Below, one piece after another: positions 1 to 64,000 of a stretch of DNA of 64,000 nucleotides. The notes below the pieces were generated by a model. The model made no database searches, was not told where the DNA came from, and saw only the letters and a list, made by a program, of their open reading frames with translations. Source of the stretch: a virus (taxonomy: Duplodnaviria > Heunggongvirae > Uroviricota > Caudoviricetes); the IMG/VR virus record IMGVR_UViG_3300029742_000285, positions 1,475 to 65,474 of that record; one strand, written 5' to 3'. Positions within the stretch are counted from its first letter, which is position 1; each line of letters begins with the position of its first letter. The position numbers and the translations under genes are program-made.

Positions 1-2260
1 ATAACCCCAAATTTCGTTAATAGAACTACTGTTATCTGGAAATCCGTAGTATATTTCTTTTGCGGAAGGTAAAAATATACTGCGAGATAGAGTAGACACA
101 GCAGAAGGTACGTAATTGTTAGAATCATTTTTTTTGAACGCTGGGGTATAATAAAAAGTAGTTTTGCCGATTTTTTTCTGCATGAAATCAGAAAAAGAAT
201 TTTTTATGTTTCCGTTCAATAAGGCATCAATACTGCTGGTCGAATACTCTGCGGGAGTTGTCATTTTACTATCCCACGCAATGTTTTCTGTTTTCGCGTC
301 TTTAAGAGCAAGAAGCGTTCTCCCTTTGCCATTTAATTCTGGCTCGTAATTATGCTTTGAGACAAGAAAAGCGGTATAAGCGCCAGCGACGGAGATGTAA
401 ACGGTATCGCCTTCTTTGAGGTTGGAAATCTCATCCGCAATCGCAGTAGCATTGCAAGAAGCAGAAAGGCTCGCAACTGTAGCTGTAATCGTTGCATTTC
501 CGCTGTGTAAATACGTAACGTTGCAGACAGATACGCCGCGTTCGTTCTTGATGACATTCAGCTCAACGATACCAGCGGGAGATGCATTCCAAACAATAAC
601 AGGGGAATCGGCAGATGCGGGGGTAAGCGTCGCAGTGAGCGTAATCGTGTCGGAAGGATGTAAGTAAATCTCAGAAGCGTCGATTTGTAACGAATCAACA
701 TCTTCAATCATATACCCGGTAACGGAGCCCTTGAAGCTGCCATTAAACGTGTAAGAAACGTCCGTGATCAACAAGTTAGAAGAATATCCAAATTGATGAT
801 TGAGCTTGACAAAATCAAGAGCGTCGTTGTGTGGGCTGGCACGATAAGACAGGGTGGCTTTTCGACGGTTAGAAAGTACTTTATAACTTTCAGTTAGAAC
901 ATTCTTTGGCTGGGAGACGATGGAAGAAGAGATAAGTGCATTATTTACACTTTGCGTAACGCCATCACCAGTAGCACCATTCGGATACAATGACGAAACT
1001 CCATTTAGAGAGTAAGAGATGTTTTTTAACTTATTAGAAAAAGTGATTTCCGGATACTGATAATCATTGATTTCAGTGATTTCATAAATGTCGGACTTGT
1101 TTTCAGGAAGGTACGGAACCCGGTCAATCCGAATCTCACCGTTTCTTGTCTGATACAAAGCCATACCGGCTGCGTTAGCAGAAAGCTGTAGCACATCAGC
1201 GTTTTTATACGAAGAATTTCCGTTGCTAAAATCAGCTGTATAATCCTTCAAAGATTCATTGATGTAATAGCTGATACCGGAAACATCAAGAAGTTCCAAA
1301 GCGTCATAACACATTTCGTATAAAGTTCCGCTTTTCCTTCCGGTATATAGTGAATCGATTAAAAACACCAAAGCATCTCGAGCTTCAAAGGAAGCGGTAA
1401 TGCCATTAGAAGGAATGTTCCAACTAGAAAGGTAAAACTTACCTCCGTTAATCCATTCAGTCTGTCCGTCCAAGTCCATGCCATACTTTACAAAAACAGC
1501 TTGGCGTTCATACAAATACTTATAGAGGCCGTCTGGGTTGATAGGATTCCATTTTTGGTCGCTGTTATCAACGGAAAAAGAAATTGAATCCTTGGAAAGC
1601 TGACCGGAAATTGGGTCTCGCTTTGATTTATGGGAATACGACAGAAGGTCTGTTTTGCTAAATTTCACACGTTGTCCAAATTCCACTTGCGAGATACGAG
1701 CTCTTCGGTTTGGAATACACCATTCAAGAATTTCAATAATAACCGAATCATAATTGGAAATCTCAAATTCAATTGAAGTTTCGGTGGAATCGTTGTTGTC
1801 AATTTGCTTTTCCAAAAGAAGAGCGGTTCCTTTGTAAGCGGAAACTTTAAATGATTTTGCCCATTCATTTAAAATTTCAGACCAAACGATTGTCAGGCCC
1901 GGTATTTTTTCTTCGTGGATTTTACTAAAAGAAAATGTGATGGTTGGATGATTGGAGCTTGATACGCATTCACCGCTTACATAGCCGCATTCTTGATACG
2001 GTTCAGAATTCGGGACGATATCAAAGCTTCCATCTAAAACCCAAAAATTAGTTTCAGCAGTCGCGTAATTTCCAGAAGTGGAAATGTCCAGGTCAGTGAT
2101 GGATGCCGCATTACTAAACACGGTTTGCGAACCTGAACTTGCAATAGCGTCCGTTTGCGCCGCATCATCAGCTGCATGATAAGTAATCTGAATAAAAGTT
2201 TCGGGTACAAGCGTATTATTATATTGTGAAAGCCACTTATCGGACGGCTTTACAGACATA
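1..2260 (-). CDS. Tail tip / tail-associated protein with Ig-like (Big_2-like) region. The gene is partial and runs off the window start.
   Basis: Hand translation of the reverse strand from ATG at 2260 (MSVKPSDKWLSQY...), RBS AAAGGTGGTGA upstream. No stop before position 1, so it is absent from the ORF track. Lies immediately downstream of the TMP and a small tail gene. Contains an ITLTATLTPASADSPVIVWNAS Ig-like motif. Confidence 0.45.
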
Positions 2261-2274
2261 TAAAATCACCACCT

Positions 2275-2643
2275 TTAGACCTCAACTAGGCTCAAAGAAC
2301 AATCCGTCCAGCCCATCACATTTCCGGTGTTTGGGCCCCTTCGCCACATTCCGGCTGTTCGATCGGAAACATACATCTGACGTGTGGAATAAGAAGCTGT
2401 TGCTTGATTGTAAAATCGTACCGTGCAATAAAAGTTTGTAGTGAATGGGCCGATGACGGAAGCCCATTGTTTTGCGGTAAGGTATTTCCACTTAAGAGCC
2501 ACTTTTGCAACATCGTGTCGAACCACAGAGCCAACAACCTTGCCTTGCACGTTTCGGCCAGAATCAACGATGGTTGAAGTCGTTGCGCTATAAGAGGAAG
2601 GCTCTGGCAAATCTACGCCGTTCACTGATACAAGAGCTTGCAT
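2275..2643 (-). CDS. Small tail protein, possibly a distal-tail (Dit)-like N-terminal domain protein
   Basis: 122-aa ORF immediately downstream of the tape measure in the tail operon. Beta-rich composition. Confidence 0.3.
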   Translation of the reverse strand: MQALVSVNGVDLPEPSSYSATTSTIVDSGRNVQGKVVGSVVRHDVAKVALKWKYLTAKQWASVIGPFTTNFYCTVRFYNQATASYSTRQMYVSDRTAGMWRRGPNTGNVMGWTDCSLSLVEV

Positions 2644-2660
2644 AATTCACCGTTCCTTCC

Positions 2661-5600
2661 TTAATAGCTATACACTTCCGTCCCCATGATTTGCACGCCG
2701 CGGTCAGCCTGCTGCTTTTCAACCGAAGCGGTAATCTGCTTTCCGTCAATGAACAGCCTGACTTCCTTGCCGCCGGTAATTTCGTCACCATAGCGCTGGA
2801 AAATATCAAGAAACGCATTATAGCAGCCGTTGTAAACCGCGCCTTGCAGGTCGGAAGAGCTTGTTGACCCGGATGATGTATTGCTGTAGTATCCATTTGC
2901 AGAAGTGGTGGAACCTGTAGAAGCATCGTATTCAGGGGTTCCGACGTAAGAAGAATTGTCAGCTGAATATTTCCCACCGAGATTGCTCACAATACCCGCA
3001 ATCGCAGCGCCTAAGGCAATTGCGGCCGCGCCCACAATAAGCGCTACAGGAATGCCGAAAACTGTAGACGAAAGCGCACCGGCAATAGAAGTAAGAAGGC
3101 CAACAAACGCAGAGCCAACACTTCCAATCAAGCCGCCCATTGCAGCAAAAATTTCAGGGAAAGAGCTTACAAGACCACCGAAAAGGCCTTGACTGATCGC
3201 AGTGCCAGTGGTAGCTAAAGGCACCTTCAACGCGCTAATTGATGTAGAAATCGTAGTTCCAAGATTGGAAACGCTCTTTACGATTTTTCCAAAATTGCTT
3301 GTTATGCCGCTCCAGATAACCTTGCCAACTTTTAACGCTTCGTTAAACAAGGTTTTGGATGCATCCTTCAAAATTCCAGCAATGTTGGAAATAAAGCTTT
3401 GCGCATATGCTTTTACCTGATTTCGGTTGCCTTCTCCCATCGCCTGCCAGATAATAGCAGCGGCAGTTGTACCAATTGTTTTTAAGTCGCCGTTCTGCAC
3501 AGCATTCCAAAGATTCTGCACTGTGCCGAAGAAGTCATTCTGCAAGCCGGAATCAAGTTCTTGCCACTTACTGTCCAGACCGTTGAAGAAGCCATTAACA
3601 AAATTCGTTGCGGTGGTCGTGCCATAGTCAATCATCTCGTTGCCCTTCTGCTGAACAACGTTTGCCAGATTAGTCATAGCCTGTTCAACGTAATGAAGTG
3701 CTGCAGTGATACCGTTTGCAAGGCCTTGGTCGATGTAGATACCGAACTGTTCAAAGACTTTAGAAGGAGAGTGGATGCCAGTATCTGTCGTGAACTTATC
3801 TAGAATAGCCTTTGCAAGTCCACCAACAGTTTTCTTTGCATTCTCAATTCCTTTGTTGATACCATCAATCAAGCCCTGAACGATGTTTTTGCCATAGTCC
3901 AAAAATTTTGCAGGGAGATTTTTAATTGTATCAACCAAACTGTTCCAAGCCTTGTCCCAGTTTTCTTTGAATCCGGCCCACTTCTGGTTCCACCACTCGC
4001 CAACACCAGCAAACCACTGCTTTAAGCCTGCGCTTGCTTGGTTAAGCGCCTGAATTGGATGCTGAACAAATCCGGGCAAGCTGTCCCATGCAGTCTGAAA
4101 ATTAGCGCTGAACCCTTGCCACTTTTCATTCCACCACTCGCCAACGCCGACAAACCAGTTTTTTAAGCTCTCGCTTGCCTTGTCGAGAGATTCTGTAATT
4201 TTGTCCCAGTTTTGATAAATCGCAATTCCGACATCGGTCAGACCACCAACAATCAAACCAATCAGCGTACCGATGCCTGTACCAATCGGGCCACCAAGAG
4301 AACCGATAATTGCACCAATGCCTGCGCCAGCCATTGTCGAGCCAAGCGGAATCAAAATTCCGTTTAACGTGTTTAAGCCATTCTTGACAGCATCGTAAAC
4401 GCCCGTTACAAACATAGGTATGCCGGTTACTACTCCGCCAACTGCTGCTCCAATAATCGCGCCAGCAGTAGAGCCACCAGCCGCTTTAATGGCCGCTCCA
4501 ACAGCAGTATTGCCAAAGCCGGTCACGATAAACTGAGCAATTCCTTTACCGAGAATGGCTGCGCCTGTAGTTCCAATCAAAGCACCAAGAACAATTTCGG
4601 CGAAATTTTTCCCATTTACGCCATTTTCAATCGCGTCTTTAATGCCTGTAATTTCAAGAACGACACCTACTGTAAAAACGCCAAGACCCAAAACAATGGA
4701 TTTCAATGCGTTCATTTTGGAAATAGCATCCACAATATCCGTAATAAGATTTGTGAGCTTCCAAGCAGCAAGGGCGGTTGCTACAGTCGCTATAAGAGGA
4801 AGCATAGCCTTGATTTTCTGCTTGATAGCATCAATCTGCTTTGCAAACTCTTCGTTGTACTGCTTGAACATATCGTAGCCGGACAGGTCTACATCGCCCA
4901 AGATGTTGCCGGCAGATGCACCGCCGCCAGAGCCGGAGCTTCCTTGTGTTGGGTCAATGATGTTCAGTTCATCAAAACCCATCGTGTAGTCCTTGAGAGC
5001 TTTGGCGGCTTTCTTTGTCGAATCGGTTGTGTCATCCATTGCGTCACCGATGCCGCCAACGCTGCCAGCACTCTTAGTGAAATCGGTGAACACGACCTTC
5101 ACGCCCATCAGCTTTGCCACCCACTGAACGAACTCCCGAATGAGCTGAACGGCGGCAATCAGCGGGGGAAGAATAGATTTCATGGCAGGGTAGAGCAAAG
5201 AGCCAACAGACTTCGCCAGCATATCCAATTGCGCTTTCAGAATCTTAATCTGGTTCGCAGGGCTCTGGATGGTCTGTGCAAGGTTGCCCTGCACGTTGGC
5301 AGTCTGCTTCATAATGGCAATGTAACGCAAAACTGCCTTATCCGCCTGAGACAGACTAGATACCTGTTTGTTAAAGCCCAAAGCAAGAAGCTCTTGCTGT
5401 AACCGCGCCTGAGACAGGTCGATGCCCAAACGGCGAATAGGCTCAATCTCACCAGAGATTGCGGAGGACATTGCAGTAAAGGTCTCTGCAACGTCCTTGT
5501 TCCAATAGGAGCCTTCGTCATAGGCAAGCTGAGTCAGGTTCTTGGATAAGATATACGCTTTATCGCTGGCCAGACCAAACGAAGTACCCAAGCTCTGGAT

Positions 5601-6503
5601 GGTAGCCATGTAGGTCATCGCTTTGGTCGGGTCAACGCCAAGCAAACCCTGCATCTTGCCAATGAGCGTATCAGCTTCACCGCTCAAATTGCCCATAGCA
5701 TTATGGAACAGGTCTGTTGCTTCGTAGAAATCATTAAACTTCGCAACAGCGTTGCCAAGATACTCAGCGATAGCTTTCAACGAAACCAGCTTTGCCATGT
5801 TCCGTATAAAGCCGTTCATCTGATTGGACAGGCTGAGATAGCTCTTGCGCTGCTTTTCGTTGGCAGCAGTCACACGGTTTGCCTGTGTGACCACCTTGCT
5901 CAACTGCGGAGGAAGCTTTGCAAAAGCGTTGCCCACCTTTTCAAGCTGAGATGCAAGGGGAGCAAGAGCGGTAGAAATTTTCTGACAAAAGCTTGCAAAA
6001 GAATCAAGGTCAGTCGCTTTCAGCTTGTCGGTCAGGTCAGGAACCTTTCCGATTGCATTGAAAGCGCTGCCAAGAGCTTTAAGATTCGATGCGTCCAGAA
6101 TGGACAGCGGAGCTAAAGCGTTAGTGAGCTGAGTAATGCTGCCAGACATGGAGTAAAAGTCCACGCCGTTCAAGCCAGACACAGCCGCAGGAATCTTCTT
6201 GATTGCATTCACGACCGTGTTGATGCTCTTTGCGCTTGCGGTCGTGTTGACGTTGGAAAGCCCATTCAGAAAGCTGGTGATTTTGTCCAGCCCGGACATT
6301 CCAGCGGATGCCTGTTTAAGCGTTGCAATGGAACCAGCCAGCTTATCAAGGCTATTTACAACCTTTGTGACGTTGCCTTTCGTCCGCAAATTAGAAATGG
6401 CGGTAGCGAGCTTGTCGATATTAAGCTCTGCGCCCTGCGATTCCGCAGAAATCTCTACGGATAAGCTCGTAATATCAACATCAGCCATCACTACCACCAT
6501 CAC
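2661..6503 (-). CDS. Tail tape measure protein (element A)
   Basis: 1280 aa, Ala/Gly-rich repetitive segments, coiled-coil N-terminus. Sits downstream of the G/GT chaperone pair. Confidence 0.85.
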   Translation of the reverse strand: MMVVVMADVDITSLSVEISAESQGAELNIDKLATAISNLRTKGNVTKVVNSLDKLAGSIATLKQASAGMSGLDKITSFLNGLSNVNTTASAKSINTVVNAIKKIPAAVSGLNGVDFYSMSGSITQLTNALAPLSILDASNLKALGSAFNAIGKVPDLTDKLKATDLDSFASFCQKISTALAPLASQLEKVGNAFAKLPPQLSKVVTQANRVTAANEKQRKSYLSLSNQMNGFIRNMAKLVSLKAIAEYLGNAVAKFNDFYEATDLFHNAMGNLSGEADTLIGKMQGLLGVDPTKAMTYMATIQSLGTSFGLASDKAYILSKNLTQLAYDEGSYWNKDVAETFTAMSSAISGEIEPIRRLGIDLSQARLQQELLALGFNKQVSSLSQADKAVLRYIAIMKQTANVQGNLAQTIQSPANQIKILKAQLDMLAKSVGSLLYPAMKSILPPLIAAVQLIREFVQWVAKLMGVKVVFTDFTKSAGSVGGIGDAMDDTTDSTKKAAKALKDYTMGFDELNIIDPTQGSSGSGGGASAGNILGDVDLSGYDMFKQYNEEFAKQIDAIKQKIKAMLPLIATVATALAAWKLTNLITDIVDAISKMNALKSIVLGLGVFTVGVVLEITGIKDAIENGVNGKNFAEIVLGALIGTTGAAILGKGIAQFIVTGFGNTAVGAAIKAAGGSTAGAIIGAAVGGVVTGIPMFVTGVYDAVKNGLNTLNGILIPLGSTMAGAGIGAIIGSLGGPIGTGIGTLIGLIVGGLTDVGIAIYQNWDKITESLDKASESLKNWFVGVGEWWNEKWQGFSANFQTAWDSLPGFVQHPIQALNQASAGLKQWFAGVGEWWNQKWAGFKENWDKAWNSLVDTIKNLPAKFLDYGKNIVQGLIDGINKGIENAKKTVGGLAKAILDKFTTDTGIHSPSKVFEQFGIYIDQGLANGITAALHYVEQAMTNLANVVQQKGNEMIDYGTTTATNFVNGFFNGLDSKWQELDSGLQNDFFGTVQNLWNAVQNGDLKTIGTTAAAIIWQAMGEGNRNQVKAYAQSFISNIAGILKDASKTLFNEALKVGKVIWSGITSNFGKIVKSVSNLGTTISTSISALKVPLATTGTAISQGLFGGLVSSFPEIFAAMGGLIGSVGSAFVGLLTSIAGALSSTVFGIPVALIVGAAAIALGAAIAGIVSNLGGKYSADNSSYVGTPEYDASTGSTTSANGYYSNTSSGSTSSSDLQGAVYNGCYNAFLDIFQRYGDEITGGKEVRLFIDGKQITASVEKQQADRGVQIMGTEVYSY

Positions 6504-6903
6504 TTTCCATCATAGAGAACATCATTCTCTTGATTCGCTCCTGCGCCTCAACTGCGCGTTGGTATTCATACTCGTCTTTCTCCTTTTGGGTAAGGGGAAG
6601 CGGTCTATCCATGTACTTGATGGGGCTAGACCCTTTCTTTCGGAACATATTGCCAACCGTAGAGGAAAGTGCAGATGCCATGTAAAAGCCGTTTCTCCAC
6701 GCTTCTGTGTTGGCTCTGCGTTCCCGCAGCTCCTCTGCGTCACGGTAAACTTTCGCCAGCCAGACATCGCCGTACCAGAACTGGTCGTAGGTCATGCCGA
6801 TAGAGATGTAATAGGCTTCTACATCGTGGAACAGCTTGGAAAAGGAGAACGGTTCTCCATCTCCGTCTGTTTCTTGAGATTGTGCGGTTACACAATCTCC
6901 CAC
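6481..6903 (-). CDS. Tail assembly chaperone T-extension frame, expressed by -1 frameshift as a G-T fusion
   Basis: Overlaps the 3' end of the G-like ORF. Slippery AAAAAAC lies on the minus strand at 6909-6915. Canonical siphovirus position between major tail and TMP. Confidence 0.5.
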   Translation of the reverse strand: MGDCVTAQSQETDGDGEPFSFSKLFHDVEAYYISIGMTYDQFWYGDVWLAKVYRDAEELRERRANTEAWRNGFYMASALSSTVGNMFRKKGSSPIKYMDRPLPLTQKEKDEYEYQRAVEAQERIKRMMFSMMESDGGSDG

Positions 6904-7235
6904 GTTGCGTTTTTTGCGGTCTTGTCCTCAGTATCAGTTGCCAGCAGAGACTTGGAAGCATCCATGAACATCTCAAGCAGAACGCCCATCAGGTCTTCCT
7001 TATCCTCGATGTGCTGGAACATCTCGTCCACGACCTTGCGCTTGATGCCCTTGTTCCGTGCGATGAAAGCGCCGTAGAACAGGGCACGAGAGTTGGACAG
7101 CAGATTGGTCATCTGGGTGTACTGACCAATCTGAAAACCTGCACGTTCAGTGGCTTCCACGCTGTCACGGGTGAAAGTCAGCTCGTAAGTGTTCTTGCAA
7201 TCGGGGGAATGAAAATTGATAACCTTAGCAGCCAT
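6888..7235 (-). CDS. Tail assembly chaperone (G-like)
   Basis: 115 aa, acidic, directly upstream of the TMP and ending at the slippery site. Confidence 0.5.
   Translation of the reverse strand: MAAKVINFHSPDCKNTYELTFTRDSVEATERAGFQIGQYTQMTNLLSNSRALFYGAFIARNKGIKRKVVDEMFQHIEDKEDLMGVLLEMFMDASKSLLATDTEDKTAKNATWEIV
6909..6915 (-). promoter_or_regulatory. Programmed -1 ribosomal frameshift slippery heptamer A AAA AAC
   Basis: T6 run on the plus strand equals AAAAAAC on the coding strand, at the G/T chaperone overlap. Confidence 0.5.
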
Positions 7236-7319
7236 AATAAATGCTCTCCTTTATAAATAGGGGCAGAACCAAATCCGTTGTTCAGTTCTGCCCGGTTTGA
7301 TTGATTCGATTTTTGCGGT

Positions 7320-7757
7320 TTAGCCGCCAGTAACAGTCAGGGTCTCGCTGAACTCAGGCTTCTTGGTGAAGATGCAGTTGATAGTCATTTCCACAACCTC
7401 GTCCACGCCGAAGCCGGACAGACCAACCTGATGCATACCCTGCCAAGTGAAGCCGGAACCGTCCTGCATCTTCAGGGCGTAGTACTTCACGGCGTTGCTC
7501 TCGGAAGTCTCATCATAGCCAGCGGTCTTGACCTTCGTATAGTCAGCCTTGTTGTAGTTGGCGGTAAAAGACTTAGTGTCGCTCTGGATGATGCCAAAGA
7601 TGTTAACCTGCATGGGGTCAGACAAGGTGGTGGCATCCAAAAGGTTCGGCTCGGAGATCAGGTCGGGCACATCCTTGATGTCGCACAGCTTCGTCAGAGC
7701 GGTTGCGCTGTCGCCACAATACAGGGTGGTATTCAGACCGGAGATAGCAGTACTCAT
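7320..7757 (-). CDS. Major tail protein
   Basis: 145 aa, positioned between the tail terminator-like gene and the chaperones. RBS AAGGAGG upstream. Confidence 0.5.
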   Translation of the reverse strand: MSTAISGLNTTLYCGDSATALTKLCDIKDVPDLISEPNLLDATTLSDPMQVNIFGIIQSDTKSFTANYNKADYTKVKTAGYDETSESNAVKYYALKMQDGSGFTWQGMHQVGLSGFGVDEVVEMTINCIFTKKPEFSETLTVTGG

Positions 7758-7772
7758 AGAATGTTTACCTCC

Positions 7773-8174
7773 TTAGTTTCGGTAAATCATTCCGTCCTCT
7801 CCGATTGTTGCCCCATAGCTGCAATCAATCCGATAGACGGAATTGTTATACAGCCCATTCAATGGGGCAAACGACTTGCGATAAAAGTTAAGCGGTTCAA
7901 GAATAGAATCCACGATTCCAACGATGGAACGTGCTTCTGCAATGCGTCCGCTGGTTTTGTTGGAATATACACGCACACGAATGGAAACAGCGGCGTACTT
8001 GCTTCGGCTGGCAGAATCCCGGTGAACCGGGAGATTACTGTTTTCCTCTATCTGCACACACGGAAACTTTTTGACGTTACTGTCATTGATTTCGCCAGTG
8101 ACGAAGATACCGGGCACTTGCTTTCGCAGTTCCTTGGCAACAGCCGTGAAGATAGAATTGAAATAATCAATCAA
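7773..8174 (-). CDS. Tail completion / tail terminator-like protein
   Basis: 133 aa. Assigned from order in the head-tail joining block. Confidence 0.35.
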   Translation of the reverse strand: MIDYFNSIFTAVAKELRKQVPGIFVTGEINDSNVKKFPCVQIEENSNLPVHRDSASRSKYAAVSIRVRVYSNKTSGRIAEARSIVGIVDSILEPLNFYRKSFAPLNGLYNNSVYRIDCSYGATIGEDGMIYRN

Positions 8175-8692
8175 CTATTCCAAACCTCCCTCCACGTTGC
8201 TTCGACCTGAGAAGCCATTTCCTCAACAGCCCCCCACATAGCCATAGCTGGCTCGTTGCCATCGGTGTAATTCAACTGACCTTTGCCATCCACCTGTTTG
8301 ACAGGCGTACCAGCATTGCCAGATTCTCCGTAGTAGTACCACCTGCGGTTTGCGCCTTGCCCTTTGCCGTAGGAGCCATGCGCCCCAACACCGGGCGGTA
8401 GTTCACCGCCATATCCGTTGTGATGTGCGCCAGTGCCAAACTCGATAAAAGCAACCGCCTTGCCCTCAGCAACGATGGTGCAAGTCTTGTCTTTTTGGTT
8501 AATATGGCATTTCACGTCATTTGAGCCAGCGTATTCCGCATTAGCAAAACGCACCTTTGCGACTTCAAGCCCCAGCCACGAAAGGCGAAAAGCAAACGCT
8601 CTAGCTTTCTTGTTCAGGGTGGTCTTGTACTCCTGTATCTGACGTTCCGCATCACGAAGTCCAGCATCGCTCAACCTCACTTTAATTTTCAC
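8171..8692 (-). CDS. HK97 gp10-like tail-component protein
   Basis: 173 aa, AFIEFGTG motif typical of the gp10 family. Position after the head-closure genes. Confidence 0.4.
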   Translation of the reverse strand: MKIKVRLSDAGLRDAERQIQEYKTTLNKKARAFAFRLSWLGLEVAKVRFANAEYAGSNDVKCHINQKDKTCTIVAEGKAVAFIEFGTGAHHNGYGGELPPGVGAHGSYGKGQGANRRWYYYGESGNAGTPVKQVDGKGQLNYTDGNEPAMAMWGAVEEMASQVEATWREVWNS

Positions 8693-9059
8693 TTGCAGCC
8701 ACCTCTTTCAGCGCATACTTCGTGTCTGTAATATGCTCTGCTACCTTGACCACAATGTAATTGAAGGGCTTTGAAACGTCCGTCTGAAACCAGACGTGTG
8801 TGCCTTCATAAAGCGGTGTGTTGCGCTTTTTGCTGGACGAACTGACAACGTAGCTGTAATCCGTGAATGCTCCAAAAGGGTTTGCTTCCGCAGAACCAGT
8901 AGGGGGGCTGACGTTCAGCATCAGCTTTGCGGGGGTACTCCACGATTCGTATGCGGATTCGCCAGTCTCGTTTTCCCACTCGTCCACGAGAGGCGTTTTT
9001 TTGCCGACCGGGTTTGAATACCACAGCGGGCGTTTATCCAGCGGGCTTCCATTGAACAT
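8682..9059 (-). CDS. Head closure / neck protein
   Basis: 125 aa, located between connector and gp10-like genes. Confidence 0.3.
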   Translation of the reverse strand: MFNGSPLDKRPLWYSNPVGKKTPLVDEWENETGESAYESWSTPAKLMLNVSPPTGSAEANPFGAFTDYSYVVSSSSKKRNTPLYEGTHVWFQTDVSKPFNYIVVKVAEHITDTKYALKEVAASEN

Positions 9060-9403
9060 CAGCCAATAACACCTACTCTCGGAACCACTTCATTCAGCAG
9101 GGACTGCGCCACATCAGAGCTTTCCCACACACGAGTAATGCCATTGTTGGTGTAGCTCGTCTGTCCGTTTGCGCCGATGTGGTTGTACAGTTCCGCTGCA
9201 ATGCGTATCTGCAACGACTGATACTGCGAGGGCAACTCGTCTGGTCTGTTACCAAATGGGTAGCCCTGCGCAAATATCTTGTCTTTGGCAAAATCAAGCA
9301 GCAGGTCGAAGAGTGGGTAGTCCTCGTCCGTGATTTCACGGTCAAGTGCTGGGGCGATGTACTGCCCCAGCTTGACTGCCGCTTCGGAATACTGGTCTCC
9401 CAT
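9059..9403 (-). CDS. Head-tail connector (gp6-like) protein
   Basis: 114 aa, immediately downstream of the major capsid gene. Typical size and acidic character. Confidence 0.4.
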   Translation of the reverse strand: MGDQYSEAAVKLGQYIAPALDREITDEDYPLFDLLLDFAKDKIFAQGYPFGNRPDELPSQYQSLQIRIAAELYNHIGANGQTSYTNNGITRVWESSDVAQSLLNEVVPRVGVIG

Positions 9404-9423
9404 GCTGCTTTCCTCCTTTCGCC

Positions 9424-10500
9424 TTAGTAAGCCTTGATGCAGTACACAGCGTCCATACGCTCAAAGGACGGCAGGACGATTTCGGAGACGTAGATGTTGG
9501 TGTTGACAGGATGCACGGTCTGCTCGGTGGTAACAGCAACGCCAGTGTTCACAACGGAAACCTGTGCGTTGGAGATTCCGGCCATCAGGTCGGCTTCCTC
9601 AGGGGTGGCAACATAGTACATATTGCCCAGAGAGCCGGAAGGAGCCAGCACAACATAGCCATCAGGCAGATACTTCTCAGCAGCTGCAGTTTCCTCCGGC
9701 TTGTACATCTTGTCGTACAGATGAATGCGGATGCCGGAAGCGCTTTCGACAACGGAACGTGCTTCGGAATCAACCAGCACAGCGGTGGCGGTCTTCATAA
9801 CCGTCAGGAACCGGTTCTTGATTTCATCCGCAGCAATCATCTTGTGGAAAGTGTTGGTGTTCATGTAGGCATCGGTGATAATCTCACCAGTGTTTGCCAG
9901 CACGGTGTTTGCGGCAGTGGTCATCGTGGCGATGGGGGTTGCAGTAGTAGGAGCATCCCACTTCTCCTTGGTAGCCAGAGCCTTGTAATTGGACTGCTGC
10001 CAAGTGCCGTCAGGGTCGTAATCGTAGACGTAACTCACGCCGTTAGATTCGATGGAGATGCCGGGCTTGCCAGTCTTAGGAGCCAGAAGCTGCCACACCA
10101 TTCGCTCAGGCACAATGCGAGCACCGGTAATAAGCTGTGCGGTATCATCGTAGACACGATTGATAACGTCTGCCGCAAACTCCTGATTGGTAGCCAGAAC
10201 AGAGATAATCTTGCGGCGGTCTTCCTCGTCAATGTGAGTGCCCTCACGGAAGAACGGCATACTGGTCTCGGTCATCTTGATGCCCTGACGAGTACGGAAC
10301 GTAGCCTTAGTGTCAAACACGCTAGGCTTCAGCGAAACGCCAACGCCCTTGTGGCCACGCAGCCACTTCAGTTCCATGCTGACCTTCTTACGGGCGGGGA
10401 ACAGAGCATCAGAAGCATAGGGCTGCGCATTGGTCGGGTCATTCGTCCAGTAGGCGGCAATCGCAGCAGGGGAGAAGATTTCATTCAGATTCAGTGCCAT
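9424..10500 (-). CDS. Major capsid protein
   Basis: 358 aa downstream of the scaffold gene. RBS AAGGAGG upstream of ATG. Position and size typical. Confidence 0.7.
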   Translation of the reverse strand: MALNLNEIFSPAAIAAYWTNDPTNAQPYASDALFPARKKVSMELKWLRGHKGVGVSLKPSVFDTKATFRTRQGIKMTETSMPFFREGTHIDEEDRRKIISVLATNQEFAADVINRVYDDTAQLITGARIVPERMVWQLLAPKTGKPGISIESNGVSYVYDYDPDGTWQQSNYKALATKEKWDAPTTATPIATMTTAANTVLANTGEIITDAYMNTNTFHKMIAADEIKNRFLTVMKTATAVLVDSEARSVVESASGIRIHLYDKMYKPEETAAAEKYLPDGYVVLAPSGSLGNMYYVATPEEADLMAGISNAQVSVVNTGVAVTTEQTVHPVNTNIYVSEIVLPSFERMDAVYCIKAY

Positions 10501-10513
10501 AATTTAGTCCTCC

Positions 10514-10888
10514 TTACTCGCTCTTTGCGCCAACATCGGTACGGCAGAAAACGGCGGGAACAGCCTTTTTCAGAGCGGCAATATCGTTTGCAGAATAGTC
10601 AAAGCCAGACAGCTTTGCCTTGTCCACATCAATAACGCCCTGAATCAGCAGTGCGCCATTGGGGTTGACGGCAGGGTCAACAGTGTGCAGCAGAATGCCA
10701 ATGGCATCGGTAGCTGCATCAGCAGCACTGGTGCCAGTAGTGGCAGCAGCTTTTAGGCCAGTCTTTGCCATAGGATAGCCAGCCGGAACAGCATTGGTCT
10801 CCTTGACGGTAAAGGGAATGGCAACGTAGGTATCAGCAGCCAGAATAGTGCTTTCAGGAGCCGATACCGGAGTATTGGTGTACTTCAT
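10514..10888 (-). CDS. Hypothetical head-module protein
   Basis: 124-aa ORF between scaffold and capsid genes. Confidence 0.3.
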   Translation of the reverse strand: MKYTNTPVSAPESTILAADTYVAIPFTVKETNAVPAGYPMAKTGLKAAATTGTSAADAATDAIGILLHTVDPAVNPNGALLIQGVIDVDKAKLSGFDYSANDIAALKKAVPAVFCRTDVGAKSE

Positions 10889-10898
10889 GTTTTCCTCC

Positions 10899-11483
10899 TT
10901 AATGGAAAGCAGTCATTGCGTCACTCGATGCCTTGTTTGCGTCTGCACGCTCCTTCGCAAAGCGTTTAGCAAAGGCAACGCCTGCGCTATCTGCGCCGTC
11001 GCCATTGCCATCCGCACCCGGAGGTGTGGGCATATCCTTCAGCAGAGAAGCCTTGTATGCGGTGTCGTGGGCGGTCATAAATTCCGACTGGAACTTAAAC
11101 ACCTTGTCCATGTCACCGTCAGCCAGTGCAGATGCAGCCTTGTTGGCAAGTTCAGCGTCATAACCCTGTGCAACGAACTTCTCCCGGTAAGATGCAAGGG
11201 TCTTTTCCTTGACAAGGTTCTCCTTGTCGGCAGTCAGGGCTTCAATCTGCTTCTGCATCTCTGCCAGCTTGTCAGCCTGTTCCTGTGCAGCATTCTCGTC
11301 ATCGGTGCGCTTTGCCTTGAGCTGCTTCTTGTACTCAGCAGCTTCGCCGTTGGCTTTCGTCACGGCGTTACGCAGCTTCTCCACCTCTGCGCTAGGGTCT
11401 GCAACCTTTTCAAGCGCAGAAATGATTTCATCGGCGGTCATGCCCTCTTTGTAGGCATCACCAAGCAACACATTGAGTTTCAT
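10899..11483 (-). CDS. Capsid scaffolding protein
   Basis: Acidic, coiled-coil, Ala/Lys/Glu-rich. Internal start MKLNVLL at 11483 preceded by CAGGAGGAAAT. Lies between portal and capsid. Confidence 0.5.
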   Translation of the reverse strand: MKLNVLLGDAYKEGMTADEIISALEKVADPSAEVEKLRNAVTKANGEAAEYKKQLKAKRTDDENAAQEQADKLAEMQKQIEALTADKENLVKEKTLASYREKFVAQGYDAELANKAASALADGDMDKVFKFQSEFMTAHDTAYKASLLKDMPTPPGADGNGDGADSAGVAFAKRFAKERADANKASSDAMTAFH

Positions 11484-11594
11484 ATCGTTAATTTCCTCCT
11501 GCGTTTTTTTACCGTTGCTTCCCTGCAACGCTGCGAAATTTGTATCCCGGCTTCCCTGCCGGAATATATCAGCCCAAAGATTCGGGGTGATTCT

Positions 11595-11840
11595 TTATTC
11601 CTTTGGGTAAATTCTTTTGTACGGCTCAATGCCGCTGTCCAAAATAGATTTTTCTCGCGCCGAATTCCGGTCAGGGTGCGTCCATTTGAATTTTCCACAT
11701 TTCGTGCAGATATACTCGCACTCCATTTCGCGTGGTTCGTCTCCGTTGATACCGTGCGTCCAATGCCAACGAGAAAGCGTATAGTCATGTTTGCAAAACA
11801 ACTGTTTCCAAAAATCACGCATTATCTTTTTCTCCATCCG
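11595..11840 (-). CDS. Small Cys/His-rich (zinc-finger-like) protein
   Basis: ORF overlapping the portal 3' end. CxxC and H-rich motifs. Confidence 0.25.
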   Translation of the reverse strand, partial: RMEKKIMRDFWKQLFCKHDYTLSRWHWTHGINGDEPREMECEYICTKCGKFKWTHPDRNSAREKSILDSGIEPYKRIYPKE

Positions 11841-13341
11841 CATTGTTTGGCTGTTTATCAACCGTGTTCCCGGCATTTGTGTCGGTGATGTCCTGTTTAG
11901 GCTGTTCCTGCGGTTTCGGCGCCTTTCCATCCTCTCCCAGCTTGCCAGCGGCAATCAGGAAGGGCTTGCTCATTTCGTAAGCAGCCTGCGGGTCAGGGAA
12001 CAGACCGGGCGTAGTGAACGCCAACTGCGGGTCAATGGTCTGCTGCAACATCTGTGCAAAAATCTGAACCTTACTCTGCTGGTTGTCATACTGACGGCGG
12101 GGCAGTTTGATGTTGATGTCACTTGCCATCAGCTTAGAACCAGCTGTATCACGCAGGATTTTCAGCATCACAGACAGGCTCTGTCGTTCAGCGTACTTGA
12201 ACATATTCTCGTACTGCTGCGCCCTTGCTTCGGTGTGATTCCAGCCGTTTCGGACAATGACTGCGCCCACGTTGTCGGACGTTGCGTTCTCGCTGCCAGT
12301 GGCACTGGGCATGGCAGTCAGACTGCGGTAAACGTTCAACATGGAATCAAGCAAGGTCTGGCTTTGCTGCTGGTCAAGCTCATTTGCAATCTGAGAAACC
12401 GAAGCGGTCAGACCAGAAGTGGATTTCAGGCACATTGCGCCAAGTTCCTTCACTTGGTCGAGAGCATCCTTGTCCACAAGGCAGTTGGTAAACACCATGA
12501 TGGACTGGATGAACTGTGCCACGCCGTCCAAACGGTTGCTTTCAAGGTCGTTGATGGCATCTAGCACAGGGATAGCAGGTTCAAACAGACCCATCCGCTC
12601 CGGGTTTAGCTTGTATTCGACCATCGGCAGCATTCCAAGGGAATGATATTTACCATTTCCTCCCTCGTTAACTACCTTGCCGTTGTCGATTTCAAAGTAC
12701 TGGTTCGGCGTATACACGCAAATCAGGTCATTCAGGTCATTCTGATAATTGCGTGGGATGTGCAGCACGTTGGCGATTGGCTTGTGCCCGATGCCGGAGT
12801 TGTAAATCACATACGCCATATCCGGGTCGGGAACGTCCACCAACAGGGGCGTTTCATCTGGGTAGTTGCCGTTGTACCCCTTGTCAGGAAGAACAATGCG
12901 GTATCCCTGCCCGCACTCCAACATCCACTGCCAGAGCCTCCGATCAAGTGCATCCTTGCCCTCATACTGCAAAGCATTGGACAGGCGGGCGATTTCCTCG
13001 CCGTCACCAGTTGCCGTTTCAGACCGCACATAGGAGCAAGGAGTGCCGCTCATGTAACCTGTGTAGAAGCCCACGCATTCATTGGCGTGGTTCTCCACAA
13101 TGCGGTTGGTGATTTCAGCGCGGTACTCTTTCGTGCGATGGAGGACAGGCTGACTGCCCAAGTAGTAGTTGTGCAAAAAGCGAATCTCGTTCTTGTTCAG
13201 CAGATGAATAGGTTCTGCCTTGCCCATAACCACTTTCAGCACGTTTGCCCGATTGATTTCCGTCTCCGGCGTTTCAATCGGTCTACGTCCGGTCAGCGGA
13301 TTATTCAAAAAGCCGTCAACGACTATCTGATACTCAGCCAT
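11815..13341 (-). CDS. Portal protein
   Basis: About 508 aa from MAEYQIVVDG, with RBS GGAAAGGAGGAAC upstream. Immediately downstream of TerL. Acidic C-terminal tail. Confidence 0.8.
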   Translation of the reverse strand: MAEYQIVVDGFLNNPLTGRRPIETPETEINRANVLKVVMGKAEPIHLLNKNEIRFLHNYYLGSQPVLHRTKEYRAEITNRIVENHANECVGFYTGYMSGTPCSYVRSETATGDGEEIARLSNALQYEGKDALDRRLWQWMLECGQGYRIVLPDKGYNGNYPDETPLLVDVPDPDMAYVIYNSGIGHKPIANVLHIPRNYQNDLNDLICVYTPNQYFEIDNGKVVNEGGNGKYHSLGMLPMVEYKLNPERMGLFEPAIPVLDAINDLESNRLDGVAQFIQSIMVFTNCLVDKDALDQVKELGAMCLKSTSGLTASVSQIANELDQQQSQTLLDSMLNVYRSLTAMPSATGSENATSDNVGAVIVRNGWNHTEARAQQYENMFKYAERQSLSVMLKILRDTAGSKLMASDINIKLPRRQYDNQQSKVQIFAQMLQQTIDPQLAFTTPGLFPDPQAAYEMSKPFLIAAGKLGEDGKAPKPQEQPKQDITDTNAGNTVDKQPNNADGEKDNA

Positions 13342-13433
13342 GCGTTCCTCCTTTCCGGCAAAATAAAAAGCGCAGCAAGACAAACCTGTTAAGGTCTATC
13401 TCACTGCGCTTACAACTGCGCTTCAAAAGCTAT

Positions 13434-13622
13434 TTAGTTCTTAAACTTTGGTACGGAGACCCATGTATCTTTTGGAAGGTTGGAATCTCCAATTGTAATC
13501 CAATGGCAAAGAGGACACAGAAGGGAGAACTTGCCTTCCACTTCGCCAAGATAACGTCCGCAATCACACGGATTACCGTTTGCGTCTTTTCGAGGACGCT
13601 TGCATCTGACTTTTGCTACCAT
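13434..13622 (-). CDS. Small zinc-ribbon protein
   Basis: 62 aa with CDC...CPLC motifs, between the tRNA and the portal gene. Confidence 0.3.
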   Translation of the reverse strand: MVAKVRCKRPRKDANGNPCDCGRYLGEVEGKFSLLCPLCHWITIGDSNLPKDTWVSVPKFKN

Positions 13623-13788
13623 CTGTGCTCCTTTCGTTGAATTTCTGGAAACAGGCTGTTGAGCACAGACCTGTCAGAAGCTACTGGGAAACTGTTCGCA
13701 CTTCCAGCCGTGCTATTCTTCGCCCGAAGAAAACCATTGCAGCCTTTACATTCAGTTTGACGGACAGTCAACGGGTCAGCTGCAATTT

Positions 13789-13866
13789 TGGTGCTGCATA
13801 CTGGATTTGAACCAATGTATGCTCGGATATGAGCCGAGTGCTCTAACCATACTAAGCTAATGTAGC
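13789..13866 (-). tRNA. tRNA-Met (CAT anticodon), phage-encoded
   Basis: Manual fold of the reverse strand: acceptor GCTACAT/ATGCAGC (one A-C mismatch), D-arm GCTT..GAGC, anticodon arm CTCGG-CTCATAT-CCGAG, T-arm ATTGG-TTCAAAT-CCAGT, discriminator A, encoded CCA. Confidence 0.55.
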
Positions 13867-13993
13867 ATAAAAACCCGGCTTGATTGGTTAACCGCTGCTC
13901 TTTGCAATGCCATGCCTAAACATTACATTGAGAGCCGGGAATAGCGGTGGAGGTTTTGGAGAATAAGTCCATGCAAAGCTAGGTAGTTGGTTG

Positions 13994-14074
13994 TGCTGCG
14001 TAACGGAATCGAACCGTTGCTTGCCAGCCGTGGGGGAGACGGGCTGGCATTCCCCAAACAATTGGAAACGCAAC
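13994..14074 (-). ncRNA. Degenerate tRNA-like element (paralogous to the adjacent tRNA 3' half). A 7-9 bp hairpin replaces the anticodon arm.
   Basis: Perfect T-arm AACGG-TTCGATT-CCGTT and acceptor 3' strand ACGCAGCA, nearly identical to the tRNA-Met 3' end. The D and anticodon regions are non-canonical. No encoded CCA. Confidence 0.3.
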
Positions 14075-14289
14075 ATATAAAGCCCGGTGAAGGCGAAAGA
14101 GTGAGAAAACCTCCACCGGTGAAAGGAGGAATATGCTTGTTGACACGCACGCAAGTAAAAATGACAAAACCCCGCGTGTAAGCTATTCCTTTAAGGAAAG
14201 CTGCAAAACTTCCTGCGTACATTATAAGCCTTGTCAAGTGGTGAAATCAAATAAATAGACCCAGCGAACACAATATATTGTGTTTTTAA

Positions 14290-15957
14290 TCAAAAAGGTC
14301 TCTTGACAGGCTCGATTTTACTGATTCCGTTATACAATTCATCGGCAAGCTGTGCCAGACTGTCCGGTGCATCATCGTGCGGAACTTTGCCAAGCTGCGT
14401 GAACATCGTGACCTGTTCCATGAACGCTTTGTACTCTTTCGACTGGTGTTTTTCGTCAAGGAAATAGAACCGTTTGATATCCGGCGCATACTGGATGATT
14501 CTTGACAGCTTGCTTTGACCACTAGGCGCACGCTGGCTGCGAACAGAACAGTGATACCCTTGCTGCCGGAGCTGGCTGTCCACCACATCACAGTATTCAT
14601 CACCGCCGTTGTTGGCTTCGCCGCGCACCACGTTGATTTTGTGTTGGATGATTTTGCCCACGACTTCCGGTCTGGTCACGGTTTTGTCGCCGTTGTTGAA
14701 CACAAGGTCAGGGATGAACACGGCATCGCCGTACACATAAGCGATAGGACAGGCGGTAAAGTCACCGCCACCCCATGCAATATCCATGACCATGAGCTTG
14801 CGATCAGGCTCGCCATCAGGCAGAATGCCGTTGAAATACCGCAGTTCATCGGCAGGAAACAGCAAACCTTCACGCACATAGGGCTTGCCCATGTACTTTG
14901 CCCACCATGTTGCATCGTCAATACTGGCTTTCATATCGGCATAGTAGGCATCGTCAAAGCCAACGCCGTAGTCATAATTAAAGTTGCTGTGTCCGTTCTC
15001 GTCCACCGCAGGAATCACCCGGAATCTGTACTTCGGGTTGTCGGCATACTGGTTCTGGATGCGTCCCAAAGGGTCAAGCACGTTCCAGCGCGTACCGACC
15101 ATCAGCTCTAATGCGCCTTGCTTTTTACGGTCTTTCAGCTGATTCAGATAGGCATCGTACTTGTTGTTCAGACGTTCAACGTTCAGGCTTTCCTCCAAGT
15201 CCTCGATCAAGTCATCGCTGTACAAAACGCCACCCTCACCGATTTCAACAGCACCAGTCAGCGTGCCACCGATCGAGCGGCAAGTCAGGGTGGGGAAGCG
15301 TTTCTTTCGGTTCAGGTCAACGCTTTCATCCTTTGCGCTTTTGTCCACAAGCTGAACATCAGGGAAGATTTTGCCCCAGTTGTAGGTTACGGGGTCGGTG
15401 ATGATAGACAGCACTTCGCCGTAGAAACCGTTTGTCAGCTTGTCAGAGTGTCCGCTCATAACCGATGCAACGTCAGGGCGGTTGCCCATCAACCATGTAA
15501 TGAAAAAAATACATAGCGTCGATTTTCCGACGCGAGCGGGTAAGCTAACTCCCAAGAAGTCAATCCGCTTATAAAACAAGTCCTCCAGGTCATCTGCCAG
15601 CACTTTCAGAACCCTGCGTCTCGGCTGATAGAACTTCTTCTCCGGCGCACGATTCCATTCAAGGTAGATGCAATAGCTGTCAAACACGTCCTTTGCTTCA
15701 AACAGGTACGTCCGGCCGATAATGTCATAGACCTTCGCCACGTCCTCGCCTGTTTTCATCTTGCCCATCATGGCTGCACAGACAGAGCGCAGCTCACCAG
15801 AGTATTTGTAGGCATCGAACCGCTTGTCTTGCGGCAGAGCATCTCTCAGGTTCACCACCGCCTGAAACCAGTCCTCGTAGACCTGCGCTTCTGTCGGATT
15901 CTGCTTTGCATATGCTTTGATACTGTCAATGATGGCGATACACTGCTTTGGCTGCAT
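14290..15957 (-). CDS. terL: Terminase large subunit
   Basis: Walker A LPARVGKST. ATPase-plus-nuclease architecture of about 555 aa. Directly upstream of portal. Confidence 0.85.
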   Translation of the reverse strand: MQPKQCIAIIDSIKAYAKQNPTEAQVYEDWFQAVVNLRDALPQDKRFDAYKYSGELRSVCAAMMGKMKTGEDVAKVYDIIGRTYLFEAKDVFDSYCIYLEWNRAPEKKFYQPRRRVLKVLADDLEDLFYKRIDFLGVSLPARVGKSTLCIFFITWLMGNRPDVASVMSGHSDKLTNGFYGEVLSIITDPVTYNWGKIFPDVQLVDKSAKDESVDLNRKKRFPTLTCRSIGGTLTGAVEIGEGGVLYSDDLIEDLEESLNVERLNNKYDAYLNQLKDRKKQGALELMVGTRWNVLDPLGRIQNQYADNPKYRFRVIPAVDENGHSNFNYDYGVGFDDAYYADMKASIDDATWWAKYMGKPYVREGLLFPADELRYFNGILPDGEPDRKLMVMDIAWGGGDFTACPIAYVYGDAVFIPDLVFNNGDKTVTRPEVVGKIIQHKINVVRGEANNGGDEYCDVVDSQLRQQGYHCSVRSQRAPSGQSKLSRIIQYAPDIKRFYFLDEKHQSKEYKAFMEQVTMFTQLGKVPHDDAPDSLAQLADELYNGISKIEPVKRPF

Positions 15958-16090
15958 AAAAAAATAGGCACCCCCTACCTGAAAATGTAAAGAGTGCCTA
16001 CAACTGCACAAAAATCAAATATTCGGTTTTATAATGCTATTTTCGGAAAATTATTTGCTAAAATCCATCTTAATAAATGGGTTGCTCAGT

Positions 16091-16252
16091 TTATTTGACT
16101 TCTTCTGCAAGCTGGTTGAGCCTGCGTTTCAGCTCGTCCGCATCGTAGTACAAAGCGTCTGCGATGGCATTGAGAATATCGGGCTTGTCGGTGTAATCGC
16201 ACAGCGTTTCAATGAGTTTCAAACTCTGATCTGACAATTTTACGGTTTTCAT
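16091..16252 (-). CDS. Hypothetical 53-aa protein between RtcB and terminase
   Basis: ATG preceded by GAAAGGAAAACGAC. Below the ORF-track size cutoff. Confidence 0.3.
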   Translation of the reverse strand: MKTVKLSDQSLKLIETLCDYTDKPDILNAIADALYYDADELKRRLNQLAEEVK

Positions 16253-16270
16253 GTCGTTTTCCTTTCGGCT

Positions 16271-17503
16271 TTATTCTCCCGCTTTGAAATTGTAAATGGG
16301 CTTAATGTGTTTTACAATATCAACTGTTGTGGAAATTGTGTTGATAATTTCCTGCGCTGGCTTATATGCCATCGGGCATTCATCCAACGTGGATTCATCG
16401 GCTGACGTAGTATAAATTCCGTTCATCTGCTTTTGGTATTCCTCAACGCTGAATGCTTTTTTAGCCGCTGTTCTGCTATATAGTCTGCCAGCACCATGCG
16501 GAGCAGAGAAATTCCAATCAGGATTTCCCTTACCAACACAGATAAGGCTTCCGTCTCTCATATTAAGAGGAATAATCAGCTTCTCGCCCTCTCTAGCGGA
16601 TACGGAGCCTTTTCGGATAATATCATCCGATTCATCAATATAGTTGTGAACGGTTTCAAAGAAGGACGCATGGGTCAGCATAGAATTGATTCCAACGCCG
16701 TCTAAAATGGTATGCATGATTCTTGCTCTGTTCATCCTCGCAAAAGCCTGACAAATTCGCATATCATTAAGGTAGGAATCACGTTCTTCGCCTTCAAGAT
16801 AGCAAAGCTCATTCGGAATATTAGGGAACTGAACATCCAATTCTTTGATTTTTTGCGAGATTTCCTGTTCACGGCCTTGTTCTTTCAGTTCCGCAATCAC
16901 GCGTTCCGTAGCTTCTTTTCTTTTGTTCTTTCCTTTGATATTTGAGATAGCTACGTTTTGATGATACTCTGCGACTTGCTTTCCGAGATTTCGGCTTCCA
17001 GTATGAATAACAAGATACTGGTTTTTTTCTTCATCTTCGTCCAGCTCGATAAAATGATTGCCCCCACCCAAAGTGCCCATGCTGCGAAGAATCCAGTCAA
17101 CATTATGTAGACTATCTTTGCAGTCAAGCTGGCTAAGGAAAGAATCTGACATTTTCTGCGATTCGTGAACATTCATCCCAGCCGGAACTCGTTCTCTGAT
17201 TACTTTATCTAACTTTTTCGGGTCGATGTGTTCAATACCGAGTTCAGCGACAAGCATCCCGCAGCCAATGTCCACGCCGACAATATTCGGAATGACTTTC
17301 TTGCCCAAGTCTGCCGTAAACCCAATTACGCACCCGGAACCAGCATGAACGTCTGGCATAATGCGAATTTTGCAGCCATCAACAAAGCTCTGATTGCAAA
17401 GCGTCAAAATCTGCTCAGACGCTTTGTCTTCAATATTGTCCGTGAACACCTTTGCGGACGCATATTTTCCATCAATCGTTTTCAATGTATTCTCCTTTCT
17501 CAT
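16271..17503 (-). CDS. rtcB: RNA-splicing ligase RtcB (3'-phosphate/5'-hydroxyl RNA ligase)
   Basis: Signature motifs MPDVHAGSGCVIGF, GGGNHFIEL and APHGAGR. About 410 aa. Confidence 0.85.
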   Translation of the reverse strand: MRKENTLKTIDGKYASAKVFTDNIEDKASEQILTLCNQSFVDGCKIRIMPDVHAGSGCVIGFTADLGKKVIPNIVGVDIGCGMLVAELGIEHIDPKKLDKVIRERVPAGMNVHESQKMSDSFLSQLDCKDSLHNVDWILRSMGTLGGGNHFIELDEDEEKNQYLVIHTGSRNLGKQVAEYHQNVAISNIKGKNKRKEATERVIAELKEQGREQEISQKIKELDVQFPNIPNELCYLEGEERDSYLNDMRICQAFARMNRARIMHTILDGVGINSMLTHASFFETVHNYIDESDDIIRKGSVSAREGEKLIIPLNMRDGSLICVGKGNPDWNFSAPHGAGRLYSRTAAKKAFSVEEYQKQMNGIYTTSADESTLDECPMAYKPAQEIINTISTTVDIVKHIKPIYNFKAGE

Positions 17504-17531
17504 TCGGTTTTATTCTAGGTTGCGAACACTT

Positions 17532-18089
17532 TCACCTGTTCTGTTCAGCAATCCGATACCATGTCTGGCGGGTCACGCCAAGCTGCTTGGCAGCATCCGT
17601 GACCGTAAGAATGCGTTTCTCCACCTGTTCATGGAGAACGTCAAAGAGGTTTCGGTCATACTCGGTGGGCTTGCGACCTTTATAAACGCCTTTCTGCTTT
17701 GCCACTTCGATGCCCTCTTGCTGGCGGTCAAGCATATTCTGCCGCTCGAACTCGTTGATAGCCGCAATCATCGTGAGCATCAGTTTACCGGTGGGAGTGC
17801 CTGTATCTAGGTTTTCTTTATCACTTGCAAGGTGCACGCCGTTAGCTTGCAGCGTTTCGACCATTTCAAGCAAATCCTTTGTGCTACGGGCAAGGCGGCT
17901 GAAATCGTGGATAAACACGGTATCGCCCGGCTGAACTGATTTAAGCATCTTCTGCAACTCTGGTCTATCCATATTCTTGCCAGAGACCTTCTCGATAAAC
18001 CAACGGTCAATGTTATGCCGCTTCAACGCTTCTACCTGTCGTGCTTCATTCTGTTCGACAGTAGATACGCGAACATACGCTACGTTCAT
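17532..18089 (-). CDS. Small serine recombinase (resolvase/invertase family)
   Basis: N-terminal YVRVSTVEQ catalytic-serine motif, C-terminal HTH. 185 aa, too small for a large serine integrase. Confidence 0.8.
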   Translation of the reverse strand: MNVAYVRVSTVEQNEARQVEALKRHNIDRWFIEKVSGKNMDRPELQKMLKSVQPGDTVFIHDFSRLARSTKDLLEMVETLQANGVHLASDKENLDTGTPTGKLMLTMIAAINEFERQNMLDRQQEGIEVAKQKGVYKGRKPTEYDRNLFDVLHEQVEKRILTVTDAAKQLGVTRQTWYRIAEQNR

Positions 18090-18397
18090 TCAGAATCACT
18101 GTCCTTTTCAATTACAGTGCCTTCAACAAGATATTTCCCAGCTCCAACAGTTCCAACATCAGGCTCAATAACAATGCGATAATTCAATGCTTTCAAGAAC
18201 CTAAACAAAGTAGAAAGTTTCATGTTATCATCTTGAAGTCTGCGGTAAACAGCCTGATTGGAATTGTAATCAACGCTATCTGCCAACTGAACCATGCTTA
18301 CGCGCTGGTTCTTCATAATGTCTTTTACAATTTCGGATCCATTCGTTGATATTTTTACAGGTTTCTTCTTTTCCGCTTCATTTTTTCGCATCGTCAT
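18086..18397 (-). CDS. HTH (XRE-like) DNA-binding protein, first gene of the RtcB operon
   Basis: 103 aa. Segment VSMVQLADSVDYNSNQAVYRRLQ fits a helix-turn-helix. Stop overlaps the recombinase start (ATGA). Confidence 0.4.
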   Translation of the reverse strand: MTMRKNEAEKKKPVKISTNGSEIVKDIMKNQRVSMVQLADSVDYNSNQAVYRRLQDDNMKLSTLFRFLKALNYRIVIEPDVGTVGAGKYLVEGTVIEKDSDSE

Positions 18398-18422
18398 TTT
18401 CCTGTCCTCTCTTTCTGCTACA

Positions 18423-18451
18423 ATTATAAACGCTTCCGTTCACATTGTCAA
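18423..18451 (-). promoter_or_regulatory. Consensus sigma70 promoter (TTGACA-17-TATAAT). The operator TGAACGGAAGCGTT sits in its spacer.
   Basis: Reverse strand reads TTGACAatgtgaacggaagcgttTATAAT, 25-30 nt upstream of the 103-aa ORF start. Confidence 0.55.
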
Positions 18452-18683
18452 GAGTTTTCTCAATTTTACTATCACCAAGTCCAGATATTTCTGAGGTCTC
18501 ACTTATGTGACTGAATTATATTTACAGAATGTATATATTTTATAAAAAGAACGATACTTCGTAATGTGAAAAATCTGTTTGTAAACTTATTTATTTACAT
18601 TCCGGGAGTGAACCGCTATCAAATATCACATATTTGTGACATAAATTCAGATATATCTGATTAAAATTATACAAATTGGGTTG

Positions 18684-18712
18684 TTGACAACTATATACCA
18701 AGCGTCTATAAT
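18684..18712 (+). promoter_or_regulatory. Consensus sigma70 promoter (TTGACA-17-TATAAT), divergent from the RtcB operon promoter
   Basis: TTGACAactatataccaagcgtcTATAAT. Drives the plus-strand cassette starting at 18925. Confidence 0.5.
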
Positions 18713-18924
18713 CTAAGACAGCAGAACACACGATGAATCAGCCAGCAACGGTAGATTTATCCTTTGTGGCATAAAAAATAGGCCATCAGCACGACCGACC
18801 AAAGTAGCACTGATGACCTATTCCACCACAAAACAGAAGCTACGCAACCAAGGGCGCAGTCTCGGTTTCTGTCAATTATTATAGCAGAAGCAGACCGCTT
18901 CTGCAATAGAAAGGAGCAAAAAAC

Positions 18925-19089
18925 ATGAACTTTCCCACGACAACCGAAGAATTTCTAAAAACCCTCGCACACGGCAAAGAGCCGACCAACGAGGACAGAG
19001 AGTACGCCGAAGCACTGGGTAAGCTGTCCGAACTGAACTATCGGGCAGGGTACGAAGCGGGATCAGCCAATAAGAACGACAAAATCTGA
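18925..19089 (+). CDS. Hypothetical 54-aa protein
   Basis: ATG with RBS GAAAGGAGCAAAAAAC. First ORF downstream of the consensus promoter. Confidence 0.3.
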   Translation: MNFPTTTEEFLKTLAHGKEPTNEDREYAEALGKLSELNYRAGYEAGSANKNDKI

Positions 19090-19185
19090 TGTCAACACTA
19101 GCGAACACAATATCTAGTGTATTTTTGATTGACATTCAGATATTTTGCAGTTACACTTATTGCACAGCAAAACGAAAGGGGGTGA

Positions 19186-19368
19186 ATGTGTATGAGCAGT
19201 CCTTACGCAGAGCGTTACGGTCACACCGTTACCATCAGCGTGACGGAGCGACAGTTTGCAAGCTTGCAGGAATACTGCATCAAGAACCGGGTCTCCATTT
19301 CTGCTGCGTTCCGTGAAGCGTTCTTTACGCTGCATCCGATGGATTCCACCAATGAAAACGAAAAATGA
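19186..19368 (+). CDS. Small putative DNA-binding (RHH-like) protein
   Basis: 60 aa, RBS AAAGGGGGTG upstream. Confidence 0.3.
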   Translation: MCMSSPYAERYGHTVTISVTERQFASLQEYCIKNRVSISAAFREAFFTLHPMDSTNENEK

Positions 19369-19487
19369 TACGCTCGCTAAAGTTTGCCGACCACAGCGAA
19401 CGTATCATATCAACCCTGAGAGAAGCATTCTCTCGCCGTTATTATAGCAGAAAATTGCTTCTCTCACAAGTGAAAAGGAGCTTTTTA

Positions 19488-20282
19488 ATGCAACTTTCTT
19501 TGTCTGAGAACATCAAAATCTTCAACAACGCCGAGTTTGGCGAAATCCGTGTCATGCTCATTGACGATGACCCTTGGTTTGTTGGCAAGGACATTGCCGC
19601 AGCACTTGGGTACGTCAACACGAAAGACGCTCTTGCAAAGCACGTTGACGAGCAAGATAAGCGTCAGGGAGATGGGGTAGCGTTTTGCGACCCCATGGGC
19701 AGAGAACAGCATCCGACCATCATCAACGAATCCGGCCTATACAGTCTGATTTTCAGCAGCAAGCTGGAAAGCGCACAGCGGTTCAAGCACTGGGTCACTC
19801 ACGAAGTTCTGCCGTCCATCCGCAAGCATGGGATGTACATGACCGACAACCTGTTGGAGACGGCTATTGCCAACCCGGACTTCGTGATCGGGCTGATTCA
19901 GAACATGAAAGCTGAAAAGGAAAAGAACGCAGCGTTGCAGACGCAGAACAAGCAACTCTGTGAGAAGAACGAGGAGATGCAGCCTAAGGCGGACTATTTT
20001 GACGACCTTGTGGCATGGAACTTGGCTGTTTGTTTCCGTGGCACGGCAAAGGAACTGCGTATTCCTGAACGCAAGTTCATCCAATCGCTTATTGAAGATG
20101 GTTACATCTACCGTGACAAGAACAGAAATCTCCTGCCGAAAGCTGGCAAAGGTGATGAACTGTTCGTTGTTAAGGAATTTCTCAATCGGAAGAATAAGCA
20201 TGGCGGTTTGCAGACCAGAGTAACGCCGAAAGGCCGTGAGACCTTCCGTCTGCTCTATGCAAGCATTCGTAAAAGCGTATAA
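19488..20282 (+). CDS. Phage antirepressor (Bro-N domain plus KilAC-like C-terminal domain)
   Basis: Bro-N motif FNNAEFGEIRVMLIDDDPWFVGKDIAAALGY...HWVTHEVLPSIRKHGMY. RBS AAAAGGAG. Confidence 0.65.
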   Translation: MQLSLSENIKIFNNAEFGEIRVMLIDDDPWFVGKDIAAALGYVNTKDALAKHVDEQDKRQGDGVAFCDPMGREQHPTIINESGLYSLIFSSKLESAQRFKHWVTHEVLPSIRKHGMYMTDNLLETAIANPDFVIGLIQNMKAEKEKNAALQTQNKQLCEKNEEMQPKADYFDDLVAWNLAVCFRGTAKELRIPERKFIQSLIEDGYIYRDKNRNLLPKAGKGDELFVVKEFLNRKNKHGGLQTRVTPKGRETFRLLYASIRKSV

Positions 20283-20343
20283 CAACCTATAAGAAAAGCC
20301 AGTGGTTAGAGAACATCTAGCCGCTGGCTTTTTGTGTTATAGG

Positions 20344-21099
20344 TCAATCCTGCAAAGCAATGACTTCGTAGGAACTATATCCAACAAAACCGGACGATGG
20401 GTAAAGTTCAAATGTTGTCGTTTGCCCAGACGGAAGTGCATCGGTTATGTATGTGTAATCGCCACCCACAGGAACTTCGTTTCCTTCGGTGTCTTTCATT
20501 TTATAAATGACGATAACTTTTATCCAGTTGCTCGTGAACTGGCTATTGTTTGTAATTTGACCTGTGTAACGCAGATCGTACCCAGAGCCACGTTTAGAAA
20601 CATTGGTAACGGAAAGCTCACCAGCACGAATAACCTGATTGGATGCGCTCGCTTTATGGAAATTCCACTCATCCGCACTAATGGTGTATTCCATTCTGGC
20701 CGGAGCAATGCCTTCAGAATCAAACGACACATATCCAGCGTACCAATAAGAGTCTCCCTCTGCAATCCAGTCAAGGGTTTGTTCATCGGTTTTTAATACT
20801 GAACCGTCAGAACCGAAAACAGAGGCCTTTAGAGATACAAAATCAACGGCGTAATCGGGGTACGTATTCTCAACCAGTACAGCGTAGTAGACATAGTATC
20901 TCGTTTTTCCGTATTCGTACTTGGTTTCAAGGTGACTATGGGATTCCTTAATGTTTATTGGCTGAACTTGCGTTGCGTTAGTTTCTTCCAGCTCAACGGG
21001 AGCAGACCATTCATCAGGCTTTGCAGTTGCCATTGCGCTAATAGGCATAGCAAGCATCATAGCTGCTGCTAGAGCCGCCGCAATGATTCTCTTTCTCAT
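20344..21099 (-). CDS. Secreted / cell-surface protein of unknown function (moron candidate)
   Basis: N-terminal signal peptide MRKRIIAAALAAAMMLAMPISAMA, beta-rich. Opposite orientation to its neighbours. Confidence 0.45.
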   Translation of the reverse strand: MRKRIIAAALAAAMMLAMPISAMATAKPDEWSAPVELEETNATQVQPINIKESHSHLETKYEYGKTRYYVYYAVLVENTYPDYAVDFVSLKASVFGSDGSVLKTDEQTLDWIAEGDSYWYAGYVSFDSEGIAPARMEYTISADEWNFHKASASNQVIRAGELSVTNVSKRGSGYDLRYTGQITNNSQFTSNWIKVIVIYKMKDTEGNEVPVGGDYTYITDALPSGQTTTFELYPSSGFVGYSSYEVIALQD

Positions 21100-21126
21100 T
21101 TTTGATTCTTCCTTTCTTTGGCCAGA

Positions 21127-21270
21127 ATTTTATATAACGTTTGAAATACCATGTGCCATAAGATACACGCCAAAAACCAAAAGAGCGGCGCCGATAATGA
21201 TGCCCCATATTGAAGCGGCGATCTTTTCGTTCTTTTCGCGTCTTTCTTTATTTTTGTCATTCTTTTGGTT
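21127..21270 (-). CDS. Small single-pass membrane protein (47 aa)
   Basis: RBS AAAGGAGGAATATGAA. Lys-rich N-terminus followed by a hydrophobic helix. Confidence 0.3.
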
Positions 21271-21767
21271 CATTTCATATTCCTCCTTTGTGACACCACA
21301 AAGTGATTATAGCACAATCTAGGCTCCGAAAGGGGTCTTTTTGTATTTTTTGGAATTTTTGGAGACTTGCACAATCGGATGGGTTTCATTTTGTGAAGGT
21401 GGGGTGGGTGTTGGCAAGGGGAACCCCGAAAACGGCCTTTTTCTTTTAAAAATTTTATCGCGGGCATGACCCACCCCACCCACAGCGCTCCCTGTATACC
21501 CCTCCGGTGGATACCCCAGCCCCCAGCGCGTCCGGGCAGACTGCGGAGCACAGGCAGCACCAGAACCAGGGCGGGCAAGTATCAGGGCAGACCGCCCACC
21601 CAAAAGCTGGACACGCTGCACCGGTCTGCACTTGATACCAGACAGACCGCGCCGGGCAAATCGGGGCGGCGGCGGGGCTGGAGTGCCTGCGCAGTGTGTC
21701 CGATAGGGCACGCCCAAACGGACATACAAGAAATAAACTTTTCCGTTTATTTTTTTGTTCAAAAGCC

Positions 21768-21820
21768 TTGACAAAATGAACGGAAACGTTTATACTATAG
21801 ACAGTGAACGGAAACGTTCA
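21768..21820 (+). promoter_or_regulatory. Sigma70 promoter (TTGACA-17-TATACT). Two copies of the operator TGAACGGAAACGTT(CA) lie in the spacer and at +1.
   Basis: TTGACAaaatgaacggaaacgttTATACTatagacagtgaacggaaacgttca. Second operator is the palindrome TGAACG-gaaa-CGTTCA. Confidence 0.5.
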
Positions 21821-21851
21821 TACACCACCACAAAACAGGAGGACAAAAACC

Positions 21852-22280
21852 ATGAAAAAGACCATCGACTATACCGCACTCGCCGATACCATCCGCGCAG
21901 AACTCAACGCCCGCCACGATCGCAGCGCGTGGGATAAAGCCGTTACGTTATACGCTCTCGACCTGCTGGACGATGTGCAGGAGGGTGCAGACAATATGGA
22001 GCGCTTACCCCTTGACGGCGCAGAGCTTGAGCGGTGGGCGCTTAACGGTGCAAGCTGCTGGGAGCAGTATAGCAACGGCGGTTGCTCCATCTGCTATGAC
22101 GCCGATATCGCCGCCCGCGTATGCACACCGTCTGAACTCAAGCGCAAGCACGGCGGAGCGTATGAACCAAACAGCCGGGAAACGTGGCTTGACGTGCAAG
22201 CCCGCGCACTGTACCAAGCTTGCAACCGTATCCGCACCATCTGCCGCACAAACGGCCTGTATTGCAAGGGGGTGCAGTAA
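21852..22280 (+). CDS. Hypothetical protein (143 aa) under the operator-controlled promoter
   Basis: RBS CAGGAGGACAAAAACC ATG. No recognisable motif. Confidence 0.4.
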   Translation: MKKTIDYTALADTIRAELNARHDRSAWDKAVTLYALDLLDDVQEGADNMERLPLDGAELERWALNGASCWEQYSNGGCSICYDADIAARVCTPSELKRKHGGAYEPNSRETWLDVQARALYQACNRIRTICRTNGLYCKGVQ

Positions 22281-22390
22281 AATGATTACTCTTGATTTTG
22301 CCCAGTGGGCCGCCCTCTGGTACGTGGGCGGCATGATTTCCGGCGCACTCGTTATGATTGCTTTTTTAAACAGCTGAGGAGGGCGAAAAA

Positions 22391-22588
22391 ATGACAATCG
22401 ATATTTACAAGCCGGAACTTGCTGCAGAGTATCGCGGCAACGTAAAAGCCGCTATCCGTGCCGGTGCTTATAGTGTATGGGACGCGGAACGCATTGCAGG
22501 CGCTTTTAATTTTGGACACGGTACGCAGGCCGATTTTGAGCGGCACAAAAAAGCAAATTCTGGCTTGCATCTTTTTATGGAGGTATAA
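22391..22588 (+). CDS. Hypothetical 65-aa protein
   Basis: RBS GAGGAGGGCG upstream. In the operon with the 21852 gene. Confidence 0.3.
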   Translation: MTIDIYKPELAAEYRGNVKAAIRAGAYSVWDAERIAGAFNFGHGTQADFERHKKANSGLHLFMEV

Positions 22589-22590
22589 AA

Positions 22591-22854
22591 ATGACGACTT
22601 TCGAAGAAAAGGTGAACGCATACCGCGAAAACAAACGGTTGATTGAAGAGCTTGAAGCAATGAATGACGCCGTAAAGGCTGAAATCATCGACATGATGCA
22701 CGGCGCGCCGGAAATGGTACAGGGCACTGCAAAGGCCATTTATAAGGACGTGCAGAGCATCCGACTTGATAGCAAGCTGCTTAAGACGCTACACCCTGAT
22801 GTATACGCCGAATGTAGCAGCAAAACCAGCTACAAGCGTTTTAGCGTGGTATGA
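22591..22854 (+). CDS. Hypothetical 87-aa protein
   Basis: RBS GGAGG upstream, translationally coupled to the 65-aa ORF. Confidence 0.3.
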   Translation: MTTFEEKVNAYRENKRLIEELEAMNDAVKAEIIDMMHGAPEMVQGTAKAIYKDVQSIRLDSKLLKTLHPDVYAECSSKTSYKRFSVV

Positions 22855-23079
22855 TGGGATGCGACAAGTGATATTATCTTGCATCTTGTTTTTCTTCTGG
22901 TTTTTCTCGGCGCTGTTTAAGGCGTCCAAGTGATACCGCACGGACACTTTAGCGGGGCTGCACCGTAAAGCAACCCCGCCCCAGCCCAAAAGGGTAAAAA
23001 ACTTTCTGCAAGTCCTGTTTTCGGGGCTTGCAATATGCTATACTGTAAAAAAGGGCAAAGCCCGGAAAAGAGGAAAACC

Positions 23080-23235
23080 ATGTTAAAAGACATTTCTAGC
23101 AGTGCCGCCGCCCTGTATGATGGAGGATGGAGAAGTACAGACGCCGACCAGCTCCGCACAGAATACGACTTGACAGAAGAAGAAACGCAAGAGCTTTGCG
23201 CCGCCCTTGCAGACCTTGAAGGAAAAAATAAATAA
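23080..23235 (+). CDS. Hypothetical 51-aa acidic protein
   Basis: RBS AAAAGAGGAAAACC ATG. Followed by a terminator. Confidence 0.3.
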   Translation: MLKDISSSAAALYDGGWRSTDADQLRTEYDLTEEETQELCAALADLEGKNK

Positions 23236-23241
23236 TTCCTA

Positions 23242-23270
23242 CCCCGTCCGCGTGGCGGGGCTTTTCTTTT
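23242..23270 (+). terminator. Rho-independent terminator
   Basis: CCCCGTCCGCGTGGCGGGG hairpin followed by CTTTTCTTTT. Confidence 0.5.
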
Positions 23271-23865
23271 GCCTTGCATCTGCTGAGGGTGCAGGGCTTT
23301 TATTTTGTCCTGCTGCAATACAGCCACGCGCAAGCGTTTACAGCGCGTTTTGTGTCGTCCATGTAAATTATACCGCCAACGCTGCAAAGCATCATACAGT
23401 GCTTTACTGCGGCTTTTCCGGCGCTTGTGCCCGCTCAGCCGCCCACGATACCAGACCGACACAAGCGGCTATAATACCGCCTGCACCACGCTGGAGCGCA
23501 TCACAGCGCCGCAACGCATCCAGCGCATACCAGATAACACCGCCACGCCAGACGCTGTACAGACCAGCGCAACCGCCCTATTATAATAAGGTATATAAGG
23601 GTGCGTCCCTGTTATGGATTCATGCCAGCCCGGCGGGGTCAGCTACTGCCGTCTGTGGATTGCTGGCAAGTGCTGGCAGCGTGTCAGCAGTACAGACCCG
23701 GCGCACCCGCTGAGGGGTCAGCGTCTCCACCTGTACAGGGTCAGCCCGGCAGCTTGCAATTTAGCACCGGCTGGCGCCCTCCACCCGGCGGGGCAGTCGG
23801 GCAGTGGCGCGGCGGGCGGCGCGGAACCATTGGCGGCTCTCGCCGCAGCTCTTTTCGGGCTTTCG

Positions 23866-24146
23866 CCCGATAGCCAATAGAGGTCAGCAATAGTCGTAAC
23901 AGATTCTGGAATAGTCATAGCCAATAGTCGTAGTTTCTCCAATAAAATAGTCGTAAAATAGTCGTAAAGTCGTCAGACGACTAGCTTTTGAAAGTCCTAT
24001 ATATAGTATATTAACGAACAGTTTGCTAATAGTCGCAAAGCAATAACAGCAGCACTTTCTTGCGAATCATCGTCAAATAGTCATGTATTTTTTGTGCGAA
24101 ATAGTCGTTCGTCTTTTAGAGAAAGAGAGGCGCGATAGTCGCTAAG
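23866..24146. repeat. Iteron array: at least 9 direct copies of (A)ATAGTCG(T/C)(A), plus the palindrome GTCGTCAGACGAC
   Basis: Copies at 23888, 23909, 23922, 23945, 23958, 24027, 24076, 24098 and 24134. Further copies at 24447 and 24869. Confidence 0.5.
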
Positions 24147-24159
24147 TCATCCGACCACT

Positions 24160-24900
24160 CCAAAATCACCTCTCGTTCCAATTTCGCATAATTTATTCCT
24201 ACACCAGTTATATCTGTTTCGTATAATAACCGTACTTATTATAGTATACAGATATAGTTACTCCCGATAATCACGGATTATTTCGTATAATAGCTTGTAC
24301 CATCCGATTCTGTTCGTTCCTGCTCGTTTTAATTCCCAGTAAAGCGCTATGGTATTTTAGCTAATCTATAGCATTCTGCTATGAATAGTATATGCAACAT
24401 TTCTACATATTCAACTGACAACAAAATTACGTCAATTCTCCATTTGAAATAGTCGTAGACCATCCACTAGTCCGAGCCCCACGCCAGCTCTCGTCTACGG
24501 TCTGCTTTGCTGTCTAACGGTATAGCTTTGGAGATAGAGGGTTGTAGGGGGAAAGAACCTTTGCAAGACATTTGGTTGTCGTTTCAAGTTGTCGCAGTTG
24601 TCGCACCATTTTGGCGTGGGGACATGAAATAGCTTGTCTATTTCATGGAAGGGAGATAGAGAGATAGATAGATAATAATAGGGGGTTGTAGGGGGGAAGA
24701 AGAAGGAAGGAAGAGAGGAAGATTGGTATGCAAACGCATCATGTGAATCCATTCGCATTCAAACGCATCTCGCTGACAGTCGCTCTCAAACGCTACCCAA
24801 TCAAGACGGCTCCTGTTCAAAAACCAACTTTGCCGTTTTCTCCCGATAAATAACAGGCAAAAAAGCACGGAATAGTCGCAGAGGGTAGTTTTACCACCCG
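24160..24900. repeat. AT-rich origin-like region with direct repeats, a 10-bp perfect IR hairpin and flanking GAGATAGA...GGTTGTAGGGGGAAGAA direct repeats
   Basis: Direct repeats TTTCGTATAATA at about 24218 and 24282. IR CATGAAATAG/CTATTTCATG at 24623-24647. GTTGTCGC x3 at about 24577-24610. Confidence 0.4.
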
Positions 24901-24952
24901 ATAACATTCCATGCTTTCCGATACGTTTGTTGATTGGGGATTTTAGCGGAGA

Positions 24953-25234
24953 TTAGATTCTGCCACCTGCTTGCATCTTGCGCATACGTTCTGCGGCAGC
25001 TTCCTTCTGCTCGTCCGTCATAATCCTGCTGGTCGCAAACCGCACAAGCCGCTTAGGCATCTTATACCACTTGCCGTCCTTGTCCTGCTTGACCAGCTTG
25101 TACGATGCAGGCTCGCGCTCACACAGCTTGTCCAACTTACGCATATACACCGGGTCAGCGGTATAAACCGATGCAGTATCTTCCGCTGCATTGAAGTTGA
25201 CGATGGTCTCCTGTTCCAGTCGAGTGATGTTCAT
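24953..25234 (-). CDS. Hypothetical phage protein (93 aa)
   Basis: RBS GGAGGAAAACG upstream of ATG at 25234. Confidence 0.35.
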   Translation of the reverse strand: MNITRLEQETIVNFNAAEDTASVYTADPVYMRKLDKLCEREPASYKLVKQDKDGKWYKMPKRLVRFATSRIMTDEQKEAAAERMRKMQAGGRI

Positions 25235-25364
25235 AATCGTTTTCCTCCGTTTGTTGATTGATGAAAAATATTTATGGGGTGCAAGCGGTAACTCTTTATC
25301 GCCAAGACCCTGTTATCTGTTTTTCTTGCCTATTCTACCGTGACGATACGAGCGCAGAAGCGGT

Positions 25365-26282
25365 TTAAGCCATGTAGTCCTCAAATCGTTTAACCGACTT
25401 GAAGATAATTTTGTTGTTACACCATCTCTGCAAGTGTCGAATCTCTTTCGGTGCGGATGGCTTGTTATAAATCATCACATAAGGGTCGTAGCCCAGATCA
25501 CGAAGCGTGTAGATGCGATACAGGTCTTGTTCCAACGTGCTGTTAAAGTTCGTTAGACAGTAAACCATTCCAATGTTCGACTTACGCCGAAATCCCTTTG
25601 CAAAGTCCTCAAACTTGCCTTTCAAGTCATCGTTAGGGTTATCCCACGCAAAATGTAGCGTGCCAATCCGCATTTTGTTAATGTCCTCAATGTCTGCTTG
25701 ATTCAACAATCGAATGTCCAGACCTTGCGTGAAGTCGATTTTGGCGTGGGTGTCAATGTACTGCTGCATGAGGTCACGCTTCTCTCTGCAAGCTGTGATG
25801 TTCGGGTCTAAAACTTTGATTTCGTCCTGACCGCACCAAAAGTCGCTTACATCTGCCACTTTTACGGCACATCTTCCCTCTTTTGCTGCAACATGGCAGA
25901 AGGAACATCCTCTAGGGCATCCCCGGCTTGTCATGCTGACTGCAAACGGGAACTGTGGGTAAATGCTATAATCAGGAAAAGACTTTTCGATTTCAGGCGG
26001 TAAATCAACGTCTTTCGATTTATCGAATATTTCTTTGCCGTCCACTGTGCGGATTGCGTATCCTGTGCCGCCTTTAATCACCTTGTCAGCGTTCAATGGT
26101 TCTGGCACGTCAGGGCTGTACACGTCTGAAAAAATCTTGCTCATGTACACAATGTCATAGTGGACAAAATCACTCCACCACCATTCAACATCATCGCCTT
26201 TTGCCTTGTGATAGCTTGAAATCCGCATCAATGCAAGGTTCGGGAAATTGTGTCCGTCTACGTCAATCAATCCAATTTTCAT
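25365..26282 (-). CDS. Radical SAM domain protein with B12-binding-like N-terminal region
   Basis: CPRGCSFC (CxxxCxxC) motif at about residue 120. N-terminal MKIGLIDVDGHNFPNLALMRISSY resembles a Rossmann-like cobalamin-binding fold. Confidence 0.55.
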   Translation of the reverse strand: MKIGLIDVDGHNFPNLALMRISSYHKAKGDDVEWWWSDFVHYDIVYMSKIFSDVYSPDVPEPLNADKVIKGGTGYAIRTVDGKEIFDKSKDVDLPPEIEKSFPDYSIYPQFPFAVSMTSRGCPRGCSFCHVAAKEGRCAVKVADVSDFWCGQDEIKVLDPNITACREKRDLMQQYIDTHAKIDFTQGLDIRLLNQADIEDINKMRIGTLHFAWDNPNDDLKGKFEDFAKGFRRKSNIGMVYCLTNFNSTLEQDLYRIYTLRDLGYDPYVMIYNKPSAPKEIRHLQRWCNNKIIFKSVKRFEDYMA

Positions 26283-26291
26283 GTTTTTACC

Positions 26292-27515
26292 TCACATCCA
26301 TACGCATTCTTTGAACTGCTGCGTCTCCGTCTGGAACGTGATGTCCAGTGACCCAACGTTGCCCTCTTTGTTCTTCTCAAGTGCAAAGTGATAATGCTGC
26401 TCCGGTCGTTTTTTTGTGGTCACGTTCTGTGCCAGCAGGATAATCGCATCTGCGTCCTGCTCGATTTGCCCGGATTCTCGTAAGTCTGCGGCGGTTGGTG
26501 GGATACCTGCTCTTGCGGTCTCTCGATTGAGCTGCGCAAGTGCTACCACCAGCGTTCCTGTGGACTGTGCGAACTCATGCAGTGCCATGCTAATCTCCGT
26601 GACGGCACTGTATCGGTCTTTCGCTCCAGCTTGATGGATAAGTTGCAAATAGTCGATGAACACTACTTTGGCTTGCATCCTGATGGACTGCGTTCTAATC
26701 CACCCAACGCTCTTACCAGCGGCAGAGCGGACGAACAGCGGATATTTCTTGATAGCTGCCAACCGGTCAAGCTCATCAATGCTGACGGTCTTGTTTTTGA
26801 CTGTGTGCAGCGGTACGCCTAGCTGGTTTGCGATAATACGGGCATAGAGTGTATCCGGGTCTGTCTCTAGGCTGAAATACGCCACCTTACGTCCGTTCTT
26901 GGCTATTTCACAGGCAAGTTGCAGGGATAGAGCGGTCTTACCGGCAGACGGTCTGCCGCCGATCACAACGAAGTTGCCCGGCACAAGATGTAAGTTGTTA
27001 TCCAGCACTTTAAGCCCTGTGCTGATATACTCCGGTTTATCATCCAGCTTGCGGATGTAATTGTCTATGCCGTCACACATGGGTATAAAGTCGCTTCTCT
27101 CGGTGTGCAGATTGATTGCTTCGCCTAGCTGCTCATAAATGCCCGTCAGGTCTGCGTATCTGGTCGAGCCATCAACGATTTTGAACGCAATCTCTCTGGC
27201 TCTGGACAATGCTGCCTGTTCCTTGACGATTCCAGTCCATCCAAGCATCATGTCATGGGTGACGTTTCGGATGAACTCTGCTCCGAAGGCATCCAGACAT
27301 TCACCCATTGCTTTCTTGCAGTTATCGTACCGCCCCATAACTTCTACCGGGTTCCATTTGTCGTTGTGTTCCCAATAGCCGCGAATGGCAGCGAATGTAT
27401 CACGCAGTTCTGGGCAAAAATCGTCGATTTTAAGGTCTTGCAGCACATCGGCATACTCAGAGAACGTGAGGACTGCCCCCAGCAGGATGTATTGGGTCTG
27501 ATTTTCAATATTCAC
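26292..27515 (-). CDS. dnaB: Replicative DNA helicase (DnaB family)
   Basis: Walker A GGRPSAGKTALSLQLA, Walker B VVFIDYLQL. About 407 aa. Confidence 0.8.
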   Translation of the reverse strand: MNIENQTQYILLGAVLTFSEYADVLQDLKIDDFCPELRDTFAAIRGYWEHNDKWNPVEVMGRYDNCKKAMGECLDAFGAEFIRNVTHDMMLGWTGIVKEQAALSRAREIAFKIVDGSTRYADLTGIYEQLGEAINLHTERSDFIPMCDGIDNYIRKLDDKPEYISTGLKVLDNNLHLVPGNFVVIGGRPSAGKTALSLQLACEIAKNGRKVAYFSLETDPDTLYARIIANQLGVPLHTVKNKTVSIDELDRLAAIKKYPLFVRSAAGKSVGWIRTQSIRMQAKVVFIDYLQLIHQAGAKDRYSAVTEISMALHEFAQSTGTLVVALAQLNRETARAGIPPTAADLRESGQIEQDADAIILLAQNVTTKKRPEQHYHFALEKNKEGNVGSLDITFQTETQQFKECVWM

Positions 27516-28222
27516 CGCAGAAAGTCTCCCTCGTCAGGCAATTCAGCCGTTGTCTGCTGGTAGCCACCGTTCCAGTCCTTCACGTTACGAATCCAGTTTC
27601 GTGCAGCAGCTTTCCAGTCCTTCATAGGCGATTTACCGACCTTCCAGCCATTTGCCGTGAAGTGATCAATGAACCGCTCCGCTTCCAGTCCGCCGTATCC
27701 CTTTTCGGCAAAGTAGGATTTCGCTTCTTCGACAGTCGGAGCTTTGAAGCGTTTGACTTCGTTGGTATTTTTCTTTTCACATTTTTCTTTTTTATCAGAT
27801 TCAGATACAGAATCAGATACAGATAAGCTACCATTCGTATCAGTTGGTATGTTTGGTATACCATTTATACCATTCGTATCCTGTGGTACCATTGGTATGC
27901 TTTCGTGTTTTTTATCGTTCCAACGCTTGTTTATATTTTTCTTGTTTGCTTCTCGTCTACGCTTATCACGTTCTTCCATCTTCTGCACGTTCATATCATC
28001 GAACGCCTTAACAACTTTCCAGATCATCCGCATAGCACGGTCGTTGTCGTATGCTGGCTCAAGTCCAGTCTCAACATACTGTGCGTAGTTGCGGATGAAT
28101 GCTCCAAATTCCTCGTCTGTCAGCTCGTCCATCGCATGAACGTGTTCCAACAGAAGAATCATTGATGTTCTTGGTTTGCGTTCCTGCTCCATACTTAATC
28201 CTCTTTGTAGCGTTTGTTCCAT
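27512..28222 (-). CDS. Replication initiation / replisome organizer-like protein; its low-complexity linker is encoded by a repeat array
   Basis: Located just upstream of dnaB with start/stop overlap. Conserved C-terminal domain (EEAKSYFAEKGYGG...WKAAARNWIRN). Confidence 0.4.
   Translation of the reverse strand: MEQTLQRGLSMEQERKPRTSMILLLEHVHAMDELTDEEFGAFIRNYAQYVETGLEPAYDNDRAMRMIWKVVKAFDDMNVQKMEERDKRRREANKKNINKRWNDKKHESIPMVPQDTNGINGIPNIPTDTNGSLSVSDSVSESDKKEKCEKKNTNEVKRFKAPTVEEAKSYFAEKGYGGLEAERFIDHFTANGWKVGKSPMKDWKAAARNWIRNVKDWNGGYQQTTAELPDEGDFLR
27785..27900. repeat. Intragenic direct repeats (putative origin iterons): CAGAT(T/A)CAGATA tandems and TACCATTCGTATC x2
   Basis: Seen directly at 27785-27900 inside the organizer gene. 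Analogous to lambda ori inside gene O. Confidence 0.4.
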
Positions 28223-28425
28223 GCTTCGATAAGGTCGGCTTTGATTCTTGCTTTTTCGCTTTCAGGAGAATCAAGCGTATAACTCCTGCTCTCCATGAAA
28301 ATTCGACATTTGCATTTATTATTTCCATGTCCTCTTGTAACGAACATCCATAATTCGGAATCATGGCTTGTTTCCGCAATAGCCACTTTCCCGCCGCAAA
28401 ACGGGCATCTCTTAAGTTCTTCCAT
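28195..28425 (-). CDS. lar: Restriction alleviation protein, Lar family
   Basis: 76 aa. N-terminal CPFCGG zinc motif and C-terminal AWNKRY, both characteristic of Lar. Confidence 0.55.
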   Translation of the reverse strand: MEELKRCPFCGGKVAIAETSHDSELWMFVTRGHGNNKCKCRIFMESRSYTLDSPESEKARIKADLIEAWNKRYKED

Positions 28426-28437
28426 CTTTAATTCTCC

Positions 28438-28719
28438 TTAAAACAGGCACTCAGCGTCAGGTTCACGCAGCCATCCTTCGCCCGGAATATTGACTATCTC
28501 ATAATACTGCCGTGCAACGTAGATTGTTTTCTGCCCATCCTCAGCAATCAGACCGACAATCAGATAGCTGCCATGAGCCATAAAGAACCAAGGTTCGCTC
28601 TTGTAAGTCTCGCCCTTCATCCAGTTTTTCATCCTGTTCACGGCTTTTTCAATATCCTTATCTGGGCAGTCCGGGTTGTCGTATGCAAAGAAGTCCTCAG
28701 GAAATTTAAGTTTTTTCAT
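28438..28719 (-). CDS. Hypothetical protein (93 aa)
   Basis: Complete ORF in the early operon. Confidence 0.3.
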   Translation of the reverse strand: MKKLKFPEDFFAYDNPDCPDKDIEKAVNRMKNWMKGETYKSEPWFFMAHGSYLIVGLIAEDGQKTIYVARQYYEIVNIPGEGWLREPDAECLF

Positions 28720-28904
28720 TTTCTGAACCCCTCTCTTGTTCTCGTGATTCGCTTATGAGCCTTTACAGGCCTTTCGCCTTTGCCGTAAGCTGGGCGAATA
28801 TGTTTTGCCTTGATATACCCACAAGGCGGTTTCGGCCCGAAATCAAAAAGGCTCAAGTCCATAATGATGATGCCAAACTTCTTGTTCGTCATGTTTACTG
28901 CTCC

Positions 28905-29102
28905 TTACGCATACCATTTCGGCGCTTCATTGAAGATTTCCACGCCTTTTGCAAAGCCAAGCTTTTCTAAGGTTTCACACATTATGCCGTCCATCATGCT
29001 GTGAACGATTTCTTCATCATCGCCGTACTTTTGGTATGCTTCCTGCATTTCTGCCGTGAATGCGTCAACCATATCTTGCGTAATAACGATATTGTTTTCC
29101 AT
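28905..29102 (-). CDS. Hypothetical acidic protein (65 aa)
   Basis: Internal start MENNIVITQ preceded by AGGAGGG. Confidence 0.3.
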   Translation of the reverse strand: MENNIVITQDMVDAFTAEMQEAYQKYGDDEEIVHSMMDGIMCETLEKLGFAKGVEIFNEAPKWYA

Positions 29103-29110
29103 GAGCCCTC

Positions 29111-29344
29111 CTATACCATAGGAAACGCCATCCAATGCGTCACCGTCACATCTTTCGGCAGTCTCTCGCCTATCTCATCCCAAAACTGACCGTCTGCATA
29201 ACAGCCAAGAAAGTACGCTGTCGGCGAGATTCCTTGCAACATTTTTCCATTTTCATCACGCCACGTTGTCTTAGTCGCAAGCAACAAAGGCTGCGTTCGC
29301 TCTCGTGGCGGTTCGTTTGCTGGATGCCAGAGTGTGTTAGCCAT
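29111..29344 (-). CDS. DUF551-like phage protein
   Basis: WHPANEPP...THWMAFP pattern typical of DUF551. Confidence 0.35.
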   Translation of the reverse strand: MANTLWHPANEPPRERTQPLLLATKTTWRDENGKMLQGISPTAYFLGCYADGQFWDEIGERLPKDVTVTHWMAFPMV

Positions 29345-29358
29345 CACCCTTTCTCCCT

Positions 29359-29724
29359 TCAATCTCCATCCCACACGCCGTCAGGCCGCATCTTCGCAAA
29401 CGCAAGCAGACCGTACAAGGCGCGTTTGGCGTTACCCTCTGTGGCGTTCCAGTAGTCGCTATCGTCTACATCGTCGCCTAGTGCAGAAATAGCCTTTTCA
29501 AGCATCGGAATGCTCTCTGCGCCTGTTTTACCATAGATGGAGCGAATGCCGCCCTCCCCAAACACTTCCGGTCGATAATAGAAGTGACCGTAATTATAGG
29601 TGACGTTGAGCCACAGTTCTTTCGTGCCGCCCATAGCGCGCATACCGCCTGCGATAAAATGCGTACTATCCGCTTTGAGCGTTTCATGCGTTACAGGGTC
29701 GCACAGCGAAATATCATAGCTCAT
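29359..29724 (-). CDS. Hypothetical protein
   Basis: ORF in the early operon. Start chosen at MSYDISL. Confidence 0.3.
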   Translation of the reverse strand: MSYDISLCDPVTHETLKADSTHFIAGGMRAMGGTKELWLNVTYNYGHFYYRPEVFGEGGIRSIYGKTGAESIPMLEKAISALGDDVDDSDYWNATEGNAKRALYGLLAFAKMRPDGVWDGD

Positions 29725-29917
29725 ATTCGTCCAGCTCCTTTTTGATTTGCTGGCGTTCAATCTGCTTCAATCTTGCCTTTGCCAGCTTGCGGTTGTCAGC
29801 CTTACGAATAGCCCAGTTGTTGCGGTGGTTTGCCCACGCGGCAAAATAGTGACTGTATTCGCTTTGGTCGTACCAGCCCTTTCCAATAAGCCCTTTATAG
29901 GTCTGCTGACGTTTCAT
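29714..29917 (-). CDS. Hypothetical basic protein
   Basis: Start chosen at MKRQQTY. Confidence 0.25.
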   Translation of the reverse strand: MKRQQTYKGLIGKGWYDQSEYSHYFAAWANHRNNWAIRKADNRKLAKARLKQIERQQIKKELDEYEL

Positions 29918-30146
29918 CTTTCTTCTCCCATTCTTTGCATCCACGTTCGTCCCACACAAAGTCTGCAACGTGTTCTGACTGGTCGTTCACACACACGCCC
30001 TCCGGCTCTGCGTACCATTTGCAAGAGCCACAGGACGGCTCAGATTTGTTCTTGCAGGATTCTGCCGTGCATCGGATAGCCTTACCAGCGGAGAACTGTT
30101 TGATGCCCATGCAAGAGCAGCGTTCGGCGGTGCAGTAAAAGTTCAT
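29895..30146 (-). CDS. Cys-rich small protein
   Basis: Multiple CxxC motifs. Confidence 0.3.
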   Translation of the reverse strand: MNFYCTAERCSCMGIKQFSAGKAIRCTAESCKNKSEPSCGSCKWYAEPEGVCVNDQSEHVADFVWDERGCKEWEKKDETSADL

Positions 30147-30370
30147 TCCTTCTTACCTTCCTCTCCAATTTCGTAAATTCCTACGCAAATTCCAGCTTTT
30201 CCATCGCCACACGGGTGCGACTGTAAGTTATCTTGGAAAATTTTACGGATTCCACCATTTTTGTAAGCCCTAAACACGACGTCAAGGTTGGCGTAATCCA
30301 AAAATTTTTTTCCATCCCAATACAAAAGCTTCCCATATCGTTTGCATTTGCAAACTATCACATTCCGCAT
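30143..30370 (-). CDS. Hypothetical small protein
   Basis: 75-aa ORF. Confidence 0.25.
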   Translation of the reverse strand: MRNVIVCKCKRYGKLLYWDGKKFLDYANLDVVFRAYKNGGIRKIFQDNLQSHPCGDGKAGICVGIYEIGEEGKKE

Positions 30371-30374
30371 TTTG

Positions 30375-30578
30375 TCATTCCTTTCTCACGCGCTTTCCTC
30401 TGTTGAATCGCCTGATCACTCGCTTATACTCTGCATAGCACTCCGGGCAAAGGTCGCCTGTGTCTCTGCGCCACGCCCAGTCCTTGAAGTATTCGTCAGG
30501 GTTCATCATCCTACCGCCCAGAACTGCTCCACAGCGGTCGCATACTCGCTTGTGGTAGATTCCTCTGTCAGTTTGCAT
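30375..30578 (-). CDS. Zinc-ribbon small protein
   Basis: CDRCG...CPEC motifs. Confidence 0.3.
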   Translation of the reverse strand: MQTDRGIYHKRVCDRCGAVLGGRMMNPDEYFKDWAWRRDTGDLCPECYAEYKRVIRRFNRGKRVRKE

Positions 30579-31360
30579 TAGTCGTCCTCCCCCACGTCCT
30601 TAAACAGAATTTCTTTGTAGGCTTTCCAGTCTTTGATTTTGCACAGAATGTCTGTGCCGGGTACGGTCTTTTTCAGCCCATCCATCTGCCAGACGTTCCA
30701 TGAGATAGTATCTGCGATGCAATCAAGAAAAATGGGCATAAAGCCAATTTCCAGCTTTTCAGCATCAAACCGATACCTAAAATTTTCGATCAGTGTCAGG
30801 AACAGATTGCACCTTGCCAGCAAGAGATTGTCTCCCTGCCACTCATAGCCGTATGTCGATGCATAGGCATTGATTGCCCAGCACATCCACACATCGTAGT
30901 CATGGAACTGCTCTGCCAGAACATTTAGCTTCCTATCCAGCAGACCGATTCTGTCCGGCACAGCAATCATCTTCCCTGTTGTTGTATCATATCGACTTGT
31001 CAGGAACGGTGCTTCTCCACAGGTGACTTCAAGACAAGTCTTGTTGATGTACTCCTTCCAGTCTTCGCCCTTCAGGTCGTTTTCGGCAACGTCTGCCATC
31101 TTCTTGCAAACCCAAGTCGGCGTGAACACCTCTGCTTTCTTGCTGGTTCGCTTCTTCTGGTCTGCAAGCCGTTTCTGCACACGAGGGACAAGCTGAATTT
31201 TGTCCAACTGTTCCAGTGTGATTTCATCTGCAAAGTCAACGCCCAGTTCAGGTGGCGGGTCTGTCGCCCAGATGATGTTCTTGCCTGTCGTGTGGTCTTG
31301 CAATAGAACAGGCAGGAACGTGCGTAGGCATGGGTCGGAGAAGTCAATCAAAGTTACCAT
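30578..31360 (-). CDS. Hypothetical protein with weak gamma-class N6-adenine MTase-like N-terminal motifs (EVFTP, xxxCGxxxFL) but no NPPY
   Basis: AEVFTPTWVCKKM and LEVTCGEAPFL resemble the HsdM pre-motif and motif I. No catalytic (D/N)PP(Y/F) motif follows. Confidence 0.25.
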   Translation of the reverse strand: MVTLIDFSDPCLRTFLPVLLQDHTTGKNIIWATDPPPELGVDFADEITLEQLDKIQLVPRVQKRLADQKKRTSKKAEVFTPTWVCKKMADVAENDLKGEDWKEYINKTCLEVTCGEAPFLTSRYDTTTGKMIAVPDRIGLLDRKLNVLAEQFHDYDVWMCWAINAYASTYGYEWQGDNLLLARCNLFLTLIENFRYRFDAEKLEIGFMPIFLDCIADTISWNVWQMDGLKKTVPGTDILCKIKDWKAYKEILFKDVGEDD

Positions 31361-31569
31361 TTGCCAGCCCTCACCATGATTTTGTTTTTTTCTTTCAGCC
31401 AGTCCTTGACGCAATGAAAGCAATGCTCACGGTTTTGGCAACGCTCCGGGTCACGATGTTTGATAAGTTCGCAGATGCCCGGCGTAAAGTTTTCTGTAAT
31501 ATCTTCGTCCGTCATAGAGCGGATAAAATCGCCATTAGTCATGTTTTTCCTCTTTATGTTCCCCATCAA
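31354..31569 (-). CDS. Hypothetical Cys/His-containing small protein
   Basis: 71-aa ORF. Confidence 0.25.
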   Translation of the reverse strand: MMGNIKRKNMTNGDFIRSMTDEDITENFTPGICELIKHRDPERCQNREHCFHCVKDWLKEKNKIMVRAGKW

Positions 31570-32429
31570 TCAGCTTTTGTTACGACTGTATCTGCTCCGT
31601 TGACAGTAACCCATCCATGCTTCAGTCTGGCTTCAGCTTCTTTCATCTGAATCAGTTCGGGAGTGATGGATTCCGACACGATACGATTCGATTCTGCTTC
31701 TGCCTGTGCTTCGATCACTTTCACATCGGCTTCCGTCTGAGCCTTCACCTTGTCCGTCTCAGCCTGTGCAAGAGCAGTCTGCTTGTTCAGCTCAGCGATT
31801 TCAGCGTCCTGCTTTGCTTGTTCTTTCGCTCTAATCTTTTCGGTCAGAGTGTCATCCAGCTCTACGTCGATCACGAGGGCACTTGAAACGCTGATTCCGT
31901 ATTCATTAGTGAGTTTTTCATTCAAATAATTTGTGATTGCGTTGTTTACTTCCGTTTTCTTTTCAGAATAAATATCCATTACGGAAAACTGGGGCGTTAC
32001 CTCCTTAACGTAAGCGATAATGCTGTTCTGGATGCGGCTTTCCACAAGCGTTTCACCATCCATTCCGTTAAAGCGGCTGTAGAGTTCAACAACGCGGTCT
32101 GGAATGAAGTTATAATTTACGGTAAGGTTTACTCCGACCATTCCACCGCTTGCAGGAGCATCAATATGCCAGTCTGCGTGTTCCTTTGCATTATAATCTG
32201 CCGGGTCATCCGAAAAAATAAGTTGCTGCTGGCTGATAGGGAACTTGCTAACGTGCTTCATGGGAGAAAGAAAGTGCCAACCCTGTGACAAAGTGTTCTG
32301 CTCAACGCCTCGTGCCGAATAAACGACTCCAACATAACCAACAGGCACTCTCTCCAAACACAGCAAAAGAACCACTGCAACAAAAAATGCTGCTACCACA
32401 GAAGAAATAATAGTTGCTACTTTTTTCAT
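31566..32429 (-). CDS. SPFH / band-7 (prohibitin-HflK-like) domain membrane protein
   Basis: N-terminal TM helix, SPFH-like core, C-terminal coiled coil (AELNKQTALAQAETDKVKAQ...). Confidence 0.6.
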   Translation of the reverse strand: MKKVATIISSVVAAFFVAVVLLLCLERVPVGYVGVVYSARGVEQNTLSQGWHFLSPMKHVSKFPISQQQLIFSDDPADYNAKEHADWHIDAPASGGMVGVNLTVNYNFIPDRVVELYSRFNGMDGETLVESRIQNSIIAYVKEVTPQFSVMDIYSEKKTEVNNAITNYLNEKLTNEYGISVSSALVIDVELDDTLTEKIRAKEQAKQDAEIAELNKQTALAQAETDKVKAQTEADVKVIEAQAEAESNRIVSESITPELIQMKEAEARLKHGWVTVNGADTVVTKAD

Positions 32430-32509
32430 GTTTTACTCCTTATCGTTAAAATTGTTGATAATCAAAAAGGCGACCGCCCAAGATAATAAAAAGAAAGCAA
32501 TTAGTTCTT

Positions 32510-33262
32510 TCACTTCTCCGCCACCTCTCTGTATTCCACGTCAATCCCCTTAGGCAAAGCCGTCTGGTACTTCTGAGCCAACTGCTCTGCGCTCTGGGCA
32601 TCGCCCAACGGCTGTTCAGGCGGTGAAACGGCGATCTCCACGTTGTCGCGCATACCAAAGTAGTTCTTGGCTCGGAAAATCCACTCTGCCGGGTTCTCCT
32701 GACCGTACATACCGTTGTACGCCCACATGGACTGCATTTGCAGAATCAGCTTTAGGATGTATTTCTGCTGTAAGCTGTCGTCACGGCGCTTGCCCGCCAT
32801 AATCTGCTTCAGGCTCACCCATTCGATGCCCAGCACCAGTGCAATCCATTCGACAACAGGGGAGATTCTGGCTTCGATACAAGCGTCAAAAAAGAAGTCA
32901 AGGCGTTGCTGAACTTCAATCGGGTTGTTCATGTCCACGCTCGGAAGGTCGCCAAAATACTTGGCGGCAATCATGCCGATGACTTTCTTGTCCTCTTCAT
33001 TACCGATTCTTGACTGCAAATCGCCTGTATTCAGCATCTTAGACCTCGTGATCGCCAATTCCTGTTGTTCTTTCACCTTTTTACTCACCTGTGAGCGGAT
33101 AGATTTCCGCTTGTTAAGCATCTGTTGTTTCTTCTTCTCGCGCTCTTTCTCACGCTTCACAGCGGCTTCTTCTTTCGCCTTTTGCGCCCGCTTCTCGCGC
33201 TTTTTCTTTTCAGCTTCGGTCAGCGGCGGTCTGCCACGACCACGCTTCGGGGGTGTTGCCAT
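32510..33262 (-). CDS. Basic DNA-binding protein with N-terminal AT-hook (KRGRGRPP). Possibly terminase small subunit-like.
   Basis: AT-hook core RGRGRP, Lys-rich coiled coil, conserved C-terminal globular part. Confidence 0.3.
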   Translation of the reverse strand: MATPPKRGRGRPPLTEAEKKKREKRAQKAKEEAAVKREKEREKKKQQMLNKRKSIRSQVSKKVKEQQELAITRSKMLNTGDLQSRIGNEEDKKVIGMIAAKYFGDLPSVDMNNPIEVQQRLDFFFDACIEARISPVVEWIALVLGIEWVSLKQIMAGKRRDDSLQQKYILKLILQMQSMWAYNGMYGQENPAEWIFRAKNYFGMRDNVEIAVSPPEQPLGDAQSAEQLAQKYQTALPKGIDVEYREVAEK

Positions 33263-33265
33263 GTA

Positions 33266-33583
33266 TCAGGCCTCCTTTGGTGGTTCAGGAAACGGCATCC
33301 AAAACTGAAATAAGTCCGGCGCATCAGCCACAAAATCCCACTTAGCCGGTTGCGAAATTGCTGAGCCTACATACATTGCAATAACTTTTCCGTATGCGGA
33401 ATCTTTCTTTGTTGGCGGGTTTTCTTTTGTATTTCTCCACTTATCCTGAAAACCATTTTCGCTATAAGAAACGATTTCAAAATAATGTGTAGCCATCCCA
33501 AGTTCTTGCTCAATATCGCTACGGATGCTCTTGTCATCCTCGTCCACTTCGGTTTCGAGAACAAGGTAAATTCGCTTTTTCAT
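33266..33583 (-). CDS. DUF551-like phage protein
   Basis: C-terminal FQFWMPFPEPPKEA. Confidence 0.35.
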   Translation of the reverse strand: MKKRIYLVLETEVDEDDKSIRSDIEQELGMATHYFEIVSYSENGFQDKWRNTKENPPTKKDSAYGKVIAMYVGSAISQPAKWDFVADAPDLFQFWMPFPEPPKEA

Positions 33584-34315
33584 GCTCTCACCTCTTCATC
33601 TTCTTTTCGATGTTGTCCAGCTTCCATGTAATCTGCCAGACGGAACAGCAGTTGTCCAGCTGCCGCCACCAAGCGCACTTTTCCTTCTCGCATACGCACC
33701 GACCAAGCGGATTGCTAGTCATCTTCATCGGGCAGTAAAGTTCGTTTTCCATTGGCTACTCTCTCTCAATATGTACCTTAGCTCTTTGAACGTTTTCTGA
33801 ACCGACAAAACTTTTGAACGAACCGTTTTTCAAATTTACAGCGTTATAAACCAGCGTAGTAAAATTTCCGCTTGCTACCGTAGTTGAAACGTTCTCTGTT
33901 TTCATGTAAAGTTCCGAATGATGATAAAACGCTTCCGCAACATCAATGTCGCTAAACGGCATTGGAATATCGTTTATTGATTTAATTTCCATACTTACCT
34001 CAGCTCCACCTTTCTCTCAGTTCTTTTTCGACCTGCTCTGACTTTGCGGTGATGTAATCCGCAAACTCGTCAGGGGTCATGTCCTCTTCTTTGAACTTGC
34101 CGACCATCTCCCAGTACCTATCACCGATGCGGATAATTTTCTGCACCTGTTCATCGGTCAGGTCTGCATCGCACCGAAGATTCTGGATCAGTGCGCCCCA
34201 TGTGGCAGCGATGCCATCCAGAGCCATGCGAAAGCCGTACAACTGGTTCTGCCGTGCAATTTTGCGGAGGTTGGTTGTCTTGACCTGTTTGCCACACAGG
34301 GGGCAGTTTCCAAAT

Positions 34316-34624
34316 TTATTCATCTGACTGCTCCTTGTCTTGAAGGCGATGGAGCCAACGGTAGTATTTTTCGCTTGCAATAATTCCAATTCGCTCATAC
34401 GCTTTTCTGTCATCCGAAAAACCAAGAGCGGCCATGCACACCATAACGTCTGCGTATTCCTCTTCAAACGCCTTTCGGCATTCCTCTACGCTCTTCGGTG
34501 TCGGGTTCGTGCCATCCAGCGCCCGGCGCAACTTCAACGTAGCCTGTGCCAACTCAGACGCTTCTTCTGCCAACTGTGCCAAGATTTCCGTCTTTGGCAG
34601 GATGTCTGAAACTTTCTTACTCAC
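34316..34624 (-). CDS. MazG-like nucleotide pyrophosphohydrolase domain protein
   Basis: About 100 aa, all-helical, with EExxE acidic motifs (EEASELAQATLKL...EEEYADV). Confidence 0.3.
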   Translation of the reverse strand: MSKKVSDILPKTEILAQLAEEASELAQATLKLRRALDGTNPTPKSVEECRKAFEEEYADVMVCMAALGFSDDRKAYERIGIIASEKYYRWLHRLQDKEQSDE

Positions 34625-34829
34625 TTTTTTCTCCTTTCAGCCAGTCGTTCAGCTTTGCCATGCAAGAGGGGCAAAGAAATGGTTCATCATAGCAATCGCA
34701 ACTCCAGTAGTCCCATGCGTCATGCACATTCTTGTCAACCAGAATCACGGCATTGGGCTTATGCCTCCCCATCTCATCGGGCGGTTCAGGATTAAACACT
34801 TCTCCGCAGCGGTCACATTTCATGCTCAT
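34617..34829 (-). CDS. Zinc-ribbon small protein
   Basis: CDRCG...CPSC. Confidence 0.3.
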   Translation of the reverse strand: MSMKCDRCGEVFNPEPPDEMGRHKPNAVILVDKNVHDAWDYWSCDCYDEPFLCPSCMAKLNDWLKGEKSE

Positions 34830-35346
34830 GTTCTTTCTCCAATCTCTTTAGCAGCCCATCCACGTCATACCGCCAATGAACACGCAGCTTTTTTGCCTCG
34901 ACTTCTATCCCCTCTTGTTCTGCCCACTGCCAAGGGATGCTCTTGCGGCTCTCGTTGTAACGGAACGCCAGAACCTTGCTGGCAGGGATTGCAAAGGTGC
35001 GATTGACTGCCCGGTAGTTGACTATCACATGGGCGGTCTGGCCGCTGTATCCCATTGCATCCACCATGTCAGTGATGTGCTTTTCCTTGCGGTATTTGCA
35101 CTTTGTCTTGTCGTACTTGCCGAACACCTTTTCCAGAGGGATAGAGGGCGTTTCGATGGTTTTCAGCTCAAACAGGTGGTTCATCGGGTATCGGTACACA
35201 ATGAAATCACAGATATTGTCGATGGAAAACGACAGGTTCTCGTTGCCGCCGTAGTAGGTTGCGGCACTGTCTTTCAGGCGGTAGCACCACGCATCGGATG
35301 GGACGGATGCCTTGAAGTCTGCTTCAAACTGCTTGCCGGTGTTCAT
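34813..35346 (-). CDS. Putative PD-(D/E)xK-type nuclease (Holliday-junction resolvase-like)
   Basis: D...ELK arrangement (DFIVYRY...FELKTIE). Size 177 aa. Confidence 0.3.
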   Translation of the reverse strand: MNTGKQFEADFKASVPSDAWCYRLKDSAATYYGGNENLSFSIDNICDFIVYRYPMNHLFELKTIETPSIPLEKVFGKYDKTKCKYRKEKHITDMVDAMGYSGQTAHVIVNYRAVNRTFAIPASKVLAFRYNESRKSIPWQWAEQEGIEVEAKKLRVHWRYDVDGLLKRLEKEHEHEM

Positions 35347-35531
35347 TCGTTGCCCTTTGGTCGTTTTGGGAGTGGCATCCAGAACGGCATATTGTCAGGA
35401 AACGACTCCGCAAGGGTCATATTCACAATTCCTGCACGTTCCGTATTGCTATACCAAACCAAAATGTTTCCCATCGAATCTCCGTCACATTTGTGAGGTG
35501 GATTTTTCACTATATCTTTCCATTCATTCAT
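35343..35531 (-). CDS. DUF551-like phage protein
   Basis: W...P...VLVWY...FWMPLPKRPK. Confidence 0.4.
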   Translation of the reverse strand: MNEWKDIVKNPPHKCDGDSMGNILVWYSNTERAGIVNMTLAESFPDNMPFWMPLPKRPKGNE

Positions 35532-35825
35532 CCTCGTTTACCTCCAAATTCACGGAATATGGGTTTCCTTTTCAGCAGGTTCTTCCATTTCTTTCATAAT
35601 CCGCTTGTGTTCTTCGATTGTCATGTTGTTCGGGAGGAAATACCTGTCAACCATTTCAAACGGCTTAATATAATGGTCAAGAACATCTCGTGCTTCTTTT
35701 CGTGCCTTTTCAGCACACATCTCGATATATTCTTCTTCGGTCATGTTGTAATCGGTGACACAATCGACCACCGAAGAAAACCGACACAGCAAACCGTTAG
35801 GCTGTCTTGCAATAAAAGCTCCCAT

Positions 35826-36493
35826 TTATCGTTCACCTCTAAATTCACTTCCGAGAAACCGTTTCTTGCCACGTTCCCGGTGCTTATCCTCGTAGTCTCT
35901 GCGGTATACGCTCTGGCTGTGGTTCAGCTCATACACGAATGCCTTGCGTTCCTCGAAGTCTTTCTTCTCCGTCTTGTACTTCTCGCAGGTGTCGTGACAG
36001 GCTCGTGCGCTCAAATAGTATTTTTGCGGCACGTTGTCCTCCAAAATCCACGACAAGAGCGATTCTCTTTCGGCGTTGGGGAACTCCCCAATATTGAGCG
36101 TCAAGCTGTCGCCAAGCCAGAGACCATCCGTTTCCGGCGATTGCTCCGGCTTTGCTCCATCCGCCCCCCCTTCGGAGGTTTAGGAATTGAAGTGTCTGGT
36201 TGTTCCACGCGGGCAAGTTCTTCCAGCACGGCTCTGAAATCTTCTCCTCCATTGGAGCTAAATGCTCCGGGCACGTTTTCCCAAACAGCGAAAGTTGGAT
36301 ACAGTCCATTTGTGCTTGACCTCATTTCTTTTATGATTCGAACCGCTTCCATGAACAACCCGGAGCGTTCTCCCGCAAGTCCTGCCCTGCGCCCAGCAAT
36401 GGACAAATCCTGGCACGGGCTACCGAACGTGATGCAATCCACAGGCTCTATCTGGTCTCCGTGAATCTTTGTGATATCGCCCAAGTGTTTCAT
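35826..36493 (-). pseudogene. Cytosine-5 DNA methyltransferase remnant. Lacks motif I and is split across three frames. A homopolymeric G7 tract sits at one frame junction.
   Basis: Motif IV GSPCQDLSIAG and motif VI AVWENVPG in frame 1 (36101-36493). Motif VIII GVPQRRKRIALV in frame 2. C-terminal remainder in frame 3. C7 run at 36164-36170. Confidence 0.55.
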
Positions 36494-36561
36494 CTTTCCA
36501 AACGCCCGTCCAGCCAGATAGCGCAGCTCTTATATAAGGTAGGCGGTCAACGGCTTACAAA

Positions 36562-37134
36562 TCAGAATGGCAGCGAACCATCCGGCTCTTCAATCAGGGA
36601 GAAGTCATCGTTCCCGCCCTGCAAGTAGCCGGAGCCAGACCCGCCAGCCAGCGTTTTCTTCGGTCTGACTTCATAATCGCCGGAACGAATCTTGTCCACG
36701 CTGGTGAAGCGGTCAACAACAAGCTTCGTCTTGAGGTTGCCATCGTTGCCCATGTACTCCTCCTCACGGAGAACCACGCCGACCAGCTTGCCACGCAGGG
36801 TCTTTTCATCGTTGTTGAACTTGTAACCGGGATTGGACTGCTCCACAGCGGTGATAAAGCCCTTGAAGAAGGGCAGCACCTTTTCCTTGTAGCTCTTGAT
36901 GGTCTTGCCACCCCATGCCCATTCGCCAGGATTCAGCTTGCCACGCTCGATAAGAGAAGCAGTCTGCTCACGCCAGTAGCCCTTGAACTCGCCCTCTGCA
37001 ACTTCCCACTCGATGTTCAGGCGTTCCTTTGCGGGTTCGTCCGTTGCCTTGCAGATACCGGCAACATAGCCGCCAACAGGCAGGTCACGGCGTTCGGTTG
37101 CTTCCTGCACGTCATTCCAGTTGATGTTCTTCAT
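36562..37134 (-). CDS. DUF669-like phage protein (putative ssDNA-binding partner of Sak4-like ATPase)
   Basis: 190 aa. Located immediately downstream of the AAA_24-like ATPase. Confidence 0.3.
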   Translation of the reverse strand: MKNINWNDVQEATERRDLPVGGYVAGICKATDEPAKERLNIEWEVAEGEFKGYWREQTASLIERGKLNPGEWAWGGKTIKSYKEKVLPFFKGFITAVEQSNPGYKFNNDEKTLRGKLVGVVLREEEYMGNDGNLKTKLVVDRFTSVDKIRSGDYEVRPKKTLAGGSGSGYLQGGNDDFSLIEEPDGSLPF

Positions 37135-37137
37135 CTG

Positions 37138-37338
37138 TTACTCTCCTTTGTTTTCTAAAAGATCTTCGATAGGGACTCCTAATATTTTGGCGACTAAATA
37201 AACGGAACCGTAAGTGGGTACCCTACCTCTACGGAGGGCTGTTATAAAGGAACAAGGAAGACCCGCTCTATATGCAAGCTCCTGCGTCTTAATGCCCTGC
37301 CGTGACATCTCTGCAATTAGTTCGATACGGTCAATACG
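37138..37338 (-). CDS. XRE-family HTH protein
   Basis: Start chosen at MRIDRIE. Helix-turn-helix segment ELAYRAGLPCSFITALRRG. Confidence 0.35.
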   Translation of the reverse strand, partial: RIDRIELIAEMSRQGIKTQELAYRAGLPCSFITALRRGRVPTYGSVYLVAKILGVPIEDLLENKGE

Positions 37339-37348
37339 CATAGTCTTT

Positions 37349-37978
37349 TCAACTTTCTTGTTCGTTACGAACCGGGATGCCGTAATACTCACGGATGGTC
37401 TTATCTACGGCGGCGAGGTCGTTCTCGATCAGCGCATCGCTGAACATCCCAAGCGGGGTTTTCACGGTGTCCATCCCATCATTGCGGGTGCTGAACAGGT
37501 ATCGCCCATCCTGCACAACGGTTTTCAGAACGATGGTGAAGTACCCTTCCACACAGACCTTCTCGTCCAGCAGTTTGCCGATGGTCTTAAACTTTTCGCC
37601 ACCGTCTCCGTCACGCTCGCTGTGCCCGAAAAAGTAAACCACCACATCGTCCGGCAACTCCTTTGCCCGCATCAGCAAGGCGTTAAAGTTGGCTGCCATG
37701 TCGGTAAACTTCTGGTATCCAGCGACCTTTGCGTTCCGCATGAACTCGCCAGTCATAAGATAGGTGGCATCGTCAATAACGATGGACTTACGTTTGGTGC
37801 TGTGGATTGCAGCGTCAATCTTGCCGTAGTCGTTGGTGATATAGGTTTTCATGTTGCTGCGGAACGGCAGCGGCTTGCCAAGCACGTTGATAACCGCAAC
37901 CTGTTCCGGGTCAAAGTTGCGAAGTGAAGCGGATTTACCGCTGCCGGAGTGACCGTAGACCATTACTAATACTGCCAT
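37349..37978 (-). CDS. AAA_24 / Sak4-like RecA-fold ATPase
   Basis: Walker A VYGHSGSGKS near the N-terminus. About 209 aa. Confidence 0.5.
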   Translation of the reverse strand: MAVLVMVYGHSGSGKSASLRNFDPEQVAVINVLGKPLPFRSNMKTYITNDYGKIDAAIHSTKRKSIVIDDATYLMTGEFMRNAKVAGYQKFTDMAANFNALLMRAKELPDDVVVYFFGHSERDGDGGEKFKTIGKLLDEKVCVEGYFTIVLKTVVQDGRYLFSTRNDGMDTVKTPLGMFSDALIENDLAAVDKTIREYYGIPVRNEQES

Positions 37979-38235
37979 TTTTCTTTCCTTTCTTCGGCTT
38001 CATTAGGCTTCATTGTTCTTGCTTCGGCTTAATACGGCTGTACAGAAATCAACCAGCCAGCAGCTCTGCCAGCTGTGCACGCAGGTCTTTCAGCTCCGCT
38101 TCCCTGTCCTCGATTTCAGACTGCAAGTCCTCAATCTCAGCCAACCGGTCAGCTTCTTTGGCTTCTGATTCCTGCTCACGGGTTAGGAAATACACGCCGT
38201 CCTCCGGCTCGGTCACACCACCGAATCTGTCAAGG

Positions 38236-38445
38236 TTAATCATCTTTTGGTCTTCCTCTCTTACGCCGCTCTTTGATTTGCAGCGCACTATACCACTGGT
38301 CTCTGTCGATTTCGATTGTTGTCCAGCGGTAGTTGCATTCAAGGCACTTCTTGCGGCGAACGACGCTGTCATGGTCTGACCGGCTGTCAATCGTTGTAAT
38401 GTTGTCGCTACCGCACACTGGGCATTTCACCGTACATCCCTCCAC
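38236..38445 (-). CDS. Zinc-ribbon protein (NrdR-like N-terminal finger)
   Basis: KCPVCGS...KCLEC. Confidence 0.35.
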   Translation of the reverse strand: MEGCTVKCPVCGSDNITTIDSRSDHDSVVRRKKCLECNYRWTTIEIDRDQWYSALQIKERRKRGRPKDD

Positions 38446-38690
38446 TTGTTAGTATGAGCGGGAATGCGGTTCAGCTTCCTCGTCCGTTCGGTATCTTCAT
38501 GCTCTTTTTCCGCACTCACTCCAAGCGCGCATAAAACCAGAGCGGTAGCTAGTAACATCAGTGAAACAAATGCCCATCCAAGCATCTGTACTGTAGTCTC
38601 GCATCCATTTATTGTATCGCCACAGCTAACGGCTACGATTGTAGCGACGATACCAAGTATAGTAAGCACATTTCCTTTTACGGTTTTCAT
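38427..38690 (-). CDS. Small membrane protein
   Basis: Two hydrophobic helices. Confidence 0.3.
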   Translation of the reverse strand: MKTVKGNVLTILGIVATIVAVSCGDTINGCETTVQMLGWAFVSLMLLATALVLCALGVSAEKEHEDTERTRKLNRIPAHTNKWRDVR

Positions 38691-38947
38691 TTTGTCCCTT
38701 CTTTCAGAATGATATCGAATAAAAATGGTTTGCTTGCATCGATCATGACTATTGCATTTAGCACTTCGGCTATTTTTGCAAGCGTATCAGCCTTAACTCC
38801 CGTCTTGTACGGTGTTTTATTCGGGCTTGTAATGTTGTATATCGTTGGGGCTGACACGCCACTTCTGCGGATAAGCTCCGATGCCTTCATATCACGTTCT
38901 TCAAGAGCGGCTTCCAGTGTCATTCTTTTCACCACTTTTACTACCAA
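38687..38947 (-). CDS. XRE-family HTH protein
   Basis: ASELIRRSGVSAPTIYNI. Confidence 0.35.
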   Translation of the reverse strand: MVVKVVKRMTLEAALEERDMKASELIRRSGVSAPTIYNITSPNKTPYKTGVKADTLAKIAEVLNAIVMIDASKPFLFDIILKEGTK

Positions 38948-39122
38948 AGCTCAAAATCCAAGCAGATGCCATAATTGCTGCAATGCAGATGACGAGCCAC
39001 GCTCCTTTAGTTCCGATCAGAAGCATAATTTGATGCATCAGCCAGAAGTTCAGAAAAAACGTCGCCAGAACCACGGCAAGCGCTACGCCACCCATCATTG
39101 CGATTTCTACAAGTACTTTCAT
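38901..39122 (-). CDS. Small membrane protein
   Basis: Two TM helices. Confidence 0.3.
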   Translation of the reverse strand: MKVLVEIAMMGGVALAVVLATFFLNFWLMHQIMLLIGTKGAWLVICIAAIMASAWILSFGSKSGEKNDTGSRS

Positions 39123-39294
39123 TTTTCTCCTTTCGTTTTTGAATGTTTTTCAGCCGTTCCTTTTCACGGCTGTGCCAGCGGATTTCCCGCTTTCCGTAGT
39201 ATTTACCATTCATAAGTCAGTTCTCCTGCTGCAAGCATCCTCGACACCTCGCCATAATGCTTGCCCATTTTATCAGCAAGCGCTTGAACTTGCC

Positions 39295-39714
39295 CTACGG
39301 ATGGAATCTTTTTTCTTCCAACGCTTTCTTATTCAGATTTCGTTCTTTCCTCATTTTTTGATTTTCTGCAATGCTTGCAAAAGAAGCGTCTCTTGCACAT
39401 TCTTTATGATACTTTTGCGCCGCAGACATTTTAATCATTGGCTTACCGCACCATTGGCACACGGTTTTTACTGGAGTGAACCCACGTCCTGAACTCAATG
39501 CTTTACGTCTCGCGCGCTTTTGCTCACACGAGACATCTCTTTTACATTGTGTGCAATATTTTTTGCGTGGGTTTACCCTACCCAAAAAAGCTCCGCAGCG
39601 CTCGCAATATTTAATCTCCATCTTCATTCGGTTTACCTGCCTTTTTGGCTTCCCGATTGTGACGTTCAAAGCACTGATTGATAAATTTCTCCATCCACAA
39701 TACCTTGTTGGCAT
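39295..39714 (-). CDS. Zinc-finger-rich basic protein
   Basis: Four CxxC pairs. Confidence 0.3.
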   Translation of the reverse strand: MPTRYCGWRNLSISALNVTIGKPKRQVNRMKMEIKYCERCGAFLGRVNPRKKYCTQCKRDVSCEQKRARRKALSSGRGFTPVKTVCQWCGKPMIKMSAAQKYHKECARDASFASIAENQKMRKERNLNKKALEEKRFHP

Positions 39715-39786
39715 CGTTTCTTGACACGCCCGCTGCCATCTCCAGTTTCAACCGCCGCTTCCGACTCGGTGCTTTGTAAAAATACG

Positions 39787-40170
39787 TCACCAACACTCAC
39801 CAGCCTTTTTGGTGATGAAAGCGGGCACGTTCCTGCCGGTAGCCCGGCACAGGCAGACACACTTGGCGATCCAAATGTTCCAATCCGGCGTATAAAATGC
39901 GCAATCGGATTTCTTTGATTCTGCTTCTTCATACGCTCTAATGTAAGCTACGGTATAACCATCTGAGCCAAACCACTCAATGCTATACCCGTCCAAACAC
40001 AATCGGCTCATAATGCGCATTGCTAAGTGCTGCGCTTCCATGATTTCCGCTTCTGTCCACTTCAGCTTGTCCGCTTCATAAGCCTTGACCGCTTCGTCAA
40101 TGGCGTGGTGCGCTTCGTCTGGGTGTTTAAGGTCTACCTTTAAGGTGATGATCTGTTCCATGCTACTCAT
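39787..40170 (-). CDS. Hypothetical protein
   Basis: 127-aa ORF, first gene after cro. Confidence 0.3.
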   Translation of the reverse strand: MSSMEQIITLKVDLKHPDEAHHAIDEAVKAYEADKLKWTEAEIMEAQHLAMRIMSRLCLDGYSIEWFGSDGYTVAYIRAYEEAESKKSDCAFYTPDWNIWIAKCVCLCRATGRNVPAFITKKAGECW

Positions 40171-40364
40171 TTTCCCTCTCTTTCCTTCAACAGCTCTTCT
40201 AGAGCTTCTTTTACCTTAGCTTCCGCATTTTTAGGCTCACGCTTACCGTTCAGGATTTTTCCCAAGTATTCCGGTGCGCATCCAATTTTTGCAGCAAGCT
40301 CTCTGATTTCGATGCTGTTAACGTGAAGCGTTCCAACAACATCGCCTGTCCACTTAGGAAGCAA
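40167..40364 (-). CDS. Cro-like HTH regulator
   Basis: 65 aa. Helix-turn-helix segment IRELAAKIGCAPEYLGKILNG. Divergent from the repressor gene. Confidence 0.5.
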   Translation of the reverse strand: MLPKWTGDVVGTLHVNSIEIRELAAKIGCAPEYLGKILNGKREPKNAEAKVKEALEELLKEREGK

Positions 40365-40594
40365 ATTTTTTCTCCTTTCTTGTTCTAGTACTTGAACTTT
40401 TTGAAAGAATATGATAATATTATGGTGTCAAGCAAAAACATTATCGAACGTTCTTCTATTTGTTCAAAGCCTTTAATTTGTTCTACCGATTGAACCCGGT
40501 AGCCTTATTAAAGCACAAGTAGTAGAACTTTTCAAGTGTTTTTGTTCAAGTGGTAGAACTTTGTCATCTTGTACAAACACTGGAGGTATGTTTT

Positions 40595-40930
40595 GTGTTT
40601 TTTGACAATTTCGTAAGGCTATGTGAGCAAAAGGGAGTAAAGCCGTCTCGTGCTTTGACTGAAGCTGGCGTTCCGAAATCTGCTTATAGCTATTGGAGAG
40701 CCGAAGCAGGTTCAGGGAACGATGCAAAGCCGACCAATCAAAATGCCGTTAAGCTGGCACAGTATTTCAATGTTACGGTCGACTACCTTCTTACTGGCAT
40801 CCAAAAAGAAAACCCGTCCCAGCAGCCGCAAAGTGAAGTCGATGCAGCAGTGGAGCGGATTAGAAGAAAACTTGAATCCATGCCGAAGGAGCAGCGTGAA
40901 GCTCTGATGAACCTGATCGAGAAGATGTAA
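40595..40930 (+). CDS. CI-like XRE-family repressor
   Basis: GTG start with GGAGG 9 nt upstream. An alternative GTG lies at 40550. Helix-turn-helix segment ALTEAGVPKSAYSYWR. Confidence 0.5.
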   Translation: MFFDNFVRLCEQKGVKPSRALTEAGVPKSAYSYWRAEAGSGNDAKPTNQNAVKLAQYFNVTVDYLLTGIQKENPSQQPQSEVDAAVERIRRKLESMPKEQREALMNLIEKM

Positions 40931-41274
40931 CGTTCATGCCCGGTAAAATAAAAAGAATCCCTTGTGCCGGGCTGGTGTAGCTCTGCGCAAGGGATTTTCT
41001 GTTAATCTAGGTCTAGTGCTTGCTCTGCTGCTGGAATCTTTTCAGGGTGTTCTAGCAGCCATGCAATAAATCTGTCAATCTTGGCTCTTTCTTGTTCACT
41101 CATTGTGGCATATCCTCCCGATTGGCAATCTCTGATGTTCATTTGATATTATTATACATCTTTCAGTTGTGTAGTCAATACCATTTTAACAACTTTCGCG
41201 CTTTTTTAGTTTTTTTCGGGGAAGCCACGAGTGTTCAAGTCAAAAGGGACAACGCCTATCCATCTTTCCTCCAA

Positions 41275-41478
41275 TCACAGCTCTACGAGCTGACCGTCAA
41301 TGCGTTCGATATTGTCTGCCGGGTCGCGCCCATCGTCTAAAGCGGCTACGGCGCGTTCAAGAACGTTTTTTGCTTCTTCATAAGCAAACTTATCAGCATC
41401 GTTGTTCGCAAGGTTGTAGACCAGCTTTAAGGCGGTCTGGCGGGCATATGGAATGAGCATGGTGTCAATCTGATTCAT
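41275..41478 (-). CDS. Hypothetical small protein
   Basis: 67-aa ORF. Confidence 0.25.
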   Translation of the reverse strand: MNQIDTMLIPYARQTALKLVYNLANNDADKFAYEEAKNVLERAVAALDDGRDPADNIERIDGQLVEL

Positions 41479-41696
41479 ACACTAACCCTCCCATGGTTTC
41501 GGCGTTTTGTTTTCGTTCGGTTCAGATGCGGGCATTCCATCAATGATAATCATGTTGTTACCTCCTGTTTTGATTGTTTTTTTCGATGGTACAGTTATAA
41601 CACAGGCTGCTGTTGGTTCTCCATAGCAGCTTTTTCCATTTTTTGGCTTGTCGAATCCGGCAGTTTTGCTGGATTTTGTTGAAAGGGTGAGGATTT

Positions 41697-42290
41697 ATGG
41701 ATGAATATTTAGTAAGAACAGCCAAAGCATTGGAGATAGCTCGAATGCGTTCCGGCTTGAGCCAGCAGAAATTGGCGGCAAAAATTGGCGTGAATCGTGG
41801 CACGATAGCAAATTGGGAGCAAGGTCTGGCAGCCATTTCCCTTCCGATGGCTATGCGCTGGTTCACCTGCTGCGGCGTATCGGCGGATCGATACATGGAC
41901 GCTTGCATTCACCCAGGGCTGCTGGAACACCTGGAAGAAGACCTTTCCGATCTGGAGAAACGGCGGATTCTCATAGATGCTATGATGGAGTGCTCCTCCT
42001 ATGAGATAGACGCCTTGTTGTACATCCGGTACGGAGATCACGGCTCAGACCACATCGGCGTATTGACGGAGATTCTGGCAAACCTCCACACGCCGTTGAA
42101 GGACAGGGTCGCTGTCTGCCGGATGGCATCCGGTAACTATGAGATGGCACAGGCTACCGGAACAGACCCAGACCCGAACGGTACCGCCCCAAAGATGGAA
42201 ATTCTCTATCAGGCACAGGACGCTGGAACAGAAGCAGCCATGAAGTCCAACGATTCCTATACCGTTAATCCAAATAATATAACTGGTTGA
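41697..42290 (+). CDS. XRE-family HTH regulator with C-terminal extension (second repressor-like protein)
   Basis: N-terminal HTH (LSQQKLAAKIGVNRGTIANWEQG). 197 aa. Confidence 0.45.
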   Translation: MDEYLVRTAKALEIARMRSGLSQQKLAAKIGVNRGTIANWEQGLAAISLPMAMRWFTCCGVSADRYMDACIHPGLLEHLEEDLSDLEKRRILIDAMMECSSYEIDALLYIRYGDHGSDHIGVLTEILANLHTPLKDRVAVCRMASGNYEMAQATGTDPDPNGTAPKMEILYQAQDAGTEAAMKSNDSYTVNPNNITG

Positions 42291-42335
42291 TTGTCGAATT
42301 ATCGCAGTTTTTGAAGAACATTCTGTCCACATTCA

Positions 42336-42526
42336 TCCACTTTTTGTACACCTATCGGGCAAAATTGCCTTGTCATTTCGTCCCCCATAGGCTGTAAATC
42401 GACAACATTCGTGCGGAATAAATAACGAATTAGCGTTAATATACTGTTTGTGATTGAGTGGCTTGTCAATCCGTCCCCCATCGTGCAGATTAGGTATACC
42501 TTTCCATCCACTTTTTGTACACCTAT
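42336..42526. repeat. Origin-associated repeats: two identical 21-bp direct repeats TCCACTTTTTGTACACCTATC, two inverted RepA iterons (GTCAWTYCGTCCCCCAT) and one DnaA-box-like site CTATCCACA
   Basis: Direct repeats at 42336-42356 and 42506-42526. Inverted iterons at about 42362-42380 and 42463-42481. DnaA-like box at 42523-42531. Confidence 0.5.
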
Positions 42527-42723
42527 CCACAGTCCGTCCACGTTTGGTATAGCTAATGGAAAGTCACTTCATCACCGGTACAGTCCTATTCAGCAAGCGA
42601 CAACTTGAGTTATCAACAAACTGGAATGGAAAAATAAAGAAATTGTTGAAAATTATCGTCATCGACTATTTAACGATGATATTTAACCTCTTGTTTATTT
42701 CTTGTTTAATATATAATATGTAG

Positions 42724-42835
42724 ACGGGGGACGAAATGACAAAGCATGGGGGACGTTTTGACAAGTCATGGGGGACAAAATGACGAGGATATGGGGGACA
42801 AAAAGACAAGTCACGGGGGACGAAAACGGTTGACA
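42724..42835 (+). repeat. Five tandem 22-bp iterons A(T/C)GGGGGAC(R)AAATGACAAGYC abutting the repA promoter
   Basis: Copies at 42724, 42746, 42768, 42791 and 42813. Preceded by an AT-rich stretch at 42600-42720. Confidence 0.6.
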
Positions 42836-42858
42836 CGTCCCCCTACTTGTGATATACT
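42830..42858 (+). promoter_or_regulatory. Sigma70 promoter TTGACA-17-TATACT for repA. Overlaps the last iteron.
   Basis: TTGACAcgtccccctacttgtgaTATACT. Confidence 0.5.
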
Positions 42859-42887
42859 GTTTTCAGACCATTAAAGGAAGTGAGCAG

Positions 42888-43964
42888 ATGCCAAAAATAT
42901 CAGACAACAACCTTGTCGAGAAAAGCAAATCCCTTGTTTGGGCGAAGTTCAGGGACTACACCGCAGGAGAACTTCGGTTGTTGGAGGTTTACCTATCAAG
43001 AATAAATCCGAGAGACCCTAACAGTAGCCGTGTGGAGTTCACTTTGGCAGAGTATAGAGACCTGCTCGGACTGAAAAGCCTTGACGCTAGGAGGATTGAG
43101 CCGCAGATCAAGCACTTTTTAGGCAATACGGTTTCGATTCCTATTGACAAGGAGAAAGGAACATTTGAAAGCTTTGTCCTATTCACGAGGGCAAAACTGG
43201 ACTATGTACCAGAAACAAGGTCTTACGTTGTGGCAATCACCTGCAACCCAGACCTTCGTTCTATCTTCTTTGACATCGCAGAAAGCGGCTATGTCCGGTA
43301 TCGGCTACGTTACACGTCACGGATGAAGTCGCAGTACAGCATCTTGCTCTATTCGATTCTTCGGGACTGGATGAACATGGACAGCAAACCGCATGAAATC
43401 AGTCTGAAGAAGTTGAGGGAACAGCTCGGTGCAACGGAAGCCAGCTACGATGTTTACAAGAACCTTCGCAAGCGAGTGCTTGACGTTGCGGTGGACGAAA
43501 TCAATGCTGTGTCTGACATTGTTGTGACTTACGAGCCAGTCCTTGTAGCGCGAAAAGCTGTGGCAGTCAAGTTTAAGCCAAAAATTAAAGCGTCTGAGAC
43601 GTTGATTGAAGCACAGGCAAGCGAAGTGTTGACCGAACCTCAAAAAGTCGTCAAAAAGCCCCGTAGAAGCGGATACGATGATTTTGACTGGTCTATGTGT
43701 GACGAACTAGAAAAGCAGGACTGCATTGATGTGGCGAAGGTAGTTGAGAAGTGGATGAAGAAAGAGCATCCTGAAATCAAGCTGCCAAGACGCAGAGAAG
43801 CGGTTTACGACACGGTGAAGGCGGCGTATAAGGACATTTTGTCTTTGGATAGGTCTCCGTTCCCGGACAGACCTGTTGGCTATCTGATTAGAAGCGTGGA
43901 CAAGGCGGGTATCGTAGACAGGTATATGCCAGCGTTCTATTCCATCGAAGCGTTGCAAAAGTAG
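42888..43964 (+). CDS. repA: Plasmid-type replication initiator (Rep_3 / RepA-like)
   Basis: N-terminal SLVWAKFRDYTAGELRLLEVYLSRINP motif typical of Rep_3 initiators. Iterons directly upstream. RBS AAAGGAAGTGAGCAG ATG. Confidence 0.65.
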   Translation: MPKISDNNLVEKSKSLVWAKFRDYTAGELRLLEVYLSRINPRDPNSSRVEFTLAEYRDLLGLKSLDARRIEPQIKHFLGNTVSIPIDKEKGTFESFVLFTRAKLDYVPETRSYVVAITCNPDLRSIFFDIAESGYVRYRLRYTSRMKSQYSILLYSILRDWMNMDSKPHEISLKKLREQLGATEASYDVYKNLRKRVLDVAVDEINAVSDIVVTYEPVLVARKAVAVKFKPKIKASETLIEAQASEVLTEPQKVVKKPRRSGYDDFDWSMCDELEKQDCIDVAKVVEKWMKKEHPEIKLPRRREAVYDTVKAAYKDILSLDRSPFPDRPVGYLIRSVDKAGIVDRYMPAFYSIEALQK

Positions 43965-44000
43965 TCAGATTATTCAGATAAAGTAGAAAGGAGAAAGAGT

Positions 44001-44282
44001 ATGATTCCGATGTTTCCGAAAGGCTTTGACAAAGACAAGTGGTACATGACTAAAGATGTTATGCCGGATAAAAGCCTAGAAGGATGGCCGCATGGGCTTT
44101 TACTTCGTATCGAAGATGAGAAAACAGGAGAAGAAAGTTTCATAACCGGCGAGTACGATACAATCAACGACAAATGGTTTGATTCCGATAGTAATGAAAT
44201 CAAAGGAACTGTAATTGCATGGCACGTCACGCCTGTGTTGTGGGTCGGAGACGAAATAAAAGCAGCATATCCGTTCTACTGA
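44001..44282 (+). CDS. Hypothetical protein (93 aa)
   Basis: RBS AGAAAGGAGAAAGAGT ATG. Confidence 0.3.
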   Translation: MIPMFPKGFDKDKWYMTKDVMPDKSLEGWPHGLLLRIEDEKTGEESFITGEYDTINDKWFDSDSNEIKGTVIAWHVTPVLWVGDEIKAAYPFY

Positions 44283-44299
44283 AAAGAAAGAGTGATAAA

Positions 44300-45067
44300 A
44301 TGGCAAAAATCATAGCTGTCGCTAACCAGAAGGGCGGCACAGGAAAGACCACCACAAGCACCTGTTTGGCTGGTGCGTTGCAGTTGCTTGGCAAGAAAGT
44401 CCTGCTGGTGGACTGCGATGCCCAGTGCAATGCAACGGACACCTACGGTGCACAGACAGAGAATGTTTGTACCCTGTTTGACGTGATGACCCGGCAAGGC
44501 ACGGTAGAGGAAGGAATCCAGCACTGTGAAGCCGGTGACATTCTTCCGTCTGACAGCGCATTGAAGGACATTGACGAGCAGCTTGTCCGGGACATGGGTA
44601 AGAACTTCCGACTGCGAGAAGCCCTTGAAAGTGTATCCGAGCAGTACGATTACATTGTACTGGACACTCCCCCGCAGCTCGGCCTTGCGCTTGTGAACGC
44701 ACTGATCGCCGCCAACAGCATTATCGTACCTATCACAGCAGACCGTTACGCACTGGCTGGTTTGAGCCAGCTTTCACAGACCATCGGTGATGTTCGTAGA
44801 TATTTCAACCCAACTTTGAAGATTGAAGGTCTGCTTCTGAACCAGTACAAAAGCAGGGAGAACCTGTCCAAAGAGGTTGTGGAGCAGCTTCCTGTGATTG
44901 CACAGAGCATGGGCACAACCCTGTTGGACGTGAAGATTAGACCGTCTATGGGCGTTCGTAAGGCTCAGGCAGAGCGTCACAGCCTGTTTAGCGGTGACAC
45001 GGCAAAGAGTACCAGTGCAGAGGATTTCAAAGCGTTGGCGAAGATGATTGTAGAGGGGGATGTGTAG
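44300..45067 (+). CDS. parA: ParA/Soj-family partition ATPase
   Basis: Deviant Walker A KGGTGKTTTS. About 255 aa. Confidence 0.8.
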   Translation: MAKIIAVANQKGGTGKTTTSTCLAGALQLLGKKVLLVDCDAQCNATDTYGAQTENVCTLFDVMTRQGTVEEGIQHCEAGDILPSDSALKDIDEQLVRDMGKNFRLREALESVSEQYDYIVLDTPPQLGLALVNALIAANSIIVPITADRYALAGLSQLSQTIGDVRRYFNPTLKIEGLLLNQYKSRENLSKEVVEQLPVIAQSMGTTLLDVKIRPSMGVRKAQAERHSLFSGDTAKSTSAEDFKALAKMIVEGDV

Positions 45068-45324
45068 TGAATGTAGTTAGATATAAAGAGCTGGAAAAAG
45101 CCGAGTTTGAATTGCAAAGCAAATTCAGCTCGAAAGATGTTATGTTTTTCCGCCGAGGGGATGGAATAGACAATCCGATTTATTATGTTGTTTCGCAAAG
45201 ACATTGTGGGGCGTTAAGTCCCGAAGAAGCCATAAAAGCCGGAAAAGTTTTGATTGAAGCTGGAAATGCGGCGAAATCTTTTCGGTACAACGGGTATTTT
45301 ATTGATTGGAGTGACACACAGTGA
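45067..45324 (+). CDS. Hypothetical protein (85 aa, GTG start overlapping parA stop)
   Basis: Translational coupling GTGTAGTGA. Confidence 0.3.
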   Translation: MNVVRYKELEKAEFELQSKFSSKDVMFFRRGDGIDNPIYYVVSQRHCGALSPEEAIKAGKVLIEAGNAAKSFRYNGYFIDWSDTQ

Positions 45325-45893
45325 AAAAGTCCAGCAAAAAAACATCCGGCTTGTTGGGCGGGTTTGACTTCCAGCCTATTTCTTCGGGGCGGGCATTAAG
45401 CCAAAGTGAGCCAAAGGAAGAAGAAGTAAGCCAAGCAAAGCCGAACGAAGCCGAACAAGCACAGATTAAGCCTAGTGAAGCCACAGACAGCCATACGCAG
45501 CCTAATGAAGCAATATTAAGCGATATTAAGCCGAAGCAAGCCAAAGACAGCGAAACACAGCCAAGCAATGCCATAGTAAGCGAAAGTAAGCCAAAGAAGC
45601 TGAAACAGGCGAAGGAAGTTCAACGTCTTATCGAACAAGGCGATGTTCCCGGCGCACTAGCCGAAGCTAGCTTGACAAAGAAAAAAATCCCGATGCCGGA
45701 ATCGCATCAGGGCGTTGCAAGTGGTGATGGCAAGCGTTCCAAGCGCATTACCATCCTTATGAGCGAGGAAGAGCGCAAGTACATCAACCGTGAAGCCAGA
45801 CGGCACGGAATGACGATTGGGCAGTTCGTGTACGCTCTTGCGGTTGCGGCGGCAGAAGGAAAGATTGAATTGGAGGATTTCTTAGATGAATGA
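45321..45893 (+). CDS. Ribbon-helix-helix (ParG/omega-like) protein. Long Pro/Lys/Glu-rich repetitive N-terminal region. The functional protein may be the C-terminal ~65 aa.
   Basis: C-terminal KRITILMSEEERKYINREARRHGMTIGQFV. DNA of the N-terminal part carries TAAGCC(A/G)AAG repeats. Confidence 0.4.
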   Translation: MKKSSKKTSGLLGGFDFQPISSGRALSQSEPKEEEVSQAKPNEAEQAQIKPSEATDSHTQPNEAILSDIKPKQAKDSETQPSNAIVSESKPKKLKQAKEVQRLIEQGDVPGALAEASLTKKKIPMPESHQGVASGDGKRSKRITILMSEEERKYINREARRHGMTIGQFVYALAVAAAEGKIELEDFLDE

Positions 45894-46281
45894 CGTATGG
45901 ATTGACATTGGGCAGAAATATGAAGCAATGGCAAATATGGGATGCAAGCCTTATGGCTTCAAGCGGGTTCCATCAAATTTTGTGTTTGACGAAGACAAGT
46001 CGGTAAAGTGGAACAAAGAGCAAGCGCAAAAGAATAACGATGATTACGACAATGAAGTTAAGCGGCTGAATCAAGAGAAAATGAAGCGTAGGGATGAAAT
46101 CTACGCAGAGATTTATAAGACAATTCAAGAAGAAGTCGGTTTTGGGATTTCAGAAAAGAAAGCGGAAAAAATTTGGGAGTACGCTTACGATAGAGGGCAT
46201 TCAGCAGGATGGTATGAAATAATCGTAAATTTGGAAGAAATTGAAGAATTTGCAAAGTTCATATTGGATAAAAAGAACTGA
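45886..46281 (+). CDS. Hypothetical protein (131 aa), first gene of an AT-rich 3-gene cassette
   Basis: ATG overlaps the RHH stop (ATGAATGA). Confidence 0.35.
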   Translation: MNDVWIDIGQKYEAMANMGCKPYGFKRVPSNFVFDEDKSVKWNKEQAQKNNDDYDNEVKRLNQEKMKRRDEIYAEIYKTIQEEVGFGISEKKAEKIWEYAYDRGHSAGWYEIIVNLEEIEEFAKFILDKKN

Positions 46282-46298
46282 GTTGGAGGATTTATTGG

Positions 46299-47180
46299 AT
46301 GAACGATAGTGAACGACACCTTATTCGATTTGTTTGCGATGGCGATATGCGAAACGCGCAAAAAGCCGTTAAAATCATTTTGAATTCTATATCATCCAAA
46401 AAAGATGAGCAGTTCAAGGAAAATATGTTTCGCAAGTTGGAAAGCAAAAGAGAATTTATTGAATTGCCATATAACTTACAGCATCTTTTGATCGCAGAGG
46501 ATACAGAAGAATTTCCAGAAGCAAGATTCCTTCTTAGGAACGAAGAAAAAAGTATAACGCAGAAAATCGTTGCTATTTATCGAGCATCTGAAAAATTGAA
46601 CGAAATGGGCATTCCTTATTTGCCAGCATTGATGCTTTATGGGCAAAGTGGATGCGGGAAAACCATGCTGGCTAGGTATATCGCGCATAAAGCAAAACTT
46701 CCGTTTTTGAGGATTCAATTTTCAAGTCTAGTTGATTCGCACTTGGGGCAAACACAATCTAACCTTGCAAGAATTTTTGATTATGTGAGAACTGCTCCTT
46801 GCGTTCTTTGTTTTGATGAAATAGATGCAGTTGGAATGGCTCGTGGGCAAAAAGATGACGTTGGGGAAATGAACCGTGTGGTTATCGCGATTATGCAGGA
46901 AATGGATAGATTGCCGAACAATGTAATTATTATTGGAACGGCAAACCGATTTGATAGGCTCGACCCTGCGCTTATAAGAAGATTTCCGTTGCAATACGAA
47001 TTAAAGCCGTTGTGCCGTGCGGATGCAGAAATACTTTCTAAAAGGTTCTTTGAATATGCAGGAGCACAATATGAAAACATAGCTTATGAAGATTACGTCC
47101 CAGCATCTACGGTTATCAAAGAATGTACAGAACGAATTGTAAATCAAGTTCTGAATCAAGAGGATTTCTTGGAGGATTGA
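46299..47180 (+). CDS. Classic-clade AAA+ ATPase with about 100-aa N-terminal domain of unknown function
   Basis: Walker A LYGQSGCGKTMLA, Walker B CVLCFDEIDAV, sensor/arginine-finger region TANRFDRLDPALIRRF. Confidence 0.7.
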   Translation: MNDSERHLIRFVCDGDMRNAQKAVKIILNSISSKKDEQFKENMFRKLESKREFIELPYNLQHLLIAEDTEEFPEARFLLRNEEKSITQKIVAIYRASEKLNEMGIPYLPALMLYGQSGCGKTMLARYIAHKAKLPFLRIQFSSLVDSHLGQTQSNLARIFDYVRTAPCVLCFDEIDAVGMARGQKDDVGEMNRVVIAIMQEMDRLPNNVIIIGTANRFDRLDPALIRRFPLQYELKPLCRADAEILSKRFFEYAGAQYENIAYEDYVPASTVIKECTERIVNQVLNQEDFLED

Positions 47181-47183
47181 CGA

Positions 47184-47462
47184 ATGGGCGTAACCATCAA
47201 ATGCAAAAAGACTGGGCGTGAAATGGATGTGGGCTATTTCGGGTTTTTCAAGTTGAGAACGAAGGTTGCAGAACTTGTTGGTTCGGAAGTCGGAGAGCAC
47301 TATAAAAAACTTGATGACATTCTCGACATACCATCTCCCGAAAAAGAACACGTTCTAGAATCATACAATGACGAAACAGAGCGATTGGTTGAAAGCAAAA
47401 TGCTTCCGATTAAAATTGCAGATTTCCTTTATCAATCGGACTGTGACGGAAAAATCCGATAA
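47184..47462 (+). CDS. Hypothetical protein (92 aa)
   Basis: Starts 3 nt after the AAA+ stop. Confidence 0.35.
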   Translation: MGVTIKCKKTGREMDVGYFGFFKLRTKVAELVGSEVGEHYKKLDDILDIPSPEKEHVLESYNDETERLVESKMLPIKIADFLYQSDCDGKIR

Positions 47463-47620
47463 GGTGCCTGCAAGGAAATCTTAAAAGTTATAGGTGATTA
47501 TGACGATAGCATTATTTGCGGATATGCTGGTAGAGAAAACCCCGCAAAGCTCAAAGACTTCAAAGAAATCCTTCAAGATTGTGTAGGCAATAAGTGCTTT
47601 ATGATTTGGAGATAACAATA

Positions 47621-47660
47621 AACCCCTGTGTAGTCACAATGACCGCACAGGGGTTCTGTT
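47621..47660. terminator. Bidirectional rho-independent terminator at the junction between elements A and B
   Basis: ACCCCTGTG-15nt-CACAGGGGT hairpin flanked by AATAAA (5') and TCTGTTTTA (3'). Confidence 0.5.
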
Positions 47661-48299
47661 TTACTTATCAGCAATGCAATCCCAGTAGAGATACGCCTTG
47701 CCATCTGCAGCATCTGCGTCTTCAAGGAACGCCTTTGCCATGTCAGCGTAGAAGCCCGAAGTGTCAACGGACTGACGCTTTGCCACCTGACAATAATCCG
47801 AGTACATCATGTTCATAACAGCCCAGAAATCGTTCGGGTCACAGGTGATATTGCGCTGTTTCGCAACGTCCTGCGTCTGTTCCAACGTCCAGTGACAGCC
47901 CTTTGTGCCGTCAGCGTTGACCATGCTGTCACACCATTCCTCTGCTTCATCGTGGGTGAGGTGCTGGCGTGGCATCCTGATTGAGCGGCTGTCTGCGCCG
48001 CCACGTTCGTACTGTCCAGACCGCTTGTCCCAGTCTCCGTTCTGCGAGAAGCCGATTTGCGGCATCTTGCGCCCATACTCTACGTCAGGGTAGCGGGGGA
48101 TAGGGTAAGGGTCGATGTAGCGGTTTTCCTCCTGCGGATAGTAGGGATAGCGGTCGTTGCCGCCTTCCAGCTTGCGCAGACGGCGTTCCATCTCACGCTC
48201 CCTGCGGTCACGCTCTTCCTCAAGGCGGTCACGCTCCGGCTCACGGTCTTTGTCGTGGTCGCGGAGCATCATCATGCGGCGAAAATTGTTCTTGCCCAT
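47661..48299 (-). CDS. Hypothetical protein with charged RD/RE-rich N-terminus, YPYYPQ segment and Cys-containing C-terminal domain
   Basis: 212-aa ORF, RBS AAGGAGGTATAG upstream. Confidence 0.35.
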   Translation of the reverse strand: MGKNNFRRMMMLRDHDKDREPERDRLEEERDRREREMERRLRKLEGGNDRYPYYPQEENRYIDPYPIPRYPDVEYGRKMPQIGFSQNGDWDKRSGQYERGGADSRSIRMPRQHLTHDEAEEWCDSMVNADGTKGCHWTLEQTQDVAKQRNITCDPNDFWAVMNMMYSDYCQVAKRQSVDTSGFYADMAKAFLEDADAADGKAYLYWDCIADK

Positions 48300-48312
48300 A
48301 ATCTATACCTCC

Positions 48313-48684
48313 TTAAGAAATGGACGCGGGCGCACCAGCGTGGGAACGGCAGAAGCAGCCAAAATACTTGAACGTGCCTGTGCCAGTGGCAGACGTTGCA
48401 ACGCGGGTAGCGTAGCGGGTGCGAGTGTGGATGCTTTCAGCGGTTGCCTGAGCGCAGTTGCAGTCGGTCAGAGGGTATGCGGTCGTTCCTGCACCGATGG
48501 TAATGACCACAGGAGCGTTGATGGTGGTCGTGTCCGGGATGCTCTGGGCAACTACGATGCAATACTTCTCTCCGTTCTGGTATGCGCCAGCAGGGATGTT
48601 GATGGTCAGCGTGTCATTGGCGAACGTCACCGCATCCGAGATGACGAGGTGCGGGCACAGACGGCAGCTTGTTTTGCAAGCCAT
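48313..48684 (-). CDS. Thr/Ala-rich, Cys-containing small protein of unknown function
   Basis: 123 aa. CxxC near the N-terminus, CNC and CFC motifs. Confidence 0.35.
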   Translation of the reverse strand: MACKTSCRLCPHLVISDAVTFANDTLTINIPAGAYQNGEKYCIVVAQSIPDTTTINAPVVITIGAGTTAYPLTDCNCAQATAESIHTRTRYATRVATSATGTGTFKYFGCFCRSHAGAPASIS

Positions 48685-48770
48685 AATGTTTTCCTCCTAT
48701 AAAAATCAGGGGCAGAGGTGTCTTGCCCCTGCCCCGATGGTTCACCCGGTGTTATCGGGGAGTGTGTTGG

Positions 48771-49643
48771 TTAGCAGCAGCCGCAGCAGTTCACGCCCAC
48801 GTTGGGGTTTGCCACCTGATAAGCGGGAATCGGACGAGGATTGACCCGATTCAGGATGGTATCAGTCTGCTGGGACATCACGGTGGTCAGAAGCGCATTC
48901 TGCCGATCCTGAGAAGCGGCAAACTTGAGGTTCTGGTTCTCAGCGGTCAGAGTTGCGATCTTGTCCTGCGTGAAGTAGTCCATCATGCTGCGGAAGTTGG
49001 CGTTGCAGTTGTCCACGATGGCGCGGGCATTGTCTGCGATGGCCTGCCGGGTGGCACAGTCTTCCGTTGCGATGGTGTACTTCAGGTCGCCGATCAGCTG
49101 CTTGTTCTCGCAGCAGCAAGATGCCAGCTGCGTGGCAAGAGCGGTCTGACCCGCCTGCCGTGCGTTGCCTTCCTGCATGATAGCAAGGCTGATGGCATTG
49201 TCGCCGTTGGACACGCTGCGTTCCAGGCCGTTCACCAGCTGTGCGTTCTGGTAGCCAAGCTGACAGATGGCACTGTTCACGCCTGCAAAGCCGTTCGCGA
49301 TGTTGGTGTTGACGCCGTTGATCTGCGCCAGCTGGTCATACCCCAGAGAGCAGATACCGCTCTGGATGCCCGCCAGAGAGCGGGAGGTATCCTGCTGATA
49401 AAAGCCCTCAGACAGAGCCGCGCGGGTGTCGTTGCCGCCCTGCCCGGTTGCGCCAGTGCCGACCAGATAGGGGATGTAGCTCGCCATACCGTTGTCGCTG
49501 CCGTTGCGCCCGTTGCCGTAGTTGCCCCAGCCGAAGATGATAGCGAGGATAATAACAGCCCAAAGACCCTCGTTGCCGAAGAATCCGCCGTTGTTATTGC
49601 CGCCGTCCTGCCCAGCCAGATAGCCAGTTGCAAAATCGTCCAT
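48771..49643 (-). CDS. Gly/Asn-rich membrane-anchored protein with internal repeats and C-terminal CCGCC
   Basis: Starts MDDFATGY. TM helix LWAVIILAIIFGW. Repeats GIQSGICSLGY / VNSAICQLGY. Ends VNCCGCC. Confidence 0.35.
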   Translation of the reverse strand: MDDFATGYLAGQDGGNNNGGFFGNEGLWAVIILAIIFGWGNYGNGRNGSDNGMASYIPYLVGTGATGQGGNDTRAALSEGFYQQDTSRSLAGIQSGICSLGYDQLAQINGVNTNIANGFAGVNSAICQLGYQNAQLVNGLERSVSNGDNAISLAIMQEGNARQAGQTALATQLASCCCENKQLIGDLKYTIATEDCATRQAIADNARAIVDNCNANFRSMMDYFTQDKIATLTAENQNLKFAASQDRQNALLTTVMSQQTDTILNRVNPRPIPAYQVANPNVGVNCCGCC

Positions 49644-49782
49644 AACAAAACTCCTTTCAGTTTTGCGTATGCTATCCCACCGCCGTATGCGATGGGCGAA
49701 GCCAAACAAATGCGGTTTTTGTCAAGTCCGCAAAACTGAGAAGCGTTTCGCTTAGAGAGATGCTTATTTTAGGGTTGTTAAG

Positions 49783-49944
49783 TCAGCTCGGAGGGTTGCC
49801 TTTTTTATCTTTTGAGTCATCCCAATTTTTGCTGGCAGCACCGAAAATGAAGCCAAGCATTAAAGGAACCCATATTTTGTCATCGCCACACAGATTGTTG
49901 ATGTCAAAATCTTTTTCGGAATGGCTGTTTTCAAAATCATCCAT
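49783..49944 (-). CDS. Small membrane protein (53 aa), MDDF-start paralog of the downstream gene N-terminus
   Basis: RBS GAAGTGAGGAGACTTTGCA ATG. TM helix IWVPLMLGFIFGAA. Confidence 0.3.
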   Translation of the reverse strand: MDDFENSHSEKDFDINNLCGDDKIWVPLMLGFIFGAASKNWDDSKDKKGNPPS

Positions 49945-49956
49945 TGCAAAGTCTCC

Positions 49957-50208
49957 TCACTTCGGAAGCGTCAAATTCAGGACGCTTGCCAGCTGGTTCA
50001 GGTCGATGCCACGCTCTTTGGCGAGGTTCTGCGCCATCGTTCGGAGTTGCGCTTCGTTTTTGCCCTGAATCAGGTTCAAGCCCTGCATGATAGGAGCATT
50101 CTGCCCGCTTAACTGCTGGATAAGACCCATCGGGTTTTGTCCGGCACGAGCCAGATTTGCAAGCTGCATGATAGGGCTGTGAGTAATCATATCAAACGGA
50201 GAGGACAT
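49957..50208 (-). CDS. Hypothetical Gln/Leu-rich protein (83 aa)
   Basis: ORF in the operon. Confidence 0.3.
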   Translation of the reverse strand: MSSPFDMITHSPIMQLANLARAGQNPMGLIQQLSGQNAPIMQGLNLIQGKNEAQLRTMAQNLAKERGIDLNQLASVLNLTLPK

Positions 50209-50211
50209 CGC

Positions 50212-50730
50212 TTATTCTCCTTTCTTCGCTGCGGCAGTGGGTTTAGAAAAGCTCTTCTGCCACTTTTCCAGTTCATCCAGACGGTGGACGAGGGTGTTGT
50301 ACTGCTCAATAGGCACATACTGCTGTGTCGGTGCAGCGGTCTGCTGTGCCTGTTGTGCTTGCATCTGCCGCCATGCTTCCGGGCTGTAAAACTCCTGCAC
50401 ATAGGATTCGCAGGTGTCTGGGTTAAGCCGCTTGCAGTAGATCACGCCGCTGCGCAAGTCTGGGCAGTAGGTCGGTCTGCCATACAGGTCTGAAGGTATT
50501 GCCAAAAATTCTTCCCTGCTGGAAACAGGTCTGCCGAGCAGCCAACCGCCATCTTGTGCCGACTGCTGAACAGGCTGCTGCCCATTCATCGGCTGCGGAC
50601 GCTGCGGTTGTGCCTGTTGCATCTGCGTGTTGGGCAGGGAAGTGGCAAGCCCTACCGTGCCCATGCCGCCGTAAGGATTGACAGGCTGCTGCGGAACGTA
50701 AGGCGCTCCGGGTGCCGGATAATAGCTCAT
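50212..50730 (-). CDS. Pro/Gln-rich low-complexity protein with Cys-containing C-terminal domain
   Basis: Start MSYYPAPGAPYVPQQP preceded by CAAGGAGGGATG. Confidence 0.35.
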   Translation of the reverse strand: MSYYPAPGAPYVPQQPVNPYGGMGTVGLATSLPNTQMQQAQPQRPQPMNGQQPVQQSAQDGGWLLGRPVSSREEFLAIPSDLYGRPTYCPDLRSGVIYCKRLNPDTCESYVQEFYSPEAWRQMQAQQAQQTAAPTQQYVPIEQYNTLVHRLDELEKWQKSFSKPTAAAKKGE

Positions 50731-50884
50731 AAAACATCCCTCCTTGTGCATCCAGTGTACCGCATCGGCAGAAACCGAGAGACAACGAACGCACAACGAA
50801 GGGCAAAAAAGAAAAGCGGCAGACCCGAAAGCCTGCCGCTTCAATGCGTTTCGTGAGAAATCACACCCAATTAAAATTATGGTA

Positions 50885-51178
50885 TCACACATCCAGCATT
50901 TTATCAATGATTTTCAACCTATTGCCGATTGATGTCCGACAATACGGCACACGCGCTGCAATATCAACTTGGCATAGCTGGTCAACGTACCGCAACCGGG
51001 CGATTTTCCGGTCATACCTCCCAAGCGGCGCACGTTTTATCACAGCTTTTATCTGTTCTGCATTAAGCCCTTGCAACGCTGGCGGAAAGACTATGCGAGC
51101 CGCCGCCACAGGCAGCACCGAGCCAGAAGGGCTGCGGCAGCTGTCCGGCGTTGCGCACCATAGTGCCAAGCGCGGCAA
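50885..51178 (-). CDS. Sigma-70 region-4-like HTH segment. Possibly the C-terminal part of a frameshifted ArpU/RinA-like late regulator continuing from the 51063-51341 frame.
   Basis: LNAEQIKAVIKRAPLGRYDRKIARLRYVDQLCQVDIAARV resembles sigma region 4. Overlaps a second ORF (51063-51419) in another frame. Confidence 0.25.
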   Translation of the reverse strand: MPRLALWCATPDSCRSPSGSVLPVAAARIVFPPALQGLNAEQIKAVIKRAPLGRYDRKIARLRYVDQLCQVDIAARVPYCRTSIGNRLKIIDKMLDV

Positions 51179-51351
51179 ACCGGTGACAAAACGTCACCAT
51201 TTCGCCAACGTTGTCAAAATGGTATGTTTTCGTGAGACCACGAAAACGTGCGCAGACCATTTTCGTGGCGTGCCGAAATTGCTCTTGTGCGGCGTACATT
51301 TTGCTGGTGTCAACAAAATGCTCGTATGTAGTGCTTGCCATGATATCCTCC

Positions 51352-51576
51352 TTACAGTGTGATTTCCTCAGCGTTCGCCTTGTCTTTCGCATCCAGAGCG
51401 TCGTAGTACGCCTGTGCAAGGGCTTCCACCTCTGCGATATCGTCCTCCGTCAGCAGGCCGCTGTCCAGATGGGTGTACGCTTTGTCCAGCCAGTATGCCA
51501 CATCGCGTCCTGCGGCGATTTCTCGCTTGATGGAGCGCAGGGTCAGGTCGTGGCGGGCTTTGGATTTAATTGCCAT
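51352..51576 (-). CDS. Hypothetical protein (74 aa)
   Basis: RBS AAGGAGG upstream. Confidence 0.3.
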   Translation of the reverse strand: MAIKSKARHDLTLRSIKREIAAGRDVAYWLDKAYTHLDSGLLTEDDIAEVEALAQAYYDALDAKDKANAEEITL

Positions 51577-51586
51577 GTGTGCCTCC

Positions 51587-52759
51587 TTATGTGGTAGTCA
51601 TGGACGCGATTGCGTCCTCCAGCTTTTTGATTGCGATGTTTACGTCCCTCTGATACCCCAGCCGGATTCCCGCACCGTCACCAGCCTGCACCACCGTGTC
51701 AGGGCCGTAAGTGGTAAGGGCTTTGTAGGCGGCGATTTCGTCAGGGGTGAGCGGGGTTTCGATGGGAGTGGCGAGTATTGCATTCTGCTCAGCCAACGGC
51801 TTGGTGCTGTCGAAAGCCGCTTTATCTACCCTCTGCACTCGCACCCCTCTCTCCAAGTCCACCTCGTCACACATCCACTGCTGGCCTGTGCTGTCAGTGT
51901 AGCTGCCGCCAGAGGCGACGGGGATGCCGGGTAAGCCGCCGGGTGTGGGGAGCGTGAGGAGCTGTTCACGGTAGGGGGAGTAGGCGGTGATAGCGTTTCT
52001 TGTTAAAGAAACTTGAACAGTGGTATTTAACGTTGTACCTTTTTTGATTTGTAGGCGGAGTGAAAACTCCACGTCTCTGGTAAGCGTTACTTTCTGGTTT
52101 TGCACATCAGAGGAATATTTCCCGACGAAATAGAAGTTGAGCGTGACAGAAGGACTTAGCCCACTAGCCGTTAGGTAGTAAATACCACGAGTTAAAGGGT
52201 GTGCCACATCATCGTGTAAGAGTATGGTAAAATCGTTGGTAGCCGTACCAGTAATTAAAAAACCATTTTCATAGGTAGTGTAAGTTATTCCGTATACGGT
52301 CGATTTCACACCGGGTTTAGTGCCCTCTAGCATGTTTGCTCCCGTTACTTTCACCGCCACGCTCCCGTTCTCGCCAGCGCTCACGATAGGCACAGGTGCA
52401 TCCGGCGTGGGTGTGCCGTCCTGCGTGCCGCTGTTGGCGCTGACACGGTAGTGCAGGTCTGCGCTGGTGACGGTCTTTGCGCCGTCGCTACCCTCAAAGG
52501 TGACGCACCCGCTCCCGGGCTGTGCGGTCACGCTGGCAGGCACGTCCACATAGCCGTCCACCACCAGCGAGGCGGGAGGATCAGCGCCACCGGGGATGTG
52601 CCAAAATGCCCGGATAGCCAGCCCGGCCCACTCGCCGGTTGCATCGACGTGCAGGCGGTACACGCCTCGGTTCTTGGTGTAGCCAAAGCGCACCAGCTGC
52701 TCATAGCCCGGCACTTTGACGACGCCATTGGATGCGAGAGATACGCTTTGCTCGATCAT
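51587..52759 (-). CDS. Beta-rich hypothetical protein (390 aa) downstream of the lysis cassette. Fiber/receptor-binding-like or cargo.
   Basis: Thr/Gly/Val-rich, no TM. Position after the holins. Confidence 0.35.
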   Translation of the reverse strand: MIEQSVSLASNGVVKVPGYEQLVRFGYTKNRGVYRLHVDATGEWAGLAIRAFWHIPGGADPPASLVVDGYVDVPASVTAQPGSGCVTFEGSDGAKTVTSADLHYRVSANSGTQDGTPTPDAPVPIVSAGENGSVAVKVTGANMLEGTKPGVKSTVYGITYTTYENGFLITGTATNDFTILLHDDVAHPLTRGIYYLTASGLSPSVTLNFYFVGKYSSDVQNQKVTLTRDVEFSLRLQIKKGTTLNTTVQVSLTRNAITAYSPYREQLLTLPTPGGLPGIPVASGGSYTDSTGQQWMCDEVDLERGVRVQRVDKAAFDSTKPLAEQNAILATPIETPLTPDEIAAYKALTTYGPDTVVQAGDGAGIRLGYQRDVNIAIKKLEDAIASMTTT

Positions 52760-52762
52760 AAA

Positions 52763-53098
52763 TTACTCCTTGTTGATGGTAGGCTTCTTTTCTGCCAGTG
52801 CCTTTTTCATCATGCTGACAGCCTTTTCAATCACACTGTCCAGCACTTCATCGGTGATGAAAGGCTTCAGCCAGTCCGGCAGGGCGCCGCGCAGCGCAGC
52901 AAAGACCTGTGCCTTTTTCTTGGCACCCTGACCGCTGCCCATGATGCTGTCCTCGGCGATGGTCACGAGCTCCAGTGCCCACTGCTTGACGTACTGCTTG
53001 TAGCCCAGCCGGATGGCACCAACGGCCAGCGCGGCAAAGCCGATGAGCATCAGTACCAGTGCGATGGGTGCGGGGATAAAATTAAACATTGCTTCCAT
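52763..53098 (-). CDS. Holin
   Basis: 111 aa, two N-terminal TM helices, charged C-terminus. Adjacent to the endolysin. Confidence 0.5.
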   Translation of the reverse strand: MEAMFNFIPAPIALVLMLIGFAALAVGAIRLGYKQYVKQWALELVTIAEDSIMGSGQGAKKKAQVFAALRGALPDWLKPFITDEVLDSVIEKAVSMMKKALAEKKPTINKE

Positions 53099-53101
53099 AA
53101 T

Positions 53102-53359
53102 TTAAGCTCCTTTCTGCTGTTCAAGATCTTCAATGCGATGGTTTGCCACCTTAATTTGTTCTTCCAGCACTGGCACACGCTGAGCGAAATTATTGTGCGC
53201 CCGGACTTCCCGGGCCAGCTCGTCCAGCTTAGTGTCGGTAATGGCCTGCTGTTTTTCCAGCTTGGCGTCCATGTTTTGAGCGGCCCTGCTGTTAGAGATA
53301 AGCACGCCGATCAGGCTCAGGCCGCCAGTTATGAGTGCTACGATGATCGCGTCGCTCAT
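53102..53359 (-). CDS. Holin-like / XhlA-like small membrane protein
   Basis: Start MSDAIIVALITGG overlapping the endolysin stop. One TM helix followed by a coiled coil. Confidence 0.4.
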   Translation of the reverse strand: MSDAIIVALITGGLSLIGVLISNSRAAQNMDAKLEKQQAITDTKLDELAREVRAHNNFAQRVPVLEEQIKVANHRIEDLEQQKGA

Positions 53360-54009
53360 TCGCCCTCCCGGAGACGGGTCAGACCCTTCTTGCTGATGAT
53401 ACCCGTATAGTCCTTGTATGCGTGGGACATGTCCACGTTGGTGGTCACACCGGGTACACGGGCCTTGCTGGTATACTGCCACATGCCAAAGGGCCAGCTG
53501 GGCGCGGGCTTCTTCGTGCGGTAGGCAGCCAGCCACACGTCGAAGGGCTTCAGGGCCGCGCCGCCCATGTAGAGGAAGGTACTGCCAAACCACAGGCCAG
53601 TGTAGAGCAGAGCATACACGCCCCAGCTTTCCACCGTGCTCAGCATGTGAGCCGTCAGGTTGGTCAGTGCGGCCTTGTCCAGCGGCTTCTGCGCCTCGTC
53701 CTCGATGTCCACGGCCACCGGCAGCTCAAAGCTCCGGCCGGTGAGCAGCTTTTTGAAATAGGCCAGCTCCTTGTCGGCCTGTTCCCGGTTGACTGCCTTA
53801 AAATAGCCATACACGCCGCAGGGAATGCCCAGCCGCTTGCATTCTGCATAGTTGCGGGCAAGCTGTGGGTCAGTGTAGGGAGCACTGGGCCTGCCCGATC
53901 CGCTGTTGCCCATGGCACGAATCATCACGCCGTCCACCTTCCCGCTTGCCTTGACCTTCTCCCAGTCGATCGTGCCCTGATATCGGGACACATCCATGAT
54001 TTCAGTCAT
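53356..54009 (-). CDS. Endolysin, glycoside hydrolase family 25 (muramidase)
   Basis: DVSRYQGTIDW motif. Start MTEIMDV with RBS AAGGAGG. Confidence 0.75.
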   Translation of the reverse strand: MTEIMDVSRYQGTIDWEKVKASGKVDGVMIRAMGNSGSGRPSAPYTDPQLARNYAECKRLGIPCGVYGYFKAVNREQADKELAYFKKLLTGRSFELPVAVDIEDEAQKPLDKAALTNLTAHMLSTVESWGVYALLYTGLWFGSTFLYMGGAALKPFDVWLAAYRTKKPAPSWPFGMWQYTSKARVPGVTTNVDMSHAYKDYTGIISKKGLTRLREGE

Positions 54010-54019
54010 AGCGTCCTCC

Positions 54020-54211
54020 TTACTGCGTGATTTCCTCAAAGCCGCTCTTGATGAGAATTGCCTTGACCTTCTCCTTCAGCAGGCGGGGGCAACGCTCGTA
54101 CAGAGCCTTTGCGTCCTCCATAGTCTCAGCGAACATAATTTCCTGTGCCCACAACTTAGCCATCATACGTACCAACCTTTCTAATTTTTGTGTGATTTTA
54201 TGCATAAACAA
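54020..54211 (-). CDS. Hypothetical small protein (XkdX-like position)
   Basis: 63-aa ORF between fiber and lysin. Confidence 0.3.
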   Translation of the reverse strand: MFMHKITQKLERLVRMMAKLWAQEIMFAETMEDAKALYERCPRLLKEKVKAILIKSGFEEITQ

Positions 54212-54590
54212 TCTCGCTCATTTCAAGCAAGCATTGCTTGAGCATCTCGTTTTCTTTTTGCAGTGCCGCCACCGTCTCCGGCAGCTTCTTCCAGGCTTCG
54301 GCCTTTTTGCGCTCTTCTTCCTGCGCGGCCAATTCTTCTTCCGTATAGCGGATGTATCTCTGCACCGGCACCTGTTCGGTCCATGCGGCCTGCGCAGGCA
54401 CGCCCGGCACGTCGATGATCTTCTGCACGTCCCTGCCACCGTTCGGATACTCGGTCACGGTCTCCCAGTGCCACTGCTCCTCCACGCCCTCTACGGCGGG
54501 GTGGGTGACTTCTTCGGTGTCAGCTGTCAGATAACCCAGCGTCAGGTCGGGGTTTTCGATGACCGCGCCGGTCTCGTCAATGATTTTCAT
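54198..54590 (-). CDS. Hypothetical acidic protein downstream of the tail fiber
   Basis: 130-aa ORF, RBS GAGGTTTTGACTT ATG. Confidence 0.3.
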   Translation of the reverse strand: MKIIDETGAVIENPDLTLGYLTADTEEVTHPAVEGVEEQWHWETVTEYPNGGRDVQKIIDVPGVPAQAAWTEQVPVQRYIRYTEEELAAQEEERKKAEAWKKLPETVAALQKENEMLKQCLLEMSEIVYA

Positions 54591-54608
54591 AAGTCAAAAC
54601 CTCCTTTC

Positions 54609-55553
54609 TCAGGCCACGCGGCGCCAGATGTGCACGTAGTAGGCGGCAGGCTGCACGGTGTTGCTGCGGCCGTAGATGGCATTAGACTTGGACGCATCCA
54701 GACTGAACTTATATACATCAGAAAAGGAATTGTATTCGCCCGTAGATGCGATCACGTTGCCGGCAGTGAATGCGCCGGATACCTTATGTTCACCCTTTTT
54801 TACATCCGCGACAAAAGAGCCTGTGATGTTCGGCAGTCCGGCCTTTACTGTGGTGCCCGCTGCGTGGCTGCTGCTGGCACCCATCAGCACGCGCTCCGAT
54901 GCGATCTGCTCCCATGTGCCGCCAAACAGGGCGGCAGGGCTGGTGGGGTCGGTGCTCTGGTAGATGCTGCCCACCGGGTAGTAGCCAAGCTTATCGGCGG
55001 CTTCCCCTTTCAGTGCGTCAATGACAGCTCGAAACTGCTGCACCAAAGTGCCGGTGGGGATGCCGGTCACGCCGTCCCGCATCACGCCGCAGACGGTCTC
55101 ATCTGCGCGCGTGTCGTAGATATCGGCGACGGTGACAGCGGTGGAGCCTGCGGGCACCGAAATGGTGCACAGGCCCAGCTCGTACTGATTATGGTTCTGC
55201 AGGATATCGGGCGGCTGTGCGGCCACGGCAGGCGTGCCGGTCTTGAGCTTGATCGCCGTGATATTCTCCGAGGTGTCAAACTGCAACACGACGCGATCCA
55301 CGCGGTTGAGGGTGTTGTCTGCTTCGGGGACGGTCAAGACGTTCTCTTCCCGACTGCACACAGATACGCCTTTAAAGTCGTCGTAATTGATCCATGCAAG
55401 GCCGGGCGCAACGGTGATCTGCCGTGTACCGGTGATACTGACAGCAAAGTTGGTCTCTTTGGAGTAGACGCCGGATGTGCGGGTGCACAGGTAGGTGGCC
55501 ACGTCCTCGGCGCTGTAAACCACGCCGTTCAGCGGATATGTGATAATGCTCAT
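54609..55553 (-). CDS. Tail fiber / receptor-binding protein with C-terminal phage tail-collar-like domain
   Basis: C-terminal GTWEQI...LPNITGSF pattern typical of the tail collar domain. Confidence 0.5.
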   Translation of the reverse strand: MSIITYPLNGVVYSAEDVATYLCTRTSGVYSKETNFAVSITGTRQITVAPGLAWINYDDFKGVSVCSREENVLTVPEADNTLNRVDRVVLQFDTSENITAIKLKTGTPAVAAQPPDILQNHNQYELGLCTISVPAGSTAVTVADIYDTRADETVCGVMRDGVTGIPTGTLVQQFRAVIDALKGEAADKLGYYPVGSIYQSTDPTSPAALFGGTWEQIASERVLMGASSSHAAGTTVKAGLPNITGSFVADVKKGEHKVSGAFTAGNVIASTGEYNSFSDVYKFSLDASKSNAIYGRSNTVQPAAYYVHIWRRVA

Positions 55554-56563
55554 TGTTTCCTCCTGATGATCGGGGTGCCGATCTCTGTGCTGACCGAGTT
55601 TTCACCTTTTTGGGAGCTCAGGGTCACAGAGGTAATGCGGGCAGCGGCCTGAATGTCCGTTCCGGGCAGGCTGGCCTCCACCACCATGCCCACCGTGATG
55701 CTGCCGGTGGGGGTGAAGCGGAAGTTTTCCAGCCGGGTATGTTTGGCAAGCTCCTGCTCGCCCTGTGCGCGCAGGGCGGCAAGATAGTCCGCCTGAGACT
55801 GGCCGCCTTCCTTCTTTTTGCTGGTAGCATCCACGATCAGCTCCCGCCGGGCAGAGCCGGTGTTCTCCGCTGCACCCACGGTGGCGGTGCCTTCCGCGCC
55901 AACGACCACGCACACATTTTTATAGCCCGTGATGCTCTCGGTATAGGTCAGGTCGGTCAGGTTGCCGTACTGCGGCGCATACCGGGCGTTCGGGTCGAGT
56001 TTTGGCCGGAACAGCTCAAACAGCAGTTTCGCTTCCGGCTGATCGAACCGCACCCGGAAGCCGATGTCCAGCTCCTGACACACCTGTTCGGCCAGCTTCA
56101 GCAGGCTGCCGGGCTTGACCTCGCCGCTGTAGGTGTCCGTCAGTCCTGCAGCATCGCCCAGTTCAAGGCAGGGCCACGCAGCAGCACTGGACACCAGACT
56201 TCGCAACGTTTCCTCTGCGGCAAAATTGCTCAGGGTGTCCGTGTGACCGCGTTCATCCAGAATGCAGGCGGCGTCTTTTGCGGCAATCACCAGCTTGTGG
56301 TCGGATTTCTGGGCCGACACGATGCGCATGAGCCGGTCGCTGCCCACCAGCCAAAGATACCGGTCCGGGCGGCACAGCGCCTGCAAAGCGGTCGTGTCGT
56401 GCAGCTCCAGCTGTGCACCCTGGGTGTCGCTATAGACGTTGTAGCGTTCCGGCCAGACCAGCGAGACCCAGCTTTCAATGCGGCCCAGCAGATTGAGCCG
56501 GATATCATAGACGCAGATGCTCTTGTGCCCGGATGCTGTCAGTGCAGAAATGATCTCAACCAT
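55550..56563 (-). CDS. Tail-associated protein (Tal-like, prophage tail family)
   Basis: 337 aa, directly after the Dit-like gene. Confidence 0.4.
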   Translation of the reverse strand: MVEIISALTASGHKSICVYDIRLNLLGRIESWVSLVWPERYNVYSDTQGAQLELHDTTALQALCRPDRYLWLVGSDRLMRIVSAQKSDHKLVIAAKDAACILDERGHTDTLSNFAAEETLRSLVSSAAAWPCLELGDAAGLTDTYSGEVKPGSLLKLAEQVCQELDIGFRVRFDQPEAKLLFELFRPKLDPNARYAPQYGNLTDLTYTESITGYKNVCVVVGAEGTATVGAAENTGSARRELIVDATSKKKEGGQSQADYLAALRAQGEQELAKHTRLENFRFTPTGSITVGMVVEASLPGTDIQAAARITSVTLSSQKGENSVSTEIGTPIIRRKQ

Positions 56564-57437
56564 TGGAACCCTCCGTGATGATGGTGGAATACGCTGCGTG
56601 CATGGTCAGCGTCAGGAAAAGCCAGCCGTCGCCGGATTTTGCGGTGCGCTGCCATGCCTGCGCACCGTGATACACCGTCCAAAGGGTACTGCTTCCGTCA
56701 AGGATGGAGAGCACGTCGTAGGCTTTACCGTCAATGAGCTGCTGGACCCGCAGCAGGTCGTTTTCGCGGTAGACCTGCAGCTCGTCGCCGTCCTGCAGGG
56801 TCGTAACAAAGCGCAGGTATTCGCCCGTTTCCGGGTTAAGGACGCCGGGATTGACCACGGGCCCTCTGGCCGACAGTGAAAGCCGAAAGTTCTGGGTATC
56901 CAGACCGCTGTTGACGATGCGGATATAATCGCCCTGCTCCCGGATGCCGAACTGGTGCGCGTCGTAGCACACCGGCAGGCGGAACACAGGTGTCACCTTG
57001 ATGGTCGCGGCCAGCGTTCCCTCTACACTGTTCCAATAGGGGTTGGGGCAGTACAGCTGAAAGCTGAAGGTGGGCCAGAGCAGCGCCGCACTGATGGCCG
57101 GACAGCGCTGCACCTCGGCGTCACACCAGTATTTCCCGGCCACGGTGAAACGCCCGGTCACGCCCGGCGCAAACACGTCCCGCAGCTGACGCTTGCAGTA
57201 ATCGGCATTGCGCAGGATACGCCCGGTGATGGTGCGGGTGACGCCGGAAATGCTGCGGCTCTCCACAGGAGCACCCACCTGCTGATAACCCTGACTGGTT
57301 TCCAGATCCACGGGCAGGTCGCCCAGCGGGTCACAGCTCCACAGCACGCTGGCCTTGTAGCCAAAGGCAAAGCTCTGTCCGGTGCTGGAGGTAAAAACAG
57401 CGTCAAACACCCTGCAGCACCGCCCTTTCCTGCTCAT
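56556..57437 (-). CDS. Distal tail protein (Dit-like)
   Basis: 293 aa, immediately downstream of the TMP. Confidence 0.45.
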   Translation of the reverse strand: MSRKGRCCRVFDAVFTSSTGQSFAFGYKASVLWSCDPLGDLPVDLETSQGYQQVGAPVESRSISGVTRTITGRILRNADYCKRQLRDVFAPGVTGRFTVAGKYWCDAEVQRCPAISAALLWPTFSFQLYCPNPYWNSVEGTLAATIKVTPVFRLPVCYDAHQFGIREQGDYIRIVNSGLDTQNFRLSLSARGPVVNPGVLNPETGEYLRFVTTLQDGDELQVYRENDLLRVQQLIDGKAYDVLSILDGSSTLWTVYHGAQAWQRTAKSGDGWLFLTLTMHAAYSTIITEGSNG

Positions 57438-60414
57438 ACTGTGCTTCGCGCATCAGGTCCGCCGCCGTCTGCGCCTTGCTGTAGATGTACTGGTTCACTT
57501 CGATATTGGGCCGCTGGGTGCGCTGGGGCAGCGGAGCTTTCTTCTCGTAGTCCCACAGGCTGCTGGAAGCCTCGGTGATGGTGCTGCCTGCGGCGCTGCT
57601 GGAAGAGCTGCCCGTGCCGGGTGTGCTCTTTTTCTTGAAGGCACCGCCGAGCGATGCAACGATGGCCGCGATCGCAGCCACCAGAGCAACGCCCGCTGCA
57701 ATCATCAGCAGGCCCTTCGGGGTCCCGAATCCGGTCGGCAGCAGCGCCATGCCGATGGATTGCAGCATTGCCACGAACGCGCCGCCAATGGCACCGATCA
57801 GGCCGCCCAGCGAAGCAAGGATCTCCGGGAATGCAGAGATCAGACCGCCCTGCAGGCCCTTGCTGATGGCGAGAGCCGCCGCGCTCAGCGGCCCCTGCAG
57901 ACCGCCGAAAATGTCCAGCAGTGTGCTGCCCAGGCCGGAGAACTGGCTGACCACATCTCCAAAGCCGCCGGTCAGGCCGTCGAAAATCTGGGTGCCGAGG
58001 TCCCACGCGCCATTGGCCAGCTGGCTGATGCCCTCGCCCAGAAAACCATTGACCTGCTGGATCAGATTCTTGCCGAAGTCGTCGATCAGCAGTTTGGTCT
58101 CCGGTGCAAGACCGTTGTACAGGGTGGAAATGACCCACTGCCCGACGCTGAGCCAGTCCTGACTCTTCACGGCTTTGTACAACGTGCCGAAGGTGCCCAG
58201 CACGCCCTTGTCGGCCTCGTCCTGCCAGCCCTTTACAAGGCCAGAAAAACTGTCGGCACTGGCCTTCTTGATGGTCTCGGCCACCTGTTCGGTGCCGTCG
58301 GCGGCAACGTTCTTGACCCGCTCGACCACCACAAGGGCACCGTCCACCACCTCGTTGAAGGTCTCGGTGATCACCTTTTTGGTGGTCTCGGTGCCGTCGG
58401 TCAGTGTTTCCTTGATGGTTTTGGTGCTGGTAGCAATGCCATTTACCACTGTGTCAAAGGTCGATGTGACCGAATTGGCCATCTCCCTCACCGTTTCCAT
58501 GGTCTGTTTGACGGTCGTCTTGCCCATCGCGTCAATCCCAGTGACAGTCTTGATGTCCTTCAGCACGCCGTTCACCATCTGGCGGGAAGTCTCGGTGATG
58601 GTTTGCTTCTGCTGCTTCTGACCGTTGGAAAGCACCTCGTTGGTGGTTTGGGTAGTACGGGTGATATTGCCCAGCACCTCGGTCACAGTGTCGGAGTAAG
58701 AGTTGACAACGGATGCAGCGGTCTTTGCCGCTGTGCCCGCTGCTTTCCCTGCGGCGGCTGCCGCATTGCCAGACTTGGTATAGGCCGGGATAGCGATATC
58801 CGCCACGGTCTGGGCGCTGTCGGCAAGGTCGGTGTTGGCAGAGGTCCAGTCGGCCAGTTCGTCACGGCTGGCAACATCGGCGATGGTAAAACCGGCAGTG
58901 GCTGCGGTAGCGATACCCGCCACTTTACCCTTGCCGGTCAGGCCGTTGATGAAACTCTGGATCAGATTCTTGCCCCACTGAACCGCCTGCGAGGGCAGGC
59001 TCTTGATCCATGCCAGGGCACTGGAAAAACCACCCTTGAAGGCATTCAGCATGGAAGAGCCCATGCTCCTGACGCCGCTTGCCACGCCGGTGAGGATGTT
59101 CTTGCCGATGTTCAGCCAATTCACTGCAGAAATGACCGAAAACACCGCCTGCAGGATCTTCTTCCAGTTGGCCAGCAGGTCAGGCACAGCCTTTACGATA
59201 CCCACGCCCAGCTGCACCACCAGTGAGACGCCCTCTGCAAGGAGCTTCGGCATATTGTCGTTGATGATGCCGCAGATATTGATGATGATATCCGGAACAT
59301 ATGCGATCAGGTCTGGCAAGCCCGCGATCAGGCCGTTGGCCAGCTGGGTGATCATATCCAGACCGGCGTTCACGAACTCCCCGGCATTTTCCCGCAGGTT
59401 TTCCGTAAAGGAAAGCAGCTGCGGCAGAGCATTCGCCAGAAAATCCGGGATGCCTTGCGTGAAGCCCTGCGCCAAAGAGCCGAGAAGCTCGGTGCCGGTC
59501 TGCGCCACTTCGGGCACAAGGCCGTAAATGACCTGCGGGATGCCCTGCAGCACGTTGCCGATCATGGGCAGCAGGTTACCCACAAGGTAGGTCCGGGCCG
59601 TGTCCGTCAGTGCCTGCAGGGGTGCCGTCAGGTCTGCGCCGGTGCTCCAATTGCCCAACACGTTCTGCGCCGCTGCCTTCATGGCCGCAAAGCTGCCGGT
59701 CAGGGTCGTTGCAGCTTCTCTCGCCGTTGTGCCGGTAATGTCCATCTCCTGCTGGATCACATGGATGGCGCTATACATGTCGGCCAGATTGCCCAGATCG
59801 TAGTGCACGCCGGAAAATTTTTCGGCATCATTCAGCAGACGCTGCATTTCAGCCTGCGTACCACCATAGCCCAGCTTGAGGTTGTCCAGCATGGTATAGT
59901 TCTGCTTGGCAAAGCCCTGATAGGCGTTCTGGATATCCTGCATATCCGTACCCATCTTGTTGGCGTTGTCGGCCATATCCACCATGGCCATATTGGCAAG
60001 CTGGGCGGCGGCATTGGTATCCTTGCTCACGCTGGAAAGCAGGCTTGCCGCAAAGCTGGTGGTCTGCTCCATGTAGTCGTTGGCGGAAAGGCCCACAGTC
60101 TTGTAAGCCTGGGCGGCATACTGCTTGACGGTATCGGCACTGTCCTTGAACAGTGTCTCAATGCCGCCGATGCTCTGCTGCAGGGCACCGCCCATGTCGA
60201 TGGAATCCTTGATGATTTTGCCGATGCCTGCGGCGGCAAGCACTTTTTTGATAGTGCCGACCAGCTGGGCACCAATGCTCTGGCCAACCTTTGCGCCTAA
60301 GCCGTCCGTTTCTTCGTCAAAAACGTCAGTCAGTGCAGCCCGGATGCCATCTGCCGACGGCACGATCTGCACATAGGCTTTTGCCATCTCGATTTTGTCC
60401 GGCATCTCCATCAA
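57403..60414 (-). CDS. Tail tape measure protein (element B)
   Basis: 1003 aa, Ala/Gly-rich repeats. Downstream of the G/GT chaperones. Confidence 0.85.
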   Translation of the reverse strand: MMEMPDKIEMAKAYVQIVPSADGIRAALTDVFDEETDGLGAKVGQSIGAQLVGTIKKVLAAAGIGKIIKDSIDMGGALQQSIGGIETLFKDSADTVKQYAAQAYKTVGLSANDYMEQTTSFAASLLSSVSKDTNAAAQLANMAMVDMADNANKMGTDMQDIQNAYQGFAKQNYTMLDNLKLGYGGTQAEMQRLLNDAEKFSGVHYDLGNLADMYSAIHVIQQEMDITGTTAREAATTLTGSFAAMKAAAQNVLGNWSTGADLTAPLQALTDTARTYLVGNLLPMIGNVLQGIPQVIYGLVPEVAQTGTELLGSLAQGFTQGIPDFLANALPQLLSFTENLRENAGEFVNAGLDMITQLANGLIAGLPDLIAYVPDIIINICGIINDNMPKLLAEGVSLVVQLGVGIVKAVPDLLANWKKILQAVFSVISAVNWLNIGKNILTGVASGVRSMGSSMLNAFKGGFSSALAWIKSLPSQAVQWGKNLIQSFINGLTGKGKVAGIATAATAGFTIADVASRDELADWTSANTDLADSAQTVADIAIPAYTKSGNAAAAAGKAAGTAAKTAASVVNSYSDTVTEVLGNITRTTQTTNEVLSNGQKQQKQTITETSRQMVNGVLKDIKTVTGIDAMGKTTVKQTMETVREMANSVTSTFDTVVNGIATSTKTIKETLTDGTETTKKVITETFNEVVDGALVVVERVKNVAADGTEQVAETIKKASADSFSGLVKGWQDEADKGVLGTFGTLYKAVKSQDWLSVGQWVISTLYNGLAPETKLLIDDFGKNLIQQVNGFLGEGISQLANGAWDLGTQIFDGLTGGFGDVVSQFSGLGSTLLDIFGGLQGPLSAAALAISKGLQGGLISAFPEILASLGGLIGAIGGAFVAMLQSIGMALLPTGFGTPKGLLMIAAGVALVAAIAAIVASLGGAFKKKSTPGTGSSSSSAAGSTITEASSSLWDYEKKAPLPQRTQRPNIEVNQYIYSKAQTAADLMREAQYEQERAVLQGV

Positions 60415-60790
60415 CCTCCTTTCAGCGCAGCAATGGCCGCTTCAAATTCTTCCGGGCTGGCAAAGCTCTGCACATCCTCCGTGTCGCTGCCGGAGCCTGT
60501 GCCGGTCAGAGCTTCCAGAATAGACTTGGGCGGCCTGCCGGGCTTGCCCAGCAGCCACCACTCGATGCGGTTCAGCGTGTCGGCAGCAGATGCCTGCAGC
60601 TGATCTTCTATAGGCACCCGCTGCCCGGCCAGCCGCAGCATACTGCGGCTGCTCTCCGGCAGACCTGCAGCAAGGGTGGCCGCCAGACGCGGCGGCAGGC
60701 TGCGCCAGTCCAGAACGTGGTAATACTGCGCAAAATCGCAGATCAGCGCGTCCTCGTCCGATGCGATCAGTTCGGAGAGGATGCAGAGTT
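60411..60790 (-). CDS. Tail assembly chaperone T-extension frame (GT fusion via -1 frameshift)
   Basis: Frame open from the slippery site to 60411. Overlaps the 3' end of the G ORF. Confidence 0.5.
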
Positions 60791-61042
60791 TTTTCCTGCG
60801 GAAAAGCTGCGGATCAGTTCACCGATCGCTGCACCAAAGGCAGCCACCGGCACGCGGCCCTTGGCGTCACGCAGGTGGTCGTAGAGCTTCTTCTTGCCTT
60901 CCTTGCCAAGCAGGCGGTCCGCCACATAGAACAGACGGGTGCCGTCCGTGTTCATTTCCACGATGGCCTCCACCAGCTCAACGTCGTTCATGGCTTCATC
61001 GTCCAGCTCGATCTCAAAACCGGATTCCGTTTTTGCAATCAT
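60767..61042 (-). CDS. Tail assembly chaperone (G-like)
   Basis: 91 aa, acidic, between major tail and TMP. Confidence 0.5.
60787..60793 (-). promoter_or_regulatory. Programmed -1 frameshift slippery heptamer A AAA AAC
   Basis: T6 run at 60788-60793 on the plus strand, inside GCA GGA AAA AAC of the G ORF. Confidence 0.5.
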
Positions 61043-61641
61043 GCCTTTACCTCCTTATTGTCTGCGGTGCTCTCGGCGGCAGACTGGGTGGCGGCAGTGC
61101 CGCCCAGAATGTACTCGTAGTGGGTGTTGCCATCGGTGTCCGGCACCGCGGTGATGGTGGTGTTGTAGCCCACCGCACCGTTGGAATAGACGATATCGCC
61201 CACGGCAGACACTGCCGCATCCGGGATCACGATGCGCTTGAGCGCGTTGTTCTTCATCACCATGTCCACAACCCAGCTGCAGTCCTGCTGTTCGTCGCTG
61301 TTGGCCTTGACCGTGATGCCGGTCTCCAGCGTGCCGGCAACGTTCTTATCGCCGTAGACAGACTTGAGCACCGCCGGGTTCAGGGCTTCCAGCAGGGTGT
61401 AGGCGAAGGTGTCCGGCTTTTCGGTCTGCTGGGTCAGCACGGTATCACCGCCCCATGCCGTGGTGTTCTCGCTGCTGGGAGAGTTCGAGTTGGTCAGGCC
61501 GTCACTGGAAATGTAGCCCAGCGATTCAAAGGCTTCGTTCAGTTTGGACTTTGCATCCGTGGGCAGCGGGGTGCCCAGAGGTGCGCGCCAGACGGCACCG
61601 CCCACCTTGGGCTTTGCGGCGCTTACATTTTTTGCATCCAT
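61039..61641 (-). CDS. Major tail protein
   Basis: 200 aa, position. Confidence 0.55.
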
Positions 61642-61658
61642 AGAGATACTTCCTTTCG

Positions 61659-61991
61659 TCAGTAATGTGTAATAGAAAAGACAGCCTGATATCTTGGCCG
61701 TTTGCGGGTGGTATCCGGGAAATTGTACTCAGTGACAAGGTCGCAGGAGACGATTTCCGGCAGAGTGTCGGCGTCCAGCATGGCCTGCACCACAAAATGG
61801 CTCAACTGGGCGGCAGAAAAGTCGCTGCTGCCGTAGGACTGCACCGCCAGCGTGGCCGTGTAAATGCCTTCGTCCGGGCTGTCGCCGGTCTTTTCGAGGA
61901 TACAAAAATTGCCGGAGGGCTTCTCCGGCATGGACATGTAACAGGAAAAGGCATTTTCCCGCAGGTAGTTCAAGATGACTTCTTCGATCAT
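61659..61991 (-). CDS. Tail terminator / completion-like protein
   Basis: Assigned by position. Confidence 0.3.
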
Positions 61992-62308
61992 TTCTTTCTC
62001 TGATAGCTCCTCACTGTGATGACACGCCCATCTTTCAGGCGGCGCTTGTGCTCATGCACTGTTGCGCCGCTGCGGCTGCCGGAGACGGCTTTCAACAGGG
62101 TGTTGTTGGCCGAGTTGTCGTCATAGGCCTTGCGGGAAGCGGTCTCCACCACAGCCACCGCGCGGGTGGGGGCCACATAGGATTCGTAGCCATCGCCGCA
62201 GCGGTCCTTCACGGTGTCGGCACGGTCTTTCAGCACCGCCTGCATTTCAGGGGAGCGCAGCAGCGCCCGGATGCCGGGACTGTTCAGCTCGATCTTCACC
62301 TTACTCAA
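61988..62308 (-). CDS. HK97 gp10-like tail-component protein
   Basis: 106 aa, assigned by position and size. Confidence 0.4.
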   Translation of the reverse strand: MSKVKIELNSPGIRALLRSPEMQAVLKDRADTVKDRCGDGYESYVAPTRAVAVVETASRKAYDDNSANNTLLKAVSGSRSGATVHEHKRRLKDGRVITVRSYQRKK

Positions 62309-62633
62309 ACCGCACCACCTGCACTTTCTTGTTCCATCGCAGCGGGATCATGCTCTCGATGCCCTGCACAACGCCGCCGCAGGTGCGGAAGGTCTGGCCG
62401 AAGAACTCCACCTTTGCATCCGTCCAGTCGTGGGTGTCGCCCTTGGGGATGGCCAGCGTATAGGCCAGCCGCCGGCCGGTGAGCTGCAGTTCGGTGGTGA
62501 TCTCCTCGGCAGAGGGTTCACCCACCAGCACATTGTGCACGGTGACAGGCGTTTCCTCATAAATGGGGTCGTGGAAGCGATCCTCGCCGGTCTGGGTCTT
62601 GGAATAGAGGGTGATGTCGATTCCTTTCAGCAT
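62301..62633 (-). CDS. Head closure protein
   Basis: Internal start MLKGIDITLYSK. About 110 aa. Confidence 0.4.
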   Translation of the reverse strand: MLKGIDITLYSKTQTGEDRFHDPIYEETPVTVHNVLVGEPSAEEITTELQLTGRRLAYTLAIPKGDTHDWTDAKVEFFGQTFRTCGGVVQGIESMIPLRWNKKVQVVRFE

Positions 62634-63001
62634 AAGTCCTCCAGAGGGCTGCAGGCACCGATGCGGCTGCCGACCCCCAGCAGCTTCTTTTCCAGCTTGG
62701 AAAGATACAGCTCGCCGGAAGAGCCGCCGCTCATCGTCCAGCTCTGGCTGTAGCCCAGCGCCGTGGCAGTGCCCTGCGTGGAGCCTACGGGAAAGGATAC
62801 ACCGCCCCCGCTGTCGCTCTCGCCCAGCTGACGGCGCACCATCCGGCAGGAGACCACCCGCTTGGCGTCTTTGCCTGCATCCGGGTTGTAGCTGTCGATG
62901 ATCACAGCAGCTTCGCTCAGCAGGGCAGCGCACTGTGTCTGTTCGTCTCGGGACAAGGCGCGGAAACCAGCTTCCACGTCCTGCACTTCAGCATAAAGCA
63001 T
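62627..63001 (-). CDS. Head-tail connector (gp6-like) protein
   Basis: MLYAEVQDVEAGFRALSRDEQ start typical of this family. Confidence 0.5.
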   Translation of the reverse strand: MLYAEVQDVEAGFRALSRDEQTQCAALLSEAAVIIDSYNPDAGKDAKRVVSCRMVRRQLGESDSGGGVSFPVGSTQGTATALGYSQSWTMSGGSSGELYLSKLEKKLLGVGSRIGACSPLEDLC

Positions 63002-63016
63002 GGCGGCACCTCACTT

Positions 63017-63178
63017 TGCTTTGGCCTTGCGGGCGGTTTTGGGCTTTTCAGCCGCAGCGGCTGCGGGAGGATCCTGCGCCACCTGCTTATGGCCTGCGGC
63101 AGCATACTCTGCCGTGCGCTCCTCGGCCACATACATAACCGTGCCGGTCAGCTGATTGATGAACTTCATCATCAGCCC
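63017..63178 (-). CDS. Hypothetical 53-aa Ala/Lys-rich protein
   Basis: Lies between capsid and connector. Below the ORF-track cutoff. Confidence 0.25.
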
Positions 63179-64000
63179 GCCGCCTTGGTCAGCTTGTTGA
63201 ACACGGTGGTGTCGCAGCGGAAACCCACCTCGATCTCGGCACGCACGGCAAACATGTTCTGCTGGAACAGGTTAATGGTGTCCTCGCCATCCTGCAGCGT
63301 TGCCTGATCGGCAATGGCAATCTGCACGCCCTCCACAGTGCCGTACATGGCCTGCGTCCAGTCACCGGCAAAACCAACGACATCCGGCGTGCCGGAGAGG
63401 TAAGCGCCCTTGCTCTGCAGGGTGCGGGAGCCAAGGATCATAGGCACAGCGCCCTCGGCAACGTTGTTGATAAACAGCGGACGCTTGTTGCCGTCCACAG
63501 CATTCAGCAGCAGAGCCTTGCCCTTGGGGGACAGCACCCAGCCGTTCAGGATGCCGTTGTGCTCGGCAATGTCGGCGTCAGCGGCCACCAGACCGGCATA
63601 GGCGTCGGTGCCGATCTCCTGCGCGGTGCAGCTCTTCAGAGTGTCAAAGTTGGAACCGGGCGCGGTGACGCCGCCGAACACAGTAGCGTCGAATTTCTGT
63701 GCCAGAGCCAGCGGCAGACGGCTCACCAGCTGCTTGTACAGTGCGGGCACATCGCGGCGGAACTGGTTGGAGAAGGGCACGATCACAGCCAGCGTGTAGG
63801 GCTGCATGATCTTGGTGTCCAGTGTGCCGCGCTTGACCGGCTTCTTTGCGGTCTCCGCCACCCATGCGGCTTCCGGGTCGCCGGTGATAACGGGAATGGT
63901 CACGCCCAGACCCGGCAGCTTGATCGGCTGGGCCAGAGACATGACAGCGGAGCTTTCCTGCGTTTTCTGCAGGATCTCGCTGGATACCTCGCCGGGCAGG
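63172..64000 (-). CDS. Major capsid protein, HK97 fold. Partial; the N-terminus lies beyond the window end.
   Basis: C-terminal 256 aa readable. Frame open to the window edge. Confidence 0.55.
   Translation of the reverse strand, partial: LPGEVSSEILQKTQESSAVMSLAQPIKLPGLGVTIPVITGDPEAAWVAETAKKPVKRGTLDTKIMQPYTLAVIVPFSNQFRRDVPALYKQLVSRLPLALAQKFDATVFGGVTAPGSNFDTLKSCTAQEIGTDAYAGLVAADADIAEHNGILNGWVLSPKGKALLLNAVDGNKRPLFINNVAEGAVPMILGSRTLQSKGAYLSGTPDVVGFAGDWTQAMYGTVEGVQIAIADQATLQDGEDTINLFQQNMFAVRAEIEVGFRCDTTVFNKLTKAAG

Follow-up and report, generated by a model that had tools for sequence, protein, structure and literature searches.

RtcB-family RNA ligases encoded by phages (PHROG 1075; found in K1 mycobacteriophages, for example Anaya gp88, and in some jumbo phages) have been proposed to reseal RNA that host nucleases have cleaved (PMC3203893, PMC7824862), and the combination of phage RtcB with phage tRNAs was proposed in 2011 as protection against host tRNA cleavage (PMC3203893). 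The locus described here, which lies in a 64-kb window (that is, the whole stretch of DNA analysed), likewise encodes an RtcB-family ligase in a genome that carries a tRNA gene, and the same resealing role can be proposed for it. It differs from other phage RtcB loci in that RtcB forms an optional cassette with precise borders within a putatively HTH-controlled operon adjoining the terminase gene (TerL), in a gut phage of approximately 57 kb with plasmid hallmarks, and in that comparative data show RtcB to assort independently of the tRNA. In phage T4, Pnk and Rnl1 act on tRNA-Lys cleaved by PrrC, and the likeness that we propose is that of a phage enzyme mending anticodon-loop breaks made by host defence; however, T4 relies on a kinase/phosphatase and ATP-ligase pair, whereas RtcB joins 3'-phosphate or 2',3'-cyclic-phosphate ends directly to 5'-OH with GTP and comes here without a named cognate host nuclease. 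The RtcR-regulated rtcBA operon of E. coli and Salmonella and the PrfH-coupled RtcB2 share the enzyme family and the repair chemistry, yet none of RtcA, RtcR, archease and PrfH is encoded next to the RtcB of the window, which is accompanied by a recombinase, orf53 and TerL instead.

In its regulation, the locus resembles Aca-controlled anti-CRISPR operons (strong promoter, inverted-repeat operator, small HTH protein, here a putative autorepressor, and variable cargo), but the HTH gene is last in those operons and first here, the HTH protein appears to control a further promoter 3.3 kb away and is present whatever the cargo, the operon contains no known Acr protein, and the HTH protein is placed in no Aca family. 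Lambdoid immunity regions (cI/cro with OL/OR) offer another parallel, given that allelic HTH proteins with matching operators are found at two outward-directed strong promoters a few kilobases apart and that the regulator heads one of the operons, as Cro does at PR; here, in contrast, only one small XRE-like protein is encoded, the promoter spacers contain the operators, and the regulator gene, coupled to that of a serine recombinase, directly precedes the packaging genes.

RtcB as an optional cassette

The 410-amino-acid ORF that the original prediction had named RtcB matches Pfam PF01139 over its full length (211.6 bits, the cutoff being 27; E = 3e-62) as well as phrog_1075 (6e-134), and its signature motifs (MPDVHAG, VGVDIGCG, GGGNHFIEL, IHTGSRNLG, ETVHNY and SAPHGAGR) are present as claimed and can be aligned with TTHA1785, an RtcB-family protein of T. 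thermophilus (PDB 2epg). The expected metal-binding and catalytic residues are in place (that is, Asp and Cys in GVDIGCG, Asn-His in GGNHF, His in HTGSR and a further His), with the nucleophilic His found in HGAGR. Translation probably starts at a TTG at 17485, giving 404 amino acids, and relatives of that length dominate the protein database. The gene is intact and under strong purifying selection (dN/dS 0.045 with dS 0.39, and no stop codons among 62 alleles), a value which shows that some function is maintained and no more. The best cellular homologue has 58% identity. Assignment to the RtcB1 or RtcB2 equivalogs was rejected on the basis of the neighbourhood described above and of scores below every cutoff of the NCBIfam RtcB equivalogs (PRK09588, 126 against 407; TIGR03073, 102 against 272), so that substrate preference is not transferable from E. 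coli RtcB1 or PrfH-coupled RtcB2.

Table 1 Features of the locus and of the distal promoter (window coordinates)
Feature	Position	Strand	Details
tRNA, anticodon CAT	13789..13866	-	ARAGORN; Rfam RF00005, 58.7 bits
tRNA-shaped RNA	13993..14074	-	8-10-bp 'anticodon' arm, loop CUCCCCC
TerL	14290-16011	-	
Terminator-like hairpin	15957..16001	-	15 bp + T7 run; abuts TerL ATG, invariant in all relatives
Right junction core ATAAAACCGAAT	16021..16032	-	start of invariant ~75-nt block upstream of TerL
orf53	16091..16252	-	53-aa ORF; 0.24-kb independent cassette; family unassigned
Degenerate junction core ATAAAGCCGAAA	16263..16274	-	between RtcB and orf53 cassettes; holds RtcB stop codon
RtcB 3'-phosphate/5'-OH RNA ligase	16271..17503	-	410-aa ORF; Pfam PF01139, phrog_1075
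Left junction core ATAAAACCGAAT of RtcB cassette	17502..17513	-	12 nt
Small serine recombinase	17532..18089	-	185 aa, resolvase/invertase family; Pfam Resolvase 1.4e-42, phrog_125 2.5e-61
Probable XRE/Cro-C1-type HTH regulator	18086..18397	-	103 aa, allele A; phrog_8522 HTH 2e-5
Sigma-70 consensus promoter P_HTH	18423..18451	-	TTGACA-17-TATAAT, 12/12, also by direct reading; TTGACA 18451-18446, 17-nt spacer, TATAAT 18428-18423
Candidate operator, 16-bp dyad, type A	18427..18442	-	TGAACG-gaag-CGTTTA; allele-specific
Distal divergent promoter with two type-A operators	21768..21820	+	TTGACA-17-TATACT; operators 21777-21792, 21805-21820

Comparison with approximately 160 related gut-phage loci, which are mutually related and mostly from one metagenome project, so that counts are not independent, showed that RtcB is an optional gene cassette in a common gut-phage family: it is present in 23 of the 72 relatives sampled by TerL (32%, the remaining 68% being without it) and absent from MT839348 and MT839459. 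In 61 slots, a 1240-nt (1.24-kb) RtcB unit has the 12-nt core on either side; the window holds two exact ATAAAACCGAAT copies only, and relatives with an empty slot hold a single one. Behind RtcB, orf53 and the terminase gene follow as had been predicted, and orf53 is found whether or not a relative has RtcB, the two occurring in either order; Pfam, PHROG and NCBIfam searches returned no family match for this ORF. Among the alternative cargo of the slot, YjcQ is the sole Pfam match, and PADLOC, which contains defence-system models only, matched none of RtcB, orf53 and the HTH protein. Integron platforms combine a tyrosine integrase (IntI) with attI and attC-bounded cassettes; an integron-like platform was rejected for this slot, as the neighbouring recombinase is a serine enzyme and the borders are 12-nt direct repeats, not attC. 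The four-gene unit ends just before the TerL ATG at a hairpin (16001-15964) that resembles a terminator, a role which, the hairpin being invariant, is proposed without support from covariation.

The HTH regulator and its probable operators

The minus-strand consensus promoter of the original prediction matches at every position (by our own estimate, chance would yield approximately 0.004 such perfect matches per 12 kb), and the XRE-like HTH gene is indeed the first of the four that follow. Upstream of every HTH allele in the relatives both hexamers are retained despite a changing spacer, which in the window is occupied by the type A dyad, overlapping the -10 hexamer by 2 nt. The operator core TGAACGGAAGCGTT lies at 18429-18442 within this spacer, and the candidate HTH site of allele A can be written as TGAACGgaagCGTTTA. 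The claim that this operator is common to a second promoter is borne out by copies with one mismatch at 21777-21790 and 21805-21818, the former within the spacer of the distal promoter (hexamers and spacer at 21768-21796), whereas no further copies of TGAACGGAAGCGTT with up to two mismatches were found in the 64-kb window.

The window's own HTH allele gave no match in a Pfam search; its allelic (that is, alignable) relatives match HTH_37 at 1e-8, plus HTH_3 and HTH_26, and the family profile weakly matches HipB (E = 0.013). The related loci carry at least 11 HTH alleles, and each of 11 has its own distinct dyad at the same position in the promoter spacer. In 6 of the 11 types (A to F, within the flanks available), the matching dyad recurs two to three times at the distal promoter, where a change of HTH allele is accompanied by a change of the operators. 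The R1 recombinase occurs with four different operators, and operator D accompanies R1 in some loci and R2 in others, so that the dyad tracks the HTH gene and not the recombinase gene. As the operator co-varies with the allele (11 alleles, six of them at two promoters), binding of the HTH protein to the shared operator is strongly supported on comparative grounds; autoregulation is likewise well supported by a dyad that follows the HTH allele, is peculiar to each and recurs distally in six, and its sign would presumably be repression.

The same data bear on the idea that the operator copies are sites of the serine recombinase and that the 3.36-kb segment between them is invertible. Two of the copies (18425-18443 and 21804-21822) have opposite orientations, and a resolvase/invertase-family gene is adjacent; the dyad follows the HTH allele rather than the recombinase allele, however, the Ant gene inside the segment has a constant orientation relative to RtcB at every locus found, and sites placed exactly in promoter spacers, in tandem at the distal one, are typical of operators. 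We therefore regard this idea as scarcely credible; no inversion polymorphism was seen in the relatives' loci.

The HTH gene, the recombinase gene and the promoter are found in every member of the family, with or without RtcB, and we regard the HTH protein as a genome-level regulator. Of the proposed Aca-like autorepressor, the autoregulation is well supported, whereas its dedication to RtcB is not, given that the HTH gene is present without RtcB and that a second promoter also appears to be under its control.

The tRNA genes and the proposed role of RtcB

The predicted tRNA-Met(CAT), an elongator Met or Ile2 type and non-initiator, was called by both ARAGORN and Rfam and is located in the late TerL-portal spacer, past the terminator-like hairpin. 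The neighbouring tRNA-shaped element was called as a tRNA by neither program and, rather than the remnant it had been taken for, is a cloverleaf RNA that is conserved and shows compensatory changes: its fold has a z-score of -3.1, 63 variants occur in 144 loci, 90.7% of cells are paired and 10 pairs are changed on both sides, and the covariance model score is 98.8 bits. Both RNAs are outside the RtcB operon and independent of RtcB.

It had been proposed that RtcB belongs with the tRNA-Met and the tRNA-like element to a single repair-plus-replacement module under a dedicated Aca-like autorepressor. All of these elements lie on one strand within 4.7 kb, the link between HTH protein and operator is supported, and the same idea is in print for K1 mycobacteriophages (PMC3203893). 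A distant relative, L164, has a comparable arrangement (tRNAs-RtcB-ligase-like ORF-TerL-tRNA-Met-portal), its ligase-like ORF showing a KxDG motif and a weak, sub-threshold match to RLIG1. However, tRNA-Met is found in 17 of 23 relatives with RtcB and in 37 of 47 without (p = 0.76), and RtcB shows no association with the tRNA-like variant or the HTH allele among the relatives either; the tRNA genes are situated beyond both the hairpin and TerL; HTH, promoter and recombinase persist in all relatives without RtcB, with the HTH protein also acting, as proposed above, at a second promoter; and, of 80 more distant RtcB homologues, only 11 have tRNAs nearby. A single module of this kind is accordingly improbable in our view. 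RtcB, the nearby tRNA and the HTH repressor vary independently, and RtcB is of the ordinary kind of phage accessory gene.

We favour, with rather more confidence than doubt, an accessory arm that consists of an autoregulated HTH operon and an optional RtcB cassette with a role in counter-defence, the tRNAs being separate. This arm would be early or regulatory, with P_HTH driving the XRE-type HTH gene and the protein, presumably as a dimer, binding the 16-bp dyad of its own promoter and two dyads at the distal promoter, whereby it would repress its own synthesis and regulate the two promoters jointly. A single transcript would extend through the HTH gene, the coupled recombinase gene and a hypervariable cargo slot to the hairpin before TerL, and the slot would here be filled by the 1.24-kb RtcB and 0.24-kb orf53 cassettes, each bordered by the ATAAAACCGAAT core. 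RtcB is predicted to join 2',3'-cyclic-phosphate or 3'-phosphate to 5'-OH ends in a GTP/Mn-dependent manner, and it most likely reseals tRNA or rRNA that is cut during infection by metal-independent RNases (anticodon nucleases, HEPN or Cas13-type effectors and ribotoxins being candidates). A counter-defence role through RNA repair is plausible, and the idea is not new, having been published for cluster K1 mycobacteriophages in 2011 (PMC3203893).

An alternative substrate would be the phage's own 2',3'-cyclic-phosphate RNAs (such as the tRNA-shaped RNA or that of the RAGATH-5 region), which RtcB might ligate or circularise. The end products of self-cleaving ribozymes fit RtcB chemistry, and the conserved tRNA-like RNA and an Rfam RAGATH-5 motif lie 2.2 kb and 5.4 kb from RtcB, respectively. 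The tRNA-like RNA, however, also occurs where RtcB is absent, and its variants are spread there in the same way; RAGATH-5-like sequence occurs in 9 of the 28 RtcB-positive loci covering the region and in RtcB-negative loci as well; and Rfam detected no self-cleaving ribozyme family in the window. We consider this use of RtcB very unlikely.

Plasmid hallmarks and the serine recombinase

The plasmid hallmarks of the phage are Rep_3 and ParA, together with a CI-like HTH_3 protein and a NikA-like protein, and the Rep_3 gene shares its contigs with TerL and RtcB. The small serine recombinase that had been predicted is present, its gene being translationally coupled to the HTH gene, whose stop codon its ATG overlaps (ATGA), with YVRVSTVEQ read directly, a catalytic Ser (Resolvase) domain at residues 3-135 and a C-terminal HTH_17 at 161-184 (Pfam). 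Among PDB entries it is about equally similar to the Tn3 resolvase, Sin and the DNA invertase 4m6f (with gamma-delta resolvase also matched; 1e-23 to 1e-25). No res site was identified. The protein is probably a resolvase for a plasmid-like replicon, a role suggested by the plasmid hallmarks only.

These hallmarks also suggest lysogenic conversion, in which HTH and recombinase would form a plasmid-prophage maintenance operon (that is, repressor and multimer resolvase) and RtcB would be a moron expressed in the carrier cell, shielding host translation from ribotoxins, contact-dependent tRNases, antibiotics or the cell's own toxins. A plasmid state would need a resolvase, the terminator-like hairpin would insulate the operon from the late genes, and cellular RtcB systems mend damaged tRNA and rRNA under stress (PMC7790460, PMC9304027). 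By our reckoning, however, a promoter with a perfect consensus points to early lytic or anti-defence functions more than to maintenance; the maintenance repressor would more plausibly be the separate 197-amino-acid CI-like HTH_3 protein, encoded at 41.7 kb beside Rep_3 and ParA; and an RHH-Ant pair lies between the two promoters assigned to HTH control. Lysogenic conversion therefore seems unlikely, and we retain the accessory-arm reading.

An optional RtcB cassette upstream of the terminase gene

Profile searches (Pfam and PHROGs), tRNA calling and reading of the sequence recovered RtcB, the promoter, the XRE-type HTH gene, the small serine recombinase, the 53-aa ORF (orf53), tRNA-Met and the large terminase subunit (TerL) as first described, and both profile collections identified the 410-aa protein as RtcB. 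The promoter (18451–18423; TTGACA-17-TATAAT) matches 12/12 consensus positions, and the recombinase start codon overlaps the HTH stop codon (ATGA). The RtcB motifs VGVDIGCG, GGGNHF, IHTGSR and SAPHGAGR align to the T. thermophilus RtcB-family protein TTHA1785 (PDB 2epg); the protein scores below every NCBIfam RtcB equivalog cutoff, and phage RtcB is an established PHROG family. Translation probably begins at a TTG (17485) that follows a GGAG ribosome-binding site, and 404 aa is the dominant form among database relatives. Given a dN/dS of 0.045 at a dS of 0.39 across 62 alleles, RtcB is old and constrained.

Features of the operon and its surroundings, and operator dyads of HTH alleles in related phages
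Feature	Position	Strand	Profile match or sequence
HTH ORF (103 aa)	18086-18397	minus	
Recombinase (185 aa)	17532-18089	minus	Pfam Resolvase 1.4e-42; PHROGs DNA invertase 2.5e-61
RtcB (410 aa)	16271-17503	minus	Pfam RtcB 3e-62; PHROGs "tRNA splicing ligase" 6e-134
orf53 (53 aa)	16091-16252	minus	
TerL	14290-16011	minus	PHROGs terminase large subunit 3.6e-55
tRNA-Met(CAT)	13789-13866	minus	
Portal	11815-13383	minus	Pfam SPP1_portal 1.4e-57
Operator dyad, HTH allele A	promoter spacer		TGAACGgaagCGTTTA
Operator dyad, HTH allele D	promoter spacer		TACGCTagaaAGCGTA
Operator dyad, HTH allele E	promoter spacer		AACACAagaaTGTGTT
Operator dyad, HTH allele F	promoter spacer		ACGTATaaATACGT
Operator dyad, HTH allele K	promoter spacer		CCATGaaaaCATGG

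In IMG/VR, at least 181 contigs carry this RtcB (94–100% amino-acid identity) and at least 595 carry this TerL, most of them 55–60 kb long, and RtcB was present in 23/72 (32%) evaluable TerL-sampled loci. The only GenBank phage relatives were two short unannotated contigs from human faeces (~91% identical and without RtcB). Among GTDB representative genomes, the best RtcB (58% identical) came from Clostridia metagenome-assembled genomes (MAGs), and a search of these genomes for the host found neither the phage nor a close RtcB copy. The window encodes DnaB, a Rep_3 plasmid initiator, ParA, a 197-aa HTH_3 protein and a NikA-like protein; as Rep_3 shares viral contigs with TerL and RtcB, the phage has plasmid hallmarks.

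RtcB is a discrete optional cassette. It occupies a cargo slot, 72 nt to ~3 kb long, between the recombinase stop codon and an invariant block of 75 nt in front of the TerL ATG. A 12-nt core, ATAAAACCGAAT, occurs exactly twice in the window (17502–17513 and 16021–16032), with a degenerate copy at the RtcB/orf53 junction, and relatives with an empty slot have a single core. Across 116 unique slots, the core brackets a 1240-nt RtcB unit (n=61) and a 240–250-nt orf53 unit (n=37); these cassettes, each with its own ribosome-binding site and a core at its end, are found alone, together and in either order (loci L047, L048 and L068). Both always lie directly downstream of the small serine recombinase, the C-terminal DNA-binding domain of which is the same or almost the same in the few relatives examined (L001 and L152), with differing catalytic domains. 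Such an arrangement could be taken to mean that RtcB and orf53 are true mobile cassettes, inserted and excised at the core by the recombinase, which would give a phage with plasmid hallmarks an integron-like platform for accessory genes, run by a serine recombinase. We regard this as very improbable: the core is carried by just two cassette types, it is constant although the recombinases are only 28–50% identical, and the pattern is also accounted for by ordinary recombination at a shared intergenic linker.

RtcB showed no link to orf53, orf62, the tRNA-like variant, HTH type or recombinase type. We rejected orf53 as an archease-like partner of RtcB, given its independence (p=0.2) and the lack of a family match, and likewise rejected the slot as a known defence or anti-defence island; the alternative cargo consists of small ORFs without a family match, except for one YjcQ domain, the sole domain recognized, and PADLOC returned no match for either gene in the slot of the window (RtcB or orf53). 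This abundant gut-phage family offers a natural experiment, as hundreds of its genomes are near-isogenic and differ in a precisely bounded RtcB cassette, which would allow RtcB carriage to be compared with the defence repertoires of hosts.

Over ~150 loci, the 75 nt that precede the TerL ATG (15957–16032, minus) are virtually invariant, and everything further upstream varies. This block, which contains a terminator-like hairpin (16001–15964; 15 bp followed by a T7 run) with the only Shine–Dalgarno-like run (GGGGG) in its 3′ arm, may regulate late-gene expression.

The HTH regulator and its probable operators

The spacer of the window's promoter is occupied by TGAACGGAAGCGTT, copies of which, each with one mismatch, lie at 21777–21790 (the spacer of a TTGACA-17-TATACT promoter) and 21805–21818. 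At least 11 HTH alleles, alignable yet very divergent and in some cases matching HTH_37, HTH_3 and HTH_26, occur upstream of the recombinase in relatives; the −35 and −10 hexamers are kept with all of them, whereas the spacer dyad differs with each allele. With six of the types (A, B, C, D, E and F), this dyad is found again, two to three times, at a divergent promoter ~3.3–3.6 kb away. Recombinase allele R1 accompanies four different operators, and operator D accompanies R1 in some relatives and R2 in others; it is therefore the HTH allele, and not the recombinase allele, that the dyad tracks. Judged from these sequences, the HTH protein is very probably the operator-binding protein, and the pattern is the signature of an immunity-type specificity module, which supports the autorepressor role originally proposed for it. 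The further idea that this regulator is dedicated to RtcB did not hold, as the same HTH types and promoters are found in relatives without RtcB. On the same comparative evidence, we rejected the dyads as recombinase sites flanking an invertible segment, and with it inversion between the inverted operator copies, given that the dyad follows HTH rather than recombinase; no orientation polymorphism of this segment was seen in relatives.

In the favoured reading, a strong promoter repressed by its own HTH protein would drive the regulator, the recombinase and the optional cargo. The consensus promoters and a separate CI-like HTH gene adjoining Rep_3 and ParA favour early lytic expression; the recombinase, a putative resolvase, and the insulating terminator-like hairpin are compatible with expression in a carrier state. 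RtcB itself would most plausibly reseal RNA cut by metal-independent RNases; the alternative that it processes the phage's own RNAs was rejected on comparative evidence. That phage RtcB and phage tRNAs together protect against host tRNA cleavage was proposed in 2011 (PMC3203893), and the pairing was discussed again for jumbo phages (PMC7824862); our literature searches found no experiment that tests what phage-encoded RtcB does. What is added here is the precisely bounded presence/absence polymorphism of RtcB and at least 11 HTH alleles with matched operators from gut Clostridia phages, a ready-made collection defined by computation whose pairs are probably orthogonal to one another; neither changes current concepts.

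tRNA-Met and a conserved tRNA-shaped RNA

The proposed coupling of RtcB to tRNA-Met fails in comparison, with tRNA-Met present in 17/23 RtcB-positive and 37/47 RtcB-negative loci (p=0.76). The CAT tRNA, labelled tRNA-Met here, may be of the elongator Met or the Ile2 type. The operon is separated from the tRNAs by the terminator-like hairpin and the whole of TerL, and a candidate promoter that might serve tRNA-Met and the tRNA-shaped RNA lies at 14250–14221. By rough estimate tRNAs near distant RtcB homologues (11/80 loci) were not enriched above background. A distant phage with the same gene order (locus L164, Acetatifactor MAG contig CANQNT010000045.1, 1–10400; TerL 37% and portal 31% identical) carries, in order, tRNA-Gln, tRNA-Met, tRNA-Glu, RtcB (58% identical), a 195-aa protein that has a KxDG motif of the ligase type and matches RLIG1 weakly, TerL (with an intein), tRNA-Met and portal, which lends weak contextual support to an RNA-repair theme in the wider lineage.

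What had been read as a tRNA-like remnant (13993–14074, minus) is instead a conserved tRNA-shaped RNA, found with or without RtcB and in 63 sequence variants across 144 loci. In a 25-sequence alignment, 90.7% of cells pair (against 31–50% in slid controls) and ten pairs are changed on both sides (41 cells), a count reached in 0/500 shuffles. Against a covariance model, the window copy reaches 98.8 bits, and true tRNAs cross-match at 23–30 bits; ARAGORN and Rfam did not call the element, and YrlA, Y RNA and other Rfam families were rejected (none matched at E up to 10). Its acceptor stem is invariant and its D, T and 'anticodon' arms covary, the last being 8–10 bp long with a loop that is usually CUCCCCC. 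In one relative (L061), the element is fused at its 3′ end to the sequence that flanks tRNA-Met on the 3′ side; this accounts for the relatives that lack tRNA-Met.

A RAGATH-5 motif (Rfam RF02685; 22940–22990, plus strand; 60.5 bits against a cutoff of 50) lies downstream of small genes driven by the distal promoter, in some relatives only and unlinked to RtcB. With no such co-occurrence, RAGATH-5 or a self-cleaving ribozyme was rejected as a source of RtcB substrates, and no ribozyme families were found in the window. A stretch of ~1.7 kb (23240–24950) that separates the short distal operon from the replication genes, and holds no convincing ORF or Rfam match, could be a replication origin or an undescribed RNA.

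TerL variants and neighbouring regions

About 15 relatives (L004 at 9980–10987, L012, L018, L056, L075 and others) carry, within the Walker A motif of TerL (GK|ALSDDT...THN|ST; window ~15520), an in-frame intein of ~1 kb with a LAGLIDADG motif. The window TerL lacks it, and the distant phage L164 has an intein at the same site. RtcB-dependent splicing of this insert was rejected because it is an in-frame intein, and it had no Rfam intron match. The two GenBank relatives (L001 and L002) show TerL N-terminal deletions relative to window 15585–15715, one of 132 nt that keeps the frame and one of 80 nt that shifts it, which begin at the same coordinate and may stem from assembly.

Between the two promoters presumed to be under HTH control, another promoter with a perfect 12/12 consensus match (18684–18712) drives a plus-strand unit (18684–20282) of a 54-aa ORF, a ribbon–helix–helix (RHH) protein (19186–19368) and an Ant anti-repressor (19365–20282), an arrangement that resembles arc–ant of the P22 immI region. 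A plasmid-type maintenance module (41697–47180, plus) comprises the 197-aa HTH_3 protein, Rep_3, ParA, a NikA/RHH-like protein and an AAA ATPase that matches the defence protein IetA (PADLOC 1.8e-54). From ~48300 to 64000, G+C jumps from ~45% to 56–62% and a second, different siphovirus structural set appears (Sipho_Gp37, a capsid protein and a 1003-aa putative tape-measure protein without a Pfam match); near 48.3–48.7 kb there is probably a join in the window between two unrelated records, or between two elements. Among the replication genes, a type II DNA methyltransferase homologue (30578–31423, minus; PADLOC MTase_II 4.5e-68) could protect against restriction.

Follow-up and report, generated by a model that had tools for sequence, protein, structure and literature searches.

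Two separate promoters in the 64-kb stretch of DNA analysed here (the window), from a phage of gut bacteria, carry the same short palindrome, and the question raised by this locus is which protein recognizes it and to what effect. From comparison with related phages, we consider it likely that the 16-bp palindrome is the operator of a phage-encoded helix-turn-helix (HTH) autorepressor, produced from one promoter (P1), that would also repress the other (P2). The sequence-only reading had proposed a small regulon in which a single repressor silences two strong promoters through a common operator; the shared operator stands, while silencing is suggested by the position of the sites.

The operator motif

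The window contains exactly three exact matches to TGAACGGAARCGTT, at 18429-18442 on the minus strand and at 21777-21790 and 21805-21818 on the plus strand. With up to two mismatches there are five matches; 100 dinucleotide-preserving shuffles of the window average 1.06, and none of them reaches five. The motif is thus more frequent in the window than chance would give. One two-mismatch match, at 205-218, is weaker and non-palindromic, and probably reflects chance. The motif had been described as 14 bp long and present in three copies. The three exact copies are there, but they are the core of a longer unit, a 16-bp 6-4-6 palindrome of the form T(G/A)AACG-GAAR-CGTT(C/T)A, and the sites number four. 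At P1 and P2 alike, the unit starts at the fourth base of the spacer and ends with the TA of the -10 hexamer.

In a scan of 2.9 million IMG/VR contigs, those with three copies of the 16-mer are confined to this phage group; in the others it is mostly a singleton, or else part of an unrelated 22-bp iteron array. The Firmicute LexA/Cheo box is GAAC-N4-GTTC. A LexA reading of the motif was rejected, as the spacing here is GAAC-N6-GTTC and the sequence varies between phages.

The two promoters and their operons

In a consensus scan, P1 (TTGACA-17-TATAAT, 18451..18423, minus strand) matches at 12/12 positions and P2 (TTGACA-17-TATACT, 21768..21796, plus strand) at 11/12; both rank among the three best promoter-like sites within 12-27 kb. 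The motif does lie in the 17-bp spacer of the minus-strand promoter, as had been noted. The features of P1 and its operon are as follows.

18446..18451, minus strand: P1 -35 hexamer TTGACA (consensus scan), kept in all eight operator classes
18427..18442, minus strand: operator O-P1, TGAACG-GAAG-CGTTTA, spacer bases 4-17, overlapping the -10
18423..18428, minus strand: P1 -10 hexamer TATAAT (consensus scan), its first two bases being the operator's last two
18086..18397, minus strand: HTH gene, 103 aa, XRE/HipB-like, proposed autorepressor, first gene behind P1
17532..18089, minus strand: small serine recombinase (resolvase/invertase), 185 aa (Pfam Resolvase, 1.4e-42)
16271..17503, minus strand: RtcB RNA ligase, 410 aa (Pfam RtcB, 3e-62; PHROG, 6e-134)
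16091..16252, minus strand: 53-aa ORF, variable P1-operon cargo, no family match
15964..16001, minus strand: terminator-like hairpin and T7 run, directly adjoining the TerL ATG (15957)

The hairpin probably marks where the P1 operon ends at its 3' side, or else a point of regulated read-through. It is nearly unchanged in all four classes of closely related loci described below, whichever cargo stands before it. P1 is the last recognisable promoter ahead of TerL, with none in between.

At P2, the copies in the spacer (O2) and at +1 (O1) were both recovered as first described, O1 as the perfect palindrome that had been claimed. Upstream of the -35 is an additional degenerate copy in reverse orientation (O3).

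21734..21749: operator O3, degenerate, TAAACTTTTCCGTTTA (the minus strand reads TAAACGGAAAAGTTTA), ~43 bp upstream of O2, centre-based
21768..21773, plus strand: P2 -35 hexamer TTGACA (consensus scan)
21777..21792, plus strand: operator O2, TGAACG-GAAA-CGTTTA, in the spacer, overlapping the -10
21791..21796, plus strand: P2 -10 hexamer TATACT (consensus scan)
21805..21820, plus strand: operator O1, perfect palindrome TGAACG-GAAA-CGTTCA, at about +2..+17
21821..21851, plus strand: P2 leader and RBS, caccaccacaaaacaggaggacaaaaacc, kept across classes and differing first cargo genes
21852..22280, plus strand: first P2 cargo gene, 142 aa by translation (not 143 aa, as first given)
22391..22854, plus strand: P2 cargo genes 2 and 3, encoding 65 aa and 87 aa
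23242..23297, plus strand: two terminator-like hairpins, the probable end of the P2 operon

Operator classes

The comparison covers about 90 related phage contigs; 82 loci fall into four operator classes, A-D. The register of O-P1 holds a class-specific palindrome in all 82: TGAACGGAAGCGTTTA in class A, CAAACAAAATTRTTTA in class B, TAAATCTTTTCGTTTA in class C and TACGCTAGAAAGCGTA in class D. Within one genome, P1 and P2 are always of the same class. In this set the distal P2, 1.5-5.3 kb from P1 across variable genes, bears two or three sites of the same class, and no off-class operators are found in the 82 loci, with one exception: in class A loci, the P2 site upstream of the -35 is compatible with the class C pattern as well. 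The +1 site of matching class is present in classes A-D and G, and an upstream site of the O3 type, again of matching class, occurs in all representative class A-D loci inspected. Distant relatives have the same architecture with classes E, F, G and H, and the promoter arrangement thus recurs with at least eight different palindromes. In class G the operator is GAGG-N4-CCTC, present once in the spacer of P1 and four times at a divergent promoter; class H, CACC-N4-GGTG, occurs in a Bacillota MAG prophage. A comparison of identity inside and outside the operators of class A and class B P2 regions was set aside, the count being confounded by a 2-nt register shift.

P1 and P2 have their -35, spacer length and -10 in common, and they could be duplicated or gene-converted copies in which the motif is a passenger of no regulatory meaning. 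This is scarcely credible. Copies of the palindrome also sit beyond the core of the promoter, one at +1 and one upstream of the -35, and all four site positions change in concert in every class, O1 and O3 included. The motif is, in addition, a dyad-symmetric 6-4-6 unit that covaries with a DNA-binding protein.

Covariation with the HTH protein

The sequence-only reading had named either the HTH protein of 18086-18397 or one of the XRE proteins as the candidate regulator, and class covariation over the 82 loci favours the former; the XRE pair is invariant across classes. The covariation screen took in ORFs of at least 45 aa within +/-6 kb of the HTH gene, together with the CI/Cro pair, in a genome of roughly 57 kb. 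HTH class and operator class correspond one-to-one over the 82 loci and four classes, with four further classes in the distant relatives. The HTH subclusters are confined to single operator classes (AMI 0.85, homogeneity 1.0), and among the ORF families within +/-6 kb single-class subclusters occur only in this protein. The AMI with operator class is 0.51 for the resolvase and about 0 for RtcB and TerL. Other families of high homogeneity have dozens of subclusters and low AMI, and look like spurious ORFs.

Individual loci agree with this pattern. One class D locus (L049) is identical to the class A window upstream of P1 up to TTGACAAT, and the two sequences diverge from the operator's first base onward, so that the operator moves together with the HTH gene. 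A more distant relative (L168) has two tandem HTH genes. Each lies behind its own promoter, the operators of the two promoters differ, and the second gene-operator pair matches class D. As predicted, a homologue (P0007) that is 66-68% identical overall and has the same recognition helix comes with the exact class A operator. Since the operator and the HTH gene are ~30 bp apart at P1, covariation at P1 alone could reflect linkage, and the argument therefore rests on P2 and on the distant lineages. The recognition region and all of the operators change in concert between related phages, as in a phage immunity specificity module.

The phage also has several other HTH and RHH genes, and the screen reached +/-6 kb plus CI/Cro of the roughly 57-kb genome, which leaves a small place for binding by a different regulator: the CI/Cro-like XRE pair at 40.4 kb, an RHH protein from between P1 and P2, a distal phage protein or a host factor. 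We regard this as very unlikely. Across contigs of operator classes A, B and D, the CI and Cro proteins keep 91-98% identity and their HTH residues do not change, and CI is 100% identical in two contigs of classes B and D; the 40.4-kb switch moreover has different operators of its own, GTTCTA-N4-TTGAAC. RHH families are found in only 17 loci, sporadically and without class specificity, and the divergent RHH gene seen in two related loci (L002 and L004) appears reduced to a 13-codon remnant in the window. A host factor cannot account for eight operator classes among near-identical phages. The CI/Cro-like pair and the RHH proteins were accordingly rejected as binders.

A further alternative is that the sites are bound or recombined by the small serine recombinase, either as Tn3 res-like subsites that repress the flanking promoters or as inverted crossovers that flip the 3.3-kb P1-P2 segment. 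The recombinase gene stands second in the P1 operon, the P1 and P2 sites are inverted relative to each other with an asymmetric centre, and P2 bears three subsites, like res. Tn3/gamma-delta resolvase represses tnpA/tnpR via res binding. Against this, each resolvase subcluster is found with two or three operator classes, the resolvase C-terminal HTH (GRKPTEYDRNLF..LTVTDAAKQLGVTRQTWYRIAEQ) is nearly identical in all of them, and at least 20 loci retain the P1 and P2 sites without a resolvase gene. The sites are 16 bp long, not about 26-34 bp, and each P1-P2 gene family is in a single orientation across all loci, so that no inversion is seen. With no covariation, a gene missing from many loci and no inversion, this candidate is largely refuted, and its chances are very slight.

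The HTH protein

The preferred binder, the HTH protein, matches PHROG 8522 ('HTH DNA binding protein', E=2e-5) and no Pfam family at E<=0.01, HTH_3 and HTH_31 included. Its AF2 model has four helices (H20-31, H35-42, H47-55 and H61-70) with a core pLDDT of 82-89; overall pLDDT is moderate (71.7), and the C-terminal third is unstructured as a monomer. The top Foldseek matches of the model are HipB, HigA, the restriction-modification (R-M) C-protein C.Esp1396I and P22 C2, with probabilities of 0.97-1.0, TM(target) of 0.60-0.69 and E-values of about 0.1. The modelled structure thus indicates an XRE (Cro/CI, HTH_3-like) fold, a helix-turn-helix bundle. HipB, HigA, R-M C-proteins and P22 C2 are all dimeric operator binders. 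A sequence search of the PDB gives only insignificant HipB matches (best E=0.13). No Aca chain appears in a profile search of PDB chains (E<=10), which covers the Aca families with structures, or among the top 50 Foldseek matches.

The recognition helix comprises about residues 47-55, and variation in the family, whose members in related phages are 91-103 aa long, is concentrated at about residues 31-58 (helix 2, turn and helix 3) between conserved flanks. A scan of GTDB representative genomes with the HTH profile gave no match, and one with TerL matched just two MAGs, one of them a Bacillota bacterium and the other a Bacteroidales bin that is doubtful.

Cargo genes

Both operons carry hypervariable accessory cargo. 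On the P1 side, the resolvase and RtcB are optional: the resolvase ORF is absent in 26/82 loci (some of these truncated), and RtcB is present in 19/82, as one sequence subcluster with the same form in all four classes. P1-side cargo in relatives includes a SocA_Panacea/PemK toxin-antitoxin pair, which leans defence-like rather than anti-defence-like. At least seven unrelated genes occupy the first-gene slot behind P2. The 142-aa gene found there in the window is common to class A and class D P2 promoters; its product has no Pfam, PHROG or PADLOC match, none of the 120 listed among its 3256 homologous clusters is annotated, and its AF2 model is too poor for a structure search (pLDDT 56.8). The 87-aa P2 protein matches only PHROGs of unknown function and one part of phrog_434, its C-terminal region; the annotation of phrog_434 is RecE-like recombination exonuclease. 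Searches of the cargo against Pfam, PHROG and PADLOC gave no family of known function except resolvase, RtcB and YjcQ. The 'anti-defence' label that had been attached to this cargo is an analogy with Aca regulators. An antirepressor gene (BRO/ANT) lies at 19488-20282 with an RHH gene before it, and this ant cassette has its own promoter at 19129, without the motif.

A model for regulation

In the proposed model, the HTH protein would bind as a dimer whose two recognition helices each contact one 6-bp half-site of T(G/A)AACG-N4-CGTT(C/T)A. Binding to the spacer/-10 site of its own promoter would give negative autoregulation of the HTH-resolvase-RtcB operon, and binding to the three P2 sites (upstream of the -35, over the spacer/-10 and at +2..+17) would co-repress the small-protein operon. 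A site over the spacer and -10 of an optimally spaced consensus promoter, with another at +1, is the classical geometry of RNA polymerase occlusion. Because both promoters are near-perfect sigma-70-type sequences, phage DNA entering a repressor-free cell would be expected to produce a burst of transcription, followed by shut-down to a low steady level. Aca-type regulators are described as working in this way, and an anti-defence rationale for such timing would be by analogy with them. Operator and recognition helix would together form an exchangeable specificity cassette with at least eight allelic classes.

It may be that the same protein acts as a concentration-dependent activator as well as a repressor, or that it mainly gates the late genes via read-through from P1 into TerL. 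C-proteins are among its nearest structural matches, the upstream P2 site is centred near -61, where activators can act, and the position of P1 and of the conserved hairpin and T-run ahead of TerL would suit a read-through role. This is nevertheless improbable, given that both promoters, with only one mismatch to the consensus at most and a spacer of 17 bp, have no need of an activator, and that the spacer/-10 site, invariant across all classes, is incompatible with RNA polymerase binding.

Implications of the proposed autorepressor and its shared operator

Autorepression of both operons by the HTH protein would assign a function to an unannotated family without a Pfam model or name, in a very common phage lineage of the viral and metagenomic collections searched (445 IMG/VR stretches encode CI relatives). 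The natural pairings of a recognition helix with its operator, eight or more in number, provide a data set for HTH-DNA specificity and for orthogonal repressors, and the two promoter-proximal slots have swapping, unrelated small genes. If the Aca analogy holds, the operator is a search handle for anti-defence or defence genes in gut Bacillota phages.

More speculatively, and in our view doubtfully, the HTH/operator cassette could serve as a further layer of immunity, independent of CI and subject to diversifying selection. The repressor of a resident phage would then shut off the entry-phase operons of any incoming relative of its own class and, with P1 last before the TerL hairpin, might also silence their packaging and late genes. 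The at least eight operator classes among phages with identical CI would correspond to heteroimmunity or 'anti-anti-defence' groups, and the two regulated slots would be hotspots for mining new anti-defence or defence genes of gut Bacillota phages.

Comparison with known systems

An XRE autorepressor with palindromic operators is a textbook, conventional kind of switch, and several known systems resemble the one proposed here. Tn3/gamma-delta elements likewise have a serine resolvase gene beside promoters bearing three dyad subsites, but in this phage group many loci lack the resolvase, which shows no covariation with the sites. P22 immI, with Mnt/Arc control of Pant, is similarly a second site of regulation separate from the main immunity switch, the phage in each case also carrying an antirepressor; Mnt and Arc, however, are RHH proteins controlling ant, whereas the proposed regulator here is an XRE HTH protein and the ant promoter lacks the motif.

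HipB/HigA antitoxins and R-M C-proteins have the closest folds, a short XRE HTH with a strand or tail on its C-terminal side, and autoregulate via palindromes over the -35 and -10. Their sequence similarity to the phage protein is insignificant, however. No HipA or HigB adjoins the HTH gene, which is followed by resolvase, RtcB or other cargo and then TerL, and no R-M genes are present among the scanned P1 and P2 operon proteins of the window.

The Aca repressors of acr-aca operons, some of which control more than one operon (PMC9410906; PMC8633003; PMC13551039), are likewise small phage HTH proteins of dimer type. Features in common with the model proposed here are inverted repeats overlapping the core of the regulator's own strong promoter, the same operator at a neighbouring operon, short, fast-turnover accessory genes of unknown function under predicted control and an expected burst followed by shut-off. 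The phage system differs in that its putative regulator is the first gene of the operon rather than the last, the second operon is 1.5-5 kb away in this lineage, and the protein has no detectable sequence similarity to solved Aca structures. The P1-side cargo includes resolvase, RtcB and, in relatives, toxin-antitoxin genes, and neither operon holds a known acr or other anti-defence gene by Pfam, PHROG or PADLOC.

In the lambdoid immunity regions (lambda, 434, P22 and 21), as here, the recognition helix of an XRE-type HTH protein and multiple dyad operators of about 16-17 bp swap as a cassette among otherwise closely related mosaic phages. The obvious lysogeny switch of this phage, the CI/Cro-like pair at 40.4 kb, is by contrast separate, with its own operators, and invariant across classes, whereas the HTH module lies between the replication and packaging modules and is predicted to control accessory genes.

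Two promoters of the window share a probable operator

The window belongs to a siphovirus-like temperate phage or phage-plasmid, in which the promoters P1 and P2, the genes behind them and a further XRE locus are arranged as follows:

18451..18423, minus strand: P1, TTGACA-17-TATAAT, 12/12 in the promoter scan
Minus strand, behind P1 in order: 103-aa HTH protein (18086-18397), 185-aa serine resolvase, RtcB, 53-aa ORF, hairpin, TerL, tRNA-Met, portal
P1-P2 interval: motif-free consensus promoter; RHH gene and BRO/ANT antirepressor; 251-aa protein (minus strand, no assigned function, possibly exported)
21734-21749, reverse orientation: degenerate fourth operator copy, 5' of the P2 -35
21768..21796, plus strand: P2, TTGACA-17-TATACT, 11/12 in the promoter scan
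Plus strand, P2 genes: 142-, 65- and 87-aa proteins, function unassigned
23242-23297: terminator-like hairpins, probable end of the P2 operon
40.2-40.9 kb: CI/Cro-like divergent XRE pair, comprising Cro-like 40167-40364 (minus strand), the CI/Cro switch 40364-40560 and CI-like 40595-40930 (plus strand)

A DnaB helicase and a Rep3-type initiator are encoded elsewhere in the window.

The sequence-only reading had proposed that a single 14-bp operator, TGAACGGAARCGTT, is embedded in both promoters. Direct reading of 18000-22200 and a scan of the window confirm three exact copies, at 18429-18442 (minus strand), 21777-21790 and 21805-21818 (both plus strand). At two or fewer mismatches there are five matches, whereas 100 shuffles that preserve dinucleotides average 1.06 and never reach five. 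The shared motif stands, but its size does not: the true repeat unit is a 16-bp, 6-4-6 palindrome, T(G/A)AACG-GAAR-CGTT(C/T)A (18427-18442, 21777-21792 and 21805-21820), and the degenerate site is a fourth copy. At both promoters the palindrome begins at spacer base 4, and its last bases are the "TA" of the -10; the centres of the P2 sites are 43 and 28 bp apart.

A second motif, TTATTATAGCAGAA, is also recurrent: five matches are present at two or fewer mismatches where 0.36 would be expected, a count that none of the shuffles attained. Copies found in the window scan (18876-18889, 19439-19452, 21304-21317, and 18413-18426 on the minus strand) lie immediately 5' of a 54-aa gene and of the BRO/ANT gene, with another copy reaching into the -10/+1 region of P1. 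A good -35 is absent at the first two copies, and the motif may serve as a signal for processing or in the start region.

Operator classes in related phages

A BLAST search of phage records detects four related human-gut contigs, all of which lack the window motif and have different palindromes at the same place in the homologous promoters. The P1 palindrome is GTAAACGAAAAGATTTAC in contig L004 and TACGCTAGAAAGCGTA in L002, while P2 of L001 has three sites of the same kind as that of L004. A profile of the 103-aa protein retrieved 80 IMG/VR loci, and P1 operators fall into four classes in identical register: A (n=7, window included), B (n=21), C (n=14) and D (n=40). In every locus that reaches far enough, a second promoter with two or three sites of the same class is present 1.5-5.3 kb away, always arranged alike (one upstream, one across the spacer/-10, one at +1) and followed by a conserved leader. 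No off-class sites occur in these loci, except for the class A upstream P2 site, which fits the class C pattern as well. The window 16-mer is also found in two unrelated IMG/VR phage contigs, L194 (9230-9330) and L201 (10764-10860), within a 22-bp tandem iteron array, GCGTTCAGCCCACTGAACGGAA; since no HTH homologue is found near the array, the match is coincidental.

The protein that tracks operator class

Every ORF of 45 aa or more in the 82 loci was assigned to a cluster, and the clusters were compared with operator class. The HTH family alone has subclusters that never span two classes (AMI 0.85, homogeneity 1.0). High homogeneity also occurs in a few further families; these split into dozens of subclusters at low AMI and resemble spurious ORFs. 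TerL has no association with operator class in the 82 loci, and RtcB forms one subcluster present in all four classes. The first P2 gene is hypervariable: class D by itself has at least seven unrelated proteins in this position, and the 142-aa protein of the window type is found behind class A and class D promoters alike. Each of the three resolvase subclusters occurs with two or three classes, and the C-terminal HTH is common to all. A reading of the sites as resolvase res sites, or as the ends of an invertible segment, fails: there is no covariation, at least 20 loci keep the sites without the gene, and gene orientation is constant.

The sequence-only reading had named either the HTH protein or one of the XRE proteins as the likely repressor, and these data favor the former. 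Between contigs of classes A, B and D, the XRE pair at 40.4 kb keeps 91-98% identity, with no difference at all in one B/D pair, and its switch has operators of its own type, GTTCTA-N4-TTGAAC. Three palindromes of 16 bp (6-4-6) lie in the switch region, GTTCTAGTACTTGAAC, GTTCTACCGATTGAAC and GTTCAAGTGGTAGAAC, and are unrelated to the P1/P2 motif. Variation in the HTH protein is found mostly at residues ~31-58, corresponding to helix 2, the turn and helix 3. In the class D locus L049, the region 5' of P1 is the window sequence through TTGACAAT, with divergence setting in precisely where the operator begins; given this breakpoint and the location of the variable residues, operator and recognition region travel jointly as a cassette. 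A distal regulator is unlikely, and would have to be encoded outside the regions screened. The operator feature is real and the core of the earlier reading right, and comparative evidence identifies the 103-aa HTH protein as the putative regulator.

An AlphaFold2 model of this protein (pLDDT 71.7) has four helices, at residues 20-31, 35-42, 47-55 and 61-70. Its best Foldseek matches are HipB, HigA, restriction-modification controller C-proteins and P22 C2 (probability 0.97-1.0, TM(target) 0.60-0.69). By sequence, the similarity to HipB is insignificant (E=0.13) and a Pfam search gives no match; PHROG 8522, "HTH DNA binding protein", matches at 2e-5. The monomer model shows no structure for the conserved C-terminal segment YRI/LVxEP, which, by analogy to HipB, may serve as a dimer interface.

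Distant relatives and further classes

A profile search with the HTH family finds only 22 protein clusters, all metagenomic (jgi, ena, lgn), with no Pfam domain in any and "hypothetical protein" as the sole name given. Their contigs add class E, TAAACAAAAATATTTA, and class F, TGAACACAATCGTTTA. L168 (978-1400) has two complete modules one after the other, each with its promoter, operator and HTH gene: first class F (99-aa protein), next class D (91-aa protein), and then the resolvase. Class G (GAGG-N4-CCTC), whose HTH protein is 27% identical, has a single P1 site, in the spacer, while a divergent promoter at a distance of 230 bp has four (upstream, spacer and +1). A Bacillota MAG prophage found via TerL encodes an 82-aa HTH protein, resolvase, cargo and TerL, with class H (CACC-N4-GGTG) in the spacers of P1 and of the divergent promoter. 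The element "ccaccgaaaaaataaaaaaga" is found 5' of P1 in classes E-H.

The HTH homologue P0007 is 66-68% identical overall to the window protein with the same recognition helix, and an exact class A operator is present in its P1 spacer; at the sequence level, this is one prediction borne out. In the class D-like locus L269, P1 and P2 are back to back, ~220 bp apart, and this suggests that the promoters were divergent at first and that the 3.3-kb interval of the window was later inserted between them.

Cargo and gene context

RtcB is optional cargo. Phage RNA ligases have been discussed for the repair of RNA cut by host nucleases (PMC7824862), and RtcB could, by analogy, have this role. The remaining cargo proteins receive no functional assignment by Pfam, PHROG or PADLOC. 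In L165 (1965-2803) and L269 (9332-10170), the genes in the P1 cargo slot encode a SocA_Panacea-domain protein and, next to it, a protein of 104 aa, plus YjcQ. The 104-aa protein has a weak PemK-toxin match in L165, and the two resemble a toxin-antitoxin pair. This suggests that the slot holds defence-type as well as possible anti-defence genes, and the safe description is that of hotspots for accessory genes behind a strong promoter subject to autorepression.

A terminator-like hairpin (GTAGGCAC...GTGCCTAT) with a T7 run, at 15955-16001 on the minus strand, directly abuts the TerL ATG, and the sole RBS-like G-run is inside its 3' arm. It is almost base for base the same in all four classes, regardless of the preceding cargo, and it seems that TerL can be expressed only if transcription reads through or is antiterminated there. 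Less likely alternatives to simple repression are a C-protein-like dual role, or transcription fed from P1 through this conserved hairpin into TerL. Between the TerL and portal genes is a tRNA-Met (CAT) gene (13789-13866, minus strand).

The motif-free promoter at 18684-18780 is a perfect plus-strand consensus (TTGACA-17-TATAAT) with only a 13-codon ORF downstream, which looks like the remnant of an RHH gene intact at this location in L002 and L004. The 21340-21730 stretch, 5' of P2, is GC-rich and apparently non-coding, with a long inverted repeat (ggtggggtgggt ... acccaccccacc) and spurious ORFs that are highly variable from locus to locus. RAGATH-5 (RF02685, classed as a ribozyme in Rfam) matches at 22940-22990 on the plus strand (60.5 bits; gathering score 50), in the part of the P2 operon that separates the 87-aa gene from the terminators. 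A 305-aa protein (25365-26282, minus strand) matches PHROG 9298, "radical SAM domain protein", at 2e-97, with no Pfam match at E<=0.01. The Rep3-type plasmid initiator (42849-43964) matches Pfam Rep3_N/Rep3_C, and no integrase is seen among the window ORFs scanned. GC content rises from ~46% to 56-62% past 48 kb (48000-64000), where the proteins have no Pfam matches; related IMG/VR contigs are ~55-60 kb. It may be that the element is a phage-plasmid, or that the window runs into the host or another element.

Proposed mechanism and comparison with known systems

The sites, their register and their covariation with the HTH protein are the shown part of the model. Where a consensus promoter has optimal spacing, a protein lying across its spacer and -10, and at +1, keeps RNA polymerase out. 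An HTH dimer would bind each palindrome and so repress P1, from which it is itself expressed, as well as the P2 operon; when the phage enters a naive cell, a burst of expression would come first and then shut-off. Judged from sequence, the system is most simply described as an unannotated XRE autorepressor with a cognate palindromic operator, of a kind already well known. Its value is in at least eight natural specificity pairs and two cargo hotspots, and not in a new principle.

The arrangement of an XRE repressor and cognate palindromic operator resembles that of heteroimmunity. The closest described logic is that of the Aca regulators (PMC9410906, PMC8633003), for which control of neighbouring operons has also recently been reported (PMC13551039).

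Follow-up and report, generated by a model that had tools for sequence, protein, structure and literature searches.

Positions 1-54,981 of the window, i.e., of the whole 64,000-nt stretch of DNA analysed, comprise nearly all of a temperate siphovirus genome of some 56 kb, here termed element A, which is probably a phage-plasmid with an extrachromosomal existence. It carries a genuine Rep_3 iteron replicon together with a genuine partition pair of ParA and a ribbon-helix-helix (RHH) protein (Table 1); about 1.4 kb of the genome falls beyond the window. This phage, ~56 kb and circular, is very common in the human gut. The phage-plasmid lifestyle is already known; this lineage and its host are not so described in the literature searched.

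Table 1. Features of element A and of the adjoining prophage DNA, in window coordinates
Feature	Position	Strand	Basis or remark
Small serine recombinase, invertase/resolvase type, candidate multimer resolvase	17532-18089	-	Pfam Resolvase 1.4e-42
Second, lytic-type replication set (DUF6291 protein, DnaB helicase)	26292-28222	-	Pfam and repeat search
cro-like repressor gene	40167-40364	-	PHROGs transcriptional repressor family
cI-like repressor gene	40550-40930	+	PHROGs transcriptional repressor family
Third HTH_3 regulator	41697-42290	+	Pfam and PHROGs; directly upstream of origin
23-bp direct repeat, copy 1 (CATCCACTTTTTGTACACCTATC)	42334-42356	+	Identical to 42505-42527
Inverted iteron copy a	42366-42388	-	83-95% complementary to direct-array units; perfect minus-strand motif match
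Inverted iteron copy b	42459-42481	-	Repeat comparison and motif search
23-bp direct repeat, copy 2	42505-42527	+	Identical to copy 1
DnaA-box-like CTATCCACA	42523-42531	+	Present; weak
AT-rich tract, candidate DNA-unwinding element	42600-42722		27% GC at 42600-42699
Iteron array	42726-42836	+	Four good 22-23-bp units and a degenerate fifth overlapping the -35 hexamer
repA promoter TTGACA-17-TATACT, TG extended -10	42815-42858	+	Hexamers and spacer at 42830-42858
repA, Rep_3 family initiator, 358 aa	42888-43964	+	Pfam, PHROGs, PDB, PLSDB
Small ORF, 93 aa	44001-44282	+	Replaceable slot, repA/parA gap
parA, small Walker-type partition ATPase, 255 aa	44300-45067	+	AAA_31, PHROGs, PDB
Small ORF, 85 aa	45067-45324	+	Replaceable slot, parA/RHH-gene gap
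RHH protein, 190 aa, candidate ParA centromere-binding partner	45321-45893	+	NikA-like RHH
Variable cargo: orf131, IetA-like AAA ATPase, orf92	45886-47462	+	Differs between relatives
Hairpin (inverted repeat I5) between rep/par operon and convergent late/cargo genes	47621-47655		GC-jump site
345-bp exact repeat, Gp10_C receptor-binding domain of tail fibre	54637-54981	-	Switch point from element A to Aster-like DNA
Tail module of Aster-like integrative Faecalibacterium prophage, outside element A	54982-64000	-	Prophage identity

Origin and repA promoter

A first-pass annotation had described five tandem 22-bp iterons overlapping the promoter. The array and the overlap are confirmed, with the corrections that the units measure 22-23 bp and that the fifth, which contains the -35 hexamer, is degenerate. 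TRF reports a 22-bp period at 42726-42825 (4.5 copies, score 107), and GGGGGAC heads were located by eye at 42726, 42748, 42770, 42793 and 42815. With at most one mismatch, the motif GGGGGACRNNNNGAC has 10 matches in the 64 kb versus 1.3 expected; all six perfect matches, and one with a single mismatch, are found within 42372-42843. The two inverted iteron copies were also recovered. The two direct repeats are identical, as had been noted, but are 23 bp long rather than 21; a third, degenerate copy (70%) is at 42535-42557. These direct repeats could form a centromere or a host-factor site.

The AT-rich tract is as first described, and with the iterons it shows the highest conservation within the 650 bp upstream of repA (0.93 in 68 distinct relatives, the mean column identity of the tract itself being 0.93). 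The proposed DnaA-like box is present but is a weak candidate for the DnaA box of the origin: its conservation in relatives is 0.43, and one-mismatch boxes number 16 across the window versus 12 expected, i.e., without enrichment. A second such box, with one mismatch, is at 42610-42618. The promoter, at 11/12, is the best of all matches in 40-48 kb. An inverted GTCCCCC lies within its spacer, and the palindrome GGGGGACG...CGTCCCCC, a candidate autorepression operator, spans its -35 hexamer.

Genes of the rep/par operon

In a profile search the repA product matches Rep3_N (3.4e-22) and Rep3_C (2.3e-13), both above curated cut-offs, which bears out its earlier assignment as a Rep_3 initiator. It also matches the mini-F RepE structure in PDB (1REP, 2.7e-7) and phrog_4402, replication initiation protein, and 2,566 PLSDB plasmids carry homologues annotated as plasmid initiators. 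The ParA assignment likewise held: the protein matches AAA_31 (1.3e-54), has the deviant Walker A motif KGGTGKT, belongs to the ParA-like phrog_164 and finds Soj/ParA structures in PDB.

The RHH protein proposed downstream is NikA-like (1.5e-5), its 25.5 bits falling just below the Pfam cut-off of 27, and in the AlphaFold model an extended segment leads into two helices (149-161 and 166-178, pLDDT 76-88). Its N-terminus, disordered in the model, has seven 10-aa KP repeats; the C-terminal 100 aa are nearly invariant in 16 relatives. The small ORFs between these genes are replaceable. The 93-aa ORF, with no family match in Pfam or PHROGs, is missing or different in some relatives, and the 85-aa ORF is absent from contig L005 and has DUF551 ORFs in its place in others. 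Within the cargo, 46299-47180 encodes the IetA-like ATPase (PADLOC IetA 1.8e-54).

Related contigs and circularity

The module occupies the same genome place in hundreds of public 54-61-kb contigs. The exact RepA is found in 124 collection blocks, in contigs of 54.5-58.9 kb and at varied offsets; relatives with 96-97% identical RepA are contigs of 54-61 kb with ends scattered all round the genome. IMG/VR has 289 contigs with a relative, and in the 52 that are near full length the break points lie anywhere between 4 and 58 kb past the start of repA. No contig above 200 kb with element A proteins was found among the 124 blocks with RepA or the 4,958 with a tail protein of the phage. In two related contigs the ends overlap exactly by 99 bp, each at a different place in the genome, and thus two relatives assemble as circles. 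It should be noted that a circular assembly is also expected from a circularly permuted, terminally redundant virion genome.

The neighbours of the module are constant: all related contigs examined, which are from many samples and several assemblers, have the HTH regulator at one end of it and the DUF7841 gene at the other. The window has one possible misjoin, and the module might by that token be a plasmid fragment misassembled onto phage DNA; the constant neighbours contradict this explanation, which is highly improbable.

Lysogeny block and absence of an integrase

The lysogeny block (40.5-47.5 kb, plus strand) contains the cI-like repressor, a second HTH regulator, the iteron origin, repA, parA, the RHH gene and variable cargo. 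The rep/par module is placed between the switch, where cro-like and cI-like genes are divergent (40167-40930), and the lysis/cargo genes, and so is adjacent to the switch as first reported. The GC jump at 47.6 kb is a mere module boundary, at a bidirectional terminator. The element had been taken to extend over about 47 kb; it runs on to 54,981. The lytic-type replication set and small resolvase-family recombinase of the first-pass annotation are both present: DnaB is encoded at 26292-27515, the DUF6291 gene has internal TACCATTCGTATC-type repeats at 27829-27917, and the recombinase belongs to phrog_125, DNA invertase.

As had been claimed, an integrase is absent. None was found in the large ORFs of the window with Pfam and PHROGs, in its six frames by tblastn with three phage integrases, or among the precomputed gene annotations of related contigs. 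Of named phages, Clostridium phage Maintenon (ON453900, 57 kb), whose host is [Clostridium] innocuum, is the closest; it resembles element A in TerL (52% identity), portal (33%) and major capsid protein (36%), as well as in genome size, gene order and the early-region location of a DnaB helicase gene. Beside its cI-type repressor Maintenon encodes a tyrosine integrase (integrase-cI-cro), whereas at that position element A has ori-repA-parA-RHH and no integrase. Thus a plasmid state within cells is the most likely way for element A to persist. Support for the phage-plasmid reading comes from the integrase-free window, the Maintenon integrase at the same position, the genome-length contigs, the circles and the lack of contigs above 200 kb. 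Sequence anatomy, family memberships, integrase absence and circular assemblies of ~56-60 kb in relatives are directly established.

No RepA relative was found in 185,579 species-representative genomes, PLSDB contains nothing near-identical in nucleotide sequence to the 8-kb region 40000-48000 with the module, and plasmids or circular extrachromosomal elements were found in none of 31 F. prausnitzii strains surveyed (PMC6295017). Thus there is no known lysogen with the element as a plasmid, and no isolate or reference genome, that survey included, carries it. These observations would also suit a phage that has Rep_3 and ParA without stable plasmid lysogeny, being lytic or in a transient carrier state, with RepA as an early replication initiator. 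In GenBank, related contigs go under bacteriophage labels, with human fecal samples as their source, and circular assembly by itself cannot separate plasmid DNA from a permuted virion genome. However, the divergent cI/cro-type switch is accompanied by a further HTH repressor and a Bro/ANT antirepressor, a separate DnaB-based replicon is on the lytic strand, the partition ATPase and its invariant RHH partner are kept in hundreds of variants, and the rep/par genes run in the direction of the repressor gene and against that of every lytic gene. A lytic or carrier existence is given a low probability.

Junction with an Aster-like prophage

Circularity, seen in the two relatives, does not extend to the window, where element A adjoins a fragment of an integrative prophage, the join falling at 54,637-54,981, and forms no free circle. 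The window is identical to the A-type contig L182 at and below 54981, and to the chromosomal prophage L177 at and above 54637. Sequences 54982-64000 are 99.0-99.5% identical to chromosomal prophages L174-L181 and about 80% identical to Faecalibacterium phage Aster. The Aster-like fibre protein is found in 129-197-kb contigs with bacterial flanks (L175-L177), and the related contig L174 encodes a tyrosine integrase. An integrase and att sites with chromosomal flanks had been named as evidence against a phage-plasmid; the prophage join touches on this, yet there is no att/integrase junction. Rather than site-specific integration, the join represents either a misjoin in the assembly or a cointegrate formed by homologous recombination.

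If it is a cointegrate, element A may integrate without an integrase, by homologous recombination via shared tail-fibre/lysis sequences into prophages or their remnants. The position of the switch, inside a 345-bp exact repeat, fits this, as do two further public contigs in which this genome or a relative of it is connected, again in the fibre/lysis region, to other DNA. In L182 the same genome (100% identical) is joined at exactly 54,981 to a fibre-like gene beside glgB, a locus conserved in Faecalibacterium chromosomes, and the partner DNA consists of Faecalibacterium chromosomal genes; a 150-kb contig has a relative at its end, likewise broken in the fibre/collagen region. However, the window junction was not found in IMG/VR, in JGI metagenomes or in 11 contigs encoding the identical fibre protein. 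L001 and L182, identical to the window where compared, end ~1.5 kb to the left of window position 1 (extrapolated), i.e., on the opposite side of the 345-bp repeat once the genome is closed into a circle, a pattern expected of an assembly-graph walk through the repeat. Moreover, the k-mers used (119-141) are shorter than the exact shared stretches (159-345 bp), most contigs by far have the length of one genome, and obligate integration would make a conserved Rep/Par module pointless. Integration of this kind is considered unlikely.

At the nucleotide level, the fibre domain is 100% identical to that of Faecalibacterium prophages, and a chromosomal locus in Faecalibacterium genomes matches it at 92%. 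Judged from sequence, the most likely host of element A is Faecalibacterium.

Proposed mechanism

We infer plasmid maintenance in cells and every functional step of replication and partition as follows. Binding of RepA monomers to the four to five 22-bp iterons would open the neighbouring AT-rich tract, and theta replication would start with the helicase and primase of the host. RepA dimers at the palindrome over the -35 hexamer would repress the repA-parA-RHH operon, and the two upstream inverted iterons may pair with the array and limit copy number. Copies would be segregated by ParA and the RHH protein, and multimers may be resolved by the small serine recombinase. When the repressor is lifted, the minus-strand DUF6291/DnaB replicon, with its intragenic repeats, would drive lytic growth.

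Comparison with known systems

Rep_3 iteron theta replicons include those of mini-F RepE and of pPS10/pSC101 RepA, and among Gram-positive bacteria the lactococcal pCI305-type replicons. Element A shares with them a two-winged-helix initiator (Rep3_N and Rep3_C, with the 1REP match), tandem 22-bp iterons immediately upstream of rep, an AT-rich tract beyond the iterons and an inverted partial iteron over the rep promoter. However, identity of its RepA to the best plasmid homologue, from a 6.9-kb Mediterraneibacter gnavus plasmid, reaches only 37%, and the protein has an extra C-terminal region of ~120 aa; the setting is a 56-kb phage genome, and the DnaA box is doubtful.

Type Ib partition systems, e.g., ParF/ParG of TP228, combine a small ParA with an RHH centromere-binding protein. 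The 255-aa ParA of element A, with deviant Walker A and no N-terminal DNA-binding domain, and the small downstream protein with disordered N-terminus and C-terminal RHH are of this kind. Unlike Type Ib, the RHH match is sub-threshold in Pfam, no centromere repeats for ParA/RHH partition were identified in element A, and replaceable small ORFs separate repA, parA and the RHH gene.

Burkholderia phage KS14, which we take to be a plasmid prophage, encodes a Rep_3-related 'replication initiation protein' with 27% identity over just 96 residues; the phage, a P2-like myovirus with a proteobacterial host, is unrelated to element A. The plasmid prophage of phage P1 has oriR/RepA with iterons, ParA/ParB, a separate lytic origin and Cre/lox dimer resolution. 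The P1-like logic suggested at first pass is upheld: element A and P1 each have one replicon, with iterons and a partition ATPase, for lysogeny and another for lytic growth, along with a site-specific recombinase that could resolve dimers, and neither has an integrase. No sequence relationship was found, P1 being absent from the RepA and terminase matches. Element A has a 56 kb siphovirus-type genome whereas P1 is a 94-kb myovirus, the ParA partner is an RHH protein rather than an HTH ParB, and the recombinase is a small serine rather than a tyrosine enzyme. Thus element A is P1-like in its working and stands outside the P1 family.

Replication initiator and iteron origin

The coordinates of the features described here are collected in the table below. 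The repA product matches Pfam Rep3_N (3.4e-22, 79.8 bits against a cut-off of 22.4) and Rep3_C (2.3e-13, 50.6 bits against a cut-off of 21.1), as is found in two-winged-helix initiators. Thus the Rep_3 profile search proposed in the first-pass annotation had a positive outcome, with both domains above the curated cut-offs. RepA also matches the solved structure of the mini-F RepE initiator (PDB 1REP, E 2.7e-7, residues 27-224) and PHROG 4402, "replication initiation protein". By tblastn, 2,566 PLSDB plasmids carry RepA homologues that are annotated as replication initiators; the top homologue, with 37% identity, is from a 6.9-kb plasmid of Mediterraneibacter gnavus. Close matches among phage records are to unannotated fecal contigs only. 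No RepA relative was found in species-representative genomes, and a nucleotide search of PLSDB with window positions 40000-48000 gave no match.

Upstream of repA, TRF detects an array of tandem repeats with a period of 22 bp (score 107). By direct reading, the GGGGGAC heads of its five units are spaced at 22, 22, 23 and 22 bp, i.e., these are tandem direct repeats in helical register next to the rep gene, as in Rep_3 replicons. Four units are good copies, and the fifth, which is degenerate, holds the -35 hexamer of the repA promoter. Two additional iteron copies are inverted. The core motif GGGGGACRNNNNGAC, with at most one mismatch, has 10 matches in the 64-kb window where 1.3 are expected, and seven of these (all six perfect matches and one with a single mismatch) fall within ~470 bp, at 42372-42843. 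Across the -35 of the promoter is a palindrome, GGGGGACG...CGTCCCCC, which at the sequence level has the form of an inverted iteron-like operator. A position spanning the -35 is classic for a Rep autorepression operator, and the palindrome is a candidate for this role. The 100-bp tract beside the iterons has a GC content of 27%, in keeping with an AT-rich unwinding region.

In an alignment of the 650 bp upstream of repA from 68 distinct relatives, conservation is highest in the AT-rich tract and the iteron array, with a mean column identity of 0.93; the inverted iterons and the promoter show 0.84-0.85 and most other parts 0.63-0.86. The first-pass annotation had described the five iterons, their overlap with the promoter, the inverted copies and the AT-rich tract, and these are all borne out by TRF, direct reading, motif counts and GC content. 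Of the direct repeats it had listed, the two copies are indeed identical, but they are 23 bp long and not 21 bp, and a degenerate third copy is also present. The DnaA-like box CTATCCACA exists as described, and two boxes with one mismatch are inside the origin. DnaA boxes are found in the origins of many Rep_3 iteron replicons, but not all. However, the window has 16 boxes with one mismatch for 12 expected, which is no enrichment, and conservation of the CTATCCACA box across relatives is poor (0.43), thus it carries little evidential weight.

Positions of features in the window
Feature	Position	Remarks
tRNA-Met	13789-13866	
RtcB RNA ligase	16271-17503	
Radical-SAM-family protein	25365-26282	
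DUF6291 gene	27512-28222	minus strand
TACCATTCGTATC-type repeats and GGTATAC palindrome	27829-27917	three repeats
Type II DNA methyltransferase	30578-31423	
SPFH/Band 7 protein	31566-32429	
Identical 23-bp direct repeats	42334-42356, 42505-42527	degenerate third copy at 42535
Inverted iteron copies	42366-42388, 42459-42481	
DnaA-like box	42523-42531	
AT-rich tract	42600-42699	
Iteron array	42726-42825	heads at 42726, 42748, 42770, 42793, 42815
repA promoter	42830-42858	TTGACA-17-TATACT; extended -10 TG; best consensus match within 40-48 kb
repA	42888-43964	
parA	44300-45067	
RHH gene	45321-45893	
AAGCC-rich repeats	45380-45600	10- and 30-bp DNA repeats
28-nt junction sequence	45866-45893, 46279-46306, 47153-47180	three successive gene junctions
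AAA ATPase	46299-47180	
Hairpin	47621-47655	between convergent transcription units
Late genes	47.6-54.9 kb	DUF7841, then 123-, 290-, 83- and 172-aa ORFs, collagen-like protein, GH25 endolysin, fibre
Exact repeat	54637-54981	345 bp
Aster-like prophage tail module	54982-64000	

Partition genes and the core of the module

The parA gene encodes a 255-aa protein that matches AAA_31 (1.3e-54), displays the deviant Walker A motif KGGTGKT at residues 11-17 and is without an N-terminal HTH. Soj/ParA structures in the PDB match it as well. These are the properties of a small Walker-type ParA (Type Ib), and they substantiate the earlier identification of a ParA with a deviant Walker A.

The ribbon-helix-helix (RHH) protein reported downstream of parA is supported in part. 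An AlphaFold model displays a disordered N-terminus, an extended segment and two helices, at residues 149-161 and 166-178 (pLDDT 76-88), and the C-terminal 100 residues are nearly invariant across 16 relatives. However, the NikA-like RHH score of 25.5 bits is just under the Pfam cut-off of 27, and neither the protein nor its alignment profile retrieved a match in PDB sequence searches. In the same 16 relatives, the N-terminus varies; it consists of seven 10-aa KP repeats, and one indel of a whole unit is seen.

The AAGCC-rich DNA repeats in the RHH gene correspond to these seven "xSxxKPxxAx" peptide repeats. They were considered as a possible centromere, but are most simply a by-product of the peptide repeat, and the assignment was rejected. 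The only other centromere-repeat candidates are the 23-bp direct repeats upstream of repA. Residues of the "xSxxKPxxAx" unit vary among relatives, two of which are without exactly one unit.

Between repA, parA and the RHH gene are small ORFs that vary among relatives, as does the entire region 45886-47462. Thus the conserved core of the module is ori-repA-parA-RHH.

The variable cargo beside the partition genes includes an AAA ATPase that matches IetA of the Iet anti-phage defence (PADLOC 1.8e-54). No IetS protease partner adjoins it; the neighbours are ORFs of 131 and 92 aa. A 28-nt sequence, TGAATTGGAGGATTTCTTAGATGAATGA, is found with variants at gene junctions of this region, where it provides C-termini of the type ...EDFL(D/E)(E/D) plus the ribosome-binding site of the next gene. 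Because the cargo region differs among relatives, this sequence may be a linker for cassette exchange.

Phage genes and the place of the integrase

The window to ~55 kb represents a complete siphovirus-type phage. The virion and lysis gene set consists of a terminase, an SPP1-type portal, a Phage_cap_E capsid protein, a tape measure, DUF6711 and DUF6273 tail proteins, a Gp10_C fibre and a GH25 endolysin. Regulators are a divergent cro-like/cI-like pair, a third HTH regulator and a Bro/ANT antirepressor. A DnaB helicase is preceded by a DUF6291 protein, and there is a 185-aa serine recombinase of the invertase/resolvase type; inverted repeats were searched around the latter for an invertible segment, with nothing convincing found. 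The lytic genes are all on the minus strand, and the cI-like gene, the HTH regulator, repA, parA, the RHH gene and the cargo are all on the plus strand.

The phage also carries a tRNA-Met, an RtcB RNA ligase, a radical-SAM-family protein, a type II DNA methyltransferase and an SPFH/Band 7 protein. The DUF6291 gene, which directly precedes dnaB, contains three TACCATTCGTATC-type repeats and a GGTATAC palindrome. This arrangement resembles an origin embedded in an initiator gene, and the site is a likely lytic origin.

No integrase was detected by Pfam or PHROGs among the large ORFs of the window, comparison of three phage tyrosine integrases with all six frames of the window gave noise only, and the precomputed domain tables of related contigs list none. 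These searches uphold the earlier statement that a tyrosine or large serine integrase is absent. In relatives, the ~1.4 kb that the window lacks codes for the last part of an 868-aa tail protein, a 152-aa ORF and the N-terminus of the fibre. The complete virion and lysis gene set, the plasmid replication and partition genes and the lack of an integrase are all features expected of a phage-plasmid.

The closest named phage is the 57-kb Clostridium phage Maintenon, with identities of 52% in TerL, 33% in the portal and 36% in the capsid protein. Maintenon carries integrase-cI-cro at the place equivalent to that of the ori/rep/par module. Thus the module is situated where an integrase would be, as was first proposed.

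Extent of the phage genome and the right-hand junction

The first-pass annotation had the element ending at ~47 kb. This is not the case, as every related contig runs on into the genes of 47.6-54.9 kb, and the jump in GC from ~0.42 to >0.55 at the proposed boundary corresponds to a hairpin that separates two convergent transcription units. Beyond the fibre gene, relatives have the 152-aa ORF and then the 868-aa tail protein gene, inside which the window starts. Thus the phage genome consists of window positions 1-54,981 plus ~1.4 kb beyond the window. The region 47600-55000 (late cargo, lysis and fibre), at 0.51-0.58, is far richer in GC than the remainder of the phage (0.42-0.50) and comes near the Faecalibacterium prophage DNA of the window's right end, which suggests that it was acquired from resident prophages. 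Over most of its length the element is below its Faecalibacterium-derived segments in GC content.

The last 9 kb are the tail module of a different element, an Aster-like integrative Faecalibacterium prophage. Positions 54,259-64,000 show 99.0-99.5% identity to chromosomal Aster-like Faecalibacterium prophages and ~80% to phage Aster. Two public contigs match the phage-plasmid part with 100% identity: L001 over 21 kb (parent contig 56,275 bp, from run ERR912096) and L182 over 13.4 kb, ending exactly at 54,981. Compared base by base, the window is identical to the prophage contig L177 from 55,600 down to 54,637 and to L182 from 54,981 downward. The switch point therefore lies where the two identities overlap, in an exact repeat that codes for the C-terminal Gp10_C receptor-binding domain of the fibre.

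L182 departs from the phage-plasmid at 54,981, beyond which it carries another fibre-like gene, adjoining glgB. This join was dropped as evidence of integration, as it represents a conserved Faecalibacterium fibre-like/lysis locus that shares the repeat. The chromosomal locus has the order glgC/D-glgB-3D protein-fibre-like gene-M15 peptidase-holin, is conserved in Faecalibacterium, including F. langellae CNCM I-4541, and matches the 345-bp repeat exactly over two stretches, of 159 and 128 bp. In several Faecalibacterium genomes (L200-L202) and in positions 1-8500 of L182, it encodes a Gp10_C fibre-like protein of 486-492 aa and an SPP1-type holin. This resembles a remnant of fibre and lysis genes that was retained beside the glycogen genes.

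L001 and L182 both end ~1.5 kb to the left of window position 1 (extrapolated coordinates), which is the other side of the repeat in the circle, and a third contig, of 150 kb, holds a relative at its end that is broken in the same region. A Mu-like transposable phage was considered, as the flanks of three contigs differ at one and the same end, but was rejected: all variable flanks start at one shared exact repeat and no transposase was found; the sole match to a transposase family is weak, secondary and on the serine recombinase.

The junctions fit an assembly graph that was pruned on one side of a repeat exceeding the k-mer in length, but homologous recombination would give the same picture. 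The exact junction between the element and the Aster-like prophage is absent from IMG/VR and JGI metagenomes, and also from the 11 contigs with an identical fibre protein. For the 1280-aa tape-measure ORF, an exact-sequence search gave no match, probably because the called start differs. For the junction in the window, a misjoin is considered the more probable origin and a cointegrate the less probable one. In every respect the junctions are unlike those made by an integrase at att sites.

Distribution and circularity

The exact RepA is indexed in 124 blocks of public assemblies, in none of which is there a contig >200 kb; among the matches listed, contigs carrying it are 54.5-58.9 kb in length, with the gene at many different places along them. 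A RepA relative is encoded on 289 IMG/VR contigs, and 80 of these, 96-97% identical, were kept. The 80 include 52 near-full-length contigs (52-62 kb), in which the distance from the repA start downstream to the break varies widely, between 4 and 58 kb. In two contigs (57,968 and 60,698 bp) the two ends overlap exactly over 99 bp. Since these overlaps fall at different genome positions, the contigs are assembly circles and do not have fixed physical termini. It should be noted that circular assembly is expected of a permuted virion genome as well. An N15-type linear prophage was also considered; no protelomerase was found and the relatives assemble as circles, and this was rejected. No ORF scanned matched a protelomerase-like family, and the window is without an unassigned ORF of ~600 aa.

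A 122-aa tail protein of the phage is found in 4,958 blocks; the longest contig that carries it is 50-200 kb in 1,302 of them and >200 kb in none. In contrast, the fibre protein of the Aster-like prophage is found in contigs of 129-197 kb, flanked by bacterial genes (L175-L177), and a related contig, L174, carries a tyrosine integrase. The separate circle is seen in relatives; the window itself is joined to prophage DNA at the exact repeat.

One IMG/VR contig of 115,402 bp (IMGVR_UViG_3300045988_050806) displays two non-identical copies of the phage genome, 59.8 kb apart. These are probably two strains that were concatenated in assembly, rather than a true dimer.

Host and mode of carriage

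The host is probably Faecalibacterium, as judged from shared sequences. The receptor-binding domain is present with 100% nucleotide identity in Faecalibacterium prophages and with ~92% at the Faecalibacterium chromosomal locus, and part of the lysis region matches Faecalibacterium phage Lugh. No carrier of the element was found among isolates, reference genomes or PLSDB plasmids. A survey of 31 F. prausnitzii strains reported no plasmids or circular extrachromosomal elements (PMC6295017). Given that no carrier was found, that the surveyed strains are without plasmids, that permuted virions would also assemble as circles and that no centromere was identified, plasmid carriage is a well-supported inference and not a demonstration.

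By the most probable mechanism, the minus-strand lytic genes, including the DUF6291/DnaB replicon, would be held off in lysogeny by the cI-like repressor. RepA, produced from an autoregulated promoter, would bind the iterons and melt the AT-rich tract, whereupon host enzymes would replicate the circle. The inverted iterons may pair with the array and limit copy number. ParA and the RHH protein would partition the copies, and multimers would perhaps be resolved by the serine recombinase.

Significance and comparison with known systems

The phage-plasmid lifestyle is not new, since the class is recognised and is reported to be common in the gut and in gut viromes (bioRxiv 10.1101/2025.02.07.636470), with a crAssphage example (PMC10983915). 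Literature searches revealed no description of this lineage as a phage-plasmid, nor of any Faecalibacterium phage-plasmid. As the count of blocks with the tail protein indicates, the lineage is extremely widespread in human gut assemblies, and its probable host is a health-associated genus. Genetic tools for Faecalibacterium are poor. Together with the par genes, the compact origin-repA cassette (~1.7 kb) could be tried as a vector backbone and is a candidate native replicon.

The exact sharing of the receptor-binding domain among the element, integrative prophages and the chromosomal locus shows active exchange between elements of one host. It also explains the misjoined or cointegrate contigs, which could mislead prophage calling. 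A bolder proposal, which we regard as improbable, is that the lineage is the first known native autonomous replicon of Faecalibacterium, a low-copy plasmid that can also dock reversibly into resident prophages or their remnants, by homologous recombination in the shared receptor-binding-domain cassette. Such docking, if true, would mean integration in the absence of an integrase and an exchange of host-range determinants.

The element is not a relative of N15, from which it differs in the circular assembly of its relatives and the lack of a protelomerase. It is not a relative of phage P1 either, but follows the same logic as P1 with unrelated parts.
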